Assembly (NCBI GenBank): GCA_963727235.1
Contig: CAVSFZ010000026.1
Span: 65,286 to 129,285 of the forward strand
Direction: 5' to 3'
Length of the DNA stretch: 64,000 nucleotides
Origin: an uncultured Actinomycetes bacterium
Lineage (GTDB): Bacteria; Actinomycetota; Thermoleophilia; Gaiellales; JAICJC01
The translations under genes and the position numbers were made by a program. Under the pieces are notes generated by a model. That model saw nothing but the letters and a program-made list of their open reading frames with translations, ran no database searches and was not told where the DNA came from. This document shows positions 1 through 64,000 of the stretch, piece by piece. Within the stretch, counting starts at the first letter, position 1. Each line of letters begins with the position of its first letter.

Positions 1-602
1 TCGCACAGAACGCTGTAGACATCCTCGTAGTAGAGCTCGCGGCGGCCGGTAGCTCGCTCACCCGCGACCCGCTCCAGATAGCGGGCACGGGCACCCTGGG
101 ATAGCACCGAGACACCGACGAACTCGCCGGCGCTGGTGAGCGGATCGAGCCCCTTACCCAGCCGCACCACCCGGCCCTCACGGGTCTCGACCCGCAGCGC
201 CTCCTCATCGGTCTCGCCGAAGCAGACGCCGAGCGCGAGCTCAGCGGGCTCGGCCAGCACCGCCTGCAGCACTCCGTCGGCCACGATCACATCGCCGTTG
301 AGCACCAGTACCCGACCTGGGGGGGCCGCCTCTAAACCCACGGCCAGGCTGACGAAGTTCTCGTACTCCCGCGACAGCGGGTTGTGCACCGAACCGGCTC
401 GCCCGTCCAGCTGACGGTCGAGGTCGCCGGCGTGCGCGCCGGTGACCACCAGTGCCCGGCCGACACCTGCGGCGCCCAGCCGCTCCAGAGCCCATTCGAT
501 CAGCGGTCGACCGCAGACGTTCTGGAGCGCCTTGGGACGCCCGCCCAACCGGCGTCCCGCACCGGCGGCCAGGATCACCGCGACCACCGGGTCAGCCGGC
601 AT
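1..602 (-). CDS. NTP-transferase domain protein (MobA/MocA-like nucleotidyltransferase). Partial: the 3' end runs off the window
   Basis: Reverse translation from CAT at 600-602 gives MPADPVVAVILAAGAGRRLGGRPKALQNVCGRPLIEW..., the LAAGxGxRLG..PK N-terminus of MobA/GlmU-type nucleotidyltransferases. No stop lies inside the window, so it is absent from the ORF track. Its start overlaps the stop of the upstream gene by 11 nt. Confidence 0.6.
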   Translation of the reverse strand, partial: MPADPVVAVILAAGAGRRLGGRPKALQNVCGRPLIEWALERLGAAGVGRALVVTGAHAGDLDRQLDGRAGSVHNPLSREYENFVSLAVGLEAAPPGRVLVLNGDVIVADGVLQAVLAEPAELALGVCFGETDEEALRVETREGRVVRLGKGLDPLTSAGEFVGVSVLSQGARARYLERVAGERATGRRELYYEDVYSVLC

Positions 603-1818
603 CGATCACCTCCCGAGCGACCCGCTCGCCCGCCATCACCGCGCCTTCCATGAAACTGGGCAGCGCCGACGTCTCCGCCCCGGCGTAGTGCACACAACCG
701 TCGGGGAGCGCGAGCCGGGGCCACCATCCGGTCAGCTGTCCGGGCGCCAGGATCAGGTAGCTGCGGGGATAGACGACCCGGGTGACGCGGGCCACACCGA
801 CCCCGAACATGGTGCGCACCGGCTCGTTCAAATCACGCAGCGCAGCCGCGTCCGAGAGTGCCGCCAGCCGGCGTGCCGGAGTCGACCCGACGAAGGCGCC
901 CAGCGTCCGCTGGTCGCGCCGGTACGCGTACCCCAGCACGGTGTCGGTGACCGCCGAGGTGGGTGCGTCCGGGGGCAGGTCGCGTTCCAGCTCGATCAGC
1001 GACTTGACCGCGACACCGTAGGTTGCGCCGGCCGGTATCGGGCGTAGCCCACCGAGGGGTTCGTGGGCGTACAACGGTATCGCCACCACCGCGCGGGGAG
1101 CATTGACCACCTCGCCGCCGGCCAGGGAGACCTCCACCCCGGAAGCAGCATTCCGCAGCGCCAGCACTGATGACTGCAGGCGCACTCGAGCTCCCAGCCC
1201 CGCCGCGATCCGCTCAGCGAATCCTCCCGCTCCCTCGCCAAAGCGAAACTCCGAGTCAGAACGGGCGCCGCCCCGGGCGGCGTCCTTGAGGGCCAGTGCA
1301 TGCAGTGACATGCGCTCCAGCGGGACGGTTGCGGCCACCACCGAGATCATCGTCTCGGCCACCGCCCGGTCGAATGGGGCTGCCTCGCGGGAGCGCAGCC
1401 AGCCGCCCACGCTGACCGCGTCGGTGGAAGGGTCGGGGTGCTGCCCCAACCGCTCGATCTCATCCAGCAGCGCGACGTATCCCGGCGGCGACTCGAACCC
1501 GCGTCGCCCCGCCACCCACGCGGCGGACGGTGTCGGCCCGTGATCGCCCCAACCGACGGCGGAACGCACGATCGCCGCGCCCACCTCGTCGGCCAGCCCT
1601 CGCAGATGCGCGTTGGTGGCGTCGATCGCCTCGCCCCCGGCCTCCCACGGCCGGCCGTCCGCGTGGCGCGTCCACACTCTGCCCCCAACTCGGTCGGAAG
1701 CCTCCAGCACCGTCACATCCGCGCCCGCCTGCGCCAGCCGGTGCGCGGCTGTCAGCCCCGACAGGCCGGCGCCGATCACGACCACGTCAGGCATTGCGGA
1801 GGGCCTCGAGCTCGTCAC
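592..1818 (-). CDS. FAD-dependent oxidoreductase, flavin amine-oxidase-like
   Basis: N-terminal dinucleotide-binding motif VVVIGAGLSGLTAAHRLAQAGADVTVLEASDRVGGRV. 408 aa, the length of amine oxidase / protoporphyrinogen-oxidase-type flavoenzymes. Confidence 0.75.
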   Translation of the reverse strand: MTSSRPSAMPDVVVIGAGLSGLTAAHRLAQAGADVTVLEASDRVGGRVWTRHADGRPWEAGGEAIDATNAHLRGLADEVGAAIVRSAVGWGDHGPTPSAAWVAGRRGFESPPGYVALLDEIERLGQHPDPSTDAVSVGGWLRSREAAPFDRAVAETMISVVAATVPLERMSLHALALKDAARGGARSDSEFRFGEGAGGFAERIAAGLGARVRLQSSVLALRNAASGVEVSLAGGEVVNAPRAVVAIPLYAHEPLGGLRPIPAGATYGVAVKSLIELERDLPPDAPTSAVTDTVLGYAYRRDQRTLGAFVGSTPARRLAALSDAAALRDLNEPVRTMFGVGVARVTRVVYPRSYLILAPGQLTGWWPRLALPDGCVHYAGAETSALPSFMEGAVMAGERVAREVIDAG

Positions 1819-2476
1819 CGGTAACGGCCCGCCACGCCCCCGGCGCCAGCCCGTCCACCGTCAGCGGCCCGTAGCGACTGCGATGCAGCGTCTGCACCGG
1901 ATGGCCGATCGCTGCGCACATGCGCCGCACCTGCCGGTTTCGACCCTCGTGGATGGTGATCTCCACAAGCCCGGGACGGACACTTCGCACCGCAGCCGGG
2001 TGGGTCATGCCGTCCTCGAGCTCCACACCGCCGCGCAGCCGCCCGAGGGCGTCCTCGGAGGGCACCCCATCGACCTCCACCAGATAGGTTTTCTCGACGC
2101 CGTGCTTGGGGTGCATCAACCGGTGGGCCAGATCGCCGTCGTTGGTGAGGACGAGCGCACCGGTGGTGGCCCGATCGAGGCGTCCGACCGGAAACACGCG
2201 GACGTCGGTGGTGACCGCGTCGGTCACCGTCGGCCGCCCGCGGGGATCACCGACGCTGGTGATCATCCCGGCGGGCTTGTTCAGCAGCACCACCACGACC
2301 TCTTGCGCCGTTACCGGATCGCCGTCGAGGCGAACGTCGTCGCCGTCCGACACGCGAGTACCGAGATCGGCCACCTCCCCGTTGACCGTCACCCTGCCGT
2401 CGCGGATGTACACCTCGGCCGCTCGGCGGGAAGCCAGCCCGGTTGAGGCCAGAAACCGGTTAAGCCGCTCCGGCAC
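1787..2476 (-). CDS. rluB: rRNA pseudouridine synthase, RsuA/RluB family
   Basis: S4-like N-terminus MPERLNRFLASTGLASRRAAEVYIRDGRVTVNG followed by a PVGRLD catalytic-Asp motif. Sits directly downstream of scpB, as in many bacteria. Confidence 0.8.
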   Translation of the reverse strand: MPERLNRFLASTGLASRRAAEVYIRDGRVTVNGEVADLGTRVSDGDDVRLDGDPVTAQEVVVVLLNKPAGMITSVGDPRGRPTVTDAVTTDVRVFPVGRLDRATTGALVLTNDGDLAHRLMHPKHGVEKTYLVEVDGVPSEDALGRLRGGVELEDGMTHPAAVRSVRPGLVEITIHEGRNRQVRRMCAAIGHPVQTLHRSRYGPLTVDGLAPGAWRAVTGDELEALRNA

Positions 2477-3044
2477 GCTGATCAGCCACCAGGTGAAGCC
2501 GTGCCCGCAGCGCCTCGTGATCGGCGTCAGTCAGGTCGAACTCCGACAGGGCGGGCAGGCTCGCCGTCCCCTCCTCCAGCCCGAACATGCGGGCGAAGGC
2601 AGTGGTGACCCGGTACAGCACGGGTTGGCCGATCGTGTCAGCCCGCCCCGCCTCTTCGACAAGCCCCCGCTCCAGCAGTCCGGCGACGCCGGCATCGGCC
2701 GACACTCCGCGGATGCGGGCGATGTCGGGCCGCGAGACCGGGCCGAGGTAGGCCACGATCGCAAGCGTCTCCAACCCGGCCTGGCTGATACCGCGCGTCT
2801 GCGGCCGGTTCAGCAGCCGGGCGCAGGCCGGGGCAGTCTCACGCGAGGCGCGAAATCCCCAGCCGCCGGCGGCCTTCTCCAGCACCACTCCCGACCGTCC
2901 CTCGCCGTAGCGGTCACCCAGCGCGTCCAAAGCGCGCTCGATCCGCTCGGGGGCGGCCTCGGTCAGCGCCGCCAACTCACGCACCGACAGCGGTTCTGAG
3001 GCCACGAACAGCAGCGCCTCCACGGTGTGGGTCAGCTCACTCAC
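2460..3044 (-). CDS. scpB: segregation and condensation protein B
   Basis: VEALLFVASEPLSVRELA N-terminus. GTGA overlap with the scpA stop at 3041-3044. Confidence 0.9.
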   Translation of the reverse strand: MSELTHTVEALLFVASEPLSVRELAALTEAAPERIERALDALGDRYGEGRSGVVLEKAAGGWGFRASRETAPACARLLNRPQTRGISQAGLETLAIVAYLGPVSRPDIARIRGVSADAGVAGLLERGLVEEAGRADTIGQPVLYRVTTAFARMFGLEEGTASLPALSEFDLTDADHEALRARLHLVADQRAGAA

Positions 3045-3823
3045 GCGATCGCCCGCTCCGACACGGCTTCGTCGGCCGCCGGCATCTGGGGCTGGTCGCG
3101 CCGCACCGCGCCGCGGGCAACCCGGATCGGCCCGAACAGCTCGGCCTGCACCGGATCGGCCTCGCCGGTCTTGTACAGCTCCAGCACCGCCAGGAATGCG
3201 GCCGCCTGGGACAGTCGATCGAGGCCGGCCACCGCCGCCTCGAATGCGAAGCCACGGCGCTCACCCAGGAGCGCGCGGAACCGATCGAGGAACTCGCTGA
3301 CCGGAACCAGCTTGCGGCGCACCACGCTGATGTCGATCTCCGGCGGAGAGGTGAGCAGCGTGGCCATGGCCGCGTGGAGCTGCCACGGATCCTCACTGAA
3401 CTCCTCGATTACCGGCTCGGGGCGCGGCTGGAGCGGTGCCGGGCCGGCGCGGAACATCCGCGGTGTGGCCTCGGCTCGGTCGTGGAGCCAGCGGGCAGCG
3501 GCGGCGTAGCGGCGGTACTCGATCAGACGCTCGATCAGCTCCTGCTCGGCCTCCTCGACGGTGATGTCCTCGTCGTCGGAGTCCTCAATCCCGAACAGCA
3601 GCCGCACCTTGATCTCGAGCAGCGCAGCGATCAGCACCACGAACTCGGTCGCTGACTCCAGGTCGATCTCGCCCCGCTCCTCCATCCGCTCGACGTAGGC
3701 GACCACGATCTCGGCGATCGGCAGCTCCGCCAGCTCGATCTCCTCCCGCAGGACGAGCGCGAGCAGCAGATCGAACGGGCCCTGGAACACGTCCAGGTCG
3801 AGGTCGAACTCCGCCACGGTCAT
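3041..3823 (-). CDS. scpA: segregation and condensation protein A (kleisin)
   Basis: FQGPFDLLLALV... N-terminal ScpA signature, 260 aa, upstream partner of scpB. Confidence 0.9.
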   Translation of the reverse strand: MTVAEFDLDLDVFQGPFDLLLALVLREEIELAELPIAEIVVAYVERMEERGEIDLESATEFVVLIAALLEIKVRLLFGIEDSDDEDITVEEAEQELIERLIEYRRYAAAARWLHDRAEATPRMFRAGPAPLQPRPEPVIEEFSEDPWQLHAAMATLLTSPPEIDISVVRRKLVPVSEFLDRFRALLGERRGFAFEAAVAGLDRLSQAAAFLAVLELYKTGEADPVQAELFGPIRVARGAVRRDQPQMPAADEAVSERAIA

Positions 3824-3868
3824 GGTCGGGACATTCTAGGGCGGCCGGCGGATGGGACTGTCAGCTCG

Positions 3869-4369
3869 TCACAGTTCCAGCAGCATCCGGGTGTTGCCCA
3901 GCGTGTTGGGCTTCACCCGCGGCAGGTCGAGGAACTCCGCCACACCCTCGTCGTAGGAGCGGCGCAGCTCGGCGTACACCTCCGGCGCCACCGGTGTGCC
4001 CTCGATCTGGCGAAAGCCGTGGCGGGCGAAGAACCGGTGCTCGAAGGTCAGTACGAACACCCGCCGCACACCCAGCTCTCGCGCGGTGTTGACCAGCTCC
4101 GCGACCACAGCGTGCCCCACCCCCCGGCCGACGAACGCCGGATCGACAGCGACCGTGCGCACCTCGGCCAGATCCTCCCACATCACGTGCACCGCCCCGC
4201 AGCCCACCACCGCGCCGTCAAGCTCTGCCACCCGGAAATCCTGGACGTCCTCGTACAGCGTCACGAGCTGCTTGCCCAAGAGCACACCCCGGTCGACGTA
4301 CCCACTGACGATCCGGTGGATGTCGCGGATATCGCCCGTGCGGGCGCGGCGAATGATCGGATCGGTCAC
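3869..4369 (-). CDS. GNAT N-acetyltransferase, short-form N-acetylglutamate-synthase (ArgA)-like
   Basis: 166 aa single GNAT domain. It carries the acetyl-CoA loop VGRGVGHAVV and a C-terminus VAEFLDLPRVKPNTLGNTRMLLEL, which resembles mycobacterial short ArgA as I remember it. Confidence 0.7.
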   Translation of the reverse strand: MTDPIIRRARTGDIRDIHRIVSGYVDRGVLLGKQLVTLYEDVQDFRVAELDGAVVGCGAVHVMWEDLAEVRTVAVDPAFVGRGVGHAVVAELVNTARELGVRRVFVLTFEHRFFARHGFRQIEGTPVAPEVYAELRRSYDEGVAEFLDLPRVKPNTLGNTRMLLEL

Positions 4370-4388
4370 GGGTGCACGATACGCGCGG

Positions 4389-7300
4389 TCAGGCGATGAC
4401 GGCGTCGCCCAGCAGAGCCCGTGCCTCGGCCATGAAGTCGCCGTCTGCCCGCACCCGGTAGTCGGAGCCGAAGCGGAGCACCTTGGCGCCCTCGGTGGTG
4501 TCGATGCGAAGCTCCACCGGCGCCTCGCCGGGGTACTCGCCGATCAGGCTCTTGAGCTCTTCCAGGATGGTCGCCGGCGCCTCGCGGGCATCGACCCGCA
4601 GCTTGACCACACCGGCGTCGGCGACTGCCTCGAACGGCGTTGCCTCCATCGCCATCAGCTTCACCTCGGTGTCGGACTTGCGCTCGACCCGGCCCTTGAT
4701 CAAAACGATGCTGTCGGGGCTGAGCACGTCCCGGGCGTTCTCCCAGGTCTTGGCGAACACGATCACCTCAATCGCGTCGGTGGCGTCGTCGAGCTGGACG
4801 AATGCCATCGTGTCGCCCTTCTTGGTGACCAGTTGCCGCACACCGGCGATGATCCCCCCCACGGTCACGACCTGCCCGTCGCGGAGATTGGGAAACTCCC
4901 GCAGCGGCGCGTCCACCTGGCGGGCGAGCTGCGACCGCAGCGGCGTCAGCGGATGGCTGGAGACGTACAGCCCCAGCACCTCCTTCTCGCGTCGCAGCAG
5001 ATCATCGCGATCCCACTCCAACGTCGACACCTGCGGGTGCACGCGGGTGACGGTGGCCGATCCGCCGGCGGCGTCGTCGCCCATCATGTCGAAGATCGAT
5101 CCCTGGCCGCGGCGAGCATCCTCCTGGATCTTCTGGCCGGCCGCGAGCGCCTGTTCCAACGCCTCGGCGTTGCCCCGCCGGGTTGCACCGGAGCAGTCGA
5201 ACGCCCCCGCTGCGATCAGGCTCTCCAGCATGCGCTTGTTCAGCACCGTCGCGTCGACCCGTTCGCAGAAGTCCCAGATCGACTCGAACGGGCGCTCGGA
5301 GCGGGCCTCGACGATCATCCGCACCGCTCCCTCGCCGACGTTTTTGACAGCCGTCAGACCGAACCGGATCTTGCCGTCCACCACTGCGAAGTCGGACTGG
5401 CTCTCGTTCACATCCGGCGGCAGCACCTCGATACCCATGTCGGCGCACTCACCGACGTAGAACGGCACCCGGTCCTTGGTCGACATCACCGAGGAGATCA
5501 GAGCAGCCATGTACTCGGCCGGATGGTTGGCGCGCAGGTACGCGGTCTGGTACGAGATCAGCGCATAGCAGGCCGCATGCGACTTGTTGAACGAGTAGTC
5601 GGCGCTGCGCTCGTTGTCCTCCCACAGCTGCTGGGCCAGCGCCGCGCCGACGCCGTTGGCGGCACAGCCTTTCAGGAACTTGTCCTTGAGCGAGGCCATC
5701 AGCGATGCGATCTTCTTGCCGACCGCCTTGCGGAGATCGTCCGCCTCGGCCGGTGTGAACCCTGCCAGTTCCCGGGCGATCAGCATCAGCTGCTCCTGAT
5801 AGATCGAGATCCCCGCCGACTCCGACAGGATCGGCTCAAGCCGCGGATCGGGGTAGGAGAACTGTTCCCGGCCGTTGAGGCGCGCTGCGTAGCGCGGGAT
5901 GTTCTGCATCGGGCCGGGCCGGTACAAGGCCACCAGCGCAATCAGATCCTCGAACCGGGTGGGCCTCACCTGGCGCAGCGCGTCGCGCATGCCGCTGGAT
6001 TCGAACTGGAACACCCCGGTGGCATCGCCGCGGGCCATCATCTCGTAGGTCTTGGTGTCGTCCAACGGCAGCGAGTGGACGTCCACGGTGACCCCGCTGG
6101 ACTCCTCGATCAGCTCCACGGCGCGGTCGATCACGTCCAGGTTGCGCAGGCCCAGGAAGTCCATCTTGAGCAGCCCCAGCGCCTCCACATCGTTCATCGA
6201 GAACTGGGTGACGACCTCGGAGTCGGTGCCCTTCTGCTGCAGCGGCAGGTACTCGGTCAGCGGCCGGTCGCCGATCACCACTGCCGCGGCATGAATCGAG
6301 TCGTTGCGCACGACCCCTTCCAGCGGCATGGCCATGTCCACCACCTTGCGGGTGGTCTCGTCGATGTCGTAGCTCTTGCGCAGCTCCGCGCCGGCCTTCA
6401 TGCACATGTCGAACGAGATCTTGGGGCCGTCGGGGACGAACTTGGCGATCCGGTCGACCACGCCGTAGGGCAGCCCCATCACCCGGCCGGCATCCTTGAT
6501 GGCTGCCTTGGGCTGCATCTTGCCGAAGGTGATGATCTGCGCGACGTTGCGGCGACCGTACTTCTCGGCCACGTAGTTGATCACGCGCTCGCGCCCGGCC
6601 ACGGCAAAATCGACGTCCACGTCGGGCATCGACTTGCGGCCGGGATTCAGGAACCGCTCGAACAGCAGCGAGTAGCGCATCGGATCGAGGTCGGTGATGC
6701 GCAGGCAGTACGCGACCAGGGATCCCGCGGCCGACCCACGGCCGGGTCCGACCGAGATGCCCTCGGCGCGGGCGAACCGGATGAAGTCCCACACGATCAG
6801 GAAGTAGTCGGGGAAGCCCATCTCCTCGATCGTCTTGAGCTCGAACTCCAGCCGCTGGCGCAGCTCAGGGGTCTCGCTGCCGTACCGCTCGCGCAGCCCG
6901 TCTTCAGCCAGCTTGCGCAGGTACGCGATGGCGGTCTCACCGCCGGGCAGATCGAAATGCGGCAGATGCGTTGCCTCGAAGTCGAGCGTGGCGGAGCAGC
7001 GATCGGCGATCTCGACCGTGGCCCGCAGCATCTCCTCGCCGAACCGCGGTGCGAACAGGTCGTACATCTCCTGCGGCGAGCGCAGGTAGAAGCCGTGGTT
7101 GGAGAACTTGAAGCGGTTCGGGTTGTCGAGCGTGTCTCCGGTCTGAATGCACAGCATGGCCTCGTGCGGGATTGCATCGGCGGCGGTCAGGTAGTGGACG
7201 TCGCCGGTACCCACCAGCGGCAGCCCGGCATCTCCCGCCATCGCCACCAGCTGCGGCGTGATCTGCGTCTGGATGTCGATACCGCCGTCCTGGATCTCCA

Positions 7301-7817
7301 CGTACACGTCGTCGCGGCCGAAGATCTGCACCAGCGTGTCCAGCTCCTGCCGCGCGCGGGCCTCGTCGCCGTCCACCAGCGCCTTGCTGACCCGGCCCGA
7401 GAGGCAACCCGACAGGGCGATGATGCCGTCGGCGTGCGCGGCCAGCTGCTCGAGGTCGACCCGCGGCTTGTACCAGTACCCGTCCAGGAACCCGGCCGAC
7501 ACCAGCCGCACCAGGTTGTGGTAGCCCTCGCGCGTCTCGGCCAGGAGCGTCAGGTGGCCGCGGCGTTCGCGCTGAGGCCGCGCGGCGTGGTCGTCGACCA
7601 CGTAGATCTCACAGCCCAGTATCGGCTTGATGCCGGCCTTGGCGCCGGCCTTGCAAAACTCCACCGAGCCCGCCATCGACCCGTGGTCGGTGAGCCCGAT
7701 GGCCGGCATCCCGAACTCTGCGGCGCGATTGACGAGAGGGCCGATCCGACACGCCCCATCGAGGATCGAGTACTCGCTGTGGACGTGGAGATGGGCGTAG
7801 CGCGGTTGGTTCGGCAC
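4389..7817 (-). CDS. dnaE: DNA polymerase III alpha subunit (replicative)
   Basis: 1142 aa. N-terminal PHP domain (YAHLHVHSEYSILDGA), the FLGLRNL motif in the fingers/palm region, and a C-terminal OB-fold region. GTG start at 7817. Confidence 0.97.
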   Translation of the reverse strand: MPNQPRYAHLHVHSEYSILDGACRIGPLVNRAAEFGMPAIGLTDHGSMAGSVEFCKAGAKAGIKPILGCEIYVVDDHAARPQRERRGHLTLLAETREGYHNLVRLVSAGFLDGYWYKPRVDLEQLAAHADGIIALSGCLSGRVSKALVDGDEARARQELDTLVQIFGRDDVYVEIQDGGIDIQTQITPQLVAMAGDAGLPLVGTGDVHYLTAADAIPHEAMLCIQTGDTLDNPNRFKFSNHGFYLRSPQEMYDLFAPRFGEEMLRATVEIADRCSATLDFEATHLPHFDLPGGETAIAYLRKLAEDGLRERYGSETPELRQRLEFELKTIEEMGFPDYFLIVWDFIRFARAEGISVGPGRGSAAGSLVAYCLRITDLDPMRYSLLFERFLNPGRKSMPDVDVDFAVAGRERVINYVAEKYGRRNVAQIITFGKMQPKAAIKDAGRVMGLPYGVVDRIAKFVPDGPKISFDMCMKAGAELRKSYDIDETTRKVVDMAMPLEGVVRNDSIHAAAVVIGDRPLTEYLPLQQKGTDSEVVTQFSMNDVEALGLLKMDFLGLRNLDVIDRAVELIEESSGVTVDVHSLPLDDTKTYEMMARGDATGVFQFESSGMRDALRQVRPTRFEDLIALVALYRPGPMQNIPRYAARLNGREQFSYPDPRLEPILSESAGISIYQEQLMLIARELAGFTPAEADDLRKAVGKKIASLMASLKDKFLKGCAANGVGAALAQQLWEDNERSADYSFNKSHAACYALISYQTAYLRANHPAEYMAALISSVMSTKDRVPFYVGECADMGIEVLPPDVNESQSDFAVVDGKIRFGLTAVKNVGEGAVRMIVEARSERPFESIWDFCERVDATVLNKRMLESLIAAGAFDCSGATRRGNAEALEQALAAGQKIQEDARRGQGSIFDMMGDDAAGGSATVTRVHPQVSTLEWDRDDLLRREKEVLGLYVSSHPLTPLRSQLARQVDAPLREFPNLRDGQVVTVGGIIAGVRQLVTKKGDTMAFVQLDDATDAIEVIVFAKTWENARDVLSPDSIVLIKGRVERKSDTEVKLMAMEATPFEAVADAGVVKLRVDAREAPATILEELKSLIGEYPGEAPVELRIDTTEGAKVLRFGSDYRVRADGDFMAEARALLGDAVIA

Positions 7818-7833
7818 GGGTTCCTGAGTCTAC

Positions 7834-7864
7834 CGAGCGGGGGCGACGGAGCCGCCCCCGCTCG
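7834..7864 (-). terminator. GC-rich hairpin downstream of the small ORF 7870-8112 (putative terminator, no U-tract)
   Basis: Perfect 11-bp stem, CGAGCGGGGGC (7834-7844) with GCCCCCGCTCG (7854-7864), and a 9-nt loop. It lies between a gene end and the dnaE start. Confidence 0.35.
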
Positions 7865-7869
7865 ACAAG

Positions 7870-8112
7870 TTACTGACCCGCCATGCGATGGCGGAGAACC
7901 AGCCCGGCCGAGGTGATGACGGCGGCCGTCGTAAAGGCTGCAGCCCCTCCAATCACGGCCGTGCGCCGGCGCTTGCGGCGGCGCTCCTGAGAGCCTCGCA
8001 GCGTGCGATCGACGACCCGCTGGGCCTTGCGACTGATGCCCACGTTCCGCCAGGTGCGCACCGTCGCGACCGAGGTCGCGTACCCGATTGCTGCTTTCCG
8101 TGAATTGAACAT
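7870..8112 (-). CDS. hypothetical small protein with a basic segment and a C-terminal hydrophobic helix
   Basis: An internal ATG at 8112 gives MFNSRKAAIGY...RRRKRRRTAVIGGAAAFTTAAVITSAGLVL. The longest ORF reaches 8172. No recognisable family. Confidence 0.35.
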   Translation of the reverse strand: MFNSRKAAIGYATSVATVRTWRNVGISRKAQRVVDRTLRGSQERRRKRRRTAVIGGAAAFTTAAVITSAGLVLRHRMAGQ

Positions 8113-8178
8113 GCGGCCTACTGTAGCCGAGGCCGCGGGCGGTGGCAGGTTACCGCTTTCCGAGTTCGCCAATACCTC

Positions 8179-8376
8179 ATGTCGGTGATCGGCAGAAGCC
8201 CTCCGAAGGGCGACATCCCTCCCATGGACGCGAACCCCGACACCACATCAGAGATCGAGATCGACGACCGCTTCATCGGTGACTGGATCGAGTACGGGAT
8301 GGCCGAGATCAACTCGTACCTGGCCAAGCATCTGCGATTCGCACGCTGGTGCGACGAGCACCGGGCGGCTGAGTAG
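8179..8376 (+). CDS. hypothetical small acidic protein
   Basis: 65-aa ORF (alternative ATG at 8224) ending ...FIGDWIEYGMAEINSYLAKHLRFARWCDEHRAAE. Non-repetitive composition, but no family recognised. Confidence 0.3.
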   Translation: MSVIGRSPPKGDIPPMDANPDTTSEIEIDDRFIGDWIEYGMAEINSYLAKHLRFARWCDEHRAAE

Positions 8377-8385
8377 CAACGCAGA

Positions 8386-9495
8386 TTAGGCGCTGACGAC
8401 CGGAAGCGTCAGCTTCCGGGTCTTGCGCTCAGGTCGCACCATGCCGCCGGCGATCCATGCGTCGACCTCGCTGAACAGCTCTTCCACCAGCGCCGCCTGG
8501 GGCACCTTGCGCAGCACCTCGCCGTGGGCATAGATGAAGCCGGCATCCCTCCCGCCGGCGATGCCGAAGTCGGCGTCGCCGGCCTCGCCCGGGCCGTTCA
8601 CGGCGCAGCCCATGACCGCCACCTCGAACACCTCGTCGTAGTCCTCCAAGCGCCGCTCGACCCGTTCGGCCAGGTCGAGCACATCGACGTTGGTGCGCCC
8701 GCACGACGGACAGGCGATCATGACCGGGCCCTTGTGCCGCAGACCGAGCACCCGCAGCATCTCCCAGGCAACTTTGACCTCCTCCACCGGGTCGGCGGTG
8801 AGGGACACCCTGATGGTGTCACCGATGCCCATGGCGAGCAGGCTGCCGATCCCAATCGAGCTCTTGACGGTGCCGGTAAAGACCGGGCCGGCCTCGGTCA
8901 CGCCGAGGTGCAGCGGGTAGGGCACCTTGTCGGCCAGCCGTCGGTAGGCGTCGATCATGACCGGTACGGACGAGCTCTTGACCGAGATCTTGAAGTCGTG
9001 GTAGCCGAGCCGCTCCAGCAGCCGCACCTCCTCCAGCGCAGCCTCGACCAGCGCCCCTGCGGGGTCGTTGGTTGCAAACTGGCGGAGATGGTCGGGAAGA
9101 GATCCGGAGTTGGCTCCGATCCGCATGGGAATGCCGGCGGCCCGAGCTGCCGTGACAACCTGTTCGACCTTGTCGTCCCCGCCGATGTTTCCGGGGTTGA
9201 TGCGCACAGCGGCGACCCCTGCCGCGATCGCTCGCAGCGCCAGTGAGGCGTTGAAGTGGATATCGGCGATCACCGGCAGCGGCGAGCCGGCCACGATCTC
9301 CGGAAGCGCGTCGGCGTCCGCGCGGCCGGGCACCGCGACCCGGGCGATATCGCAGCCTGCCTCCGCCAGGCGCGTGATCTGGGCGACGGTCGCAGCGGCG
9401 TCGCTGGTGTCGGTCAGCGTCATCGACTGCACCGCCACCGGCGCACCTGCGCCGATCAGCACCCCACCAACGGAGATTTGGCGTTCGGAAGCCAT
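8386..9495 (-). CDS. ispG: 4-hydroxy-3-methylbut-2-en-1-yl diphosphate synthase
   Basis: 369 aa with RINPGNIG, CPSCGR and MGCAVNGPGE motifs typical of IspG/GcpE. Confidence 0.95.
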   Translation of the reverse strand: MASERQISVGGVLIGAGAPVAVQSMTLTDTSDAAATVAQITRLAEAGCDIARVAVPGRADADALPEIVAGSPLPVIADIHFNASLALRAIAAGVAAVRINPGNIGGDDKVEQVVTAARAAGIPMRIGANSGSLPDHLRQFATNDPAGALVEAALEEVRLLERLGYHDFKISVKSSSVPVMIDAYRRLADKVPYPLHLGVTEAGPVFTGTVKSSIGIGSLLAMGIGDTIRVSLTADPVEEVKVAWEMLRVLGLRHKGPVMIACPSCGRTNVDVLDLAERVERRLEDYDEVFEVAVMGCAVNGPGEAGDADFGIAGGRDAGFIYAHGEVLRKVPQAALVEELFSEVDAWIAGGMVRPERKTRKLTLPVVSA

Positions 9496-9526
9496 TTCGC
9501 AGAGGATACCGTCTGCCGCCCGCCGA

Positions 9527-10783
9527 TCAGCGGGGTTGCGTGTTGATCAACCCGCCGAGGTCGTTCTGAAGGCCGATCGCAAACGCCATCAGCATCAAAG
9601 CGATCCCGACCGCCGAGATCCGCCCGAAGGTGGCCTGTGAGACCGCGCGGCCTCGGATCTTCTCGAGCACGATCATGAGCACGTGCCCCCCGTCCAAAGG
9701 CAGGAACGGCAGCAGGTTGAAGATCGCCAGCGACAACGAGATGAACGCAAGGATGCTGAGGTAGCTCGAGATGCCGTAGTCGACCGCATCGGCCGAGTAG
9801 CGGGTGATCCCCACCACGCTGTGGAGCTGCGCCCGCCCCTGCGGGGTGACCACATTGCCCAGTGCCCCGATCGTCCCGGTGGTCAGCGCCCACATCTGCG
9901 AGCCCGCCATCTGCGGCGCCGACAGCACCGAGTGCGACACCGGCGCCACACCGAACGAGAACCCGAGCCGGTAGACGCCGTCGATCTTCTTGGTGTGGGT
10001 GGGCGGCAGCGCGATCACGCGGCCGTTGCGGTCGACCGTGATCCGCACCACCCCACCGTTGCTGGCGACGATCACGTTGTGGGCCTGGTCGGGCGTGAGG
10101 TGGCGGCCGTTGACCGTCACGATCTTGTCGCCCGGCTTCAGGCCGGCGGACGCCGCGGGGCTCGGTGAGACCACGGTCGCCACCGTCTTGGTGGCCTCGG
10201 GTACGCCGGTGATGAACAGGCCGACCAGGATCACGAAGCAGGCCAGCACGTTCATGGCCGGCCCTGCCAGGATCACGATCAGCCGGTTGGTACGGGTCGA
10301 CCGCCAGTAGGAGCGCGGATCGAGAGCCTCCTCCACCCGGGCGATGTTCTTCGTCACCCTGCGCCGGTCGGTCGCGGTCAGGGAGTGGTCGCAGACGGCC
10401 ACAGCGGCCCGCACACGTTCCAGCGCAACGGCTGCAGCATCGTGCTGATTTCGGTTGATGCACAGCCGGAACTCGTCGACGGCATTGGACAGCTCCAACC
10501 CCTCGGCCGGGTCGAGCTGGTCGGGCCGCTCCAGCAGGTCGTCGATCGCATACAGATCGTCGGCCTCCGGCCGCAGCATGCCCGGAATCTTGACGTACCC
10601 ACCCAGCGGGATCGCCCCGATCCGGTACTCGGTGTCTCCGTACTGCTTGCCGGCGATGATCGGCGGGAAACCGATGGTGAAGTTGAGCGCGCGCATGCCG
10701 ACCGCCTTGGCTGCGGCAAAGTGGCCCAGCTCGTGGATGAAGATCAGCACCAGCAGGCCGAGAATCGCGATCGCATAGCTCAT
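9527..10783 (-). CDS. rseP: M50 site-2 zinc metalloprotease (RseP/Rip1 type)
   Basis: HELGHF zinc motif in TM1, a central PDZ-like region, and the C-terminal NLLPFLPLDGGH motif. ATGA overlap with the dxr stop. Confidence 0.9.
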   Translation of the reverse strand: MSYAIAILGLLVLIFIHELGHFAAAKAVGMRALNFTIGFPPIIAGKQYGDTEYRIGAIPLGGYVKIPGMLRPEADDLYAIDDLLERPDQLDPAEGLELSNAVDEFRLCINRNQHDAAAVALERVRAAVAVCDHSLTATDRRRVTKNIARVEEALDPRSYWRSTRTNRLIVILAGPAMNVLACFVILVGLFITGVPEATKTVATVVSPSPAASAGLKPGDKIVTVNGRHLTPDQAHNVIVASNGGVVRITVDRNGRVIALPPTHTKKIDGVYRLGFSFGVAPVSHSVLSAPQMAGSQMWALTTGTIGALGNVVTPQGRAQLHSVVGITRYSADAVDYGISSYLSILAFISLSLAIFNLLPFLPLDGGHVLMIVLEKIRGRAVSQATFGRISAVGIALMLMAFAIGLQNDLGGLINTQPR

Positions 10784-11925
10784 GCGGCCACCGCCACCAG
10801 CTCACCCGCGATCACGCGGGCACGGGCGTCGGCCTCGAGCACCTGCTCGAGCGAAACCAGCGGCGCCACATCGATGCGCTCCAACGTCTGTTCCACCACA
10901 CCCGCTATATCGGCAAAGCCGACTCCGCCCGCGAGGAATGCCGCCACGGCCACCTCGTTGGCCGCGTTCAGGGCGCACGGCGCGGTGCCACCCGCCCGGC
11001 CGGCGTCACGTGCCAGCTGCAGGCACCGAAACACGTCCACCGCCGGCGGCTCGAACGCGAGCGTGAAGGCCGTCCCCAGGTCGAGCCTCGGGGCGGCAGT
11101 GGCGGCCCGCTGCGGGTAGGTGAGCGCCCAGGAGATGGGAACGCGCATGTCGGGCAGCCCCAGGTGGGCGATCAGCGCCCCGTCGCGAAAGCGAACCATC
11201 CCGTGCACGATCGATTGGGGATGTACCACCACTTCGATGGCGTCATAGTCGGTCCCGAACAGGTGGTGGGCCTCGATCAGCTCCAGCCCCTTGTTCATCA
11301 GGGTGGCCGAATCGACGGTGATCTTGGCACCCATCTTCCAGGTCGGATGGTTGAGCGCCTGCTCCCGGGTGACGCTCGCCAGCTGCTCCTGCGTGTAGCC
11401 GCGGAAGGGGCCGCCCGAAGCGGTGATCACCAGACCCGAGACCGAGCCGTCGGCTGCGCCCTCCAGACATTGGGCCAGAGCAGAATGCTCGCTGTCGACC
11501 GGCAGCAGGCGACGCTGAGCGCGGTCACGGGCTTCCAGCACCAGCGCTCCGCCGGCAACCAGACTCTCCTTGTTGGCCAAGGCGACGTCGGCGCCGCTCT
11601 CGAACGCCGCCAGCGTGGCCGCCAGGCCGGCCGACCCCACAACACCGTTCAGCACCACGTCGGCGCCGCATTCACGCACCAGCTGGGCGGCCGAATCGGG
11701 GCCCTCCAGGACGCTGCCTCCAAATCGCGCTTTGGCGGCCGCAGCGGCGGCCGGATCGGTCAGAGCGATGGTGGACGCCCCATGGGCCTCGGCGGCAGCG
11801 ACCAGCTGATCGGCACTGGTGGCAGCAGCCAGGCCGCAGACCGTCAGGTCGGGGTTTTCGGCGACGATCTCGAGCGCCTGTAGGCCGATCGATCCGGTTG
11901 CTCCGAGAATGGCGACAGATCTCAT
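10780..11925 (-). CDS. dxr: 1-deoxy-D-xylulose-5-phosphate reductoisomerase
   Basis: MRSVAILGATGSIGLQALEIV NADPH-binding N-terminus starts at the ATG at 11925. The 102-codon upstream extension in the ORF track is Arg/Ser/Thr-rich junk. Confidence 0.95.
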   Translation of the reverse strand: MRSVAILGATGSIGLQALEIVAENPDLTVCGLAAATSADQLVAAAEAHGASTIALTDPAAAAAAKARFGGSVLEGPDSAAQLVRECGADVVLNGVVGSAGLAATLAAFESGADVALANKESLVAGGALVLEARDRAQRRLLPVDSEHSALAQCLEGAADGSVSGLVITASGGPFRGYTQEQLASVTREQALNHPTWKMGAKITVDSATLMNKGLELIEAHHLFGTDYDAIEVVVHPQSIVHGMVRFRDGALIAHLGLPDMRVPISWALTYPQRAATAAPRLDLGTAFTLAFEPPAVDVFRCLQLARDAGRAGGTAPCALNAANEVAVAAFLAGGVGFADIAGVVEQTLERIDVAPLVSLEQVLEADARARVIAGELVAVAA

Positions 11926-11962
11926 CCTGCGATCAGTGTAACCAGCGCAGGTTGGGATCCGA

Positions 11963-12262
11963 TCAGCGGGCGATGGCTGCCAGCGACCGCGGCAGCTCGG
12001 CCTCACCGGCGATCTCGCTCGCCCACAGGATGTGCCCCGACACCGCGTCGACCACGAACCCGCGGTGATCGCAGCCGACCGCTGCGTATCGCGGCGGGTG
12101 GTGGTCGTCGAGCTCCCACCCGAACCATGCAGACCGCTCCGCCGCCGCCAGTTCGGGGTGTCGCTCGCACACCGCCGCCACCGCCCGGCCGAGCAGGTCG
12201 CGATCGGAGCTGAGCGCCTCCAGCCGGCCACGGAATCCGAGCTTGCTGCGCCGCCGGATCAC
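11963..12262 (-). CDS. hypothetical 99-aa protein
   Basis: The C-terminal part of track ORF 11963..13180 reads like real protein (VIRRRSKLGFRGRLEALSSDRDLLGRAVAAVCERHPELAAAERSAWFGWELDDHHPP...). A GTG at 12262 forms a GTGA overlap with the cdsA stop. Confidence 0.45.
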   Translation of the reverse strand: MIRRRSKLGFRGRLEALSSDRDLLGRAVAAVCERHPELAAAERSAWFGWELDDHHPPRYAAVGCDHRGFVVDAVSGHILWASEIAGEAELPRSLAAIAR

Positions 12263-13074
12263 GCCCGTCCAATCGCCAGCGCCACGAAATACGCAGCCGC
12301 CCCGGCAAACAGCAGCGCGTCGATGCGATCCAGCACGCCGCCGTGCCCGCCCAGGATGCGGCCGGTGTCCTTTACGCCCATGTCGCGCTTGAGGTAGGAC
12401 TCGAACAGGTCGCCGACCGGCCCTGCGATCGTGATCGCAAGCGCGAACTCGGTGGCGTGGATCGGCGACAACGGCTGTGAGGACGGCTGGTGGTACACCG
12501 TGAAGAAGACTGCCAGAAAACCGCAGACCAAGCCGGCGACCAGCCCCTCCACCGTCTTGTTGGGCGAGATCTGACCGGCCAGCCGGCGGTGTCCGAACAT
12601 GCGCCCGAAGAGGTACGCAGCGGTATCCGAGAGCCACACTCCCAGGAACACCGCCAGCAGCAGCACCCGCCCCCACTCGCCCGGTCCGGGGATGTCGCGA
12701 ATCGCGACCAGCAGGCCCAGGCCGAGACCCACCCACACCACGCCCAAGAGCGTCACGGCCAGCTGCACCACCGCATGCTGGCGAACGTCGCCCACGGCCG
12801 AGAGCCAGAACGCCAGGAGCAGCGCCCCGAACAGCGGTGCGGTCGCCCACGCCAGTCCGCCCTGGTGAATCGCGATCGGTATCAGGATCACGCCCAGCAT
12901 GCCGGCCGGAATCAGCGGCCGGAACTCGCGGGTCATCACATACAGCTCGTGCACCGCCACGACCGCGGTTACGACCGCCGCCGCGGTCATCACCCAGCCA
13001 CCGACGTACACCGCGTACACCGCGAAGATCAGCAGCGGAATCGCAATCACCACGCGCGAGATCAGTGCGTTCAC
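12259..13074 (-). CDS. cdsA: phosphatidate cytidylyltransferase
   Basis: Polytopic membrane protein with the C-terminal CdsA signature SYLKRDMGVKDTGRILGGHGGVLDRID. The GTG at 13074 overlaps the uppS stop (GTGA). Confidence 0.85.
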   Translation of the reverse strand: MNALISRVVIAIPLLIFAVYAVYVGGWVMTAAAVVTAVVAVHELYVMTREFRPLIPAGMLGVILIPIAIHQGGLAWATAPLFGALLLAFWLSAVGDVRQHAVVQLAVTLLGVVWVGLGLGLLVAIRDIPGPGEWGRVLLLAVFLGVWLSDTAAYLFGRMFGHRRLAGQISPNKTVEGLVAGLVCGFLAVFFTVYHQPSSQPLSPIHATEFALAITIAGPVGDLFESYLKRDMGVKDTGRILGGHGGVLDRIDALLFAGAAAYFVALAIGRA

Positions 13075-13841
13075 CGACGCCCGAATCTGCGCCTGCGCCC
13101 GGCGTAGGCCTCGAGCGCCTCGCGCAGATCCCCGCTGTCGAAATCCGGCCACAGGGTGGGCGTGAAATGAAACTCGGCATACGCGGCCTGCCACAGCAGG
13201 AAGTTCGACACGCGCAACTCGCCGGACGTACGGATCACGAGGTCGGGATCGGGCATATCGGGAGCGTACAGACGGGCCGCGACGGCCCGCTCGTCGATCG
13301 CGTCGGGTTGAAGTCCGTCGGAGACCAATTGTCGTGCCGCGGCCACGATCTCGTCGCGCGCGCCGTAGTCGAACGCCACCCACAGATCCAGGCGGGTGTT
13401 GTCGGCTGTACGCTGCTCCATATCCTGCATCAGCTCGCGCAGGCTGTCTGGGCAGCGGTCGCGGCGTCCGATGAAGTGGATGCGCACGCCCTGGCGGTGC
13501 AGATCGGGGAACTGCTCACGGATGGTCTCCTCGAACAGGACCATCAGATCCGCCACCTCGTCGTCCGGCCGGCCCCAGTTTTCGGTGGAGAATGCAAACA
13601 CCGCCAGGCTGCGGACACCCAGGTCGGGAGCCGCCTCAACCGTACGCCGCAGCGCCTTGGTGCCGGCTCGGTGCCCGGCCAAGAGCGGGAGGTTGCGTGA
13701 CTTCGCCCACCGTCCGTTGCCGTCCATGATCACCGCCACGTTCTCGGCGTGATCGGCGATCGGGCGCTCCGGCGTCTCTGAGCGCGCCAGTCTCAGCGCG
13801 CGCAGCAGCCGCCGCTGCTTCCGCAGAAGCGCCGCGGTCAC
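13071..13841 (-). CDS. uppS: isoprenyl transferase (undecaprenyl-diphosphate synthase family)
   Basis: IMDGNGRWA, the NWGRP region, and the RTSGELRVSNFLLWQAAYAEF motif. Confidence 0.95.
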   Translation of the reverse strand: MTAALLRKQRRLLRALRLARSETPERPIADHAENVAVIMDGNGRWAKSRNLPLLAGHRAGTKALRRTVEAAPDLGVRSLAVFAFSTENWGRPDDEVADLMVLFEETIREQFPDLHRQGVRIHFIGRRDRCPDSLRELMQDMEQRTADNTRLDLWVAFDYGARDEIVAAARQLVSDGLQPDAIDERAVAARLYAPDMPDPDLVIRTSGELRVSNFLLWQAAYAEFHFTPTLWPDFDSGDLREALEAYAGRRRRFGRR

Positions 13842-14395
13842 ACTTCCATGATCTCGGCCTCTTTGCCCTTGAGCGCCGAGTCGATGGCCGCCGTGTGAGC
13901 GTCCGTGAGCTTCTGCAACCGGTCCTCCGCGCGATGCACATCATCGGAGCCGACGTCGCCGCCCTTCTCGAGCTCCTTGAGGTGGTGAATGGCGTCGCGG
14001 CGGATGTTGCGGGCAGCCACCCGCCCCTCCTCGGCCATGTGCCGCACCTGCTTCACCAGCTCCTTGCGGCGCTCCTCGGTGAGCTGAGGGATCGGCAGCC
14101 GGATCAGCTGGCCGTCGTTGGCGGGCGTGAGACCAAGGTCGGACTCCAGGATCGCCCGCTCGATGTCCTTCATGGTGCCCTTGTCGAACGGCGTGATCGT
14201 GAGCATGCGGGGCTCCGGCACGCTGATCGTGGCGAGCTGATTGACGGGCATCTGGCTGCCGTAGGCGTTCACCTGGATGCGATCCAGCAGCGCCGCCGAG
14301 GCGCGTCCGGTGCGGATCGTGGTGAACTCGTGCTTGGCCGCTTCGACGCTCTTGTCCATCCGCCGTGACGCGTCGGACAGCACATCCTCGATCAT
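13838..14395 (-). CDS. frr: ribosome recycling factor
   Basis: 185 aa with the ...[25 protein letters not shown]... pattern. Sits in the canonical frr-pyrH-tsf-rpsB cluster. Confidence 0.97.
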
Positions 14396-15132
14396 GATGA
14401 AACCTCCACGGGAACCTTGTGAGCCGAGATCACGGTGCCGACCCGTTCGCCGGCAACCACCCTGCCGATGTTACGCTCGTCATCGAGGTTGAACACGTAC
14501 AGCGGCACACGATTGTCCATGCACAGCGACAGCGCCGTCGAGTCCATCACCTTGAGACCGCGCTCGATCGCCTCGATGTGCGTCAGGTCGCGCAGCAGCC
14601 GGGCATCGGGGTTGGTGCGGGGATCGTCGTCCATCACTCCCTCGACGCCGTTCTTGCCCATCAGGATCGCCTGCGCACCGATCTCCAGCGCGCGCAGCGC
14701 AGCGGCGGTGTCGGTGGTGAAGAACGGGTTGCCGGTACCGGCGGCGAAGATCACGATCCGGCCCTTCTCGAGGTGCCTGATCGCCCGCCGGCGGATGTAC
14801 GGCTCGGCCACCTCGGCCACGTCGATCGCCGACATCACCCGCGTGTGGGTGCCCAGCTGTTCCAGCGCATCCTGAACGGTCAGCGCATTCAGCACGGTGG
14901 CCAGCATGCCGGCGTAGTCCGCGGTGGCTCGATCCATCCCCTTGGCGGCCTCCTGCGTGCCTCGCAGGATGTTCCCGCCGCCGACCACGATCGCAAGCTC
15001 GACACCGCCGGCGGCGACCTCGTGAACGGCCCGGGCAATGGCGCTGATTCGATCTGGGTCCTGCCCGTAGTCGCGGTTTCCCATCAGCGCCTCACCCGAG
15101 AGCTTCAAAAGGATCCTGCGAAACTCGCTCAC
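14392..15132 (-). CDS. pyrH: UMP kinase
   Basis: [16 protein letters not shown]... begins at the GTG at 15132, which forms a GTGA overlap with the tsf stop. Carries the [10 protein letters not shown] motif. Confidence 0.95.
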
Positions 15133-15749
15133 CCGGCGCCCACCTCGAATCGCGCGAAGCGCTTGATCTCGATGTTCTCGCCGAGCGTCCCGGCCAGCTG
15201 TGCGCGCAGCGTCTCGATCGTCTTGCCGTCGTCCTCCGGCCGGATCGACGGCTGATTCGCCAGCACGTAGTCGGTCAGCGACTTCGTCCACATGCCGGCG
15301 GCGATCTTCTCCAGCATCGCCTCGGGCTTGCCCTCCGCTGCGGCCTTGGCCCGGAAGATCTCCAGCTCAGCCGCCTTGAAGTCCTCGGGAATGTCGCTCT
15401 CCGACACGAACCGCAGGTCTCGGGCAGCGGCGATCTGCAGCGCGACCTTGCGGCAGAACCCGCGGAAGTCGTCCGTGCGCGCGACAAAGTCGGTTTCGCA
15501 TCCGACTTCGACCATCGATCCGATCCGGCCGCCCGCATGCACGTAGGTCTCGATCAGGCCCTCGCCGGTGCCGCGCCCTGAGCGCTTGTTGGCCGAGGCG
15601 ATGCCCTTCTCGCGCAGCAGCTTGACCGCCGCGTCCATGTCGCCGCCGGCTTCGGCCAGCGCCCGCTTGCAGTCCATCATGCCGGCTTGAGTGGTGTCAC
15701 GCAGCGCCTTGACCTCGGCAGCCGACGGCGTATAGGTGGCGTCGCTCAC
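15129..15749 (-). CDS. tsf: elongation factor Ts (short form)
   Basis: N-terminal UBA-like domain [37 protein letters not shown]. 206 aa. Confidence 0.95.
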
Positions 15750-16672
15750 TCGGCCTCCCCACTCTCGTTCGACGGTTCGGCGGGAGTCTCCGCAGCCGGC
15801 TCGGCCTCCGGCTCCGCAGCCGCAACGGCCTCAGGCTCAGCCTCCGGGGCAGCCGCGGCGTCTGCTTCCGCCGGGGCCTCCGCCCCGGCTTCAGGAACAG
15901 CCTCACCGGCTGCCTCGGCTTCGGCAGCGGCCTCGGCGGCAGCGGCTTCGGCAGCCGCCTGGGCTGCGGCGAAGTCGGCGGCCTTGATGCCGAGGTTGCG
16001 GCCGTCGGCGACCGCATCGGCGAGCACGCGCACAATCAGGTCGGACGAGCGGATGGCGTCGTCATTGCCGGGGATCACAAAGTCGGCGTCGTCGGGATCG
16101 CAGTTGGTGTCCACCAGACCGACCACCGGGATGTGGAGCCGGCGGGCCTCGCGCACGGCCAGCGCTTCCTTCTTCATGTCGATCACGACCACCGCATCGG
16201 GAAGCTTGCGCGTGTCGGCAACCCCACCGAGGTTGGTCTCGAGCTTCTCCAGATTGGACAGCGCGACCTGGCGCTCCTTGGCCGGCAGCAGCTCCAGCTG
16301 GCCGTCGCTCTTCTGGCGGCGGAGCTCGTGCAGAGCGGCGATCCGATCCTGGATCGTGCGGTAGTTCGTCAGCAGACCACCCAGCCAGCGGTGGTTGACG
16401 TAGGGCATGCCGACCCGGCCGGCGTGCGTCTCGACGGCGTCCTGGCACTGTTTCTTGGTGCCCACGAACAGCACGCTGCCGTTGCGCTCGCCAATGTTTC
16501 GCAGATACTGGGCGGCATCGTCGAGCAGATCGGAGGTCTGCTGCAGGTCGATGATGTAGATGCCGTTTCGCTCGCCGAAGATGAATCGGCGCATCTTGGG
16601 ATTCCATCGCCGCGTCTGATGGCCGAAATGCACTCCGGCCTCGAGCAGCTCACGCATGGTCGCTGAGGGCAA
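15746..16672 (-). CDS. rpsB: 30S ribosomal protein S2 with an Ala/Glu/Pro-rich C-terminal tail
   Basis: MRELLEAGVHFGHQTRRWNPKM signature. The TTG start at 16672 sits 7 nt after AGGAG. The C-terminal ~75 aa are low-complexity A/E/P. Confidence 0.97.
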   Translation of the reverse strand: MPSATMRELLEAGVHFGHQTRRWNPKMRRFIFGERNGIYIIDLQQTSDLLDDAAQYLRNIGERNGSVLFVGTKKQCQDAVETHAGRVGMPYVNHRWLGGLLTNYRTIQDRIAALHELRRQKSDGQLELLPAKERQVALSNLEKLETNLGGVADTRKLPDAVVVIDMKKEALAVREARRLHIPVVGLVDTNCDPDDADFVIPGNDDAIRSSDLIVRVLADAVADGRNLGIKAADFAAAQAAAEAAAAEAAAEAEAAGEAVPEAGAEAPAEADAAAAPEAEPEAVAAAEPEAEPAAETPAEPSNESGEAE

Positions 16673-16810
16673 GTCACTTCTCCTGATCGGTTGGATGAAC
16701 TCAGCCGGTGGCGACTGCCGGAATCCCGCCGCAGATACAGCGAGACACCGCCGGCGCCGTGTTCCACCGGGTCGGGGACGTACAGGTCGAGCGAAAGTTT
16801 AGACGACGTG

Positions 16811-16843
16811 GTGAATAAAAGGTGCCTGGCACCTTTTATTCAC
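16811..16843. repeat. palindromic element, copy 1 (33-nt perfect palindrome); probable bidirectional terminator
   Basis: GTGAATAAAAGGTGCC-T-GGCACCTTTTATTCAC. The rluD stop TGA (16840-16842) lies inside it. An A-tract and a T-tract flank the GC core. Confidence 0.85.
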
Positions 16844-17727
16844 GGCCTGGCTGCGTTGAGGGCGGTGGCCAGGTCGGGGGGCAGCGGGGAGTGGGCCAGC
16901 ACCGGCTCACCCGTCCACGGATGCTGAAACGAGAGCTCGGCGGCGTGCAGGAACTGGCGCTCCAGGCCCAGCTCGGGGCCGTGGCCGTAGACGGGATCGC
17001 CCACCACCGGATGGCCGATGGCCTGCAGGTGCACCCGGATCTGGTGGGTCCGCCCGGTCTCGAGTTCGACTCGGAGGAGTGACCGGTCGGGCAGCGCTTC
17101 GATCAGCTCAAACCGGGTCACGGCTTCCCGCGGCACGTCGGTGTCGGTCGAAACCCGTGCCGGCTGTCGCCGATCGCGGCCGATGGGCGCCTCGATCCGG
17201 CCTGTGCGCGACGGCGGGCGGCCACGCACCAGAGCCGTGTACACCCGGCTGATCTGGCGGCGGCGCAGCTGCGACTGGAGCTTTCCCAAGGTGATCTCGT
17301 CCCGGGCGACGACCAGCAGCCCCGAGGTGTCTCGATCGAGCCGGTGCACGATCCCCGCTCGATCCTCAGGGCCGCCTCCGCTGCGGCCCTGGAGCACCTC
17401 CACCAGGGTCGGCCCGGTCGCTCCCGGCGCAGCGTGCGTGAGCATCCCCGCCGGCTTGTCCACCACCATCAGTCGGTCATCCTCGAACACGACGGGGACA
17501 TCCGGCAGAGGCCCCGAGTCCAGTTCGGGCGCCGCCGTCTCGGTGATTCCGACCGACTCCCCAGCCGTGAGCCGGTAGGACTTCGACCTGACCCGGCCGT
17601 CGACCGTGACCGCCCCCGCCGCGACCAACCGCTCCGCCGCAGCGCGGGTACCGACTCCGGGCTGCGCCGCCACGAACCGATCCAGCCGGACACCCTCATG
17701 CTCGGCGGTGACCATGTGGTCGGTCAC
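16840..17727 (-). CDS. rluD: RluA-family 23S rRNA pseudouridine synthase (RluD-like)
   Basis: S4 domain followed by the HRLDRDTSGLLVVA catalytic motif. 295 aa. GTGA overlap with the lspA stop. Confidence 0.9.
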   Translation of the reverse strand: MTDHMVTAEHEGVRLDRFVAAQPGVGTRAAAERLVAAGAVTVDGRVRSKSYRLTAGESVGITETAAPELDSGPLPDVPVVFEDDRLMVVDKPAGMLTHAAPGATGPTLVEVLQGRSGGGPEDRAGIVHRLDRDTSGLLVVARDEITLGKLQSQLRRRQISRVYTALVRGRPPSRTGRIEAPIGRDRRQPARVSTDTDVPREAVTRFELIEALPDRSLLRVELETGRTHQIRVHLQAIGHPVVGDPVYGHGPELGLERQFLHAAELSFQHPWTGEPVLAHSPLPPDLATALNAARP

Positions 17728-18176
17728 ATGGTCTCGGGAGCGGCGGGAGCCTCACGATCCAGCCGCCAGAGGCCGAACACGAGCAGCGCCACGCCGATCA
17801 CGATGAAGGTATCGGCCAGGTTGAAGGTCGGCCAGTGACTCACGTCGATGAAGTCGGTCACGTGTCCGTGGGCGACCCGGTCGATCAGATTCGAGAGACT
17901 GCCGCCGACCAACAGTCCCAAAGCCACGGGAAACAGCACGTGGCGCGAGCCGCTGCGGGCAAAGTGCGCCAGCATCCAGCCCACCGCGATCACCGTCAGG
18001 ATCGACACGATCCCGATCCGGCCGGGCAGGATGCCGAAGGCGATGCCGTCGTTACGAACACGGGTGATGGCCAGTCCCGGAAACACCTGGTGCGATTGCT
18101 CGAGCGCCATCTGCTGCTCGATCGCGCGCTTGGTCACCTGGTCGGCCACGATCGCCACGACCGCAACCGCGAGCAT
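17724..18176 (-). CDS. lspA: lipoprotein signal peptidase II
   Basis: ADQVTKRAI... and the NDGIAFGI and VTDFIDV motifs. I chose the ATG at 18176; the longest ORF (to 18335) overlaps the dksA-like gene. Confidence 0.85.
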   Translation of the reverse strand: MLAVAVVAIVADQVTKRAIEQQMALEQSHQVFPGLAITRVRNDGIAFGILPGRIGIVSILTVIAVGWMLAHFARSGSRHVLFPVALGLLVGGSLSNLIDRVAHGHVTDFIDVSHWPTFNLADTFIVIGVALLVFGLWRLDREAPAAPETM

Positions 18177-18235
18177 CCCCGCCCACTGCAGCGAGCCCGC
18201 GCGAGGCGCGGGCTGCGGCGCTGCGTCTGCCCGGA

Positions 18236-18604
18236 TCAGCCCCTCTCCTCCAGACGCTTGCACTGGATGCACTGGGTCGCGTACGGCAGAGCCTCCAACC
18301 GCTCGAGATCGATCGTCTTTCCACATCGCTGACATACACCGTAGGTGCCGTCGTCGATCCGCGCCAGGGCGGCGTCGATGGCGGCCAGCAGATGGTCTGC
18401 GTTGTCCTCGATCGACAGGTCGATCTCACGATCGAGCGTGTGACTTGCGCTATCACCCAGGTGCGAGGCGGCGCCGCCGTCGTCGAAGACCTCCTCGATC
18501 GAGCGCGACGTATCGTCCAGAAGGCGCCGGCGCTCCGCGGCCACCCGCATCCGCTCTTCGGTCAGACGCTTGCGCGTGGCCTCGATATCGACACCCTCCA
18601 ACAC
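18236..18604 (-). CDS. DksA/TraR-family C4 zinc-finger protein
   Basis: C-terminal CQRCGKTIDLERLEALPYATQCIQC four-Cys finger preceded by a coiled-coil-like region. Confidence 0.8.
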   Translation of the reverse strand: MLEGVDIEATRKRLTEERMRVAAERRRLLDDTSRSIEEVFDDGGAASHLGDSASHTLDREIDLSIEDNADHLLAAIDAALARIDDGTYGVCQRCGKTIDLERLEALPYATQCIQCKRLEERG

Positions 18605-18611
18605 GAGAGTG

Positions 18612-18617
18612 AGTATA
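18612..18617 (-). promoter_or_regulatory. candidate -10 box (TATACT) for a leaderless dksA-like transcript
   Basis: On the minus strand TATACT lies 7 nt upstream of the GTG start at 18604. The 27-nt intergenic gap leaves no room for a Shine-Dalgarno sequence. Confidence 0.3.
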
Positions 18618-18631
18618 CCCAGGCGGATATA

Positions 18632-19162
18632 TCAGGCAGGTTCGGGAGCGTCGTCGGCGTGCAGTTCGGGCTCGCTCTCGATCGCGGGCGCCACCGGCAC
18701 CGGGGCGTGCACCAGATCCTCTTCGTGGTCGCGCACGATCTGGAGCGTTGTGCCCAGGAGCGATCGCAGCCGCAGCCGGAATTCGGCTTCCTCGCCGCGC
18801 AGCCGGGCGGTCTCCTGACGGATCCGCTCGCGCTCGGCATAGGCGCTGTGAAGGATCTCCCGCGCGCGCACCTCGGCCTCGCGCACAACCAGCTCGGCGT
18901 CACGTGATGCCTGGGCTCGGCGCTCGTCGGCCACTTTCTCGGCGGTGATCAGCGCGTTTCGGAGGGCTTCTTCGGTCTCGGCCACACTCGAGAGCTTCTG
19001 CTCGAGGTAGTGCACGCGGTCGTCCAGGTCAGCGCGTTCGCGCCAGACCGTCTCGTACGCGTCGGTGGCGTCGCCGATCAACTGGTCGACGTCGGCGCGG
19101 CTGTATCCGATCAGGCGGACAGCGGGTCGTTCATGTCTGAGTTCCACAGGTGAGATAGCCAT
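18632..19162 (-). CDS. divIVA: DivIVA-domain cell-division protein
   Basis: MAISPVELRHERPAVRLIGYSRADVDQLI N-terminal DivIVA motif plus a coiled coil. Confidence 0.85.
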   Translation of the reverse strand: MAISPVELRHERPAVRLIGYSRADVDQLIGDATDAYETVWRERADLDDRVHYLEQKLSSVAETEEALRNALITAEKVADERRAQASRDAELVVREAEVRAREILHSAYAERERIRQETARLRGEEAEFRLRLRSLLGTTLQIVRDHEEDLVHAPVPVAPAIESEPELHADDAPEPA

Positions 19163-19204
19163 GCCGCTCGGTTCGGGGCGTCTGAGCGGAGTCCTTCATC
19201 GAAG

Positions 19205-19486
19205 TCACTGGAAGGAGTTGATGATCACCTGGGTGATCTGGGCGCCGATCAGCACCGCAAACGACGCCACCATGGGGCTGAGATCGAGCCCGCCCATCGG
19301 CGGCAGCACCCGCCGGAACACCTGCAGGAACGGTTCGACGGTGTCGTAGGTCAGGCCTCGCAGCCGGCCCAGCCAGGGGCTGTAGCTGGTCTGGAGCATG
19401 CCCAGGATCACATGCAGAAAGATGAACCCGATGTAGATCAGGCTGAGGGATTGGATGAACTGATCGATCCAATCGATCGTGGTCAC
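19205..19486 (-). CDS. yggT: YggT-family membrane protein
   Basis: 93 aa with two TM segments and a PFLQVFRRVLPPMGGLDLSP motif. Conserved neighbour of sepF and divIVA. Confidence 0.85.
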   Translation of the reverse strand: MTTIDWIDQFIQSLSLIYIGFIFLHVILGMLQTSYSPWLGRLRGLTYDTVEPFLQVFRRVLPPMGGLDLSPMVASFAVLIGAQITQVIINSFQ

Positions 19487-19488
19487 GC

Positions 19489-20301
19489 CTACCCCAGCTC
19501 TCCGGCGCGGCGCATCGCGGCGGTGACACCGTCGATCACCGCGCCGCGCACACCGTGGCGCTCCATCTCGGCCAACCCCGCCGCCGCGGTACCCCCGGGA
19601 GAGGTCACCATTCGCCGAAGCGCGCTGCAGGAGAGCTCCTCGGCTCGCAGCAACTCCGCGGTGCCGGCCACGGTCGAGAGCAGCAACCGGCGGGCGTCGT
19701 CGTAGGTCAGGCCGCTGACGATGCCGGCATCCTCGAAGGCCTCCAGGATCAGACCCAGGAATGCCGGCCCCGAACCCGACAGCGCGGTGGCCGCGTCGAA
19801 CAGCCGCTCGTCCAGCGGCACCACCTCGCCCAGCAGCGAGAACAGCTCGAGCACCGCCTCCTCCGCGGCGGTGTCGGTGAACCGGCCAGACGAGAAGGCC
19901 AGCGTCCCCGCCCCCACTCGCACTCCGACGTTCGGCATCAACCGAAACACCGGCGCGTCCACGTCCAGGATGGTCTCCAAGGTGGCGATGCGCACACCTG
20001 CGGCCACCGAGGCAATCGCCTTGGTGGGTGTGATCAGGTCGGAGATCTCGCGCAGCACCCGCTCGACATCCACCGGCTTCACCGCCAGCACGACCATCGT
20101 GGACGCCTCGACCAGATCATGGTTGCCGGCCACGTGACGCACGCCGTGCTTCAATGCGAGCGCGTCAGCCCTGCCGGACCCCCGATCGGTGACCAAGATC
20201 CGGCCGGCCATCTCGGGATCTGCCTTGACCCACCCGCTGACCATGGCGGAGGCCATGTTGCCGGAGCCGATCAGACCGATGGTGGAGGCGACGTTGGTCA
20301 T
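19489..20301 (-). CDS. proC: pyrroline-5-carboxylate reductase
   Basis: IGLIGSGNMASAM Rossmann N-terminus and a C-terminal VTSPGGTAAAGL motif. Confidence 0.9.
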   Translation of the reverse strand: MTNVASTIGLIGSGNMASAMVSGWVKADPEMAGRILVTDRGSGRADALALKHGVRHVAGNHDLVEASTMVVLAVKPVDVERVLREISDLITPTKAIASVAAGVRIATLETILDVDAPVFRLMPNVGVRVGAGTLAFSSGRFTDTAAEEAVLELFSLLGEVVPLDERLFDAATALSGSGPAFLGLILEAFEDAGIVSGLTYDDARRLLLSTVAGTAELLRAEELSCSALRRMVTSPGGTAAAGLAEMERHGVRGAVIDGVTAAMRRAGELG

Positions 20302-20334
20302 GTCAGGCCAGAGCGTACCGCCACCACCGGCCCG

Positions 20335-20883
20335 CTAGTACTGGTTGAAGAAGCCGCGCTCCATCAGCAGCGCCTTGTCCTCTGCCGAAACCTTGACCGC
20401 GTGCGGCGTCAGCAGGAACACGCGATCGGCCACCCGCTGCATCGAACCGTCCAGTGCATAGGTGAGGCCGCTGGCGAAGTCGATCAGCCGTCGGGTGAGA
20501 TCGGCATCGGCGGTCTGGAGGTTGATGATCACCGGCACTTCGGCCTTGAGCTTGTCCGCCACAGTCTGGGCGTCGTTGAACGTCTTTGGGACGACCAGCG
20601 ACACCTGCGGCGCCTCGCGATGCCCGTTCTGCGGCGGAGCCGGAGCGGCGGCCCGGGTCGAGCGGCTGGGGGCGCGTACGGGCGGCTCGTCGCTGAAGAT
20701 CTCGTCAAACTCCGAGCCCGACCGGCGTCTCGGCGAAAGCCGGCGCACATTGGGCCGCTCGGAGTAGCCGCGCTCGAGGTCTTCGTTGGCGGCGGTACCG
20801 TCCTCGTAATACTCGTCACCCCACTCCTCTTCGCGCACGCCGAAGTAGACCAGGGTCGAATTCCACATGTCCTTGATGGCCAT
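20335..20883 (-). CDS. sepF: cell-division protein SepF
   Basis: The ATG at 20883 gives MAIKDMWNSTLVYFGV.... The C-terminal domain reads VPVIINLQTADADLTRRLIDFASGLTYALDGSMQRV. The upstream extension in the track is compositional junk. Confidence 0.9.
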   Translation of the reverse strand: MAIKDMWNSTLVYFGVREEEWGDEYYEDGTAANEDLERGYSERPNVRRLSPRRRSGSEFDEIFSDEPPVRAPSRSTRAAAPAPPQNGHREAPQVSLVVPKTFNDAQTVADKLKAEVPVIINLQTADADLTRRLIDFASGLTYALDGSMQRVADRVFLLTPHAVKVSAEDKALLMERGFFNQY

Positions 20884-20894
20884 CTCCAAAGACT

Positions 20895-21557
20895 CTACCG
20901 CTTGAGCAGGACACTTCCTAGCCGCACGATGGTAGCGCCTTCCTGCGCTGCCACGGCGTAATCCTGGCTCGTGCCCATCGAAAGCTGCGTCAGTTCGTGC
21001 CGACCGGCCCAGTTCGGAGCGAGTGCATCGCGCAGATCGCGAAGTGCCGCGAACCACGGGGCGGCCTCGCTCGGCTGCTCCGCCAGCGGCGGCATCGTCA
21101 TCAATCCGCAGAACCGCACGCTCCCGAACTCGGATGCCTGCTCCAAGAACCGGTCGGCCTGATCGGGCGCAACGCCGGCCTTGGACTCCTCGCCGGCGAC
21201 GTTCACCTGCAGCAGGCAGTCGACCGGCTGTGATGACCGCGACTGGATCTGGGCGCACACAGACGGCGAGTCGATCGCATGGATCAGCCGCACCCGCCCG
21301 ACCACGTCACGCACCTTGCGGCTCTGCAGGTGACCGATGAAGTCCCAGGTGAAGCTGTCGGCAAACAGCTCCTGCTTGGCGGCCAACGCATCGCTTCGGT
21401 TCTCCCCGACCAGTGTCACACCGCCCGCCCGGAGCGCCTCCATGCCGTCCACGTCGACGTACTTGGTGGCGGCCAGGATCTCGACCTCGGGCCCGATCTC
21501 AGATCGGATTCGGGCCAGGTTCGCAGCGATCACGGCGGGATCAGGAACCACGTACAC
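20895..21557 (-). CDS. yggS: YggS-family pyridoxal-phosphate homeostasis protein
   Basis: ILAATKYV (PLP-binding Lys), GENRSDAL, and WDFIGHLQSRKV motifs. The start (GTG at 21557 or 21551) is uncertain. Confidence 0.85.
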   Translation of the reverse strand: MYVVPDPAVIAANLARIRSEIGPEVEILAATKYVDVDGMEALRAGGVTLVGENRSDALAAKQELFADSFTWDFIGHLQSRKVRDVVGRVRLIHAIDSPSVCAQIQSRSSQPVDCLLQVNVAGEESKAGVAPDQADRFLEQASEFGSVRFCGLMTMPPLAEQPSEAAPWFAALRDLRDALAPNWAGRHELTQLSMGTSQDYAVAAQEGATIVRLGSVLLKR

Positions 21558-22278
21558 CGACCACCCCCTGACGGCCGGTGCGGCCGCGATCACGCCGGTG
21601 GGAGAAGTACTCCTGGGGACGACAGATCGTGCATCGACCTGCCACCTCGACGTGCTCGACCCCGGCCCGCTCCAAGGCGGTGCGGGCGGCGTACCACAGG
21701 TCGGCACAGCCGTCGCGTACGACCGGTTCGCCGAAGGCCGCCCGGAGCGGCTTGCCGACGTCGTCCTTGACCTCGTAACAGCATGGTCCCGCCCCCGGGC
21801 CGACCATCGCCACCGCGCCGGGGCCGACCTGGGCGACTCCCCGCTCGCAGATGCCCGCCAGCAGTCCCTGCCAGCCGGCGTGCAGCACGGCCAACCGCGA
21901 TCCGTCGGTGCGGGCGATCGCAATCGGAAGGCAATCGGCTGCCAGCAACACCAGCGGCTTTCCCGGGAGCGAGGTCACCAGGCCGTCCGACTTGGGGAAC
22001 GGCTCCCGCCCCGGCTGCATGAAGCGACCCGAGCCGGGCGTCGCGGTCACCTCCCGCACCTCCGCCCCCGCCACCTGCCACGCCATGGTGGCATCGTTGG
22101 GATCAGCGCCGACCGCCTCGACCGCGCGGCGACGATTCTCGCGTACCGCGTCGGGGTCGTCATCGGTCAACGCACCCAGGTTGAGGCTGGCAAACGGCCC
22201 CTCGCTGACGCCGCCGGTGCGGCCTGTGAACGCCACCGTCACCCCAGCCGGCGCTGAGTCCCAGCGGAGGGTCGTCAC
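21541..22278 (-). CDS. pgeF: laccase-domain / purine-nucleoside-phosphorylase-like protein (YfiH/PgeF)
   Basis: AFTGRTGGVSEGPFASLNLG N-terminus, an ADCLPI motif, and a C-terminal CT.C....FSHRRD motif. Confidence 0.85.
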   Translation of the reverse strand: MTTLRWDSAPAGVTVAFTGRTGGVSEGPFASLNLGALTDDDPDAVRENRRRAVEAVGADPNDATMAWQVAGAEVREVTATPGSGRFMQPGREPFPKSDGLVTSLPGKPLVLLAADCLPIAIARTDGSRLAVLHAGWQGLLAGICERGVAQVGPGAVAMVGPGAGPCCYEVKDDVGKPLRAAFGEPVVRDGCADLWYAARTALERAGVEHVEVAGRCTICRPQEYFSHRRDRGRTGRQGVVGVRGS

Positions 22279-24866
22279 GCGTCCTCCGCCAGGATCAACC
22301 GGGCGGCCTCGAGCTCCTGCTCGCGACCGTCGATCTGCCCGTTTCGCTTGCGCCGCAGCAGCTCCGCCAGCACCGCCCCCACCTTGGGCGACGGGACGAG
22401 GCCAAACTCACGCTGGAGCGAAGTCCCATCCAGCTCGAGGGTGACCACGGCACCGGCGTCGAGATACGCCTGCGCGGCGGCCGAGCCGAGCGCCGCAGTC
22501 ACGATCGCCACCTCGACCGGTTGGGGCGCCAGCAGCTCGGCGACGTCGGCAGGAGTCGCGGCCTGCTCCAACGGCCCCAACAGCCGCGGAGGCAGCGCTG
22601 CCGCCAGCGAAATTGTGTGGGCATCCCGCCGCCGAATCCGCAGCCACTCCAGCCACGGCTCCAGCTGATCCGGCTCGACACCGCGGGCGACGGCGGCGAA
22701 CCTCGCCCGCCAGGGAGCGAGCTCGGGCTGGTGGGAGAGGCGCAATGCGTCGATCCGCTCGATCAGCTGGATTGTCTCGGGAGAGCAGTCGAGCGCCGGG
22801 TGCAGGGCGCGGGCGAGGCCGAGCTGATCCATCCGCGTCAGCGCCGCCGGGGCGCGGGGGTCCTCCAGGATGGCGAGCAGCTCATCGCGCAGGCGGGCGC
22901 CGGATACCTCGCTCACCAGCCCCATGGCCACCGTGTTTCGGGCCAGCTCGAGAGTGTGCGGCTCCATCGCAAAGCCGTACCGGGTCTCGTAACGCACCGC
23001 CCGGAACATCCGCGTGGGATCCTCGATGAACGACAGGTTGTGGAGCACCCGCAACGCGCCGGCCTCCAGATCGGCGCGGCCCCCGAAAGGGTCGAGCAGC
23101 AGCCCGAAGGTGGCCGCATCCACGGCGATCGCCATCGAGTTGATGGTGAAGTCGCGGCGGTGGAGGTCGCGCCGGATCGAGCTGTGTTCGACCACGGGCA
23201 GCGCAGCCGGATACTCGTAGTGCTCCGTGCGCGCGGTGGCCACGTCGATCCGCAGCTCACCCGCGATCACAACCGCAGTGTGAAAGCGCTCGTGCGGGTG
23301 CATGCGCCCTCCGAGCTCGGCGGCGAGCGCCTCGGCGAACGCGATCCCATCTCCCTCCACAGCCATATCGATGTCGAAGCTGGGTGCTCCCAGGAGCAGG
23401 TCGCGCACCGCTCCACCGACCAGGTAGACGCCGTCCACAACGGCGGATGCAACCCGCACCGCCGCCCACAGCGGGGCGAGCTCCCGGCGGCCTCGCAAGG
23501 CCTCGCCCACCTCGGTCTCCGGCGTCTCGGGCGGCTCCGGCGGGCGCGGGCTGAGAGCGCCCAGAAGATCGGTGCGAGTGACCACTCCCAAGACATCCGC
23601 CGCAGCCGGATGGCCGCCGTCGACATCCGTGACCACCGCCACACGTCCGGCCCGCGCCTTCACGATCGCGTGCTGCACCTCGGTCAGGGTTGCGTCGGGA
23701 GCGATGGTGGCGACCTCCAAGGACATCACCGCCCGAACCGGCGCATGGCCAAGCCGGTGACCCAGCGCGCGGTCGAGATCCTCACGGGCAACCGCACCCA
23801 CCAGCACGCCGTCGGCCTCCACCTGCACCCCGGAGGTCTGTCGCCGGCGGCACTCGGCCATGGCCTGCTCCACGGTCACCTCGTGGTTGATGAACCAGGC
23901 GGGCGCGGACATGATGTCGCGGGCGCGGGCACCGGCGGTGACGCCGGCCGGAAGCTCCGCCAGCACCGCCGCGCGGACCTGCTCGAGGTCACGATCGCGG
24001 ACGATCGCGGATGCAGCGGGAGCGTGACCGCCGCCGCCGAGGCCTTCCAGCACCGCGCACACGTCCATCACCGGAGTGCGGCTGCGGCCGACGACGAATA
24101 CCCGCCCGTCCATCTCGACCAGCATCACCAGCACGCGCACGTCGGTGAGCTCCACGATCTTGGAGGCCAGGGTCGACACCGCCGCGATGTGGTGAGGCCA
24201 GCGGGCGGCGGCGATCAGCACCGGAATGCCGGCGACCTGATGTGTCTCGGCGGACTCCATCAATACGGTCAGCAACTCGCGCTGGTCGCCCGAGAGCGGC
24301 GTTCGCAGAAACTCCGCGATCAGTTCCTGGGCCGCACCGTGGCGGACGCACCACGCCAGCGCCTCGATGTCGCGCTCGGTGGTGGTCAGATGGGTCAGCG
24401 AGCCGGTGTCCTCGTGGATTCCCAGCGCCAGCGCGGTCGCCTCGGTCGGGGTGGGATCGAGCCCGCGCTCGGCCAGGATCCCGACCATGGTGGAGCACAG
24501 CGCACCGTCCTCCGAGACCACGCGCGAGCCCGGCGTCACCCATGCCGGTTCGGCGTGCCGGTCGTGGTGATCGAACAGCGCCACCTCGACCCCGTCGCGT
24601 TCGATCACATCGGCGAGATCGCCCAGGCGGCTCAGCCGTCCTGCCTCGATCACGATCACCCGCTCTACGGCGTCCAGCTCGATTCTGGCCGGATCGGGAA
24701 TCGCGAGCTCGTCGGCGTGCAGGGCGATGAAAGCCCGCACATTGCGGTTGACCCCGCCGGGAAGCCGGATCACGGCGCCGGGATACAGCCTGCGCGCCGC
24801 CAGAGCGGAGCCGAACGCGTCGAAGTCGGCGTTGGCGTGCGTGACGATCAGTTCGGTTGGCCGCAT
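22275..24866 (-). CDS. multidomain protein: DHH/DHHA1 phosphoesterase + CBS pair + CCA-adding / poly(A)-polymerase-type nucleotidyltransferase
   Basis: THANADFDAFGS (DHH) and GGGGHAPAASA (DHHA1), followed by two CBS-like segments, then YLVGGAVRDLLLGAPSFDIDMAV (Pol-beta NTase head) and an HD-less tail. 863 aa. Confidence 0.8.
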   Translation of the reverse strand: MRPTELIVTHANADFDAFGSALAARRLYPGAVIRLPGGVNRNVRAFIALHADELAIPDPARIELDAVERVIVIEAGRLSRLGDLADVIERDGVEVALFDHHDRHAEPAWVTPGSRVVSEDGALCSTMVGILAERGLDPTPTEATALALGIHEDTGSLTHLTTTERDIEALAWCVRHGAAQELIAEFLRTPLSGDQRELLTVLMESAETHQVAGIPVLIAAARWPHHIAAVSTLASKIVELTDVRVLVMLVEMDGRVFVVGRSRTPVMDVCAVLEGLGGGGHAPAASAIVRDRDLEQVRAAVLAELPAGVTAGARARDIMSAPAWFINHEVTVEQAMAECRRRQTSGVQVEADGVLVGAVAREDLDRALGHRLGHAPVRAVMSLEVATIAPDATLTEVQHAIVKARAGRVAVVTDVDGGHPAAADVLGVVTRTDLLGALSPRPPEPPETPETEVGEALRGRRELAPLWAAVRVASAVVDGVYLVGGAVRDLLLGAPSFDIDMAVEGDGIAFAEALAAELGGRMHPHERFHTAVVIAGELRIDVATARTEHYEYPAALPVVEHSSIRRDLHRRDFTINSMAIAVDAATFGLLLDPFGGRADLEAGALRVLHNLSFIEDPTRMFRAVRYETRYGFAMEPHTLELARNTVAMGLVSEVSGARLRDELLAILEDPRAPAALTRMDQLGLARALHPALDCSPETIQLIERIDALRLSHQPELAPWRARFAAVARGVEPDQLEPWLEWLRIRRRDAHTISLAAALPPRLLGPLEQAATPADVAELLAPQPVEVAIVTAALGSAAAQAYLDAGAVVTLELDGTSLQREFGLVPSPKVGAVLAELLRRKRNGQIDGREQELEAARLILAEDA

Positions 24867-24907
24867 ACCCGAATCCTACGGCGCGGCGGGGGCAACCCGA
24901 CGGTTGG

Positions 24908-25300
24908 TCAGTCGGCCGCGACCACCTCGATCTCAACGGCCGCCCCGGCCGGCAGCGCCGCCACCTGAACGGTCGAGCGAGCCGGCGGATCGTGCGTGAA
25001 GTACTCGGCGTAGATCGCGTTGACGGCGGCAAAGTCCCCCAGATCGGCGACGAACACCGTGGTCTTGACGACATGCGCAGGGGTCAGGCCGGCGCCCGCC
25101 AGCACCGCCACGACGTTGTCCAGCACCCGCCGCGTCTGAGCTTCGATGCCGCCCTCGACCAACGCGCCCGTGTCCGGGTCGAGGCCCACCTGGCCCGCGC
25201 AGAACACGAAGTTCCCGGCCCGGATGGCCTGGTTGTAGGGAGCACCCGCGAACGGCTTGGGGGCGCCGTCGGCCGCGATCACCTCACGATTGAGCTGCAT
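24908..25300 (-). CDS. ridA: RidA/YjgF-family reactive-intermediate deaminase
   Basis: APKPFAGAPYNQAIRAGNFVFCAGQVGLDP... and ARSTVQVAALP motifs. The ATG at 25300 overlaps the hisD stop (TGATG). Confidence 0.9.
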   Translation of the reverse strand: MQLNREVIAADGAPKPFAGAPYNQAIRAGNFVFCAGQVGLDPDTGALVEGGIEAQTRRVLDNVVAVLAGAGLTPAHVVKTTVFVADLGDFAAVNAIYAEYFTHDPPARSTVQVAALPAGAAVEIEVVAAD

Positions 25301-26565
25301 CAACTGGGAAGTCCTTTCGAGGGTTTGGTGAGCCGTTCGGCTCGGATGGAGGCCGAGCGGGCGTGATTGGGAAGTCCCTCAGCGAGGGCCAGCGCGACCA
25401 GCGGCGGTTCCAGAGCGGCCACGGCGGACTCGGGAATCTCGACGATCTCCTGGGCGCGCAGGTACACCACCGGCCCCAGCCCCGACGCGAAGCGTGCGTT
25501 TCCGGCGGTCGGCAGGATGTGATTCGAGCCGGCCACATAGTCGCCGAAGGCCGCCCCCGAGTGAGGCCCCAGGAAGATCGCTCCGGCGTGCACGATCTGT
25601 TCCAGCACAGCGGCCGGATCGGCCACGGCCAGCTGCAGGTGCTCAGGGGCGTACTCGTTCACGAAGGCGATCGCCGTCTCCCAAGAGTCGGTCTCGATCA
25701 GCGTCACGTCGCCCTCCGCCAGGTGCTCGGCCACGGCGGCGATCACGTCCGGGTCGGGGCTGACCAGCACCGACTGGGCGCCCGAACCGTGCTCGGCCTG
25801 CGCCATCAGGTCCCATGCCAGGTGCTCAGCCGGGGCGGTGGCGTCGGCCAGGATGATCAGCTCGCTGGGCCCGGCCAGCGATTCGATTCCGACCTCGCCG
25901 AACAGGCGCCGTTTGGCCTCCTCCACGTAGGCGTTTCCGGGACCGACGACGACGTCCACTGCCGGGATCGCCTCGGTACCGAGCGCCATCGCCGCCACCG
26001 CCTGGGCACCGCCCGCGGCATACACCTCGGTCACTCCCAGAAGCGCACAGACGGCCAGGATGGCGGAATGCACGCGGCCGTCGGCTGCCGGCGGAGAGCA
26101 GACGCAGATCTGGGGCACACCCGCGACCTGAGCCGGGACGATCGCCATCACCGCACTGGACGGATATGCGGCACCGCCACCGGGCACGTACAGGCCGGCC
26201 CGCTGCACCGGCACGTGGCGAGTCGAGACGATCTGGCCCTGGGGAAGCTCCACCCGCGTGGGCGGCGGCAGCAGCTCGGTCGCGACCGTCCGCAGATTGG
26301 CTGCCAGGAGCTCGATCGCTTCCTTGACCGCCGGATCGATTCCATCCAGCGCGCGCGAGAGTTCGCCGGCCTTGACCCGGCTCTGCGCCAGATCGGCGCC
26401 GTCCAGCCGCGAGGTCAGGCGACGCAGTGCGTCATCGCCGCCACGCCGGACCATGTCGATGATGTCGGCCACGGTGCGACGCACATCCTCGCGCGCCTCG
26501 AGTGTCGGTCGCAGGCCCACAGCTGCGGCGACCACCCTGTCCCGGGTGATGCTCAGACGCTCCAT
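25300..26565 (-). CDS. hisD: histidinol dehydrogenase
   Basis: 421 aa with the AQAEHG motif and the SNHILPTAGNARF segment. Confidence 0.95.
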   Translation of the reverse strand: MERLSITRDRVVAAAVGLRPTLEAREDVRRTVADIIDMVRRGGDDALRRLTSRLDGADLAQSRVKAGELSRALDGIDPAVKEAIELLAANLRTVATELLPPPTRVELPQGQIVSTRHVPVQRAGLYVPGGGAAYPSSAVMAIVPAQVAGVPQICVCSPPAADGRVHSAILAVCALLGVTEVYAAGGAQAVAAMALGTEAIPAVDVVVGPGNAYVEEAKRRLFGEVGIESLAGPSELIILADATAPAEHLAWDLMAQAEHGSGAQSVLVSPDPDVIAAVAEHLAEGDVTLIETDSWETAIAFVNEYAPEHLQLAVADPAAVLEQIVHAGAIFLGPHSGAAFGDYVAGSNHILPTAGNARFASGLGPVVYLRAQEIVEIPESAVAALEPPLVALALAEGLPNHARSASIRAERLTKPSKGLPS

Positions 26566-26622
26566 CGGCGGATCGTATCCGGCTCGGCGTTCAACGCGCC
26601 GAAAGTTCAGCGAGGAGCGGCT

Positions 26623-27933
26623 CTACACTTGGGTGCGCTCGATGCGAGCACCCAGCGCGCGCAGGCGCTCGTCGATCCGCTCGTAGCCGCGATCGATCTC
26701 GCCCACGTTCCCGATCCGGCTGGTGCCTTCGGCGCACAACGCGGCGATCAGCATGGCCATGCCGGCGCGGATGTCGGGACTGGCCATCCGCTCGCCGTAC
26801 AGCTGAGCCGGGCCGGTGATGACCGCGCGATGGGGGTCGCACAACACGATCCGCGCGCCCATCGACACCAGCTTGTCGGTGAAGAACAGCCGGTTCTCGA
26901 ACATCTTCTCGAAGATCAGCACGGTGCCGGTGGCCTGGGTCGCGACCGCCACCGCGATCGACGTCAGGTCGGCCGGGAACATCGGCCACGGCCCGTCCTC
27001 GAGCTTCGGGATCTGGGCGTGCACGTCATCGACGATCGTCAGCGACTGGCCCGGCGAGATATGCGCGTCGGGACCGTGCGTCTCGATCTCCACGCCCAGC
27101 CGTGAGAAGGCGTGACGGATCGAGCGGAGATGCTCGACCGCGGCATCCTCGATCACCAGGTCGCCGCCGGTGACGGCCGCCAGTCCGATGAACGATGCCA
27201 CCTCGATGTGGTCCGGTCCGACTCGGTGGCGACAGCCGTGCAGCGTCTGCACACCGTGGATCGTCAGCATGTTCGAGCCGATGCCCTCGATCCCGGCGCC
27301 CATCGCGTTCAAGAGGTGACAAAGATCCTGCACATGTGGTTCGCAGGCGGCGTTGTAGATGCTCGTCGTGCCGCCCGCCAGCACCGCGGCCATGATGGCA
27401 TTCTCGGTGCCGGTCACCGACGCCTCGTCCAGGTACAGGTCGCCGCCGACCAGTCCGCGGGGCGCACGGAGATGGTATTCGCGGTTGACGTCCACATCGG
27501 CTCCGAGCGCTGAGAACGCCATCAGGTGGGTATCGACCCGACGGCGCCCGATCACATCGCCGCCGGGTGGCGGGACATCGGCAGAGCCAAAGCGGGCCAG
27601 CAACGGCCCCGCCAGCAGGATCGATGCGCGGATGCGGGTGCACAGCTCAGGATCGAGAGTGGTCGACGTGATCTCGGCCGCCCACACCCGCAAGGTGTTG
27701 TCTTCGCCCCACTCGACCTCGGCGCCGATGTCGACCAGAAGTTCGATCATCGCCTCGACGTCACGGATCCGGGGGACGTTCTCCAGCGTGACCGGATCGG
27801 CGGTCAGCAGACATGCGGCGAGGATCGGCAGTGCCGCGTTCTTGTTTCCGGCCGGGCGCACTCGACCGGAGAGCGGGACACCACCCTCGATTACGAATGT
27901 CTCCACGGTACCTTCTCGGGTTGCAATCGCCAT
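26623..27933 (-). CDS. murA: UDP-N-acetylglucosamine 1-carboxyvinyltransferase
   Basis: [28 protein letters not shown] and [14 protein letters not shown] motifs. I chose the ATG at 27933; the longest ORF reaches 27978. Confidence 0.93.
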
Positions 27934-28029
27934 CAGCGGACGCGCCTCCAACGTCGTCAAGGGTGAGGGTAGCCGCATTCGCGCTCACCCCGGTTGGTTC
28001 CTGCCACTTCGTTGGTACACTCGCTCGCC

Positions 28030-28602
28030 ATGACAGTCAATGTCGCAGCCGATCGGGACGCAGCGTGGGCGCTTCTGACCGAGTGGACAACCACGGAGGC
28101 GCTGCTGCGCCACGCGCTGGCGGTCGAGGCCGCCACCCGGGCGTACGCCGTCAAGTTCGGTGAGAACGAGGCCGAGTGGGGCAATGTCGCGCTGCTCCAC
28201 GACTTCGACTACGAGCGACACCCCACGCTCGATCAGCATCCCCAGGACGGGGCTCCGGTGCTGCGTGAGCACGGCTACCCCGAGTGGTTCGTGCGGGCGG
28301 TGCTCTCGCACGGCAGCCACACCGGCGTCGCCCGCGAGTCGCTGCTGGAGCGCACGCTGTTTGCCTGTGACGAGATCTCGGGGTTCGTGCACGCCTGCGG
28401 CCTGGTGCGCCCCGAGGGGATCTCCACGCTGACGGTGAAGTCGGTCAAGAAGAAGCTGAAGACGCCCGGCTTTGCCCGCGGCGTCAATCGCGACGACGTG
28501 GTCGAGGGCGCGGCCGAGCTGGGCGTCGACCTGGACGAGCACATCGCTTTCGTGATCACCGCGCTCCAGCCGATCGCGGTCGAGCTGGGGCTGCCCGCCT
28601 AG
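28030..28602 (+). CDS. HD-domain phosphohydrolase
   Basis: LLRHALAVE...LLHDFDYERHP gives the H..HD signature. The ATG at 28030 removes a palindrome-independent N-terminal extension. Confidence 0.75.
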   Translation: MTVNVAADRDAAWALLTEWTTTEALLRHALAVEAATRAYAVKFGENEAEWGNVALLHDFDYERHPTLDQHPQDGAPVLREHGYPEWFVRAVLSHGSHTGVARESLLERTLFACDEISGFVHACGLVRPEGISTLTVKSVKKKLKTPGFARGVNRDDVVEGAAELGVDLDEHIAFVITALQPIAVELGLPA

Positions 28603-29711
28603 TAGTCACCTCGCAGGCCGGCGATCAGCGCATCGATGTCTTCGGGTGCGGTCCACGCCCCGATCGATGCGCGGATGTAGTTGGTGCCGGGAATCGATCG
28701 CACCAGCACGGAGCGCTCGGCCAGGTCGGCCACGAGCCGCTCGGGGTCGGCCACCGTCGGTCCGGTCAGCGCGAGCAGGCCGCTGTCGCTGGGGGCGACC
28801 TCGAGCCCGTCGACGCGTTCCAGGCGGTCGCGAGCAGCAGCCGCCTTGGCGGCGGCGGTCGCGGTCCAGGTCGCGCGGCCACCGGGAAGCGACTCGACCC
28901 ATTCCACCGCCGCGGCGAACCCTGCCAGGGTCGCGGGGTCGATCATGCCGGCGTCCAGGCGCAGCGCACCGGGCCGGTAGTTTCCCGACCCGTCGTGCTC
29001 GATTGACAGATAGCTGGGCATCGGCGGGTGCATGTCTTCGGCGACATCGGCCCGCACCCACAGGGCGCCTGAGCCCATCGGCCCGAGCAGCCACTTCTGC
29101 CCCGAGAAGGCGTAGTAGTCGGCACCCGACGCGGTCACGTCCACGGTGATGTTTCCGGCCGACTGGGCGCCGTCCACGAGCAACCGCGCGCCGACCCCAT
29201 GTGCAGCCTGAGCAATCGCAGGCAGGTCGAGTTCGGCTCCGGTGGTCCAGAGAACGTGGGACAGCGCGACCAGCCTGGCACCCTCGACCACCGCAGGGAT
29301 CACTTCCGCGGGTGGGACTTCGATCACCTCGACCCCGTACCGGACGGCGGCGGTGGCCAGCGGGGCGGTGATGCCGGGATGCTCGTCGGTGGTGGTGACC
29401 ACCCGGTCGCCCGCCTGCCAGTCGATGGCGCCGACGACCGTGGCGACGCCCTGCGAGGTCGAGTTGGTCAGCGCCACATCCTCCGTGCGAGCGCCCACCG
29501 ACCGGGCCGCGGCCGCCCGCGCCCGTTCGCGTCCCTCCATCACCCGATCGAATACCTTGCGAGTGATCCGCGGGTTCCCTACCTGAAACTCGGCTTCTGA
29601 TTGCATGGCTTCGAGCGCGGCCCGGGGCATCGGCCCGCAGGTGCCTGCGTTGAGGAACGAGACTCCCGCCAGGGAGGGCAGCTGATCAAGCACTGAACAC
29701 CACCCTCGCAT
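28599..29711 (-). CDS. class-V aminotransferase (cysteine-desulfurase / epimerase-like, PLP-dependent)
   Basis: FSGQKWLLGPMGSGAL PLP-lysine motif. 370 aa. Its stop overlaps the stop of the convergent HD gene as CTAG. Confidence 0.8.
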   Translation of the reverse strand: MRGWCSVLDQLPSLAGVSFLNAGTCGPMPRAALEAMQSEAEFQVGNPRITRKVFDRVMEGRERARAAAARSVGARTEDVALTNSTSQGVATVVGAIDWQAGDRVVTTTDEHPGITAPLATAAVRYGVEVIEVPPAEVIPAVVEGARLVALSHVLWTTGAELDLPAIAQAAHGVGARLLVDGAQSAGNITVDVTASGADYYAFSGQKWLLGPMGSGALWVRADVAEDMHPPMPSYLSIEHDGSGNYRPGALRLDAGMIDPATLAGFAAAVEWVESLPGGRATWTATAAAKAAAARDRLERVDGLEVAPSDSGLLALTGPTVADPERLVADLAERSVLVRSIPGTNYIRASIGAWTAPEDIDALIAGLRGDY

Positions 29712-30489
29712 CCACCGGACTGTGGTCGGAGAGCCTGAGCGGGCGGCCGCCGTTGAGCTGCAGATCCCGCCGCTTGGGGGGCCAGCGGGCGGCCGGACCG
29801 GCCAATGTCAGACCGCGCACGAACAGGTGGTCGACGCCGACGCCGGCCGGCCCGTCCCCCCAGCCGCGCGCGGCCAACCGCCGCAGCGCCAGGGAGCCGG
29901 CATGTACGTTGAGATCGCCCCCGAACACCATCGGCGCACCCCGGGCAAACTGCTCCAGCGCCCAGCTGGCGGCCTCGATCTGAGGGTCGGCATCGTGTGC
30001 GTCGGCATGCACGTTGCCGACCACGAACTCGGCGCCGCTGCGACGATGCCGCAGGCGCACGAGCTGCGCCACGCGGGGCTCACCACGCAGATGGCGGCGG
30101 GAGTTGACCTGCACCCTGCGGGCCGACACCAACACCAGCTCGGGGCCGTACAGGACGGCCTGGGCCTGCCCCTCGAACTGCGTCTTGACCATGTCGGGCA
30201 GCGCGTTTCCCAGCCACTCGCCCGCCGCCAACGGCAGCGGGATGTGCACGAACGGTATGTGGGCGCCGTAGGTGTGGGCCAGGGTCACTCCCATGTCGGT
30301 GCGCTTGCGCAGCAGCGAGGCGGCCCACACCGGCACCTCCTGCAGCATCACCACGTCGGGCCGGTCGGCAGTGATCAGATCGGCCATCTCCCCCAGCAGC
30401 TTGCGGTGGGCATGCCCGTACTCCGGGCCGGGGGGCACGTCACGTCCGTGGGCAATGTTCCAGGTGCGCACCAGCAACGGGTCGGTCAT
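29686..30489 (-). CDS. endonuclease/exonuclease/phosphatase (EEP) family protein
   Basis: WNIAHGRD..., VVMLQEV, GDLN, and a C-terminal SDHSPV motif. Confidence 0.75.
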   Translation of the reverse strand: MTDPLLVRTWNIAHGRDVPPGPEYGHAHRKLLGEMADLITADRPDVVMLQEVPVWAASLLRKRTDMGVTLAHTYGAHIPFVHIPLPLAAGEWLGNALPDMVKTQFEGQAQAVLYGPELVLVSARRVQVNSRRHLRGEPRVAQLVRLRHRRSGAEFVVGNVHADAHDADPQIEAASWALEQFARGAPMVFGGDLNVHAGSLALRRLAARGWGDGPAGVGVDHLFVRGLTLAGPAARWPPKRRDLQLNGGRPLRLSDHSPVDARVVFSA

Positions 30490-30533
30490 AGGCGCCCAAG
30501 CCTAGCGAACCGGCCCGGCGGCCCCGATAGGAT

Positions 30534-30887
30534 TTGCGCGTGTGGTTCCTCCGGCCCAAGCCCCAGTTTGCCGACCTGATCCAGGTGCAGCTCGAGCTGT
30601 TCGAGCGTGAGCACCATCAGCTGCTCGAGCAGGTGGCCGCTGCCGAGCAGCAGTACCGCCGTGCCCGAGGCCCCGAATCCGAGGAGCTGTACGGCGACTA
30701 CATGGATCTGGTGGAAGCAGCCGAAGACGATCTCTTGGCGCTGCGCGACCGGTACGCCGAGACGATGGCGGCCCGCGAGCGCCGCCGGTATGAACGGGAG
30801 TTCACGCGCACGGCGGAGCGGACGCTGCCCACTCTGGTGGCACGCCGCCACTACCTGCGGGCGATCGACCCCGACAACGATCTGTGA
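30534..30887 (+). CDS. hypothetical helical, charged protein
   Basis: 117-aa ORF (TTG at 30534, or GTG at 30540) with coiled-coil-like composition. GTGA-coupled to dedA. Confidence 0.45.
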   Translation: MRVWFLRPKPQFADLIQVQLELFEREHHQLLEQVAAAEQQYRRARGPESEELYGDYMDLVEAAEDDLLALRDRYAETMAARERRRYEREFTRTAERTLPTLVARRHYLRAIDPDNDL

Positions 30888-31474
30888 ACACCGTTCTCGA
30901 GTGGTTCGGCCGCTACGGGTACTACGCGGTCTTCTTCCCGGTGCTGCTGGAACCGGTCGGGATCCCGTTTCCGGCGGAGACGATCCTGCTGGCGGGAGGG
31001 GCGACTGCCAAGCTGGGACATCTGGACCTGGTGCTGGTGATGGGAGTCGGCTTTGCCGCAGCCGTGATCGGCGGCACCCTGGGGTTCGAGATCGGTCACC
31101 GGGGAGGCAAGCCCCTGATCGACTGGGCTGTGCAGCGGCATCTGGTGAAGCAGGTGCATGTCGATCGGGTGGTGGCGTTCTTCGATCGCCACGGCGGCAA
31201 GACGCTGGTGTTCATCCGATTCGTGCCCGGTGTCCGCATCCCCACCTTCTGGATGGCCGGCGCCAGCGGTATGCAGCTGCGCGTCTTCATGTTCTGGAAT
31301 GTGCTCGGTGCGGCGCTGTGGACGACCGTCATCATCCTGATCGGGTACGTCTTCGCAAGCTCTGTGGATGCGATCTCGCAGCTCCTGGGCCGAGATGTGG
31401 CCGTGGCCGGGATCGTGATTGTGGCGATCGCCGTCGGTGTCTATGAGGTGCGTCGCCGGCTCCGCCCCAAATGA
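30884..31474 (+). CDS. dedA: DedA-family membrane protein
   Basis: YGYYAVFFPVLLEPVGIPFPAETILLAGG and FIRFVPGVR motifs. 196 aa. Confidence 0.85.
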   Translation: MNTVLEWFGRYGYYAVFFPVLLEPVGIPFPAETILLAGGATAKLGHLDLVLVMGVGFAAAVIGGTLGFEIGHRGGKPLIDWAVQRHLVKQVHVDRVVAFFDRHGGKTLVFIRFVPGVRIPTFWMAGASGMQLRVFMFWNVLGAALWTTVIILIGYVFASSVDAISQLLGRDVAVAGIVIVAIAVGVYEVRRRLRPK

Positions 31475-31483
31475 CAGAAGGGC

Positions 31484-31512
31484 TTGATTATCGAACGTAT
31501 GTTCGATAGTGT
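31484..31512 (+). promoter_or_regulatory. candidate imuB promoter: TTGATT-N17-TAGTGT
   Basis: -35 TTGATT (31484-31489), a 17-nt spacer, and -10 TAGTGT (31507-31512). The ATG is at 31525. Confidence 0.5.
31489..31508. promoter_or_regulatory. LexA SOS box (Gram-positive / actinobacterial type)
   Basis: Perfect palindrome TATCGAAC-GTAT-GTTCGATA. The core TCGAACGTATGTTCGA matches TCGAAC-N4-GTTCGA. It fills the spacer of the candidate promoter, 17 nt upstream of the imuB ATG. Confidence 0.85.
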
Positions 31513-31524
31513 GGGGAGCCCTCT

Positions 31525-32721
31525 ATGCCTCGGAATCACCGCACAATTGTCTGCACAATCGTCCCCCGCTTCGCCTTGCGGGTGGCCGCCGGCAACGAGG
31601 GTCGCCTGGCCGATCAGCCGCTCGCACTGGGCCCCGAGCCCGGCGGCCCTCCCCACATCGGCGAGGCCAGTGCAGCCGCTGCTGCCCACGGAGTCCGCGC
31701 CGGCATGCGGGTGGGCGAAGCGATCGCCCGCTGCCCCCAGCTGCAGCTGGTAACGCCCGATCCTGGAGCGGTGGCCATCGCCAACGAGGAGTTGCTCAGC
31801 CGGCTGGAACACCTCGGCGCGGCGGTGGAACCACTCGCACCCGGCGCCTCATTGTTTGCCGCCGACGGTCTTACGCGGCTGCATCACGGCACCATGCGGC
31901 TCTTGCACACGGTCTCCGCCGCGCTGCCCACGGGAGGTCGTGTCGGAGCCGGGCCGGGCCGCTTCATCGCCCGGGCGGCGGCGGCCAAGGCCCGCCACCG
32001 GCAACCGTTCACCGTTGAGCCCGGTGCCGCCGCCGGCTTTCTCGCCCCGTTGGCCGTTGCCCAACTCGACCTCGAGCCGTCACTCTGTGCCCAGCTGACC
32101 ACGCTCGGAATCGCCACCATCGGCGATTTGGCGGCGCTGCCGCTGCCGGCGGTGGCCGATCGCTTCGGCCGGAGTGGAATCGAGGCTTGGCGCCTGGCAC
32201 GCGGCGAGGACGAAGCTCACGTGATCCCCCGGATGCCGCCCGAGCCGCTGCGCGAGATGATCGAGTTCCCCGACCCCGTCGGTGATGAGCTGACGCTGCG
32301 CGGCGCCATCGCCGTCCTGGTCGATCGGCTGCTGGCCAACCCCGCCCGCAGAGGCCGACCGGCTCGCTCGGTCACGATCTCTGCCAGGTTGGCGGCGGGG
32401 GGATCGTGGCGACGACCGATCGCACTTCGTGACGCCACTGCCGAGCCGCGCCGGCTGCGGGATGCCGTCAGCCCGCGGCTGACGGAACTGCCCGCGGCGG
32501 TCATCCAGCTCGAGCTGGAGCTGACTGAGCTGGCCCAAAGCGGGGCCCAGCAGCTGTCGCTGCTGCATCCGCCCGAAGAGCTCTTGCGCGAGCGGGCGGC
32601 CGAGGCGGCCAAGCAGGTGCGCGCCGGCGTGGGTGAGGGCAGCCTGTGGCGAGTGGTCGAAGTCGCACCGTGGTCACGGGTCCCCGAGGGGCGCGACCTG
32701 CTGATCCCGTTTGACGGTTGA
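31525..32721 (+). CDS. imuB: ImuB-like catalytically inactive Y-family DNA polymerase
   Basis: Overall Y-family layout, but the N-terminus IVCTIVPRFALRVAAG lacks the catalytic D.D/E acidic residues. It is SOS-boxed, and dnaE2 is nearby. At 398 aa it is short for ImuB. Confidence 0.75.
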   Translation: MPRNHRTIVCTIVPRFALRVAAGNEGRLADQPLALGPEPGGPPHIGEASAAAAAHGVRAGMRVGEAIARCPQLQLVTPDPGAVAIANEELLSRLEHLGAAVEPLAPGASLFAADGLTRLHHGTMRLLHTVSAALPTGGRVGAGPGRFIARAAAAKARHRQPFTVEPGAAAGFLAPLAVAQLDLEPSLCAQLTTLGIATIGDLAALPLPAVADRFGRSGIEAWRLARGEDEAHVIPRMPPEPLREMIEFPDPVGDELTLRGAIAVLVDRLLANPARRGRPARSVTISARLAAGGSWRRPIALRDATAEPRRLRDAVSPRLTELPAAVIQLELELTELAQSGAQQLSLLHPPEELLRERAAEAAKQVRAGVGEGSLWRVVEVAPWSRVPEGRDLLIPFDG

Positions 32722-33648
32722 CGGCTCCCACACGAAGCTTGCGACCGCCACCACCACCATCAGCAGCGTGGCGGCCAGCGCGACGTGCACTGCCACCAAC
32801 TGCCACGGGAGGCCGTTGCGGTACTGCACCTCCCCCACGATTGCCTGACAACCGAGCAGCACAACCGCTGCCAGCGCCAGCCGTGCCGGCACCGTATGCG
32901 CCGCGCGGCGCCACAGCCACACGGCCAGCACCACCAGCAGGACAGTGAAGATGGTCGCGATGCGGACATGCAGCCAGGTCGACCGGTAGAAGTTCCACAG
33001 CCGCTCGATGGGGGTGTCGGTGCTGCCCGGATGAGGGCCGGAGGCGGTCACGAACGCCCCGGTGGTGACCAGCGCGAGACCGCCGATCGCGGTCACCCAG
33101 GCCAGTCCACCCATGCGCCGATCGCCGAGCAGCGCCGGGCCTCCCCGGTCGAGTCGGACAGCCCGCACGGTCACCCACGTCCACACTGCCACCACCACCA
33201 TCGCCAGCAGGAAATGCGACATCACCAGGAACGGATTGAGATCGAGCGCCACGGTGAGCGCTCCCAGGGGCACCTGGGCGATCGTTCCCAACGCCGCGGC
33301 CGCGGCGGCCAGCCTGACACCGCGACCGAGCCCAGCGGTGCGTCGAGCCATCACGGCCGCGATCACCGTCACGACCATCGCGATCCCCGAGATCACACGG
33401 TTGGAGAACTCGATCAACGCGTGGCCGGACGCCTGAGGTACAAGGCTGTTGGCCTCGCAGGTGGGCCAGTGCGGGCAGCCGAGGCCCGAGGCGGTCAGCC
33501 GCACCAGAGCACCCGTTGTGACCACCAGCCACAGCAGCCCGAGCGAGATCGCGGCGACGTACATGAACGTGTGGGCCGACACCCCGCGGCGTGCGGTCAA
33601 CCCGATCGGAGGGCGAGGGATGTCGGCGTCGTCGACTGAGTGGGACAT
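32674..33648 (-). CDS. ctaA: heme A synthase (COX15/CtaA)
   Basis: LVRLTASGLGCPHWPTC motif and a multi-TM protein rich in His. I preferred the ATG at 33648 over the TTG at 33708. Confidence 0.85.
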   Translation of the reverse strand: MSHSVDDADIPRPPIGLTARRGVSAHTFMYVAAISLGLLWLVVTTGALVRLTASGLGCPHWPTCEANSLVPQASGHALIEFSNRVISGIAMVVTVIAAVMARRTAGLGRGVRLAAAAAALGTIAQVPLGALTVALDLNPFLVMSHFLLAMVVVAVWTWVTVRAVRLDRGGPALLGDRRMGGLAWVTAIGGLALVTTGAFVTASGPHPGSTDTPIERLWNFYRSTWLHVRIATIFTVLLVVLAVWLWRRAAHTVPARLALAAVVLLGCQAIVGEVQYRNGLPWQLVAVHVALAATLLMVVVAVASFVWEPSTVKRDQQVAPLGDP

Positions 33649-33720
33649 GCCTGACCGGAGCGTATCGCCGATCGCCGAACCGTTCGTCCATCCCCCTTTG
33701 CAGGACAAATTTACAGTTTA

Positions 33721-33749
33721 TTGACCAGGTGACTTGAGTAACCTACTCT
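33721..33749 (+). promoter_or_regulatory. candidate sigma70-type promoter: TTGACC-N17-TACTCT
   Basis: Lies in a stretch that is ~47% GC by hand count (33701-33780). It is followed by the GGAGGGAGAGG ribosome-binding site and the GTG at 33785. Confidence 0.5.
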
Positions 33750-33784
33750 TCCCCGGTTAGTCCTTTCAGGGAGGGAGAGGTCGA

Positions 33785-34939
33785 GTGAAGCTCCGGGCAT
33801 TACGGGGGGCGCTGCCCCTGCTGGTACTCATGGCCGCGCTGATGATTGCGGCGGTCGCCGACGCCGCGACGGTGGCCAACAAGCCGCTGGGATCGGTTCA
33901 GGCCAACGGCAAGGTGAACGTGATCGTGATCAGCGGGAACACGGCGTACCTGGGTGGCGCATTCACTGCGATGCGACCGGCGGGATCGACCACCGGCGGC
34001 ACCACGCGTAATCACGCCGCTGCGGTTGATCTCAGCACGGGTGCGCTGCTTCCGTGGAATCCAAACGTCAACAGCGCCGTCAACTCACTGGCCGTGTCGG
34101 GAAGCACGGTCTACATCGGCGGCGTGTTCTCGACGGTGGGGAGCTCGAGCCGTAAGAACATCGCGGCCGTCAACGCGAGCACCGGCGCCGTCATCACCGG
34201 GTTCAAGACCGCCAACGTGAACCACGGCGTGTATGCCATCGCGCCGTCGGGCTCGCACCTGTACATCGGTGGAGCGTTCACAACCATCGGCGGAGCTCCG
34301 CGGGCATACGCGGCCGACGTCAGCCCCACCTCGGGAGCGCTCAATCCGGGATTCGCCCCGGTGCTCGACAACCAGGTGCGTGCGATCACACTGACATCGG
34401 ATGGGATCGTGCTGGGCGGAAACTTCACCACTCTCAACGGGGCGTCGAGCGTCTCGATCGGCAAGGTCAACTCGTCCGGTGGATCGATGACGTGGAACTG
34501 GCACGGCCCGCCGGGCGGCGGCACCCATCCGTTCCAGGTGGACGCGATCACACAGGACTCCACCGGAATCTATGCCGCAGGCACCGGCAACGGCGGCTCG
34601 TTCATGAAGTTCAACTCACAGGGCGACCTGCAGTTCATCGGCGGCACCAACGGCAACGTCACCGCGCTGGGACTGGACGGCGGCTACCTGTACGTGGGCG
34701 GCCACTTCCAGGGCTACTGCGGTCTGATCATGGGCAACAACTTCTGCACCGTGGCTGCGACCCGCCACAAGCTGCTGGCTGTCAGCACCAGCGACGGCAG
34801 CCTGCAGAGCTGGAACCCGACGGCCAACATGGCGCTGGGCGTGTTCGCGATGGATGCGGGTGGCGGTCACGTCGCGGTTGGTGGTGACTTCACCAAGATC
34901 GGCGGCGTCACCCAGCAGGGATTCGCCCGGTTCGGCTGA
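33785..34939 (+). CDS. secreted protein with a 7-bladed beta-propeller-like repeat
   Basis: Signal peptide MKLRALRGALPLLVLMAALMIAAVADA, then about 7 repeats of the V.A[IL]A.SGS.[LV]YIGG.F[TS]..GG..R...A.V....G pattern. The family is not verified. Confidence 0.7.
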   Translation: MKLRALRGALPLLVLMAALMIAAVADAATVANKPLGSVQANGKVNVIVISGNTAYLGGAFTAMRPAGSTTGGTTRNHAAAVDLSTGALLPWNPNVNSAVNSLAVSGSTVYIGGVFSTVGSSSRKNIAAVNASTGAVITGFKTANVNHGVYAIAPSGSHLYIGGAFTTIGGAPRAYAADVSPTSGALNPGFAPVLDNQVRAITLTSDGIVLGGNFTTLNGASSVSIGKVNSSGGSMTWNWHGPPGGGTHPFQVDAITQDSTGIYAAGTGNGGSFMKFNSQGDLQFIGGTNGNVTALGLDGGYLYVGGHFQGYCGLIMGNNFCTVAATRHKLLAVSTSDGSLQSWNPTANMALGVFAMDAGGGHVAVGGDFTKIGGVTQQGFARFG

Positions 34940-34947
34940 GCGTGATC

Positions 34948-34976
34948 GGGGGTGGCGGGGCGGGCCCGTCACCCCC
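34948..34976 (+). terminator. GC-rich hairpin after the propeller gene
   Basis: GGGGGTG (34948-34954) pairs with CACCCCC (34970-34976), beginning 9 nt after the stop. There is no clear U-tract. Confidence 0.3.
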
Positions 34977-35035
34977 CTTCGTCCGACGCAATCGGTGTCA
35001 TACTTCGACGAGCGGTTTTGCCACACCGCGGAAGG

Positions 35036-35218
35036 ATGGCTCGGGCTCCAGTGTCGGAAAAAGAATTGATCCTGTGTACGACGTGCCGGAAAGAGACTCC
35101 GCACGTCGTCGGCATGGTCATGGGCGGAGAGCCGCTCAAGCTCGTGCTCACCTGCGAGGTCTGCGGCAAGCGGCTCGAGAGCATCCCGCCGCCACCCAGC
35201 CCCAAACCCGGGGCATGA
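35036..35218 (+). CDS. small zinc-ribbon protein (60 aa)
   Basis: The ATG at 35036 follows GGAAGG. Two CxxC pairs: CTTC...CEVC. Pro-rich tail. Confidence 0.45.
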   Translation: MARAPVSEKELILCTTCRKETPHVVGMVMGGEPLKLVLTCEVCGKRLESIPPPPSPKPGA

Positions 35219-35234
35219 TTGCCAGACCCAAGGG

Positions 35235-35855
35235 TCAGTAACCCCGGAAGGGTTCCCACAGTACGATTGCCTGCTTGGCCGCGTCGCAGACAGGGGTCAC
35301 GTCGACCGTGAGGCGCGTCTCGGGGATGCTCAGGCCGGGCCACTCACACACGAACGTGAGCTCGCCCGGCGGTGGGAGGGGCCACAGCCAGTATCGCCAC
35401 TCCCAGCTGCCTCCACCGCCGCCGCCACCGTGCTCCGACAACAAGGGGCCATCGGGCGGAGTTTTCTCCTCAGTGGCCCCGTGTGCCACGATCCTGCCGG
35501 GAGCGCCGCCGTAGGTTGCGGCGGACGATCCATCCGCCAAGATCACACCGAGCCACAACCCCCGCTCGGCCAGGTTGCGACGCATCACCCGAGGAGTCAG
35601 GTGCATCTCCTCGTCGAACTGCTCTGCGACCTGCCTGCTTCCAGCGCGAGTCTCAACCTGAAACGACACCCCCGTCGGGTAGGCGACAACCCGCGTCACC
35701 ACCACCACCAAGTCAGCGCGCTGTACCAAGACCGCCCTCAGCGCGACCGGCATTCCCAGCACGTTCGTAGGCTCCGCGAACCACTCCGGCGGCGCCCACC
35801 AATCCGGGTCATCCGGCGGCTCGTCGGGCGGTGGTGGGGGATCGAAGAATCCCAC
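35235..35855 (-). CDS. hypothetical Pro/Trp-rich protein (206 aa)
   Basis: MGFFDPPPPPDEPPDDPDWWAPPEWF... followed by a Gly7 run, then WEWRYWLWPLPPPGELTFVCEWPG. Coherent ORF, no family recognised. Confidence 0.5.
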   Translation of the reverse strand: MGFFDPPPPPDEPPDDPDWWAPPEWFAEPTNVLGMPVALRAVLVQRADLVVVVTRVVAYPTGVSFQVETRAGSRQVAEQFDEEMHLTPRVMRRNLAERGLWLGVILADGSSAATYGGAPGRIVAHGATEEKTPPDGPLLSEHGGGGGGGSWEWRYWLWPLPPPGELTFVCEWPGLSIPETRLTVDVTPVCDAAKQAIVLWEPFRGY

Positions 35856-35916
35856 ACTTCCAACTTACCCCACGAGCAGCGTAAACTGTGCGTATCGTTA
35901 CTTCGGGGGTGTCGCG

Positions 35917-36267
35917 GTGCAGTGCAGCCATTGCGGAGGTGTGGTCGATCGGGAGTTCCGATACTGCCCTTGGTGCTCGATGGCGCAGGTCGGCAAGGCC
36001 GTCGCGCAGTTCCCTCCCCACCCCGAGGTTGACACTCCCGGTCGCGGGCTGCGCGTGTCGCGCTACTTCGATCCAGAGGTCGGCCCACTGCACACCCGCT
36101 TGAGCATCTACGACGCCGAGGGACGGGTCACCAGCGTGGTCGCGCTTGACGACGAGCACACCGCGGGGCTGTCCAAGTTCCTGCACACCCTGGCGGATGA
36201 CGCACCGACCGAGCGCATCGGCGACCCGTTGAAACGGTTGGTCGAGAGGCTCGATCCTCGGGGCTGA
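35917..36267 (+). CDS. zinc-ribbon-containing hypothetical protein (116 aa)
   Basis: GTG start. The N-terminal CSHCGG...YCPWC forms a four-Cys ribbon, followed by a globular C-terminal region. Confidence 0.5.
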   Translation: MQCSHCGGVVDREFRYCPWCSMAQVGKAVAQFPPHPEVDTPGRGLRVSRYFDPEVGPLHTRLSIYDAEGRVTSVVALDDEHTAGLSKFLHTLADDAPTERIGDPLKRLVERLDPRG

Positions 36268-36299
36268 CGCGCCGGCGGCCGCTTGGGTATCCTGCGGGA

Positions 36300-36554
36300 A
36301 TGGCGAAGCGAACGTCTGTTCGACAGATCGGCCTCCCCCGCAAGGTCAGGGTGATCTGCGACCGCGACGGCATCCCCACCGCCGTCGCCGATCGCTCGGT
36401 GGAGCATGTGCGCGACGAGTGGCGGGTGGATGAGGGCTGGTGGACGGGGAACAGGACGCATCGCCGCTATTTCGACCTGGTGCTTGAAGACGGCCGCAAC
36501 GTGGTGGTCTTCTGGGATCACCGCGGCCACCAGTGGTTCGGCCAGCGGGTGTGA
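36300..36554 (+). CDS. 84-aa protein resembling a stand-alone ImuB C-terminal module
   Basis: The segment EWRVDEGWWTGNRTHRRYFDLVLEDGRNVVVFWDHRGHQWFGQRV matches the GWW-x(n)-R[DR]Y[FY]-x(n)-G-x(n)-W pattern I recall at the C-terminus of long ImuB proteins. The stop TGA lies inside palindrome copy 2. Confidence 0.5.
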   Translation: MAKRTSVRQIGLPRKVRVICDRDGIPTAVADRSVEHVRDEWRVDEGWWTGNRTHRRYFDLVLEDGRNVVVFWDHRGHQWFGQRV

Positions 36555-36586
36555 ATAATTGGTGCCTGGCACCAATTATTCACACC
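36548..36586. repeat. palindromic element, copy 2 (39-nt perfect palindrome)
   Basis: GGTGTGAATAATTGGTGCC-T-GGCACCAATTATTCACACC. Contains the stop codon of ORF 36300-36554. Confidence 0.85.
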
Positions 36587-36935
36587 TCGGATCAATCACG
36601 GCTGGCGCGGCGGGCGGAGCGGAGGCGTGGCAAAGCCACGTTGAGCACCGCACCACCGCGTGGGACGCCGCCAGAACCGGCGCGGACCAGCCTCAGAGTA
36701 GGTGTGGCCGGCGCCTCAGTGAGACGCCGGCCACAGGGAGGGCCTGACGAAGACGACCGGGGTTGTCACTCCTGCTGGGGAGGCGTGATCGTCATCGCCA
36801 GACAAGGTGAATACTACGGGGTATTTGCCAAGATTTCACGGGTAGAAGTGTTACAGATCAGTCACAAAACACTCGCTAACCCCATTGCAAACGAATAATG
36901 GACAGACCGAAATAGGGCAGTTTCCAGATCCTGGC

Positions 36936-36965
36936 TTGACCGATTACGGCCACGTCTGGCATACT
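36936..36965 (+). promoter_or_regulatory. candidate promoter: TTGACC-N18-CATACT (TGg extended -10)
   Basis: Lies in a stretch that is ~49% GC by hand count (36841-36960). It is followed by the GGAGGGGG ribosome-binding site and ATGATG at 37010. Confidence 0.5.
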
Positions 36966-37009
36966 CGATCGTCCGACGCGTGTGCTTGGCTATCGCGTCG
37001 GAGGGGGTA

Positions 37010-37312
37010 ATGATGAGCGAGCCGGCAGCGTCCGTGGAGCACACAGTCATCACGTCCGAGGACGTCCTCGAGGATGTCGTGGCTGCGCCGCGCGCGTACA
37101 TGTATCAGGTGCATGTGCGCCGCCGGAGGGGATTCTGGAAGCGCTGGCAAGGACGGGTCGTAACCCGCGACCTGCAGGGCACCCGCAGGTTCTGGCCGTG
37201 GCGCATGAGCCATGATCGCGATCGCCTGGTGCAGCAGCTGTGGGAAGAGACGATGCGCGATATCCAGTGGCGAAACAGCGACACGCCGGTGGAGATCGTC
37301 GAGGTTTCCTAG
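37010..37312 (+). CDS. hypothetical 100-aa Arg/Trp-rich protein immediately upstream of dnaE2
   Basis: Good ribosome-binding site (GGAGGGGG-taATG). Sequence runs MMSEPAAS...VHVRRRRGFWKRWQGRVVTRDLQGTRRFWPWRMSHDRDRLVQQLWEE.... No family recognised. Confidence 0.5.
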   Translation: MMSEPAASVEHTVITSEDVLEDVVAAPRAYMYQVHVRRRRGFWKRWQGRVVTRDLQGTRRFWPWRMSHDRDRLVQQLWEETMRDIQWRNSDTPVEIVEVS

Positions 37313-37327
37313 AAGCGCTATGCTGAC

Positions 37328-37351
37328 CTGATCGAACACATGTTCGGTCAG
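37328..37351. promoter_or_regulatory. LexA SOS box upstream of dnaE2
   Basis: CTGATCGAAC-ACAT-GTTCGGTCAG is a 10+4+10 palindrome with one mismatch. The core TCGAACACATGTTCGG is at 37332-37347 and ends 7 nt before the dnaE2 ATG. Confidence 0.85.
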
Positions 37352-37353
37352 TC

Positions 37354-40300
37354 ATGCAGTACCCAGAACTCCACGCCCACTCCTGCTACTCGTTTCTCGA
37401 CGGCGCCTCACAGCCTGAGGAGATGGCGATGCGCGCCGCCAAGCTGGGCTACTCGACGCTTGCGCTGACCGACCACGACAGCCTGTCGGGATCCCTGGAG
37501 TTCGCCAACGCCGCCCACGACGCCGGGCTGCGCCCCATCACCGGCTGCGAGCTGACCCTGGTCGACGGCTCCCACCTGACCCTGCTGGTCGAGAACGAGC
37601 ATGGCTACCGGAATCTGTGCCGGCTGATCACCGTCGCTCACCGCGACGATCGCCGAGCACCCAGTACCACGCTCGACCAGGTCGCCCGCCACGCCGAGGG
37701 GCTGCACTGCCTCTCCGGTTGTGCCCGCTTGGGCGCAGTGGCTCGGCCGATGGGCCGGGGGCAGGTGCGTGAGGCGGAGCGCATCGCCCGGAAGCTGCGA
37801 GGAATCTTCGGCCGTGACCGCTTCGCCATCGAGATCAACCGGCCCTACTGGCGCGGTGACGCTCGCCGCAACCGGCTTTTGACCGAGCTGGCCGGCGCTC
37901 TGCGAGTGCGCCTGGCCGGCACCGGCGACGTGCACGCCCACTCTCCCCGCCGGGCCTTTCTCCAAGACGCGCTGGTCGCGATCCGGTGCAACTCCACGCT
38001 GGACGCGAGCGAAGCAGAGCGACGGGGAAACCACGAGTCGGTGCTGCGCACGCCGGACGACGCTGCCCACCTGTTTTCAGCCGAGGCCACCCGCGGCGCG
38101 ATCGAGGTGGCCGATCGCTGTCGATTCGACCTGACCCGCGATCTGGGGTATCGCTATCCCGACTTCTCGGACACCGGAGAACCGGCGCAGGCCGTATTGG
38201 AGCAGCTGTGCCGAGCCGAGCTCGACCGCCGCTACGCCGGCACCGGCATGGTCGCCGAAGCACGTCAGCGACTCGAGCAGGAGCTGGGCTTGATTGCCCA
38301 TCACCAGCTGGCAGGGTTCTTCCTGCTCCACCGAGACATCCTCGAGATGGCGCGGGCGGTGGCGGTGCGCGTGCGCGGTCGCAGCGCCGGGCGCAGACTC
38401 CTCCCCCCCGGCCGCGGTCGCGGCTCCAGCGTGGGATCGATTGTGTGCTATCTGATCGGGCTGTCTCATGTCGATCCGGTGGAGACGCGCCTGTTCCTGG
38501 GCCGGTTCCTCTCCAAGGATCTGGCCAGCGTCCCCGACATCGACCTCGACTTCCCCCGAGACGTGCGCGAGGGGTTGATGCTGGACGTGATCGAGCGATA
38601 CGGATCCGACCACGCCGCGTTGGTGGCGGCGTTCCCCACCTACAAGACCCGGGGCGCGATCCGCGATCTCGGCAAGGCGCTGGCACTCCCGCAGGGCGAG
38701 ATCGAGCGGATGGCCCGGCTGGCCGACTCATGGGGCCGGATCGAGCCCGAGCAGGTGGAGGAGCTGCGCGGCCGTCTGGACGCGCCCCGCTGGAAGGCGT
38801 TCTCGTTTCTGATGGAGGAGATCAGCGGCCTGCCCCGCCACCTCTCCCAGCACTCCGGCGGAATGGTGATCTCGACCACCCCGCTGGTGGAGCTGGTGCC
38901 GGTGATCCCGGCAGCCATGCAGGGGCGCCAGATCTGCCAGTGGGACAAGGACTCGTGCGCGGATGCCGGATTTCTCAAGATCGACCTGCTCGGTCTGGGG
39001 ATGCTCTCTGCAGTGGAGGAGTGTGTGGATCTGATCGCCCAGTCACGCGGCGCGCCGATCGATCTCAGCCGAGTCGGATTCGATGATGCCGACGTTTTTG
39101 CCGAGATCCGCGCGGCCGACACGGTGGGCGTGTTCCAGATCGAGAGCCGCGCCCAGATGCAGTCGCTGGTACAGACCAAACCGGAGAATCTCGCCGACCT
39201 GACGGTGCAGGTGGCGCTGGTGCGACCCGGCCCGATCGTGGGCGATGCGGTCAACCCGTACATCAAGCACCGGCGCGCCCGGCGGGATGACCCATTCTTC
39301 GAGCCCCCCTATGACCACCGGCTGCTGGAGCCGGTGCTGAACGACACGCTGGGCGTGGTGGTGTTTCAGGATCAGGTGCTCGAGGTCGCGATCGCACTGG
39401 CCGGATTCACCACCGGCGAGGCCGAGAGCCTGCGCCGGGCGATGAGCCGCAAGCGCAGCCGTGAGGCACTCGAGAGCCACTGGATCCGATTCCGCGATGG
39501 ATCCGCCGAGAACGGGGTGTCCGAAGAGACCGCCCGCACGGTGTTCGACAAAGTGGTCGCCTTCTCGGAATTCGGCTTCCCCAAGAGCCACGCCGCCGCC
39601 TTCGCAATCCTCGCCTACCAGTCGGCATGGCTCCACCGCGCCTACCCCGCGGAGTTTCTCTGCTCACTCCTGAACGCACAGCCGATGGGCTTCTACCCTC
39701 CGGCAACGCTCTTGCGCGACGGTGAGCGGCGCCAGGTCGAAACCCGCCCGCCGGACGTCAACCTCAGCCTGGCCGCCTGCTCGGTGGAGGATCACGGCGC
39801 GGCCATCCGGATCGGGCTGGGCTACGTCAAAGGTGTCGGTACCCGCTCCGAGCTGCTGGTCTCCGAGCGCGACCGAAACGGGCCCTTCACCGATCTGGGC
39901 GACCTGGTGCGGCGCTCACCGCTTGCAATCGACCTGCTGGAGTCGCTGGTCAAAGCCGGCGCCTGCGATCGGTTCGGCGACCGCCGGCAGCTGCTGTGGG
40001 AGCTACGGCTGCACCGCGCCCCCGCGGGCCCCGAGCACGCTCGCCAGCTGGCACTGGCACTCGACTCCGCCCCCACCCCGAAGCTTCGGCCGATGAGTGA
40101 TTGGGAGCGGATGGTGGCAGACCACGAGACCATGAGTCTCACCACCGGCCCCCATCCGATGGCGCTGCTGCGACCCAACATCGCGGAGGAGATCCGCTCT
40201 GCTGCATCACTTCGCGACGGTACCGGCGGCCATGTGACGATCGCAGGGGTGATGGTTGCCCGGCAGCGGCCCTCGACGGCCAAGGGCATCGTGTTCCTCT

Positions 40301-40617
40301 TGGTGGAGGACGAGTCCGGCATGGTCAACGTGGTGGTGCCGGCAAAGATCTACGAGCGTGATCGGATCGCGATCCGATCAGAGCCGCTGGTGCAGATATG
40401 GGGTCGGCTGGAGCGTCGCAACGACACCCTCAACGTGATCGCCGAACGGGTCGCGGCGCTGTCACATGTGGCCAGGCCGGAGATCCGCGCCCAGGCGGAG
40501 CGGGCCGCCGCCCGAGCGGCAGGTACCGGGGCCGGGCAGGGCGGCCGGGTGGCCGACATGCGGGCGCTGAAGGCTGCGGTGCCACGCGGTAACAGCTGGG
40601 GCCAGGGACGGCGTTAG
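37354..40617 (+). CDS. dnaE2: error-prone DNA polymerase DnaE2 (ImuC)
   Basis: 1087 aa. PHP N-terminus MQYPELHAHSCYSFLDGAS. Second C-family alpha subunit in the window, SOS-boxed, with no tau/beta-binding C-terminal extension like that of dnaE. Confidence 0.93.
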   Translation: MQYPELHAHSCYSFLDGASQPEEMAMRAAKLGYSTLALTDHDSLSGSLEFANAAHDAGLRPITGCELTLVDGSHLTLLVENEHGYRNLCRLITVAHRDDRRAPSTTLDQVARHAEGLHCLSGCARLGAVARPMGRGQVREAERIARKLRGIFGRDRFAIEINRPYWRGDARRNRLLTELAGALRVRLAGTGDVHAHSPRRAFLQDALVAIRCNSTLDASEAERRGNHESVLRTPDDAAHLFSAEATRGAIEVADRCRFDLTRDLGYRYPDFSDTGEPAQAVLEQLCRAELDRRYAGTGMVAEARQRLEQELGLIAHHQLAGFFLLHRDILEMARAVAVRVRGRSAGRRLLPPGRGRGSSVGSIVCYLIGLSHVDPVETRLFLGRFLSKDLASVPDIDLDFPRDVREGLMLDVIERYGSDHAALVAAFPTYKTRGAIRDLGKALALPQGEIERMARLADSWGRIEPEQVEELRGRLDAPRWKAFSFLMEEISGLPRHLSQHSGGMVISTTPLVELVPVIPAAMQGRQICQWDKDSCADAGFLKIDLLGLGMLSAVEECVDLIAQSRGAPIDLSRVGFDDADVFAEIRAADTVGVFQIESRAQMQSLVQTKPENLADLTVQVALVRPGPIVGDAVNPYIKHRRARRDDPFFEPPYDHRLLEPVLNDTLGVVVFQDQVLEVAIALAGFTTGEAESLRRAMSRKRSREALESHWIRFRDGSAENGVSEETARTVFDKVVAFSEFGFPKSHAAAFAILAYQSAWLHRAYPAEFLCSLLNAQPMGFYPPATLLRDGERRQVETRPPDVNLSLAACSVEDHGAAIRIGLGYVKGVGTRSELLVSERDRNGPFTDLGDLVRRSPLAIDLLESLVKAGACDRFGDRRQLLWELRLHRAPAGPEHARQLALALDSAPTPKLRPMSDWERMVADHETMSLTTGPHPMALLRPNIAEEIRSAASLRDGTGGHVTIAGVMVARQRPSTAKGIVFLLVEDESGMVNVVVPAKIYERDRIAIRSEPLVQIWGRLERRNDTLNVIAERVAALSHVARPEIRAQAERAAARAAGTGAGQGGRVADMRALKAAVPRGNSWGQGRR

Positions 40618-41150
40618 AACGGGACGGTGGCTCGCAGCGCGGGCAGCTTGCTGCAGCGGTTGCCGCCGTCGCTCGGCCTGATGGCCGTCCATCGCACCAG
40701 CCGGATGAACACACACTCGGTCGCCCCGGCGGTGGCTCTGGCGCACGCCCAGTGGGCGCTGCTGCCGGGCACCTTGGCGCAGGTGAAGCGGGTATCGCCG
40801 CCCACGTGCCGGGTGACGTCGGCGGCGACCGCCTGCGCGTCGACGGTGGTGGGCAGCATCTTCTCCAGAGCCGGCAGATCGCAGCGCGTGGGGTTGGGAG
40901 TGCCGGCTGCCACATGACCGGTGACTGACACGCCCACGACCACGCATTCCGACTCGGCCGGGTACACCACTGCACACGCCCACAGTGACCCGTTGGCCTT
41001 GAGTTCGCTGCATCCGATCGTCGATCCCGGATTCCGCAGCGCGATGTGGTCCTGGACCGTGGCCGCGTCGGCCCGCTGCCGGAGCTTGGCGTACCACAGT
41101 CCGCCGGCGAGGAGCACGATCACCAGCGAAACGGCAATGGGCCATTTCAT
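40614..41150 (-). CDS. membrane-anchored protein with an internally duplicated 4-Cys domain
   Basis: N-terminal TM segment MKWPIAVSLVIVLLAGGLWY, then two ~66-aa repeats that share the pattern C..[x]..WAC..[x]..EC..[x]..RC..LPAL. Confidence 0.6.
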   Translation of the reverse strand: MKWPIAVSLVIVLLAGGLWYAKLRQRADAATVQDHIALRNPGSTIGCSELKANGSLWACAVVYPAESECVVVGVSVTGHVAAGTPNPTRCDLPALEKMLPTTVDAQAVAADVTRHVGGDTRFTCAKVPGSSAHWACARATAGATECVFIRLVRWTAIRPSDGGNRCSKLPALRATVPF

Positions 41151-41194
41151 TGGGCGAGCATACCGCGCTCACGGCAGGGGATTGGCGAGTCGCG

Positions 41195-41431
41195 CTAGAC
41201 GAACAGATCTACAACGAGGGTAATCAGGAAGACGACTGCGAACCAGGCGAAGGCCGCCGCAACGATCGCAAGCACCACGTGTGCCTGCGCCCATTCCAGC
41301 AATCCACCGCGGCTCTCGTACTCCCACGAATCCTCGCTGGAGACGCCGACGCGTTCGAACAGAGATTCCTTCATTCCCTGAGCATACGGGCGGCGCCGCC
41401 GATCGCCAAGCCCATGTTCGGGGGGCTCCAT
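41195..41431 (-). CDS. small tail-anchored membrane protein, paralog B
   Basis: ...SEDSWEYESRGGLLEWAQAHVVLAIVAAAFAWFAVVFLITLVVDLFV. The ATG at 41431 overlaps the stop of paralog A (TGATG); an alternative ATG lies at 41374. Confidence 0.5.
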   Translation of the reverse strand: MEPPEHGLGDRRRRPYAQGMKESLFERVGVSSEDSWEYESRGGLLEWAQAHVVLAIVAAAFAWFAVVFLITLVVDLFV

Positions 41432-41616
41432 CACATCACCAAATCGATGATCAGGGTGAGCGTGTAGAGGATCGCAAACCACGTCAGCGCGGCCGCGACC
41501 GTTGCCACCACGACGTGTCTCACCGTCCAGTGGTGCAACCCATCGTCGTCCGTGTACTCCCACGCCTCATCGGCGTCGACTTGGTGGCGCATCGAGACCC
41601 CCTCCACGCGATTCAC
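41431..41616 (-). CDS. small tail-anchored membrane protein, paralog A
   Basis: ...DADEAWEYTDDDGLHHWTVRHVVVATVAAALTWFAILYTLTLIIDLVM. Colinear with paralog B. Confidence 0.5.
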   Translation of the reverse strand: MNRVEGVSMRHQVDADEAWEYTDDDGLHHWTVRHVVVATVAAALTWFAILYTLTLIIDLVM

Positions 41617-41736
41617 AATCTCTCATCGGCACTCAGGGGCGCAAAGTCGGACACCCGGGAGGGTGATCCCCCGGTGCGGGCCAAACGAAATGCTTACAGG
41701 ACGTTCACCGGGTACTGCAGGTGCGGGTGCCAGGGT

Positions 41737-42660
41737 GTGCGTATCCGCGCTCCGCTCCGAACAGTTGCTCTCGCGTTTCTCGTATGCACCGCGCTCGGTG
41801 TCACCGCCGCACCGGCGCTGGCCAGCCAGATGGTGGCTTTCGGTGTGCACAAGCCCGGGCTGATCGTCAACCGCCACGGCGTCGCACGAGTCTCGTACAC
41901 CACGTCCGCCGGTGTGCGGAAGCATGTGCTTGCCTGGGGTGCGATCAACGCGCTCACGCCCCGCCAGGGCGCCCGCCAGGTGCACTTCAAGTTTGACTAC
42001 TCGGGCGGACATGCGTCGTTCGGGAACGGCTACTGGAAGCGGATGCACAACTACTGCCGCCGCTACACAGGGCCCCGACTGACTCATCTGGTGGTTGCCT
42101 GCGATGCGCCCGACGGGTCGCACTGGGCGCTGCAATCGTGGCGTCGCGAGCTCAAGGACGGCGGCTGGGTGGGCACCGCCCGGCAGCAGGCGCCGGAGAT
42201 GCACCTCTCGCATTGGACCGGCAAGATGGCTCAGCTGTTCATGGACACCTCGTGGCTCCAGAGCGGCCGGTTCGATCGAGTGTTCGGCTACCTGCACTAC
42301 GACTCCAAGGGCGTGTACGGCTTCTCCGCCACGGCGGTGGGTGCGCCGACCGACAGCTTTGGCCGCAACATGTACATCGACACCCACAATCCGGCCTGGG
42401 GCAAAGGCTGGTTCCGCTTCAACTCCGGTCTGACCCATCGCACCGCCGGCAACTTCTGCCTCGGGCTCTATAGGCTCTACGGCCGTACCAATCCCGCCCG
42501 CGGCGACGCCTATCGCCTGACCGTGATGGGCCCCGGCGTGACGCCGATCGTCTCGCGGACGCACAAGGCGCCGGGTAGGTATTCCGCGGCGGTCGCCAAG
42601 CGCAAGCAGGCCGAGCTCAACTCGTTCACGCCCGCCAGCGACTCCTGCCGCAACGGCTAG
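41737..42660 (+). CDS. secreted hypothetical protein (307 aa), rich in aromatic residues and Gly
   Basis: The only in-frame start before the signal peptide is the GTG at 41737 (VRIRAPLRTVALAFLVCTALGVTAAPALA). The mature part is rich in W, Y, H and G. No family recognised. Confidence 0.55.
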   Translation: MRIRAPLRTVALAFLVCTALGVTAAPALASQMVAFGVHKPGLIVNRHGVARVSYTTSAGVRKHVLAWGAINALTPRQGARQVHFKFDYSGGHASFGNGYWKRMHNYCRRYTGPRLTHLVVACDAPDGSHWALQSWRRELKDGGWVGTARQQAPEMHLSHWTGKMAQLFMDTSWLQSGRFDRVFGYLHYDSKGVYGFSATAVGAPTDSFGRNMYIDTHNPAWGKGWFRFNSGLTHRTAGNFCLGLYRLYGRTNPARGDAYRLTVMGPGVTPIVSRTHKAPGRYSAAVAKRKQAELNSFTPASDSCRNG

Positions 42661-42682
42661 AGGATCACGCGCTAGAGGATCA
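42656..42682. repeat. 12-nt direct repeat (GCTAGAGGATCA x2, 15-nt period) at a convergent gene junction
   Basis: Copies at 42656-42667 and 42671-42682. The first contains the TAG stop of the plus-strand gene; the second contains the CTA (TAG) stop of comB. Confidence 0.6.
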
Positions 42683-43397
42683 GCGCAATGCCGGCGTCGA
42701 CGTGATCTACCCGTGGCACGATCTCCAGCACGCTCTCGGCCGCACACACGCGCACGTCGTCGTACAGGTCTGCCGCCTGCAGGTTGCGGGCGCTCTGTGA
42801 CGCCGCCAATCCCTCGAGCGAGCTTGGAAATCCCTCGGCAATCACCTCGGCGGCCCGGGCGGCGTCAGTCTGCTCCCAGCCGGGCAAGAGCGCCGTCAGT
42901 TCCGACACGAACCTGCCGGCCGTGTAGGCGTCGTCCATCGTCAGCGCTCCCTTGACCCCGGCGCACTGAACCAGCACCGGCCCCCGCTGCTCCATCGCAA
43001 TCCGGGCGGCGGCGCCGGCACACGCGCGCAGGTTCATCAGACAGCCGATCAGGATCGTGTCGGCGTGCGCGTCGGCGGCCACGATCGCACGCGTGCCGTT
43101 GGTGGTGGTCAGCACCAGATTTGACCCACCCGGGGACCCGCCCTCGAACTCGCGCGGCGAGTTGCCCAGATCGAATCCCTCCGGCCGTACGCACTTGCGT
43201 TCTCCGGCCAGCATGGTTCCCGGCCCCAGCCTGCCGGCCAGCTCGCGGGCCTGGTCCAGCTCGCCACAGGCCAGCACCCGCTCGTATCCCTGGTGCAGCG
43301 CGCAGGTGATGGTGGTCGTGGCCCGCAGCACGTCGATCACGATCGCAACGGTGGTGTCGGCGGCCTCGGCCGGCACGAACGCCGCGTCGATCTTCAC
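42672..43397 (-). CDS. comB: 2-phosphosulfolactate phosphatase family protein (ComB-like)
   Basis: The GTG at 43397 (GTGA overlap with the ppdK stop) gives VKIDAAFVPAE...VIDVLRATTTI, the ComB family motif. Confidence 0.8.
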   Translation of the reverse strand: MKIDAAFVPAEAADTTVAIVIDVLRATTTITCALHQGYERVLACGELDQARELAGRLGPGTMLAGERKCVRPEGFDLGNSPREFEGGSPGGSNLVLTTTNGTRAIVAADAHADTILIGCLMNLRACAGAAARIAMEQRGPVLVQCAGVKGALTMDDAYTAGRFVSELTALLPGWEQTDAARAAEVIAEGFPSSLEGLAASQSARNLQAADLYDDVRVCAAESVLEIVPRVDHVDAGIALIL

Positions 43398-45934
43398 GTG
43401 GCGGCCGCCAGCGAGGCCTGCGCGGCGGCCAGCCGAGCGGTCGGAACGCGATTCGGCGAGCAGGACACGTAATCGAGGCCGGCCCGCTCGAAGAACTCGA
43501 TCGAGGCGGGGTCGCCCCCGTGCTCTCCGCACACACCCAGCTTTATCCCAGGGTTGGAGCCACGGGCGGCAGTGGTCGCGAGCTCGATCAGACGCCCCAC
43601 TCCCGACCGGTCAAGCGTCTCGAACGGACTCTGCGGCAGCAACCGGGTTTCCAGATAGTGCGGCAGGAATCCGTTCTCGGCATCGTCCCGCGAGAACGCC
43701 AGCGTCATCTGGGTGAGGTCGTTGGTTCCGAACGAGCAGAAGTCGGCCACGTCTGCGATCTCGTCGGCGGTCAGCGCCGCACGCGGCACCTCGATCATGG
43801 TGCCGATGATGATGCCGAGCCGCTCGCCGCCCTCCTCGGAGATGATCGCCTCGGTCATCACCCGCAGCCGTCGCAGCTCCTCGGCAAATCCCACCAGCGG
43901 GTGCATGATCTCCACTCCGGTGGCCTCGGTCGCGAGCGCCGCACGCACGATCGCCCGCACCTGCATCTCGTAGATCTCAGGGTGCACCAGCCCCACCCGG
44001 CAGCCGCGGGTGCCCAGCATGGGGTTGACCTCGTGCAGCTCGGTCGCGTCGGGGACGAACTCGTGCAGAGGCGGATCGAGCAGGCGGATCGTCACCGGCA
44101 ACCCGCGCATGGCCTCGAAGATGCCCTCGAAGTCGGCCTGGTGCGGCGGCAGCAGCCGGTTGACGGCATCAATCCGGGTGTCCAGATCACGGGCCAGGAT
44201 CACCTCGCGCATGACAGGCAGCCAGCGCTCTGAGAAGAACATGTGCTCGGTGCGGCAGAGCCCGATGCCCTCGGCCCCCAGCTCGCGGGCAGCGGCCGCG
44301 TCGGCCGGGGTATCAGCGTTTGCGCGCACCCGCATCCGCCGGATCTCGTCCGCCCAGCCTGTGACCGTGCGCAGCCCCTCGAGCGTGGTCGACGCCGGCG
44401 GCACCAGCTCCGCCTCACCGAGGATCACCCGGCCCTCCTCATCGTCCACCGACACCGTGACCACATCGCCCTCGTGCACCTCGTAGCCGGCCACCCGAAA
44501 CGATCGGGCCGACTCGTCGATCTCGATCATCTCTGCGCCCACCACGCACGGCGTTCCCCAGCCTCTGACGACCACGGCCGCATGCGACGTCATGCCTCCC
44601 CTGCTGGTTACCACGCCGACCGCGCGGGCCATGCCGGGAACGTCGTCGGCCGACGTCTCGCCTCGAACCAGCACCACGGCCTCGCCGGCGTCCGCCCGCT
44701 CCACGGCGGTGGCTGCGTCGAACACGACCACCCCGACCGCCGCTCCCGCACACGCCGGCAGACCGGTCGCGATCACCGGGTGGTCGTCGCGGGGATTGAC
44801 CGTGGGCCGCAACACGTGCTCGAGCAGGTGGGCATCGACCCGGCGAACCGCCACATCTCGCTCGATCACTCCCTCGGCGACCATGTCCACAGCGATCCGC
44901 AGAGCCGCTCGCGGATCCCGCTTGCCGCTGCGCGTCTGCAGCATGTAGAGCCGGCCCTGATCGACGGTGAACTCGAGGTCCTGCATGTCGCCGTAGTGGT
45001 TCTCGAGCAGCGTCATCACCTCCAGCAGCGCGCGGTACGCCTCCGGCTCCAGCCGTCCCAGCTCTTCCAGCGGCAGGCCGGTGCGGGCACCGGAGACGAC
45101 GTCCTCGCCCTGTGCGTTTTGGAGGAACTCACCGTACGGGTGGGCCTCGCCGGTGGACGGGTTGCGGGTGAACGCCACCCCCGTCCCGGAGCGCTCGCCG
45201 GTGTTTCCGAACACCATCTGCTGCACGTTGACCGCGGTTCCCATGTCGTCGGCGATGCGTTCCCGGCGACGGTAGGCGACCGCCCGCGGCGTGTTCCACG
45301 ACTTGAACACCGCTTCGACCGCCAGGTCCAGCTGTTCCCGCGGGCCCTGGGGGAATCGATCCCCGGTCTCTGCGCGGTAGAGCTCCTGGTACTGCTGAAC
45401 CAGCTCGGCCAGCGCGTCGCCGTCCAGATCCACGTCAGCGGTGACCCCCCGCTTCAGCTTCATCCGCCCGAGCAGATCCTCGAACCGGTCGAGCGGCACA
45501 CCCATCACGACGTTTCCGAACATCTGGATCAGCCGCCGGTATGAGTCGCGGGCAAACCGGGCGTCGCCGGTGGCCTCGATCAGCGCATCCACCGACTTGT
45601 CGTTGAGTCCCAGGTTGAGGATCGTGTCCATCATCCCGGGCATCGACACCGGCGCGCCCGAACGCACCGACACCAAGAGTGGGTTGGAGGCACCGCCCAG
45701 CTCCGACCCCACGCGCTCCTCCAGCTCCTCGACCGCGGCCCCGACCTGCTCGGCGAGCCCGTCCGGCGACTGCTCCCCGGATTCGAGGAACGCCAGGCAT
45801 GCCTCGGTGGTGATCGTGAACCCATCGGGGACGGGCAGGCCGATGGCGGTCATCTCGGCGAGATTCGCGCCCTTGCCGCCGAGCAGATCGCGCATGGAAC
45901 GATCGCCTTCGGCAAACGCGTACACATAGTTCAT
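43394..45934 (-). CDS. ppdK: pyruvate, phosphate dikinase
   Basis: The ATG at 45934 gives MNYVYAFAEGDRSMRDLLGGKGANLAEM. It carries the phospho-His region GGMTSHAAVVVRGWG and the C-terminal PEP-utilising motif SFGTNDLTQ. Confidence 0.95.
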   Translation of the reverse strand: MNYVYAFAEGDRSMRDLLGGKGANLAEMTAIGLPVPDGFTITTEACLAFLESGEQSPDGLAEQVGAAVEELEERVGSELGGASNPLLVSVRSGAPVSMPGMMDTILNLGLNDKSVDALIEATGDARFARDSYRRLIQMFGNVVMGVPLDRFEDLLGRMKLKRGVTADVDLDGDALAELVQQYQELYRAETGDRFPQGPREQLDLAVEAVFKSWNTPRAVAYRRRERIADDMGTAVNVQQMVFGNTGERSGTGVAFTRNPSTGEAHPYGEFLQNAQGEDVVSGARTGLPLEELGRLEPEAYRALLEVMTLLENHYGDMQDLEFTVDQGRLYMLQTRSGKRDPRAALRIAVDMVAEGVIERDVAVRRVDAHLLEHVLRPTVNPRDDHPVIATGLPACAGAAVGVVVFDAATAVERADAGEAVVLVRGETSADDVPGMARAVGVVTSRGGMTSHAAVVVRGWGTPCVVGAEMIEIDESARSFRVAGYEVHEGDVVTVSVDDEEGRVILGEAELVPPASTTLEGLRTVTGWADEIRRMRVRANADTPADAAAARELGAEGIGLCRTEHMFFSERWLPVMREVILARDLDTRIDAVNRLLPPHQADFEGIFEAMRGLPVTIRLLDPPLHEFVPDATELHEVNPMLGTRGCRVGLVHPEIYEMQVRAIVRAALATEATGVEIMHPLVGFAEELRRLRVMTEAIISEEGGERLGIIIGTMIEVPRAALTADEIADVADFCSFGTNDLTQMTLAFSRDDAENGFLPHYLETRLLPQSPFETLDRSGVGRLIELATTAARGSNPGIKLGVCGEHGGDPASIEFFERAGLDYVSCSPNRVPTARLAAAQASLAAAT

Positions 45935-45944
45935 CACAGCTACA

Positions 45945-46781
45945 TCAGGCCCGGGTACCCTCGCGGGCCGCGCGCCGGCGCTCGCTGACCAGCTCGGCAA
46001 CGCGGGCAGCGGCCTCTTCGATCGCCAGCCCCGACACGTCGATCACCGGGCAGCCCAGCCGGCGGTGGAGCGACGAGGCCAGCTCCAGCTCGTCGTAGAT
46101 CTCCGACAGGTCGGCATACCTGGCGTTGGCTCCGGCCGCCAGCGCCCGCACTCGGCGGGCACGGATCTCGGCCAATCGCTCGGCGTCGATGGTGAGGCCC
46201 ACAACTTTCCATGGATCGACCGAGAACAGCCCGGGAGGCGGATCGATGCCGCGCACGATCGGGACGTTGGCGGCCATGTAGCCGAGGTAGCCGAGATGCA
46301 TGGAGGTGGGCGTCTTGGATGTCCTGGACACGCCCACGAGCACGATCTCGGCGTGGTTGAGATCGTCAGAGCCGCGCCCGTCGTCGTGCTTGACCGCGAA
46401 CTCGATCGCCGCGATCCGCCGGAAGTACTGGGCATCCAGCGGCGCCGTGCGGCCGGGGAGCATGGTGGCCTGGGTGCCCGACGCAGTGGTGATCGCGTGC
46501 AGCGCCGGGCTGAGCACGTCGAGTGTCACCAGCCGGTTGCGGCGCGCCAGGTCGACGATCGCCTCACGCAGCCCGGAGTCGACCAGGGTGTAGAACACCA
46601 CCGCCGGCCGGCCGGTGGCATCGTCCAGTGCCCGTGCGAGCTGCTCCTCGGTCTGCACGCGGGCGTGCCTGACCATGTCGATCTCCACGTCCTCGTACTG
46701 ATGGGTGGCCGCCCGGGCCACCCGAGCGGCGGTGTCCCCGGTCGAGTCGGAGACGATGTGAATCTCGAGCTTCTCGGGCAT
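45945..46781 (-). CDS. PPDK/PEP-synthase regulatory protein (bifunctional kinase/pyrophosphorylase, DUF299)
   Basis: IHIVSDSTGDTA N-terminus and the P-loop-like GVSRTSKTPTS. Immediately upstream of ppdK. Confidence 0.9.
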   Translation of the reverse strand: MPEKLEIHIVSDSTGDTAARVARAATHQYEDVEIDMVRHARVQTEEQLARALDDATGRPAVVFYTLVDSGLREAIVDLARRNRLVTLDVLSPALHAITTASGTQATMLPGRTAPLDAQYFRRIAAIEFAVKHDDGRGSDDLNHAEIVLVGVSRTSKTPTSMHLGYLGYMAANVPIVRGIDPPPGLFSVDPWKVVGLTIDAERLAEIRARRVRALAAGANARYADLSEIYDELELASSLHRRLGCPVIDVSGLAIEEAAARVAELVSERRRAAREGTRA

Positions 46782-46791
46782 CCTGACCAGT

Positions 46792-48729
46792 CTATCCGGG
46801 GAGTTCCTCGAAGTCGCCCAGCCTGCGCAGGCAGCTCGCCACCGCCGCTGCGAGCCCCAGGCGGTTTTGGCGGACGTCCTCGTCGGGGTCCATCACCAGC
46901 ACCTGATCGAAGAAGGTACTCACCGGCGCCACCAGCGCGGTGGCGGCGGCCAGCGCCTTGGGCGCGTCATCACGGGCTGCATCGATCCGTGCCCGCGTTT
47001 CGGTCACAGCGGCGTACAAGGCCAACTCAGCCGGCTCGGACAGCCGGTCGGGGTCGACCTGATCACGTGCATCGCCCGCAATCCGGCGGGAGCGCGAGTA
47101 CACGTCGCGCAGAGCGGCTCGATCCGGTTCCGCGGCGGAGTGCAGCGCCCGGGCGAGCGCGGCCACCGCCGCCGGCTCGGTCTCACCCGATCCGCGTGCC
47201 GCGCGCACCTCCTCCACGGTCACGCCGTCGTCGGTCAGCGCCGTCTCGATCCGGTCGAGCACGAACGGGACAGCCCGTGGCCCGACCATCTCCTCCAGGC
47301 CGATCCTCCACCCCCGGTCGAGCGCCACCGCCACCAGCCCGGCCGCGGTCCGGCGCAGGCCGTATGGATCGCGGCTGCCGGTGGGCTCGAGTCCCAGCCC
47401 GAACGCAACCGCCAGCGTATCGGCCTTGTCGGCGATCGACACCGCCGCACCGGCGTCGCCGGCCGGTCGCGCCCCGGCAAACCCGTACGGCAGGTGATGT
47501 TCCTCGATCGCCTTTGCGGCCTGCTCGTCGACTCCCGCCCGGCGTGCGTACACCGCCCCGGCGTAGCCCTCGAGGTCAGAGAACTCGCCCACCAGGTTGG
47601 ACACCAGGTCAGCCTTGGCCAGCTCGGCCGCCCGCACCGCCGCCGCCGCGGTGGCGGAATCCAGCTGCAGCCGCTCACACAGGCCCTGCGTCAGGCTGCG
47701 CACGCGGGCGGTCTTCTCGGCGATCGATCCTGAGCCCTCCAGGAAGCTCACCCGGTCGAGCTCGGCTGCCATCGCCTCGATGCCCCGGCCGAGGTCGGCC
47801 GCAAACGCGAACTCGGCGTCGGTCAGCCGCCCGACCAGCACCGCCTCGTTTCCCCGGATCACCGTCTCGGGATCACCGCCGTTTGCGACGAAGAGGAACC
47901 GCGGCTCCAGCCGATCGCCGGATCGCACCGGGAAGTACCGCTGGTGCGACTGCATGGCGGTGATCACCACGCGTTCGGGCAACTCCAAAAAACGTTCGTC
48001 GATACGCCCGCTCAGCACCGACGGCCACTCGGCCAGGTAGACGACCTCGTCCAGCTTGCGCAGCGGGTCGACCCACTCGCCGGCGTCGCTCAGCTCTCGC
48101 TCGATCAGCTCTCGGCGTTCCACCGCCGCCACCATCACGTGGGCAGACCGCAGATCGCTGCGATAGCTGGTGGCGCTTCCCACCTCCACCGGGCCGGCCA
48201 GGAACCGATGGCCGCGCGACACGCCGGTCGCAACCAGGCCGAACAGCTCCACCGGAACCACCTGATGGTCGAGCTTGACCACCAGCCAGCGCACGGGGCG
48301 AGAGAAGCGGCCGTGGTCCCACCGCATCGACTTGGAGAAGTTGAGCGCGCCGGTGAGCTGCGCGGCCAGCTCGGGTACCAGCTCAGCCACCGGGGTCGCC
48401 GCCCCGTCGGTGATTGCCCACATCAGCCCGTCGCGCTCCACCAGGTCGTCCACCTCGAGGCCATGCTTGCGCGCAAACCCGGCGCGGGCCTGCTCGGGTG
48501 CATCGGCCTTGGGTCCGCGCACCTCGGCGCGCTTGGCGGCCCGCTCGGCGGGCAGCCCGGTCGCGATCGCTGCGATCCGGCGCGGACTCACGTGCACGCC
48601 CACGGTGTTGGCATCCAGCCCCAGCCGGTCGAGCCCGTCGGCCAGCAGTCCGGGCACCTGGCGCTCGGCCTCGCGGCACGCGACCGCGGGCAGATCCTCG
48701 CAGCCGATCTCCATCAGCAGATCAGGCAC
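46792..48729 (-). CDS. glyS: glycine--tRNA ligase beta subunit
   Basis: 645 aa with [15 protein letters not shown]-terminus. 8-nt overlap with glyQ. Confidence 0.93.
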
Positions 48730-49582
48730 CGGCCTCCTCGACCTCCAGATACATCGCCGCCACCGCCTGCGACAGGCGCCTCATCCGCAGTACGTACGCA
48801 GCCCGGTCGGTGACCGCGATCGCCCGCCGCGAATCGAGCAGGTTGAATGCGTGCGAGCACTTCAGCACGAAGTCGTACGCCGGCAGCGGCAGCCTTGCCT
48901 CGACGCAGCGGCGGGCCTCGGCCTCGAACTCGTCGAAGTGGCGCGCGTGCATCGCGGTGTCGGCCAGCTCGTAGTTGTAGGTGGACATCTGGCGCTCGTT
49001 CTGGAAGTACACGTCGGCCCAGCTGACCCCCTCCGACCAGTGCACGTCCTGCACCCGCTCCACGCCCTGGAGGTACATCGCAAGCCGCTCCAGGCCGTAG
49101 GCCAGCTCACACGAGATCGGGTCGAGCTCGATCCCCCCGGCCTGCTGGAAGTAGGTGAACTGCGTGATCTCCATGCCGTCCAGCCACACCTCCCAGCCGA
49201 GCCCCGCCGCTCCCAGGCTGGGATTTTCCCAATTGTCTTCGACAAACCGGATGTCGTGCCGGGCGACGTCGATGCCGATTCGCGCGAGCGATGCCAGGTA
49301 GATGTCCTGCATGTCGTCGGGAGCCGGCTTCAGGATCACCTGGTACTGGTAGAACTGCTGGAACCGGAAGGGGTTCTCACCGTAGCGGCCGTCGTCCGGA
49401 CGGATCGACGGCTCCACGTAGCCGGTGCGCCACGGCTTGGGGCCGAGCACCCTGAGGAAGGTCGCCGGATTCGAGGTGCCCGCGCCGACCTCCGTGTGGT
49501 ACGGCTGCATGATCGTGCAGCCCTGCTCCTCCCAGTAGCCTTGGAGGGCGCTGATCATCCCCTGGAAGGTGAGCGCGGCCAT
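48722..49582 (-). CDS. glyQ: glycine--tRNA ligase alpha subunit
   Basis: [39 protein letters not shown], a highly conserved GlyQ N-terminus. Confidence 0.96.
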
Positions 49583-49623
49583 CGGAGCGAGAAGCTATCA
49601 GGAGCGGGCCTGCGAGCGCCCCG

Positions 49624-50361
49624 TCATGCGCGCAGGGTGCGCAGCTGGAAGCCGCCGTGGTACTCGTATGTGCGCTCCAGCACACGCAGCGCGTCACGGG
49701 TCGCGCGCAGTCGGGGACGCGGCTCTCCCAGCGGCAGCGCGAGCATCTGCTCGATTGCGGTGAGACTCTCCAGCTCCACGGCAAACGTGCCCGCCTGGCC
49801 GAGGCACTCATCACAGACAGCACCGCCTGCCGCCGGCGAGTACCCGGCCAGCGGCCCGGGCGAGCCGCACGCCGCGCACGCGGTGAGGTGCGGCAGATAG
49901 CCGCTCAGCATCAGCAGTTTCAGCTGAAACCCGAGGCCGAGCGGATCCAGCGCGGGATCGGCGTCGGAGCTCGCCGTCCAGGTCTCGAGCAGCGTCAGAA
50001 ACCGGTTCAAGCCGGCGAACATCTGAGGCTGAGGCTCCGGCTCGGTATTCAGCTTCAGCACCGCCTCGGCCCCGATCTGGCCGACGGCGAGGTTGTAGGT
50101 GCGCTCACGGACGGCGGCGTGGGAGCGGATGATGTCGGCGCCGGAAACCGTGTGCAGGTCACCGCGACCCTCGTGCAGCATCAGCGCGACGTGGGTGAGC
50201 GGCTCGAGCCGCCCGCCGAACCTCGATCCGGTCTTGCGCACGCCCTTGGCGATCGCATTCACCCGGCCCCGCTCGGATGTGAACAGGTGCAGCACCCGAT
50301 CGGCCTCCGAGAACCTGATCGACCGCAGCACCACCGCCTCGGTCTTGTATGACCTCCCCAT
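49624..50361 (-). CDS. recO: DNA repair protein RecO
   Basis: The ATG at 50361 gives MGRSYKTEAVVLRSIRFSEADRVLHLFTSERGRVNAIAKG. A C-terminal Cys cluster reads CAACGS...CDEC. Confidence 0.9.
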   Translation of the reverse strand: MGRSYKTEAVVLRSIRFSEADRVLHLFTSERGRVNAIAKGVRKTGSRFGGRLEPLTHVALMLHEGRGDLHTVSGADIIRSHAAVRERTYNLAVGQIGAEAVLKLNTEPEPQPQMFAGLNRFLTLLETWTASSDADPALDPLGLGFQLKLLMLSGYLPHLTACAACGSPGPLAGYSPAAGGAVCDECLGQAGTFAVELESLTAIEQMLALPLGEPRPRLRATRDALRVLERTYEYHGGFQLRTLRA

Positions 50362-50371
50362 TCCTGGGAGC

Positions 50372-51211
50372 CTACCGGCGGGGCTGGCGGGTGCAGTTCG
50401 GGCAGTAGTAGGTTCCGCGCTGCGCCACCCGGATCTTTCGGATCGGCCGGCCGCAGCGGGGACAGGGCTCGCCCTCCCGGCCGTAGGCGTTGAACCGTTC
50501 CTGCATCGTGCCGGACTGGCCGTCGACTCCTCGGTAGTCGCGGATGCTCGCCCCCTGCGCGGCAATCCCTCGCTCGAGCACCGCAATCACCGCAGCATGC
50601 ACCCGCTTGATCTCTGCGGTTCGCAGCGACCCGGCGAGCCGCTCCGGGTGGATCCGGGCCTCCCACAGCGCCTCGTCGGCGTAGATGTTGCCCACGCCGG
50701 CGACGATCTGCTGATTCAGGAGCACCGCCTTGATCGCGGCCGTGCGGCCGGCGATGGCATCGCGCAGGTCCTGCCACCTCCAGTCGGGCGAGAGCGGTTC
50801 GGGTCCCGCCCGCCGGCTGAGGTAGCGGTCAAGGCCACCCGGTTCGATGATGCGCATGGTGCCAAACCGGCGCTGATCCGAGTACAGCAGGAGCGCGCCG
50901 TCGTCCAGCTCAACCCGGGCGCGGAGATGCCGTACGTCGACGGCCGGCGCTTCCCGAGCCTGATGGTGGAACCAGCCCGTCATGCGCAGATGCACGACCA
51001 GTGTGCGGCCGCTCTCGAGCATGATCAGGAGGTACTTGCCGCGCCGGCCGATCGAGACGACCCGGTCGCCGTCGAGCTCCATGCCGATCATGATCGGGTC
51101 GTCAGGCGCGGTCAGGCGCCCGTCCAGGATCTCTGCCCGCTCGATCACACGTCCGGCCAGCCGGGGCTCCAGCCCGCGGCGCACCGTCTCGACCTCAGGC
51201 AGCTCGGGCAT
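50372..51211 (-). CDS. mutM: formamidopyrimidine-DNA glycosylase
   Basis: MPELPEVETVRRGL N-terminus and a C-terminal zinc finger CPRCG...YYCPNC. Confidence 0.94.
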   Translation of the reverse strand: MPELPEVETVRRGLEPRLAGRVIERAEILDGRLTAPDDPIMIGMELDGDRVVSIGRRGKYLLIMLESGRTLVVHLRMTGWFHHQAREAPAVDVRHLRARVELDDGALLLYSDQRRFGTMRIIEPGGLDRYLSRRAGPEPLSPDWRWQDLRDAIAGRTAAIKAVLLNQQIVAGVGNIYADEALWEARIHPERLAGSLRTAEIKRVHAAVIAVLERGIAAQGASIRDYRGVDGQSGTMQERFNAYGREGEPCPRCGRPIRKIRVAQRGTYYCPNCTRQPRR

Positions 51212-52488
51212 CAGACGATCTCCAGCACTGTCTCGGTGGGCTGTGGCTCATGATCGCCGATTGCAAAGCAGGCCGCCGCTGAGGCGATGTCCGGCTCCGT
51301 CCGGGCGTGGATGGTTGCCAGCGGCTGCCCGGGCTCCACCCGTGTGCCGGCCTTGGCGTGCACCACCACCCCCACCGCATGGTCGATATCTGCGCCGACC
51401 TCGGTTCGGCCGGCCCCGAGTCGCATGGCGACATCTGCGATCCCACGGGCGCTGCAGCGCGTCACCCAGCCCCGCTGTGATGCGGGCACATCCACGACGA
51501 TCGGCGCGGTCGGCAGGCGTGCGTCCGGGTCTCCCCCCTGAGCGCCCACCCACCGTCGGAACGCGGCCAGACCGGCCCCGGACTCGAGCGCCCGCACCGC
51601 GGCGCCGCGATCACCGGTGAGCAGGCCGGTGGCCGTGATGCAGACCTCCACCAGATCAGCCGGCCCTCCACCTGACAGCGTGGCCACCGCCTCGGCCACC
51701 TCCAGGGAGTTCCCCACGGCGGCTCCCAGCGGCTCGTCCATTGCCGTCAGCATGCAGGTGGTGTCGACCCCGGCCGCCTCTCCGAGCCGGCGCATGGTGG
51801 CGGCAAGCTCGTGCGCATCGGCGCGCTCCTGCATGAATGCGCCCTCGCCGACCTTCACGTCCAGCACCAGACGGCGGGCCCCCGCAGCGAGCTTCTTGGA
51901 CATGATGCTGGTGGCGATCAGGGGAATCGACGGCACCGTTGCCGTGGCGTCTCTGAGAGCGTACAGCCGCCTGTCGGCGGGCACCAGATGGAGGCTCTGG
52001 CCGGCCACCGCGATACCGATGTCGCACACCTGGGATACCAGCTCGGCGGCGCTCAGCTGGGTGCGAAAGCCGGGAATCGACTCGAGCTTGTCAAGCGTCC
52101 CGCCGGTGTGCCCGAGACCGCGTCCGGAGAGCTTTGCGATCGGCACGCCGCAGGCGGCGACCAGCGGCGCCACCACCAGGGTGGCCTTGTCGCCCACGCC
52201 TCCGGTGCTGTGCTTGTCCACGACCGTGCGCCCCACCGGGGACAGGTCGAGCCGCTCGCCGGAGTCGACCATCGCCTCCAAGAGCGCCGCCGTCTCGGCG
52301 TCGCTGAGGCCGCGCCACAGCACCGCCATCAGGAACGCCGCCAACTGGTAGTCCGGAGTCTCGGGTGCAATCAGGGTGCGGATCTCGGCCGCGGTCAGCT
52401 CACGGCCGTCGCGCTTGCGCTCCAGCGCGTGCACCGCGATCGGATCGGCCTCAGACAACCGATCGTCCGGGAAGCCGATCGTCCCCAC
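51211..52488 (-). CDS. deoA: thymidine / pyrimidine-nucleoside phosphorylase
   Basis: KRDGRELTAAEI...QLAAFLMAV...VDKHSTGGVGDK motifs. The start (GTG at 52488 or TTG at 52458) is uncertain. Confidence 0.9.
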   Translation of the reverse strand: MGTIGFPDDRLSEADPIAVHALERKRDGRELTAAEIRTLIAPETPDYQLAAFLMAVLWRGLSDAETAALLEAMVDSGERLDLSPVGRTVVDKHSTGGVGDKATLVVAPLVAACGVPIAKLSGRGLGHTGGTLDKLESIPGFRTQLSAAELVSQVCDIGIAVAGQSLHLVPADRRLYALRDATATVPSIPLIATSIMSKKLAAGARRLVLDVKVGEGAFMQERADAHELAATMRRLGEAAGVDTTCMLTAMDEPLGAAVGNSLEVAEAVATLSGGGPADLVEVCITATGLLTGDRGAAVRALESGAGLAAFRRWVGAQGGDPDARLPTAPIVVDVPASQRGWVTRCSARGIADVAMRLGAGRTEVGADIDHAVGVVVHAKAGTRVEPGQPLATIHARTEPDIASAAACFAIGDHEPQPTETVLEIV

Positions 52489-53614
52489 GCCCGGTCAGCA
52501 CCCGCGCGACCGTCGCGCCCACGTCGGCGAACGTGTCGCCGTCGTGGCGGTGGCCCAGCATCGGCGCGCCCGGGACGTGCGCCAGCAGCAGGCCGTGCTC
52601 GCGCGAGTGGTCGGTCGAGGGCGTGGTCGGATCGCAGCCGTGATCCGAGGTCAGGATCAGCAGGTCGCCGTGGTGGAGCGCCGCCATCAGATCCGGCAGG
52701 GCGGCGTCGATGTCCTCCAGCGCATCGGCGAACCCTCGGGGATCGTTTCGGTGGCCCCAGAGCATGTCGGTCTCGACCAGGTTGGTGAACACGAAGCTGC
52801 CGTCGGGCACCTCTCGCAGCAGCCGTGTGGTCACCGCCATGCCCTGACCGTTGGAGCTGGTGGGCGTCGACTGATCGATGGCGGTGCCGGCGAAGATGTC
52901 GGCGATCTTGCCCACCCCGTGCACGGTCGTACCGGAGTCGCGCAGGTGATCCAGCCAGTTCGGGCTGGGCGGTGCCAGCGAGAAGTCGTGCCGGCCCGAG
53001 GTGCGTACATACTCGCCCGGCGCACCCGCGAACGGACGCGCTATCACCCGGGCGACAGCGAGGTCGCCGACCAGCAGATCGCGGGCGATCCGGCAGGCCG
53101 TGTACAGCTCTTCGACCGGCACTGTCTGTTCGTGGGCGGCGATCTGGAACACGGAGTCGGCCGACGTGTACACGATCCAGTCGCCCGTTTGCTGGTGCTG
53201 CTCTCCCAGCCGCGCGATGATCTCGGTTCCGGAGGCGGCCTCGTTTCCGATCACTCCCCGCCCGGTGGCGTCGGAAAAGCGGGCGAGCAGGTCGGCCGGG
53301 AAGCCGTCGGGGAAGGTGGGGAACGGCTGCTCGGTGAGGATTCCCATCATCTCCCAGTGGCCGGTGGTGGTATCCATCCCGCGGCTGCGCTCGATCAGGC
53401 GGCCGTACACCGCCGGGGCATCCCGGCGTGGAGGACAGCCCCGCACCGGCAGGATGTTGCCGAGGCCAAGCGCTGTCAGCGTGGGCAGCTCGAGGCCGCC
53501 GACCGCATCGGCGACATGCTGCAGGGTGCTTGAACCGGCGGTGCCGAACTCCGCCGCGTCGGGCAGGTCGCCGGCACCCACCGCATCCAACACCAGTACA
53601 CATGCTCGGGCCAT
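52451..53614 (-). CDS. deoB: phosphopentomutase
   Basis: LVLDAVGAG..., the LWGHRND motif, and the LILTSDHGCDPT motif. 387 aa. Confidence 0.93.
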   Translation of the reverse strand: MARACVLVLDAVGAGDLPDAAEFGTAGSSTLQHVADAVGGLELPTLTALGLGNILPVRGCPPRRDAPAVYGRLIERSRGMDTTTGHWEMMGILTEQPFPTFPDGFPADLLARFSDATGRGVIGNEAASGTEIIARLGEQHQQTGDWIVYTSADSVFQIAAHEQTVPVEELYTACRIARDLLVGDLAVARVIARPFAGAPGEYVRTSGRHDFSLAPPSPNWLDHLRDSGTTVHGVGKIADIFAGTAIDQSTPTSSNGQGMAVTTRLLREVPDGSFVFTNLVETDMLWGHRNDPRGFADALEDIDAALPDLMAALHHGDLLILTSDHGCDPTTPSTDHSREHGLLLAHVPGAPMLGHRHDGDTFADVGATVARVLTGRGDDRLPGRSVV

Positions 53615-53636
53615 ACGGTGAGCCTAGATGAACAAC

Positions 53637-53669
53637 GGTGAATAGCGGTGCCTGGCACCGTTATTCACC
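53637..53669. repeat. palindromic element, copy 3 (31-nt core, one G/A arm mismatch)
   Basis: G-GTGAATAGCGGTGCC-T-GGCACCGTTATTCAC-C. Each arm is one nt shorter than in the other copies. Confidence 0.8.
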
Positions 53670-53680
53670 CCGACCGCCCG

Positions 53681-53717
53681 GCGTGAATAAATGGTGCCTG
53701 GCACCATTTATTCACGC
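53681..53717. repeat. palindromic element, copy 4 (37-nt perfect palindrome)
   Basis: GCGTGAATAAATGGTGCC-T-GGCACCATTTATTCACGC. The TAA stop of the GNAT gene (53708-53710) lies inside it. Its centre is 46 bp from the centre of copy 3. Confidence 0.85.
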
Positions 53718-54511
53718 ATTTCCCACTGGGTGAGGGGTTCGAGGCGGGCGCCCAGCGCTCGGAGGAGCGCCGAGCCGTCCTCCCAGTCCTCCGGCATCAG
53801 AGCGGGCACGCTGATCCGGGTCGCCGGAAGGGCGCGGATCAGGGCGGTCGCCCGTCCCTGGCGACGGACGGCGGGATCGACGGCCAGCGCGTACAGCCAC
53901 AGCTTGCGGCCCCGCACCTTGGTCACGGCCACGGTGTCGTCCCCCAGGGCATACGCCGGCAGCTGCAGCAACGTCTCGGGCTGAAGCTGCCAGGGAGCGT
54001 CCGGCCACCCCCAGTCGCGCAGTCTGCGCACCGCCTCGGCCGGCGCAATCGCCTCCGCGCGGGAGGATCTGCGCAGCGACTGGCGTCGCAGGCTCCAACC
54101 CACCAGCTTGCGGCGAAGCTCGAAGCCGTGCTTTTGGTACAGCGCGATCGCGCCGGAGTTCTGCTCCAGCACCTCCAGCCCCACCTGCTCGGCGCCGGCC
54201 TCGCGCAATGACTCGAGTGTCCGCTCGAGCACCGCACTGCCAATCCCCCGGCGGCGGTGTGCGATCACCGTACCCTCCCCCCGGATGCTGCCCCGCGATC
54301 CCCGCACCGCTCCCAGGCAGAACGCAACCAGGGCGCCCTCCGCGTAGGCGCCCCAGGAGAGCGCCATCGAGACTCCGGTCTCCCGCAGATACACCGACAG
54401 CGCGACCTCATCAAGGGCCGCCGGAACGGGGTAGTCCGAGAAGGCATCCTGCTGGCACTCCACGATCCGAGAGAGCTGCTCACGCTCGAGCGATCGGAGC
54501 TCCACCGCCAT
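53708..54511 (-). CDS. GNAT-family N-acetyltransferase (two-domain)
   Basis: The ATG at 54511 gives MAVELRSLEREQL.... It carries the acetyl-CoA motif HRRRGIGSAVLERTLESLREAGA and YQKHGF. The upstream track extension is junk. Confidence 0.7.
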   Translation of the reverse strand: MAVELRSLEREQLSRIVECQQDAFSDYPVPAALDEVALSVYLRETGVSMALSWGAYAEGALVAFCLGAVRGSRGSIRGEGTVIAHRRRGIGSAVLERTLESLREAGAEQVGLEVLEQNSGAIALYQKHGFELRRKLVGWSLRRQSLRRSSRAEAIAPAEAVRRLRDWGWPDAPWQLQPETLLQLPAYALGDDTVAVTKVRGRKLWLYALAVDPAVRRQGRATALIRALPATRISVPALMPEDWEDGSALLRALGARLEPLTQWEMRE

Positions 54512-54516
54512 CGGGC

Positions 54517-55416
54517 TTACGCCCGCGGATGCGCCTTGAAGTACGCCTTGCGCACGTGGTCGGCGGAGACGTGCGTATACACCTGGGTGGTCTCGATGCT
54601 CGCATGCCCGAGCATCTCCTGGACGCTTCGCAGATCGCAGCCGCCCTCGATCAGATGGGTCGCGAACGAGTGCCGAAGCGTATGCGGTGTGACTTCCTTG
54701 GTCACACCGGCCGCGCGGGCGTGGTCTCGCACCAGCTGGAACACCGCCTGGCGGGTGATCCCCTGGCCGCGATGGTTGAGGAACAGCACGTCGCCACGCT
54801 GCAGTCGCCCCAGGTACGGCCGGCCGCGCTGAAGGTACAGGCGGGCGGCCTCGGTGGCGCTCTTGCCCATCGGCACCACCCGCTGCTTCGCGCCCTTGCC
54901 CATGCACCGCACCATGCCCTCGCCCAGATCCACATCTGACACCCGCAGCGACACCAGCTCCGAGACGCGCAGACCGGCGCCGTACAGGAGCTCCAGCATC
55001 GCCCGATCGCGCAGGCCCCGAGGGCTTCCGTCGGGGCGGGTCACGATCGCCTCAGCCTCGGCCTTGGTCAGGGGTTCGGGCAGACGGCGTCCGAGTCGCG
55101 GCAAGGTGACGCTGCGGCCGGCATCGGCCCGCGCCCCCTCCCGTGCACGATGCTTGAGGAATGCCCGCACTGCCGCCAGGCGCCGGCGAACCGTTGCCGG
55201 AGAAAGACCGCGATCCGACAGCGCCACCGCATAGTCGTCCAGCACCGAGACCTGCAGCGTGTCGGGATCGGCGTGCTCGGTGAAGTCGCCAAGGTCGATC
55301 AGGTCACGGCGATAAGCCTCGACCGTGTGCGGCGATGCCCCTCGCTCGAGTTGCAGGTGGGTCAGAAAGTCTTGAAGGGTGGCGTCGTACGAACTCATAC
55401 CGGGGAGGTTCGTCAC
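54517..55416 (-). CDS. xerD: tyrosine recombinase XerD
   Basis: N-terminal SAM-like core-binding domain and the C-terminal catalytic residues ...PHTLRHSFATHLIEGGCDLRSVQEMLGHASIETTQVYTHV. Confidence 0.9.
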   Translation of the reverse strand: MTNLPGMSSYDATLQDFLTHLQLERGASPHTVEAYRRDLIDLGDFTEHADPDTLQVSVLDDYAVALSDRGLSPATVRRRLAAVRAFLKHRAREGARADAGRSVTLPRLGRRLPEPLTKAEAEAIVTRPDGSPRGLRDRAMLELLYGAGLRVSELVSLRVSDVDLGEGMVRCMGKGAKQRVVPMGKSATEAARLYLQRGRPYLGRLQRGDVLFLNHRGQGITRQAVFQLVRDHARAAGVTKEVTPHTLRHSFATHLIEGGCDLRSVQEMLGHASIETTQVYTHVSADHVRKAYFKAHPRA

Positions 55417-55446
55417 TCCCCCGCGATGTCCTGCGAGCCGTTGTGA

Positions 55447-56562
55447 TCAGATCGCGACGGCCTGCTCGAGTGGCGTATACGGGAGCCCCACAGCCTCTGC
55501 CACCGGTTCACAGGTGATCGCGCCGGCAGCCACGTTGACCCCCAGCCGAAGCGCGGAGTCGTCGGCCAGCGCCCGCTCCAGCCCCTTGTTTGCGATCGCC
55601 TCCACGTACGGCAAGGTGACGTTGGTGAGCCCCCAGGTGGAGGTGATCGGCACCGCCCCGGGCATGTTTGCCACGCAGTAGTGCACGACGTCGTCGACAA
55701 CGTAGATCGGATCCGAGTGGGTGGTCGGACGCGAGGTCTCAAAACAGCCGCCCTGATCGATTGCGACATCCACCAGCACCGACCCCGGCTTCATCGCCGA
55801 GAGCATCTCGCGACTGACCAGGTGCGGCGCCTTGGCGCCGTGGATCAGCACACCGCCGATCACCAGGTCGGCCTCCGGCAGCGCCGCCTCGATGCCATGG
55901 CGGTTCGACATCTGCAACAGCACCGTGCGTCCCAGGCTCACATCCAGTTCCCGCATGCGATCGACCGAACGCTCGAACACCGTCACATCCGCCTGCATCC
56001 CCTGGGCGATCAGCGCGGCGTTGTAGCCGACGATGCCACCCCCCAGCACGAGCACCTTGGCCGGGAGCACGCCGGGAACGCCGCCCATCAGGCGACCCCT
56101 GCCGCCGAACGGCTTCATCAGGTAGTAGGCGCCCACCTGGGCCGACAGCCGTCCGGCCACCTCGCTCATCGGCGCCAGCAGCGGCAGCCGCCGGTCGGGC
56201 GTCTCCACCGTCTCATAGGCGATGCAGGTCGCTCCCGTTCCTGCCAGCCCGCGGGTCAGCTCTGCCGCCGCGGCCAGGTGCAGGTAGGTGAAAAGGATCT
56301 TCCCGGGTTGAAGCCGCTGCCATTCGCCGTCCAGCGGCTCCTTGACCTTCAGCACCATGTCGGAGTCCGACCACACGTCGTCCACCGACACGACCGTGGC
56401 ACCGGCGGCGCGATAGTCGTCGTCGCTCATCGAGCTTCCCTCGCCGGCACCCTGCTCGATCAGCACCCGGTGGCCGTGACTCACCAGCTCGACCACGCCG
56501 GCTGTGGTCAGCGCAACCCGGTACTCGTCCGGCTTGATCTCTCTCGCAACTCCGATGTTCAT
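55447..56562 (-). CDS. ald: alanine dehydrogenase
   Basis: MNIGVAREIKPDEYRVALTTAGV... and the VLVLGGGIVG NAD-binding motif. 371 aa. Confidence 0.93.
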   Translation of the reverse strand: MNIGVAREIKPDEYRVALTTAGVVELVSHGHRVLIEQGAGEGSSMSDDDYRAAGATVVSVDDVWSDSDMVLKVKEPLDGEWQRLQPGKILFTYLHLAAAAELTRGLAGTGATCIAYETVETPDRRLPLLAPMSEVAGRLSAQVGAYYLMKPFGGRGRLMGGVPGVLPAKVLVLGGGIVGYNAALIAQGMQADVTVFERSVDRMRELDVSLGRTVLLQMSNRHGIEAALPEADLVIGGVLIHGAKAPHLVSREMLSAMKPGSVLVDVAIDQGGCFETSRPTTHSDPIYVVDDVVHYCVANMPGAVPITSTWGLTNVTLPYVEAIANKGLERALADDSALRLGVNVAAGAITCEPVAEAVGLPYTPLEQAVAI

Positions 56563-56577
56563 GAACCTGCCCTCCGG

Positions 56578-57708
56578 TCAGCGCGGCTGAGGATTCTCGA
56601 GCGATCTCGCTTGGGTGATCAGCTCCAGCGTAACCGCTGTCATGGCCTCGAGGTCGGACACCGTGATGTGCTCCGATGCGGTGTGGATCTCGGCCATGCC
56701 GTTGCACAGGTTGACGCACGGCATTCCGGCGGCGTTGAAGACGTTGGCATCCGACCCGCCGCCCGACTCGAGCGACGCCGGTGTATGGCCCCGCGCTGCC
56801 AGTGCCGCCGTGGCGAGGCGCACGGCGGGATGTGAGCGCGAGAAGCGATAGCCCTCGTACTCCGACGTGATCGTGGATTCGAGTTGGCACTCGTACAGGT
56901 TGGCGGCGTGGGTGGCGACGTCGAGCATCTCCCGAGCCACGGCCGCAACCCGATCCGGGTCGCGGCTGCGGGCCTCCGCCATCACCGTGCACTCGGGCGG
57001 GACGATGTTTCCGGCAATCCCGCCGCGAATCAGCCCGACGTTGGCGGTCGTCTCCGAATCGATCCGGCCCAGCCGCATGTCGGCGACGGCGCGGGCCGCG
57101 GCGGCGATGGCACTTCTCCCCTGCTCCGGGGCGATCCCCGAATGGGCCGCCCGGCCCTGGAAGTGCAGGCGCAGGGTGCGCTGTGTGGGGGCGGCCATCA
57201 CGATGTTGCCGATCGGTGCCGCGTGGTCGTAGCAGTAGCCGAACGCGGCTCGCAGACGTGAGACATCGAACTGCTTGGCACCGCGCAGGCCCACCTCCTC
57301 CATCGGCGTCAGCACCAGCTCGATCCCCGAGTGGTCGATGCGGTCGGCCACCACCTGCTCGACGGCCGCCACCATGGCAGCGACCGCCGCCTTGTTATCA
57401 GCTCCCAGGATCGTCTCCTCGGCGTTGACCACCACGCCGTTTCGCACCTCGGGCCGGATCGGGGCGGTGGCAGGCACGGTGTCGAGGTGGGCATTCAGGA
57501 AGATCGGCGTGCCGGTGTCGACGGTGGGCGCCAGCCGGGCGTACAGATTCCCGATCTGCGAACCGATGGCCGCCCCGGCCGCGTCCTCGTCCACCTCCAC
57601 CCCGACCGCCGCCAGGCGGGCGGCGACCACATCGGCGACCGCCCGTTCCTCGCCGGGCGGGCTGGAGATCCCCGCCAACTCGAGGAACAGGTCGAGCACC
57701 GGGGTCAC
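56578..57708 (-). CDS. M20-family metallopeptidase (peptidase-T-like)
   Basis: The GTG at 57708 (GTGA overlap with the M32 stop) gives VTPVLDLFLELAGISSPPGEE. Carries HLDTV and EE.G metal-ligand motifs. Confidence 0.8.
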   Translation of the reverse strand: MTPVLDLFLELAGISSPPGEERAVADVVAARLAAVGVEVDEDAAGAAIGSQIGNLYARLAPTVDTGTPIFLNAHLDTVPATAPIRPEVRNGVVVNAEETILGADNKAAVAAMVAAVEQVVADRIDHSGIELVLTPMEEVGLRGAKQFDVSRLRAAFGYCYDHAAPIGNIVMAAPTQRTLRLHFQGRAAHSGIAPEQGRSAIAAAARAVADMRLGRIDSETTANVGLIRGGIAGNIVPPECTVMAEARSRDPDRVAAVAREMLDVATHAANLYECQLESTITSEYEGYRFSRSHPAVRLATAALAARGHTPASLESGGGSDANVFNAAGMPCVNLCNGMAEIHTASEHITVSDLEAMTAVTLELITQARSLENPQPR

Positions 57709-59213
57709 GCGGGTGCCAATCCGTACAGCGGACCGAACTTGGCCCACAGGTAGCGCATCAGCGGCCGGTGATCGAGCGCTCCCCCCGTCACTCGCTCGAT
57801 CAGCTCAGGGCCCTCGTACAGCGACCCGGGCTGATGGATGTGCTCTCGCAGCCAGCCCAACAGCGGCCCGAACTCGCCGACGGCGATCTGACCATCGACG
57901 TCAGGCAGGTCGCGACGCAGCCGCTCCCACAGCATGGCCGAGTAGATCGTTCCCAGGGTATAGGTCGGGAAGTACCCGAACGCGCCGCCCGACCAGTGGG
58001 TGTCCTGAAGCACGCCGTCGCCGTCGTGCGGCGGGCGGATCCCGAGGTGGCGCTGATACGCGTCGTTCCACGCGCCGGGGAGATCGGCGACCTCGAGCTC
58101 GCCGCGCATCAACGCCAGCTCCAGCTCGAACCGGATCAGCACGTGCAGGTTGTAGGTGACCTCGTCTGCGTCCACCCGGATCAGGGAGGCCCGCACGGTG
58201 TTGACGTGGCGGTAGACGTCCTCCGGGGAGGTGCCGGCCATCGGCGCCCCCAGGACATCACAGATCACGGGCGTGTAGTGCTGCCAGAAGCCGCGGCTGC
58301 GCCCGACCACGTTCTCCCACAACCGCGACTGCGACTCGTGCAGCCCGAGCGACGGCGGAGAGCTGACCGGGAGGTCCTCATAGGCCTGGTCCATGCCCTG
58401 CTCGTACAGCCCGTGGCCGGCCTCGTGGATCGTGCCCATCACCGATGGGAACGGGTCGTCGGCATACATCCGGGTGGTGATCCTGACGTCGCGAATGGCG
58501 ATTGCCGTCGAGAAGGGATGGGCGGAGAGATCCAGCCGCCCCGACTCCAGGTCGTATCCGAGATCCGGCAGTATCCGCAGGCTGAATCGCATCTGGGCGT
58601 CGTCGGGAAACGTTCTCCCGGCAAACGGCGGAGCCGGCAGCGGTTCCGCCGCAAGGATCTGATCCAGCAGCTCCGAGAGATCGCCCATGAGCGCCGCGAA
58701 CATCGGCTCCACCTGCGCCGTGCGCATCCCCGGCTCGTAGTCCTCGAGCAGCGCGTCGTAGCGCTCGCCGTCGTGACCGAGCAGGTCGGCCTGCTCGCGC
58801 TTGAGCGCCACCATCTCCTCCAGATGGGGCTGAAACAGCGCGAAGTCCTGCTGCGCTCGAGCCTCCTGCCACACGACGTTTCCACGCGTGGCAGTCATCC
58901 CGATCCGCCGCACCAGCTCGTCGGGCAGCCGCAGCGAACGATCGCGGTCGTGCCGCACCAGCCTCACGACCGCCGCCTGGTGGGGGTCCAGCGGTCCGCC
59001 CTCGGCCGCGTCCAGCAGCTCCCCCAGCTCGGGGGCGATCATCTGACGGTGCCGCAGCACTGCCACCGTCGACGTCGCCCGCGCTCTGGCCTCCACCCCG
59101 CCGGTGGGCATCGTCGTCTGACGATCCCACGAGAGCAGCGCCAGCACACGACCCAGCTCACCCAGCTCGCGCACGCGCTGCTCGAGCGCTTCCCAGGTCT
59201 CCTCGGCGGTCAC
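57705..59213 (-). CDS. M32 carboxypeptidase (Taq-type)
   Basis: HEAGHGLYEQG zinc motif, SAHPFS, and the HESQSRLWEN segment. 502 aa. Confidence 0.9.
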   Translation of the reverse strand: MTAEETWEALEQRVRELGELGRVLALLSWDRQTTMPTGGVEARARATSTVAVLRHRQMIAPELGELLDAAEGGPLDPHQAAVVRLVRHDRDRSLRLPDELVRRIGMTATRGNVVWQEARAQQDFALFQPHLEEMVALKREQADLLGHDGERYDALLEDYEPGMRTAQVEPMFAALMGDLSELLDQILAAEPLPAPPFAGRTFPDDAQMRFSLRILPDLGYDLESGRLDLSAHPFSTAIAIRDVRITTRMYADDPFPSVMGTIHEAGHGLYEQGMDQAYEDLPVSSPPSLGLHESQSRLWENVVGRSRGFWQHYTPVICDVLGAPMAGTSPEDVYRHVNTVRASLIRVDADEVTYNLHVLIRFELELALMRGELEVADLPGAWNDAYQRHLGIRPPHDGDGVLQDTHWSGGAFGYFPTYTLGTIYSAMLWERLRRDLPDVDGQIAVGEFGPLLGWLREHIHQPGSLYEGPELIERVTGGALDHRPLMRYLWAKFGPLYGLAPA

Positions 59214-59217
59214 CTGG

Positions 59218-60897
<1,680 letters not shown>

Positions 60898-60982
60898 TCA
60901 ACGTGTGACCGGTTACGGGATATGAATCATACGTGAGCAACGTGACGTCACCGTCCTGGGACGGCTCCCACGGCGGGTGGTT

Positions 60983-62656
60983 TCACGCACGTTGCGGGCT
61001 TTTGCGCAGCGCTTCGGCGTGCCGGCGAACGGTTTGGTCATCGTCATCGCCCCCCAGCATGCGCGCGAGCTCGTCGGTGAGAGCGTCGCCTTGGAGCAGC
61101 TGAACGGTGGTCTGGGTGGGATCGCCGGCCAGCTTCTCGACCCGGAAGTGGGCATCGGCCAGACTCGCGATCTGCGGGAGATGCGTGATCGAGATCACCT
61201 GCGCCTGCTCGGCCAGCCTTTTCAGCTTCTCGCCCACCGCCCGTGCGGTGAGCCCTCCCACACCGGCGTCGACCTCATCCAGGACGAGCGTCTCGGGTCC
61301 GCCGTGAGCACGCGCGGCCACCCGGATCGCCAGCGCGATCCGCGACAGCTCGCCGCCCGAGGCCGTGCTGGCCAGCGGGGCCGGGTCGAGCCCGGGGTTG
61401 GCGGCCAGCAGCAACTCGCAGCGATCTGCACCGCGGGCGCCCAGAGGAGCGTCGGTCAGCTCGACCACCAGCCGAGCCCCGTCCATGCCCAGGTCGGACA
61501 GCTCCTGCTCCACCGCCCGGGCGAATCCCTTGGCGGCCTTGGCGCGGGCGGCGTGGAGCTTGACCGCGGCGGCGTCGGCACGCTCTTGGGCGGCGTGCTC
61601 AGCGGCCTCGAGCTGCGCAATTGCGTCTCCCGATTGGTCGAGCAGATCAAGCGCCTCGCGGGCCTCCGCGGCGCGCGCCAGCACCTGATCGAGCGACCCG
61701 CCGAACCGGCGCTCGAGCTCTGCGAACAGCTCCAGCCGCTGCTCTATCGCCTCCAGCCGGCCGGGGTCGGCCTCGAGGTCGGCGGTGTGGCCGCGCAGCT
61801 CGGCGGTCGCCTCCTGCAGCCGCACACCGGCGTCGCGCAGCTCGGCCGAAACTGCCGCGAGGCTCGGCTCGAACCGCTCCGCGTCGGCCACCAGCTGCGA
61901 GGCCTGGGCGATCACCGTCTGGGCGCCGTCACCCTCGTCTGGCGACAGCAGTGCAATCGCACCGGTGATCGCGGCGGCCAGCTCGTCGAGGTGCCGCAGC
62001 CGCTCGCGCTCGACGGTGATCAGCTCGCGTTCTCCGGGCGCCACCTCGGCCGCGTCCACCCGCTCGACCAGATATTCGAGCTCCCCGCGGCGGCGGACGG
62101 CCTCCGCGGCGTGTTCGCGGGCGTCGGCGAGGGCAGCCCGAGCGGCCCGCAGCTCACTCCAGGCGGCGGCCATCGCGGCCAGCCGCCCGCCGTTGCCGGC
62201 GTGGCCGTCGAGCAGTGCCATCTGCACCGCGGGCTTGGCGATCCTCTGGGCCTCGTGTTGGGACGACAGCTCCAGCAGCCGCTCACCCAGCAGCTCGAGG
62301 TCGGTTCTGGCGCAGCTTCGCCCCCACACCAGTGCGCGGGTGCGGCCGGTGGCGAACACGCGCCGCGCGACCACCAGCGTGTCCTCTCCCTCGGGCCGGA
62401 GACCGGCCACCGCTTCCAGCGCCGGGTCATCCAGAAGCCCCTGGGGCAGCGCGAACTCCGCCTCCACGTAGGCCTCCTCGGCATGCGGCCCGACCGGCGC
62501 CGACCCGGGCTGGCCGCCGGCCAGCAGGCCGATCGCCTGGGCGAGCATGGTCTTGCCCGCACCGGTCTCGCCCGTGAACACCGACAGCCCCGAGGCGGGC
62601 TCGAGCTCGGCGTGCTCGATCAGGGCGAGGTTTTGAATGACCAGGCGCAGCAGCAT
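60983..62656 (-). CDS. recN: DNA repair protein RecN
   Basis: Walker A motif FTGETGAGKTML, a long coiled coil, and a C-terminal SGGELSRI...LVLDEVDAG motif. Confidence 0.95.
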   Translation of the reverse strand: MLLRLVIQNLALIEHAELEPASGLSVFTGETGAGKTMLAQAIGLLAGGQPGSAPVGPHAEEAYVEAEFALPQGLLDDPALEAVAGLRPEGEDTLVVARRVFATGRTRALVWGRSCARTDLELLGERLLELSSQHEAQRIAKPAVQMALLDGHAGNGGRLAAMAAAWSELRAARAALADAREHAAEAVRRRGELEYLVERVDAAEVAPGERELITVERERLRHLDELAAAITGAIALLSPDEGDGAQTVIAQASQLVADAERFEPSLAAVSAELRDAGVRLQEATAELRGHTADLEADPGRLEAIEQRLELFAELERRFGGSLDQVLARAAEAREALDLLDQSGDAIAQLEAAEHAAQERADAAAVKLHAARAKAAKGFARAVEQELSDLGMDGARLVVELTDAPLGARGADRCELLLAANPGLDPAPLASTASGGELSRIALAIRVAARAHGGPETLVLDEVDAGVGGLTARAVGEKLKRLAEQAQVISITHLPQIASLADAHFRVEKLAGDPTQTTVQLLQGDALTDELARMLGGDDDDQTVRRHAEALRKSPQRA

Positions 62657-62658
62657 CG

Positions 62659-63483
62659 TCAGCCCGAGAACGTCTGGCGGTAGCGGCTGAAGAACGACGT
62701 ATCCGACAATCGCCCCAACCTGGCGAATGCATCCCCCATGGTGACGGCGAATCGCCCGCCGGGCGGGACATCACCGGCGATGTGGCCATCCACGATCACC
62801 TGTACCGGCACGTCCACCGAGCGGTTGTGCAGCTCCACGCGATGGGGCCGGCCGAGCACCATCGATCGGGCGTGCAGGGAGTGCGGAGAAACGAACGACA
62901 CCACGAAGCCGTCCAGCCCCCAGGCCAGCACCGGGCCGCCCGCCGACAGGTTGTAGGCGGTCGAGCCGGTGGAGGTGGCGACGATCACGCCGTCGCAGCC
63001 GAGCTCTCCCAGCGACTGGCCGTCGACGCACCACTCCACCAGGGCCATGCGCCCCAGCAGCCCACTGGTCAGCACGATGTCGTTGATGCCGGTGAGCGTG
63101 CCCTGACCGGCGTCGCCGACGATGGTCGGCAGCCGCAGCTCCTCGAAGTCGCCCGCGAACGCACGCTCCAGTCCCTGCTCGAGATCGTCCGCGTCGATCG
63201 AGGTGAGAAAGCCGACCCGGCCGAAGTTGACGCCCAGGCACACCGCCCGGAACGGCAGCGCGGCCTGCAGCGCCCGCAGCATGGTGCCGTCGCCGCCGAG
63301 CACCACGATCATCTCGGCCCGATCGGCGTCGACCAGCCTCACGCCCAGGCGGTCGGCCAGCACCGCCACCCGCTCGGCGGCATCCCCGATCCGCTCAGGT
63401 CGCCCGTGGGTGAACAGGCTGGCCGTGCTGATCGCCCGGCCCGGTTGGGCCGAGGACGGCATCTGCGATCTGGGACTCGACAT
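62659..63483 (-). CDS. nadK: NAD kinase
   Basis: GGDGTMLRA motif and NFGRVGFL. The start is uncertain (ATG at 63483 or 63462) and overlaps the tlyA 3' end. Confidence 0.85.
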   Translation of the reverse strand: MSSPRSQMPSSAQPGRAISTASLFTHGRPERIGDAAERVAVLADRLGVRLVDADRAEMIVVLGGDGTMLRALQAALPFRAVCLGVNFGRVGFLTSIDADDLEQGLERAFAGDFEELRLPTIVGDAGQGTLTGINDIVLTSGLLGRMALVEWCVDGQSLGELGCDGVIVATSTGSTAYNLSAGGPVLAWGLDGFVVSFVSPHSLHARSMVLGRPHRVELHNRSVDVPVQVIVDGHIAGDVPPGGRFAVTMGDAFARLGRLSDTSFFSRYRQTFSG

Positions 63484-64000
63484 CGGTGGTGGGCTCCTGG
63501 GAGGTTTGAGGGGAGCACAGGGCGAGCAGATACTCACGGTTCCCCGCCGGCCCCCGCACACAAGAATCGCATATCCCAAGGACGGTGACGCCCAAGTCGG
63601 TGACAAAACCGCACATGTCGCGTAAAACCTGGCGGTGCACCTCCGGATCTCGCACCACTCCCTTGCGCACCTGGTCGCGACCTGCCTCGAACTGCGGCTT
63701 TACCAGCACCACCGCCCGCCAGGGAGCCGCCAGCACGCCGAACACGGGTGGCAGCACCAGCCGAAGTGAGATGAACGACACATCGGCGGTGGCGAACGTG
63801 GGCCGGAAGGGAAGGTCATCCGCGGTCAGCGAGCGGGCGTTGAGCCGGTCGATCACCGTCACCCGGGGATCGGCGGCCAGCCGCTCGTGCAGCTGGTTTC
63901 GACCCACGTCGACCGCGGCCACGCGAGCCGCGCCGTGGGCCAGCAGGCAGTCGGTGAAGCCCCCGGTTGAGGCGCCGACGTCCAGGCACAGCTCGCCCCG
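63395..64000 (-). CDS. tlyA: TlyA-family rRNA 2'-O-methyltransferase. Partial: the 5' end is outside the window
   Basis: The reverse frame at the window end reads ...GELCLDVGASTGGFTDCLLAHGAARVAAVDVGRNQLH (SAM-binding motif). tlyA-nadK-recN is a common gene order. Confidence 0.85.
   Translation of the reverse strand, partial: RGELCLDVGASTGGFTDCLLAHGAARVAAVDVGRNQLHERLAADPRVTVIDRLNARSLTADDLPFRPTFATADVSFISLRLVLPPVFGVLAAPWRAVVLVKPQFEAGRDQVRKGVVRDPEVHRQVLRDMCGFVTDLGVTVLGICDSCVRGPAGNREYLLALCSPQTSQEPTTDVESQIADAVLGPTGPGDQHGQPVHPRAT

Follow-up and report, generated by a model that had tools for sequence, protein, structure and literature searches.

Gene content of the locus

The window analyzed here is a stretch of 64,000 nt from an uncultured Gaiellales bacterium (contig CAVSFZ010000026.1). 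On its forward strand, it carries a gene encoding a Y-family polymerase-like protein of 398 aa (31525..32721), a stand-alone gene running from ATG to TGA and encoding 84 aa (36300..36554), a conserved gene for a W/R-rich protein of about 100 aa that we called orf99 (37013..37312), and dnaE2 (37354..40617). The gene located upstream of the Y-family gene codes for a DedA/VTT membrane protein. The dnaE2 product is a predicted error-prone C-family polymerase of 1087 aa that scored 960.7 bits against NCBIfam NF004225 ("error-prone DNA polymerase", cut-off 939) and contains the Pfam domains PHP, DNA_pol3_alpha, finger, HHH_6 and OB. Conexibacter woesei, which belongs to the same class and bears the same module as the window, was scored DnaE2X=1 (PMC12926913 supplement). 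A preliminary description of this DNA had placed the 84-aa ORF 3.6 kb away from a polymerase-like body and near dnaE2. This layout was confirmed, as the Y-family gene lies 3.6 kb upstream of the ORF and dnaE2 begins at position 37354.

The 84-aa ORF is a conserved gene

The 84-aa ORF exhibited a GC3 of 0.85 and a GC2 of 0.46, a coding signature of a high-GC genome like that of the other 52 predicted genes of the window. Comparison of the whole ORF with three orthologues gave dN/dS values of 0.11, 0.16 and 0.41, showing that this gene evolves under purifying selection. A word-indexed search returned 19 close homologues of 51 to 98 aa, all of them stand-alone and one annotated as the protein of a Gaiellales MAG. 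Their alignment contains 17 invariant positions, for the most part occupied by Trp, Arg and aromatic residues of the last two thirds of the protein. R38, W41, W47, W48, R55, W79 and R83 are invariant, R56 and R66 are near-invariant, and the highest conservation was observed for residues 34-83, distant from an SOS box (described below) that overlaps codons 4-8. Furthermore, an HMM search of 1.8 billion cluster representatives recovered 1,191 representatives at E<=1e-3 and 338 at E<=1e-10, most members of the family being 80 to 110 aa long.

The position of the SOS box raises another reading of the ORF, namely a spurious frame, the fragment of a pseudogene, or merely a side effect of conservation in regulatory DNA (the box itself and the promoter). 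Indeed, the overlap of the box with codons 4-8 means that the apparent conservation of the N-terminus partly acts at the DNA level. This reading is refuted by dN/dS values of 0.11-0.41 over the entire ORF, the GC3 of 0.85, the stronger conservation of residues 34-83, a family of about 1,200 representatives and a confident fold prediction, as well as by the retention of the same protein in relatives whose box falls outside the ORF. We therefore consider it extremely improbable. A start codon located 3' of the SOS box (GTG at 36351) was also rejected, as fused relatives show conservation of residues 10-28, which make up the confident first strand of the structural model, and as relatives with the box upstream of the ORF keep the same N-terminus.

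The 84-aa protein is homologous to the C-terminal domain of ImuB

The preliminary description had likened the 84-aa protein to the C-terminal domain of ImuB. Curated models were silent on this point, as nothing at E<=1 was found for the protein in Pfam-A or NCBIfam. In contrast, an hmmsearch using a profile built from its own family matched the last ~65-80 residues of two larger proteins, P0077 (525 aa, E 4e-18) and P0111 (484 aa, E 5e-16), both of which contain N-terminal IMS/IMS_C Y-family modules. Since IMS and IMS_C are the only domains reported for these fused relatives, Pfam and NCBIfam apparently lack a model able to detect ImuB-C. A tblastn search against plasmids revealed a further match at the 3' end of a gene annotated "DNA polymerase Y family protein" on a plasmid of Candidatus Manganitrophus. 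The cassette bearing this gene encodes, in order, LexA, a RecA-like protein (best models RecA, ImuA and ImuA'), the Y-family protein and an error-prone polymerase, an arrangement that we interpret as a canonical imuA-imuB-dnaE2 unit. Alignment of the 84-aa family profile with the ImuB protein of this plasmid using hhalign gave a probability of 96.8% and an E-value of 2e-10 over residues 436-495 of 499. Finally, the window protein matched Sphaerobacter thermophilus ACZ39476 (BLASTP E 3e-13), which carries the label "ImuB-C" (PMC12926913 supplement). The profile, hhalign and BLASTP searches thus all linked the 84-aa protein to ImuB, and homology was detected upon alignment with ImuB C-termini.

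AlphaFold2 produced a confident model of the 84-aa protein (pLDDT 85.7) with a predicted all-beta fold of six strands and no helix. Searches for a counterpart in the PDB returned only chance matches by sequence profile (E>0.07) and none below E 1 by Foldseek. A confident six-stranded model devoid of a PDB counterpart agrees with the description of ImuB-C as a "novel beta-barrel fold" (PMC12926913).

The ImuB-C superfamily was defined by Aravind et al. 2013 (PMC3765255). Consistent with membership of this superfamily, the 84-aa protein has profile-detectable homology to the domain found C-terminal of the ImuB Y-family module, it is modeled as a small (~80 aa), mainly beta domain without a catalytic residue pattern, and it possesses a conserved C-terminal Trp (W79) together with at least two conserved basic residues (R38, R55, R83). 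It does not belong to any curated Pfam or NCBIfam model. Judged from its sequence, the 84-aa ORF is a free-standing, conserved ImuB-C domain, and we hereafter refer to its gene as imuB-C.

The Y-family partner is a predicted inactive polymerase that stops at the fusion junction

The 398-aa protein contains Pfam domains IMS and IMS_C and ends with ...SLWRVVEVAPWSRVPEGRDLLIPFDG. The catalytic residues D8, D103 and E104 of E. coli DinB align to I12, Gly and Ala, respectively, in this protein. Replacement of the three acidic residues by Ile, Gly and Ala indicates that it is an inactive polymerase (iPolY), predicted to be catalytically dead, which would correspond to the body of a split ImuB.

With the N-terminal ~440 residues of the fused 525-aa protein P0077, iPolY shares 41% identity. 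It halts after ...SRVPEGRDLLIPFDG, where the fused proteins run on (...SRVPERR...) into a linker and ImuB-C. The local imuB-like gene had been described as a short one of 398 codons lacking the C-terminal module, and its product indeed ends at the fusion junction of P0077. Alignment with full-length ImuB proteins was accordingly not end-to-end, the ImuB-C part being missing.

Three elements were recognized in the C-terminal region of iPolY. The first is QLSLL (32551..32565, + strand, aa 343-347), which was read from the sequence as resembling a beta-clamp-binding motif. The clamp-binding consensus is of the QL[SD]LF type, and the iPolY orthologues share Q-x-x-L-[LIM] at the same site, suggesting that QLSLL may act as a clamp motif. 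The second element, EELLRERAAEAAKQVRAGVGEGSLWRVVE (32575..32661, + strand), resembles the N-terminus of RecA. In a local alignment, aa 351-379 of iPolY matched residues 3-32 of E. coli RecA with a score of 36, compared to 20.3 +/- 3.8 for shuffled sequences, and 6 of 2,000 shuffles reached 36. The third is the conserved C-terminal tail VAPWSRVPEGRDLLIPFDG (32662..32718, + strand), after which the linker to ImuB-C begins, following SRVPERR, in fused relatives. This tail could serve as a docking peptide for the free ImuB-C. In PMC6511836 Table S4, the equivalent part of C. woesei ADB52665 is labeled as a RecA-NT motif and its end as a conserved C-terminal tail. Furthermore, the C-terminus of the window protein, ...VVEVAPWSRVPEGRDLLIPFDG (398 aa), is close to that of Sphaerobacter, ...VVEVEPWSRIPERRRALISFDP (397 aa), and to the Conexibacter tail.

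Putative SOS boxes precede iPolY and dnaE2 and overlap imuB-C

The motif GAAC-N4-GTTC occurs four times in the window versus 0.4 expected, three copies being of the extended form CGAAC-N4-GTTCG. The first of these putative SOS (LexA) boxes, tCGAACgtatGTTCGa (31493..31504, + strand), is located before the iPolY gene, between a -35-like TTGATT and a -10-like TAGTGT. In all Gaiellales loci that hold the start of the iPolY gene, a box was found 28-32 nt 5' of this start. The second box, CGAACgtctGTTCG (36309..36322, + strand), lies inside codons 4-8 of imuB-C (K-R-T-S-V-R), with GAAC-N4-GTTC at position 36310. The third one, tCGAACacatGTTCGg (37334..37345, + strand), is found 9 nt ahead of the start of dnaE2 and just 3' of a -10-like TATGCT. 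The preliminary description had rightly put the polymerase-like body under an SOS box, the one at 31493; it mentioned no other and overlooked those at imuB-C (36310) and dnaE2 (37334). Since each of the three genes is preceded or overlapped by a putative LexA box of its own, DNA damage would be expected to switch them all on together.

The fourth GAAC-N4-GTTC site, at position 30792, lacks the CGAAC/GTTCG flanks, falls within an ORF and is missing in a close relative of the window (L003). For these reasons, it is probably non-functional.

A putative imuB-C promoter, CTGACG-18 nt-TATCCT (36264..36293, + strand), was read from the sequence and scored below the threshold of a consensus scan. A distance of 6 nt separates the end of its -10 hexamer from the ATG, implying a leaderless mRNA. 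This arrangement suggests that the imuB-C transcript is leaderless and that LexA would be bound at about +10 to +23. TANNNT ends 6-7 nt 5' of the imuB-C start in the window and in all the related loci with the box inside the ORF, and this spacing was seen in at least nine divergent orthologous loci.

The box in codons 4-8, shared by the window and about 20 related loci, reads AAG CGA ACG TCT GTT CGA and is translated as K-R-T-S-V-R. It thereby imposes two rare codons, CGA and GTT, which account for 10% of Arg and 5% of Val, respectively. In other Gaiellales, the imuB-C box sits just 5' of the ORF and abuts the -10 hexamer, and the layout is leaderless too. In compact operons from which the box has been lost, the peptide R-T-Y-V-R is retained, but the corresponding DNA is CGCACATACGTACGC. 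The location of an operator within the imuB-C coding sequence seems to be an undescribed detail. A scan of positions 30000-42000 with Rfam yielded no match.

SOS boxes follow operon breaks across Thermoleophilia

When one genome per GTDB species was scanned, 274 were found to encode an ImuB-C relative, of which the best 80 were analyzed. These 80 genomes all belong to Thermoleophilia (Gaiellales, Solirubrobacterales and Thermoleophilaceae), with the closest relative (CAVRSB010000009.1) being 96% identical. Among them, 79 encode ImuB-C as a separate ORF, and a single one (L086) has it fused. The division into split and fused forms that the preliminary description had proposed to survey is therefore strongly one-sided, at 79 to 1.

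In 78 of the 80 loci, imuB-C is followed downstream by dnaE2, the contig ending first in the other two, and both genes abut or overlap in 32 loci. The position of iPolY is more variable. It was found directly upstream (<=150 nt) in 34 of the 80 loci and farther upstream, within 8 kb, in 25, whereas no upstream iPolY was seen in the remaining 21. In 13 loci, the 5 kb or more upstream of imuB-C contain no iPolY, and in about a quarter of the Gaiellales loci iPolY does not occur within 8 kb, indicating that the linkage of ImuB-C to dnaE2 is much tighter than its linkage to iPolY. The compact arrangement is an iPolY-imuB-C-dnaE2 operon, often with overlapping stop and start codons (e.g. L004, L022 and L066). 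The dispersed version is found in the window and its closest relatives (L003 and L008-L011), with COX15/CtaA and other genes between iPolY and imuB-C, and the ~100-aa gene between imuB-C and dnaE2.

The distribution of SOS boxes follows these arrangements. When dnaE2 and imuB-C are apart (46 loci), dnaE2 has a box of its own in 45 cases; when the two genes abut (32 loci), it never does. Likewise, imuB-C has its own box in 22 of 25 loci with iPolY separated upstream (the exceptions include the fused L086) and in 18 of 21 with iPolY not seen upstream, versus 2 of the 34 with iPolY adjacent. In the latter 34 loci, all three genes share a single SOS box. Therefore, SOS boxes follow operon breaks, which is strong comparative evidence for a joint action of the three genes and for their retention in the LexA regulon. 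This tracking of operon breaks by SOS boxes is a new comparative detail. The presence of a LexA box at each detached gene supports a joint action of iPolY, ImuB-C and DnaE2 in the SOS response.

The uneven linkage could also mean that ImuB-C is essentially an accessory subunit of DnaE2 that works without iPolY, the 398-aa iPolY being an independent SOS gene. The abutting or overlapping imuB-C and dnaE2 genes of 32 loci, the downstream dnaE2 in 78 of 80, the 13 loci free of iPolY for at least 5 kb upstream and the 25 more in which it is separated all fit such a role, as do published DnaE2B systems linked solely to ImuB-C. However, iPolY is directly adjacent in 34 loci, where one SOS box controls the three genes. 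It also keeps the clamp motif and the RecA-NT motif as well as the conserved tail, and the conservation of a gene whose product has lost its catalytic residues fits a scaffold role. This alternative seems unlikely to us. Given that ImuB-C is far more tightly linked to dnaE2 than to iPolY, it is nevertheless plausible that this protein is primarily a subunit of DnaE2. The survey also confirms ImuB-C as an autonomous module staying beside dnaE2, which fits the published view of this domain as the DnaE2-binding element of the mutasome.

Fission, fusion and dispersal

The preliminary description had interpreted the separate 84-aa ORF as the result of a domain fission, which implies a derived, local event. 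Such an event was not supported, since the split state is common to 79 of 80 Thermoleophilia genomes and to every Gaiellales sampled, which indicates that domain architecture has not changed locally. In contrast, the dispersal of a compact iPolY-imuB-C-dnaE2 operon into three separately SOS-controlled units is clearly derived in the lineage of the window.

An older event, in which an ancestral fused ImuB was split into iPolY and ImuB-C in an ancestor of Thermoleophilia, seems less likely than not. Canonical ImuB is fused and far more widespread, and the end of iPolY coincides with the domain junction. Furthermore, in a neighbor-joining (NJ) tree of polymerase bodies, built from one protein without support values and rooted on canonical fused ImuB, the three fused forms (P0077, P0111 and L086) fall within the Solirubrobacterales-type half, near its base. 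Against an ancestral split of this kind, 79 of 80 genomes bear the split form, Chloroflexi, Firmicutes and Deinococcus have split modules too, and the authors of the family surveys favor the split form as a possible precursor of fused ImuB (PMC6511836; PMC12926913). The tree is also a rough one, being an unsupported NJ tree of a single protein. Parsimony on this tree requires about 2-3 fusions versus about 3-4 fissions, and is not decisive between fusion and fission. Domain fission is thus unproven.

The locus very probably encodes a split ImuB mutasome

A module consisting of a stand-alone ImuB-C, an inactive Y-family polymerase and dnaE2 was described in 2013, 2019 and 2026 (PMC3765255; PMC6511836; PMC12926913). 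Timinskas & Venclovas 2019 reported an iPolY-ImuB-C-DnaE2 variant without ImuA, for which RecA was proposed as a substitute (PMC6511836), and listed C. woesei, a member of Thermoleophilia, as iPolY->ImuB-C->{1}->DnaE2 (PMC6511836 Table S4). A 2026 survey named the module DnaE2X-iPolY-ImuB-C-RecA, or "split ImuB", and presented confident AlphaFold-Multimer models of five such systems (ipTM about 0.8) (PMC12926913). The observation that prompted the preliminary description is therefore correct but not new, as the system has already been described. Because the module, the domain and the likely architecture were published, including for the class Thermoleophilia, no new question is opened by them.

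The features of the window agree with this module. The Y-family active site is disrupted (DinB D8/D103/E104 replaced by I12/G/A), the C-terminal extension of iPolY contains a RecA-NT-like motif (score 36 versus 20.3 +/- 3.8 in shuffles), and among the 80 loci the three genes are linked (dnaE2 in 78, iPolY adjacent in 34 and within 8 kb in 25). We found no match to the ImuA, ImuA' and RecA models among 15 neighboring proteins. A tblastn search of the window and 89 loci (+/-8 kb in relatives) with a single, divergent ImuA query gave a best E-value of 0.98. Since no ImuA gene was found nearby, RecA presumably replaces ImuA. Taken together, we are confident, short of certainty, that the window encodes a "split ImuB" SOS mutasome of Gaiellales in which the 84-aa ImuB-C is the small subunit. 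This finding extends the catalogue of ImuA-less DnaE2 mutasomes with a split ImuB to Gaiellales, an uncultured lineage from soil.

Compared with the DnaE2X-iPolY-ImuB-C-RecA module of the Kyrpidia tusciae type, the window likewise has an inactive iPolY with RecA-NT and tail, a stand-alone ImuB-C of ~85-95 aa in this type of module, DnaE2 and no ImuA nearby. Unlike this module, its genes are dispersed, with iPolY 3.6 kb upstream past COX15/CtaA and other genes; it has an extra conserved gene of ~100 aa between imuB-C and dnaE2; and each of its units has an SOS box, the one of imuB-C being intragenic. With the canonical ImuA(ImuA')-ImuB-DnaE2 mutasome of Mycobacterium, Caulobacter and Pseudomonas, the window shares LexA control (putative boxes at three genes), an inactive Y-family scaffold with clamp and RecA-NT motifs, the ImuB-C domain, and DnaE2 as the presumed catalytic polymerase. 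However, ImuB-C is covalently fused to ImuB in the canonical system, whereas it is a separate protein encoded 3.6 kb downstream in the window, and the canonical RecA-like ImuA is encoded beside imuB, whereas none was found in the neighborhood studied here. Finally, GSU0042 of Geobacter sulfurreducens, encoded by a lexA-imuB-C-polY operon (PMC3765255), is a free ImuB-C of ~80 aa that is SOS-regulated with a Y-family polymerase, as here. Unlike in the window, the Y-family enzyme is active in Geobacter-type systems and DnaE2 is absent.

We infer the physical contacts and the role of RecA in the window system by analogy with published ones. Following DNA damage, cleavage of LexA would derepress the three promoters, and iPolY, ImuB-C and DnaE2 would then be produced together. 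According to models in the literature, ImuB-C would dock on DnaE2 and on the C-terminal region of iPolY, with RecA, and iPolY would carry the complex to the beta clamp, allowing DnaE2 to perform mutagenic synthesis across the lesion. In the model of the mycobacterial mutasome, ImuB-C sits on the PHP domain of DnaE2 (PMC12926913).

Alternatively, ImuB-C could act as a sensor by binding damaged DNA, instead of connecting proteins as an adaptor. A DNA-lesion-binding role was proposed by Aravind et al. 2013 (PMC3765255), and the invariant R38, R55, W41, W47, W48 and W79 would suit nucleic-acid binding. On the other hand, the C-terminal extension of mycobacterial ImuB binds DnaE2 and ImuA', and the published complex models place ImuB-C on the PHP domain (PMC12926913), making a role as sensor instead of adaptor quite improbable. 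Sensor and adaptor roles are not mutually exclusive.

orf99 is a conserved gene located between imuB-C and dnaE2

Among the 46 loci with imuB-C and dnaE2 apart, 28 have orf99 in the interval, many of them from Gaiellales. In the window, orf99 has no SOS box of its own; a promoter-like site, TTGACC-18-CATACT, is located at 36936-36965. No match to its product was found in Pfam, NCBIfam or the PDB, and hhalign (probability 0.6%) led us to reject the idea of a second, diverged ImuB-C. Its structure was poorly predicted (pLDDT 54), and a word-indexed search gave five close homologues. The presence of this gene between imuB-C and dnaE2 seems to be an undescribed detail.

A more speculative and, in our opinion, rather unlikely scenario is that the split mutasome of Gaiellales gained orf99 as a fourth, lineage-specific component, while the LexA operator moved into codons 4-8 of a leaderless imuB-C. 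orf99 may in this case be a dedicated accessory or regulatory subunit, for instance taking over part of the role of ImuA, and one stretch of 14 nt would serve both as R-T-x-V-R codons and as a repressor site.

LexA boxes inside and near imuB-C

The LexA box of imuB-C, the stand-alone gene for the ImuB C-terminal domain, lies within the coding sequence itself (36309-36322), where it spans codons 4-8 (R-T-x-V-R). The same intragenic placement was found in the related Thermoleophilia loci L003, L008-L015, L017, L019-L021, L030 and L046. In loci with the box in codons 4-8, a TANNNT hexamer ends 6-7 nt 5' of the start codon, and imuB-C with an intragenic box is apparently a leaderless gene. The embedded box also imposes the rare codons CGA and GTT on imuB-C. 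Sister lineages carry the box upstream instead, abutting the -10 element, and further lineages have lost it while retaining the encoded peptide R-T-x-V-R.

A fourth GAAC-N4-GTTC site is located at 30792-30803, within a 117-aa ORF (30534-30887). Because this site lacks the extended CGAAC/GTTCG flanks and its counterpart is missing from L003, one of the closest relatives of the window, it is probably not functional as an operator.

Genes and sequence elements flanking imuB-C

Upstream of imuB-C, two genes encode small zinc-ribbon-type proteins (34952-35218 and 35917-36267). The minus strand carries an additional gene between them (35235-35855), whose 206-aa product had no family match. The counterpart of the first zinc-ribbon-type gene in L003 is a 54-aa gene directly upstream of imuB-C.

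A perfect AT-rich palindrome of approximately 33 bp, GTGAATAA(WW)GGTGCC-T-GGCACC(WW)TTATTCAC, occurs in three copies (16811-16843, 36551-36583 and 53683-53715), with a degenerate additional copy near 53650. Changes at its two variable positions are compensatory among copies. The copy after imuB-C sits in an insertion of ~140 bp that is common only to the window and L008 (96% identical) and is absent from L003. This palindrome could terminate transcription in both directions, serve as a binding site for a protein or be a small mobile element.

Further downstream, comparison of 36700-36800 with L003 10265-10370 revealed conservation of a GC-rich hairpin (GTGGCCGGCG...CGCCGGCCAC) and, after it, of a block that is strongly conserved, AGGGAGGGCC...GACCGGGGT..TCACTCCTGCTGGGGAGG.CGTGATCG. 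An Rfam scan of 30000-42000 returned no match to either, and the hairpin region could represent a terminator devoid of a T-tail or a small RNA.

The region 36936-37312 contains orf99 (37013-37312), which has its own predicted sigma-70-like promoter (36936-36965) and no SOS box. Its product belongs to a conserved W/R-rich family of ~100 aa encoded between imuB-C and dnaE2, the error-prone polymerase gene, in 28 Gaiellales loci; it had no matches in Pfam, NCBIfam or PDB, and its AF2 model was poor (pLDDT 54).

In several related MAG contigs, imuB-C, dnaE2 or iPolY, the inactive Y-family polymerase gene, is frameshifted or fragmented (L058 8001-8517; iPolY of L008 and L052; dnaE2 of L001 and L002). 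Broken calls include the 136-aa protein P0018 and dnaE2 called as 2-3 pieces; assembly indel errors are presumed to be the more likely cause, rather than pseudogenes.

Follow-up and report, generated by a model that had tools for sequence, protein, structure and literature searches.

A palindromic repeat family at gene ends in Gaiellales, with a tandem pair between a GNAT acetyltransferase gene and deoB

Introduction

The Tuberculosis Rho-independent terminator (TRIT) of Mycobacterium is a conserved, mostly bidirectional palindromic hairpin with 147 copies (Gardner et al. 2011, RNIE, PMC3152330). Its copies lie within a very narrow range of positions that overlaps the end of the CDS, they explain most of the structured gene termini, and the motif is reported from Mycobacterium only; recognition by a dedicated factor was suggested in the same study (PMC3152330). 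TRIT's own termination activity is still doubtful: in M. tuberculosis, predicted copies show poor agreement with the ends mapped by Term-seq (bioRxiv 10.1101/2022.06.01.494293).

Three other systems are relevant. REP/BIME elements of enterobacteria and pseudomonads are 20–40-nt extragenic palindromes of high copy number, enriched at 3' ends and between convergent genes, with species-specific subfamilies, tandem clusters and a presence that varies between strains. A dual role, as terminators and as stabilisers of mRNA, has been proposed for REPs (bioRxiv 10.64898/2026.03.23.713779). Inverted DUS/USS terminators place a conserved sequence in the terminator stems at many operon ends (Kingsford et al. 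2007, PMC1852404). Canonical bidirectional intrinsic terminators have a three-part layout (A-tract, GC hairpin, U-tract) on both strands.

Here we describe a repeat of Gaiellales that shares features with all of these. Like TRIT, it combines conserved sequence and structure with more than 100 copies, a mostly bidirectional layout and a narrow position at stop codons, and it accounts for the majority of strongly structured gene ends in an actinobacterium of high G+C content with few canonical terminators. TRIT appears to be its closest described analogue, likened by TRIT's description and not by sequence. The two differ in host clade. In the Gaiellales repeat, the arms are A/T-rich with TGA/TAA in two frames, and the copies fall into a short and a long subtype.

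The REP/BIME features listed above are also found in the Gaiellales repeat, including high copy number as an extragenic palindrome with species variants. Unlike REPs, however, it has near-perfect arms starting from G-TGAATA, no GTAG-type tetranucleotide, built-in stop codons and a host in another phylum. It is also not an imperfect oriented palindrome of the REP kind, as its polarity comes only from the central base and some subfamily wobbles. It shares with the DUS/USS terminators a conserved sequence in terminator-like stems at operon ends, but it has no population of single half-sites. It has the three-part layout of canonical terminators, lies between convergent genes and has an inner hairpin of approximately -9 to -10 kcal/mol, whereas ordinary terminators have no sequence common between genes, and its U-tract is short and interrupted (UAUUCA).

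Our analysis followed up an original prediction about one locus: a tandem pair of palindromes between a GNAT gene and deoB. The pair lies in a 64-kb stretch of DNA from an uncultured actinomycete, and we refer to the whole of that stretch as the window.

Copies and range of the family

The pair almost certainly belongs to a palindromic repeat family of Gaiellales (class Thermoleophilia, Actinomycetota), of which it is an ordinary instance. The consensus unit, G-TGAATA-N2-3-GGTGCC-W-GGCACC-N2-3-TATTCA-C, is 31–33 bp long. The window contains four copies, including the GNAT-deoB pair (Table 1), and a covariance model (CM) search adds none. For the full motif, this amounts to three exact matches plus copy 3, against 0.00 expected (100 shuffles), while the 13-nt core with at most one mismatch has six matches in the window, against 0.79 expected from shuffles.

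A pattern scan of a species-representative genome collection found the motif in at least 95 stretches from at least 19 assemblies. All but one of the assemblies listed are labelled as uncultured Actinomycetes (Microflora Danica MAGs), Gaiellales, Thermoleophilia or Actinomycetota. We built a covariance model (CM R1, from alignment A1) using 53 long-type copies. It finds approximately 137 elements in 837 kb of pattern-scan loci, which come from at least 19 Gaiellales/Thermoleophilia MAGs, and degenerate copies are scarce in this search.

A metagenome scan with deoB returned 80 loci, all distant and without synteny, so these served as a negative control and as a test of the promoter described below. 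There were zero elements in approximately 460 kb around deoB of soil-metagenome relatives (63–74% identity), and none in viral contigs (IMG/VR). An Rfam search of the whole window at the gathering threshold gave no match, and a permissive Rfam search of 53550–53800 gave only sub-threshold miRNA/sRNA noise. When the window proteins were compared with the 95 pattern-scan loci using tblastn, no orthologues were found. In the full-text literature, we found neither the motif nor comparable repeats in Gaiellales/Thermoleophilia, and nothing relevant on terminators of Thermoleophilia or on actinobacterial REP/RAYT systems. The family is previously undescribed and, in the data searched, restricted to the Gaiellales/Thermoleophilia lineage.

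Structure and subtypes

The limits of the unit are sharp, with G at -1 and C at +1, and complementarity further out is at background. Short-type copies have 2-nt spacers, mostly AC/GT, and long-type copies have 3-nt spacers, which can be AAA/TTT, AAT/ATT, ATT/AAT, ACC/GGT and others. Watson-Crick combinations make up 83% of spacer pairs, spread over more than 12 spacer combinations. The spacer covariation score is 0.182, compared to 0.067 in shuffles (0/500 shuffles reach 0.182), and it is also above slide controls. The invariance of the boxes in A1 is uninformative, because they were set by the search pattern. The strictness with which the 13-nt core is conserved counts against a terminator, as a hairpin terminator does not need it.

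In RNA folds, the inner hairpin (GGUGC/GCACC plus two to three spacer pairs, with a 3-nt loop) has a predicted energy of -9 to -10 kcal/mol, and the full palindrome -20 to -26 kcal/mol. The transcript order is the same on both strands: an A-rich tract, the GC hairpin and then a U-rich tract (UAUUCA, with U-rich spacers before it in several subtypes). Depending on the subtype, 3–6 of the 8 nt after the GC stem are U, and the tail UAUUCA(C) is invariant; the U-tract of a canonical intrinsic terminator is 7–9 nt, directly after the hairpin. This U-tract is weak and a simple terminator scan did not flag the elements, both of which speak against termination. A U-tract is described as required by mycobacterial RNAP (PMC3993855).

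Each arm contains both TGA and TAA, in two frames. A bulged variant, TGAAGTAATT, occurs at loci L014, L022, L033, L045 and L181, and it makes a TAA in the third reading frame.

Tandem pairs occur at about ten independent loci, with a centre spacing of 44–49 nt in seven of them and of 53, 56 and 62 nt in others. Their linkers are G+C-rich but unrelated in sequence between loci, so we rejected the idea that a tandem pair is a fixed composite unit with a conserved linker. There is no preference for pairing a short with a long copy: approximately eight mixed pairs versus four same-type pairs is not different from chance. The pair in the window is typical among tandem pairs.

The tandem pair at the GNAT-deoB junction

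The original prediction described two palindromes with centres 46 bp apart, one of them (copy 4) a perfect 37-mer containing the TAA stop of the GNAT gene, and the sequence agrees on all of these points. Copy 4 is an 18+1+18 palindrome at 53681–53717, as given by both a repeat finder and the sequence itself, and the palindrome runs 2 bp past the core unit on each side. CM R1 scores it at 58.3 bits, and its RNA hairpin has a predicted energy of -26.4 kcal/mol. Copy 3, at 53637–53669, has 16-nt arms that are 94% complementary, with a single asymmetry (G53645 opposite T53661). The two centres are at 53653 and 53699.

Two further parts of the description hold less fully. A TGAATA-N17-TATTCA geometry was proposed, and this is the arrangement in copy 3, but the gap in copy 4 is N19. 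The pair was also called head-to-tail. Both copies do have their central T on the + strand, but nothing else defines their orientation, so the term is justified by that one base.

Only 22 nt (53615–53636) separate copy 3 from the deoB ATG, and there is no Shine-Dalgarno sequence at deoB, both as predicted. Copy 3 occupies -23 to -55 relative to the deoB start, and this start is conserved, i.e., homologues align from residue 1. Next to copy 3 is a degenerate duplicate of part of its arm (Table 1). At the position matching the window's CCGTTGTTCA, locus L181 has three copies of CCGTTATTCA, and similar duplications are found in L064 and L065.

Table 1. Repeat copies in the window and features at the GNAT-deoB junction (positions are those of the window)
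Feature	Position	Strand	Details
Copy 1, long type AAA/TTT	16811–16843	.	Contains TGA stop of rluD-like gene; 139 nt upstream of rpsB
Copy 2, long type ATT/AAT	36551–36583	.	Contains TGA stop of 84-aa + strand ORF; upstream of dnaE
deoB (phosphopentomutase)	52451–53614	-	ATG 53612–53614; Pfam PF01676; homologues named phosphopentomutase
TAGGCT, inferred -10 hexamer (TANNNT) of deoB	53621–53626	-	At -12 to -7 from A of ATG
CCGTTGTTCA	53629–53638	-	Degenerate tandem duplicate of last 10 nt of copy 3 arm (CCGTTATTCA)
Copy 3, short type, 2-nt spacers	53638–53668 (core unit)	.	CM R1 39.4 bits
Linker between core units	53669–53682	.	G+C-rich, without conservation
Copy 4, long type	53683–53715 (core unit)	.	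G-TGAATA-AAT-GGTGCC-T-GGCACC-ATT-TATTCA-C
TAA stop of GNAT gene	53708–53710	-	Positions 5–7 of element's TGAATAA arm, inside copy 4
GNAT acetyltransferase gene	53708–54511	-	Pfam PF00583, E=5.8e-18
xerD-like tyrosine recombinase	54517–55416	-	One gene from pair; Pfam PF00589/PF02899

Position relative to genes and stop codons

We called genes using our own GC3-based caller, which makes 89% of the window coding. For the 101 elements with two called neighbours, 62 junctions are convergent (61%), 36 are co-directional and 3 are divergent (3%), compared to baseline junction counts of 142, 430 and 136, respectively. The four copies in the window are all at operon ends: lspA-rluD / rpsB, a small ORF / dnaE, and xerD-GNAT / deoB for the pair. 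Beyond gene-calling noise, no copies lie deep within genes.

The stop codon is inside the element for 68 of the 172 gene 3' ends that face one (40%). In 43 of these it is the TGA of TGAATA, and in 25 it is the TAA of TGAATAA, the "-7" configuration seen at the GNAT gene. Another 29 gene ends stop no more than 12 nt from the element, bringing the inside-or-near total to 57%. Since there is a TGA and a TAA in each arm, the element often provides the stop of the gene it follows. Often a single element holds the stop codons of two convergent genes and forms their whole intergenic region, which is then only approximately 25 nt.

A crude survey of minimum free energy (MFE) found an excess of very stable gene ends at family loci, and the element accounts for it. 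As a general terminator detector, MFE is uninformative at 68–70% G+C, where gene ends equal intragenic controls in their mean.

Half-sites of the palindrome are almost confined to complete copies: 245 are inside full elements and 10 are outside, nearly all of the latter being degenerate full copies. This matters for the reading that the half-site is a DNA uptake signal, with inverted pairs doubling as terminators as in Neisseria/Pasteurellaceae. A conserved sequence inside terminator-like hairpins is what DUS/USS would lead one to expect (PMC1852404). However, USS/DUS are mostly single and many are intragenic, whereas isolated half-sites of the Gaiellales repeat are practically absent. We rejected this reading as highly improbable, given that there is neither a single half-site population nor any copies deep in genes.

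The deoB promoter

The original prediction was that deoB would need a promoter inside or overlapping the element. A promoter of its own close by does seem likely, but its signal, TAGGCT, is outside the element. A TANNNT hexamer (TAGGCT, TAGGGT or TACCCT) is positioned exactly 6 nt before the ATG/GTG in 12/12 syntenic orthologues, four of which have no element, while the 6 nt between hexamer and start codon vary. TANNNT is at the same position in 55/64 distant metagenomic orthologues, where it is mostly TAGAAT, and the background is 0.08% per position.

A -10 box at -12 to -7 from the start codon is the signature of a leaderless mRNA, a transcript type that is common in Actinobacteria. The conserved hexamer indicates that the deoB mRNA is probably leaderless and comes from its own promoter outside the element. 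Relatives without the element keep the TANNNT box, so the TGAATA/TATTCA boxes are not the deoB promoter. Copy 3 covers just the positions from -23 to -55. The pair thus has the placement of a terminator or insulator, immediately ahead of a promoter that is independent of it.

It was further proposed that the arms form a weak -35/-10 geometry, and more broadly one could suppose that the arms are a promoter, or that the palindrome is an operator for a dimeric regulator of deoB. Copy 3 does cover the expected -35 region of the putative deoB promoter, and short-type boxes are 17 nt apart. Against this, only 3/101 copies have a divergent location, and at many convergent junctions the stop codons of both genes fall within the element. 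The distance between the boxes, which varies between 17 and 19 nt, and the compensatory spacer changes favour a hairpin. TATTCA is without the -7 T, a sigma-70 scan of 46000–64000 found no site, and relatives with no element keep both the -10 box of deoB and its distance from the start codon. The boxes are thus unlikely to be -35/-10 elements, and we regard any promoter or operator role as very unlikely.

History of the junction

We compared the junction across 11 syntenic loci, found via deoB homologues of 76–94% identity. There are zero elements in L184 (82% deoB identity) and in L185–L187 (76–78%; the GNAT gene is absent in these three), one element in L180 and L183, and two elements in the window, L176, L178, L179, L181 and L182. 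Because relatives have zero, one or two copies and the pair is found in five independent assemblies, it is real and not an assembly artefact, and it was gained, i.e., it is a derived state.

The upstream copy varies from orthologue to orthologue. The window and L183 have AAT/ATT, and L182 has AAT/AT (a 1-nt indel). A compensated base-pair flip gives ATT/AAT in L179 and L181, and the copy is short-type AC/GT in L176 and L178. Locus L180 has a compensated core change, from GGTGCC/GGCACC to GGAGCC/GGCTCC. The linkers diverge faster than the elements in these orthologues. Some single-base indels may be assembly errors, and several genes in the contigs are split (e.g., ald in L178).

The asymmetry in copy 3 had been noted as a G:U pair in one transcript and a C/A mismatch in the other. 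It is present, and it is a single, recent, derived substitution, because L178 and L179 each have a perfect AC/GT copy at the orthologous place.

The GNAT stop codon is not at one place in all orthologues. It is the in-element TAA in the window, L179, L180 and L181, and the element's TGA in L183. In L176 and L178 the ORF reads through the first element and stops at the TGA of the second, and in L182 it stops at a TAG past both elements.

The original prediction also pointed out that xerD is only one gene away, which is correct. One might then propose that the palindromes are Xer or other recombination sites tied to xerD. However, the element is dispersed across the genome at many loci with unrelated neighbours, and the xerD-(GNAT)-deoB synteny is kept in relatives without the element, so the proximity is coincidental. 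A dif site consists of two 11-nt arms and a 6–8-nt centre, and the element is unlike this layout. A link to Xer recombination is extremely improbable.

Proposed function

The family probably acts as a bidirectional intrinsic terminator or 3'-end hairpin repeat, judging by its sequence and placement. The earlier suggestion that the pair is terminator-like is supported by the distribution of the whole family at gene ends. Two hallmarks of intrinsic terminators are present: a G+C-rich hairpin of about 5–10 bp and a location at the ends of transcription units.

Under this explanation, the unit's layout on either strand would serve as a bidirectional intrinsic terminator and as a hairpin protecting the 3' end; the element also often provides the stop codon of the preceding gene. 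At the GNAT-deoB junction, copy 4 ends GNAT translation, and the two copies would act jointly to end the xerD-GNAT transcript or to insulate it. The deoB gene would then restart directly downstream from its own leaderless promoter (-10 box TAGGCT, 6 nt before the ATG). The elements may have spread by some copying process, giving rise to genome-specific subfamilies and to gain and loss among relatives, with copies then being retained at operon ends. We infer both the actual termination and the mechanism of spread.

Polarity and spread

Dominant spacer variants differ genome by genome. With copies oriented to their central T, T(5' arm).G(3' arm) accounts for 22 mismatched pairs, G.T for 3, and C.A or A.C for 3. 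Most of these mismatches belong to one spacer subfamily, TTT/GGN, which is found at 12 unrelated loci in 3 genomes. The central base is A on the majority gene strand of the locus in 57 copies and not in 26 (p about 0.001), with a trend of 27:13 in convergent and 20:11 in co-directional contexts; these polarity and orientation counts are inflated by founder effects and by the counting of orthologous copies. All four copies in the window fit the orientation rule, with T on the + strand and 47/57 genes on the - strand. The relationship between GC skew and the central base was not significant (p = 0.11).

These features sit uneasily with termination. In the window, the strand with the best fold, which carries the central T and the G:T wobble, is the antisense one for the flanking genes. 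Across the family, the mismatch polarity is fixed and there is an approximately 2:1 orientation bias against the majority gene direction, and a purely symmetric terminator model predicts neither. The polarity features would instead fit the spread of polar master copies, by analogy with REP-like elements.

It is therefore worth asking whether these are selfish REP- or MITE-like palindromes, copied by a strand-specific enzyme (e.g., RAYT/Y1-HUH). Gene ends would then be tolerated sites, the built-in stops would help, and any terminator activity would be incidental. Genomes with their own subfamilies suit this reading, as do asymmetric variants that recur at unrelated loci (the TGAAGTAATT bulge, and TTT/GGN as above), a mismatch polarity that follows the central base (22 T.G versus 3 A.C/C.A) and the 57:26 orientation relative to the majority gene strand. 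Copies are also gained and lost among close relatives, with the subtype differing at one site, tandem spacing is narrow as in BIMEs, and degenerate copies are few.

Other evidence points the opposite way. No transposase-like neighbour was found at eight multi-element loci, although this was a weak test because it used N-termini only, and the copies have no target-site duplication and no GTAG-type 5' tetranucleotide. Between orthologues, the copies have changed less than their linkers and show compensatory substitutions, and viral contigs contain zero copies. On balance we think this reading rather unlikely, but it is compatible with the terminator explanation as an account of the element's origin. 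Separately, we rejected classification as a MITE: the unit is 31–33 bp (versus 50–500 bp), there are no flanking direct repeats, and the flanks are unrelated.

A more specific idea is that the element is a mobile, polar "stop-plus-terminator cassette". This would combine strand-specific copying of a single strand (HUH/Y1-type or other) with a dedicated protein that recognises the GGTGCC-W-GGCACC/TGAATA hairpin. We put it forward tentatively, as a real possibility but one less likely than not. If true, it would explain the strict conservation, the link of the 22:3 T.G polarity to the central T, and why orientation is biased 2:1 with respect to the direction of genes or of replication. TRIT, itself still unexplained, would then fall under the same reasoning.

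Significance

Gaiellales are abundant, uncultured soil actinobacteria. A 31–33-bp motif at operon ends is a direct annotation tool for Gaiellales MAGs. It also explains artefacts of gene callers, where ORFs run through the element, e.g., the GNAT gene is called 11–14 residues longer in L176, L178 and L182. The element is, in addition, a candidate compact bidirectional terminator for high-G+C hosts.

At the GNAT-deoB operon boundary, two copies of the element have been gained. Alongside TRIT, the family is a second, independent sequence-conserved terminator-like palindrome in actinobacteria. Comparison now offers a way to address why the hairpin sequence is fixed, whether through a dedicated factor or through mobility.

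Polarity and arm-end duplications

The palindromes possess a hidden polarity. Among the loci from the element pattern scan (L001-L095) and the window copies, setting the central base to T leaves 22 T.G mismatches vs three A.C/C.A, and the majority gene strand carries central A by 57:26; both figures may be inflated through shared descent.

At several independent loci, an element arm's final 10-11 nt (CCGTTATTCA or CCATTTATTCA) recur as a tandem duplicate just outside the element, and in one relative with conserved deoB synteny (L181) this stretch is present three times. The duplicates may come from slippage between CACC repeats; alternatively, they may be the footprint of the element's copying process.

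The deoB start region

A TANNNT box lies exactly 6 nt 5' of the deoB start codon, without a Shine-Dalgarno sequence, in 12/12 syntenic orthologues and 55/64 distant ones. This position-conserved box and the absent Shine-Dalgarno across orthologues imply a probably leaderless, deeply conserved deoB mRNA.

Other palindromes and assembly quality

The window holds two further long G+C-rich palindromes, neither related to the family. Outside Gaiellales, one imperfect element copy (spacers CG/GG) sits at the extreme start of contig CAMOTA010000028.1 (L056 68-96), from a MAG labelled uncultured Eggerthellaceae; it may represent a chance match, contamination during binning or a distant relative.

In related long-read MAG contigs, ald, fpg and other conserved genes are split, a sign of indel errors. 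Element variants that differ by single-base indels (e.g., L176 3949-3977) therefore call for caution. Identical flanks surround the element in two contigs of one MAG, CAVSNF (L044 7320-7348 and L052 1517-1545), suggesting a duplicated region or redundant contigs.

Coordinates of features in the window and at related loci
Feature	Position	Remark
Arm-end tandem duplicate	window 53629-53638	
Arm-end tandem duplicate	L181 about 3958-3985	
Arm-end tandem duplicate	L064 1968-1990	
Arm-end tandem duplicate	L065 5916-5936	
deoB TANNNT box and start	window 53612-53626	- strand
deoB TANNNT box and start	L176-L187 at 3983-4003	syntenic relatives
deoB TANNNT box	L096-L175	distant orthologues, upstream of deoB
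Palindrome TGTGGCCGGCGCCTCAGTGAGACGCCGGCCACA	36703-36735	outside family; about 120 nt downstream of copy 2, upstream of dnaE
Palindrome CGAGCGGGGGCGACGGAGCCGCCCCCGCTCG	7834-7864	outside family
Split conserved genes	L178 1054-2171	
Split conserved genes	L179 6404-7244	
Split conserved genes	L180 1-1702	
Bulged arm TGAAGTAATT	L014 5497-5531	
Bulged arm TGAAGTAATT	L022 6131-6164	
Bulged arm TGAAGTAATT	L033 5254-5288	
Bulged arm TGAAGTAATT	L045 4454-4486	
Bulged arm TGAAGTAATT	L181 3885-3918	
GNAT ORF with element read-through	L176/L178 3115-3951	
GNAT ORF with element read-through	L182 3146-3991	

Stop codons and protein ends

A bulged arm variant, TGAAGTAATT, recurs at five loci and puts a TAA stop into the sole reading frame left open by the standard arm TGAATAA. 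The GNAT ORF of certain relatives continues through one element or through the pair, adding 11-14 residues to the protein. The elements remodel protein C-termini, and they can mislead gene callers.
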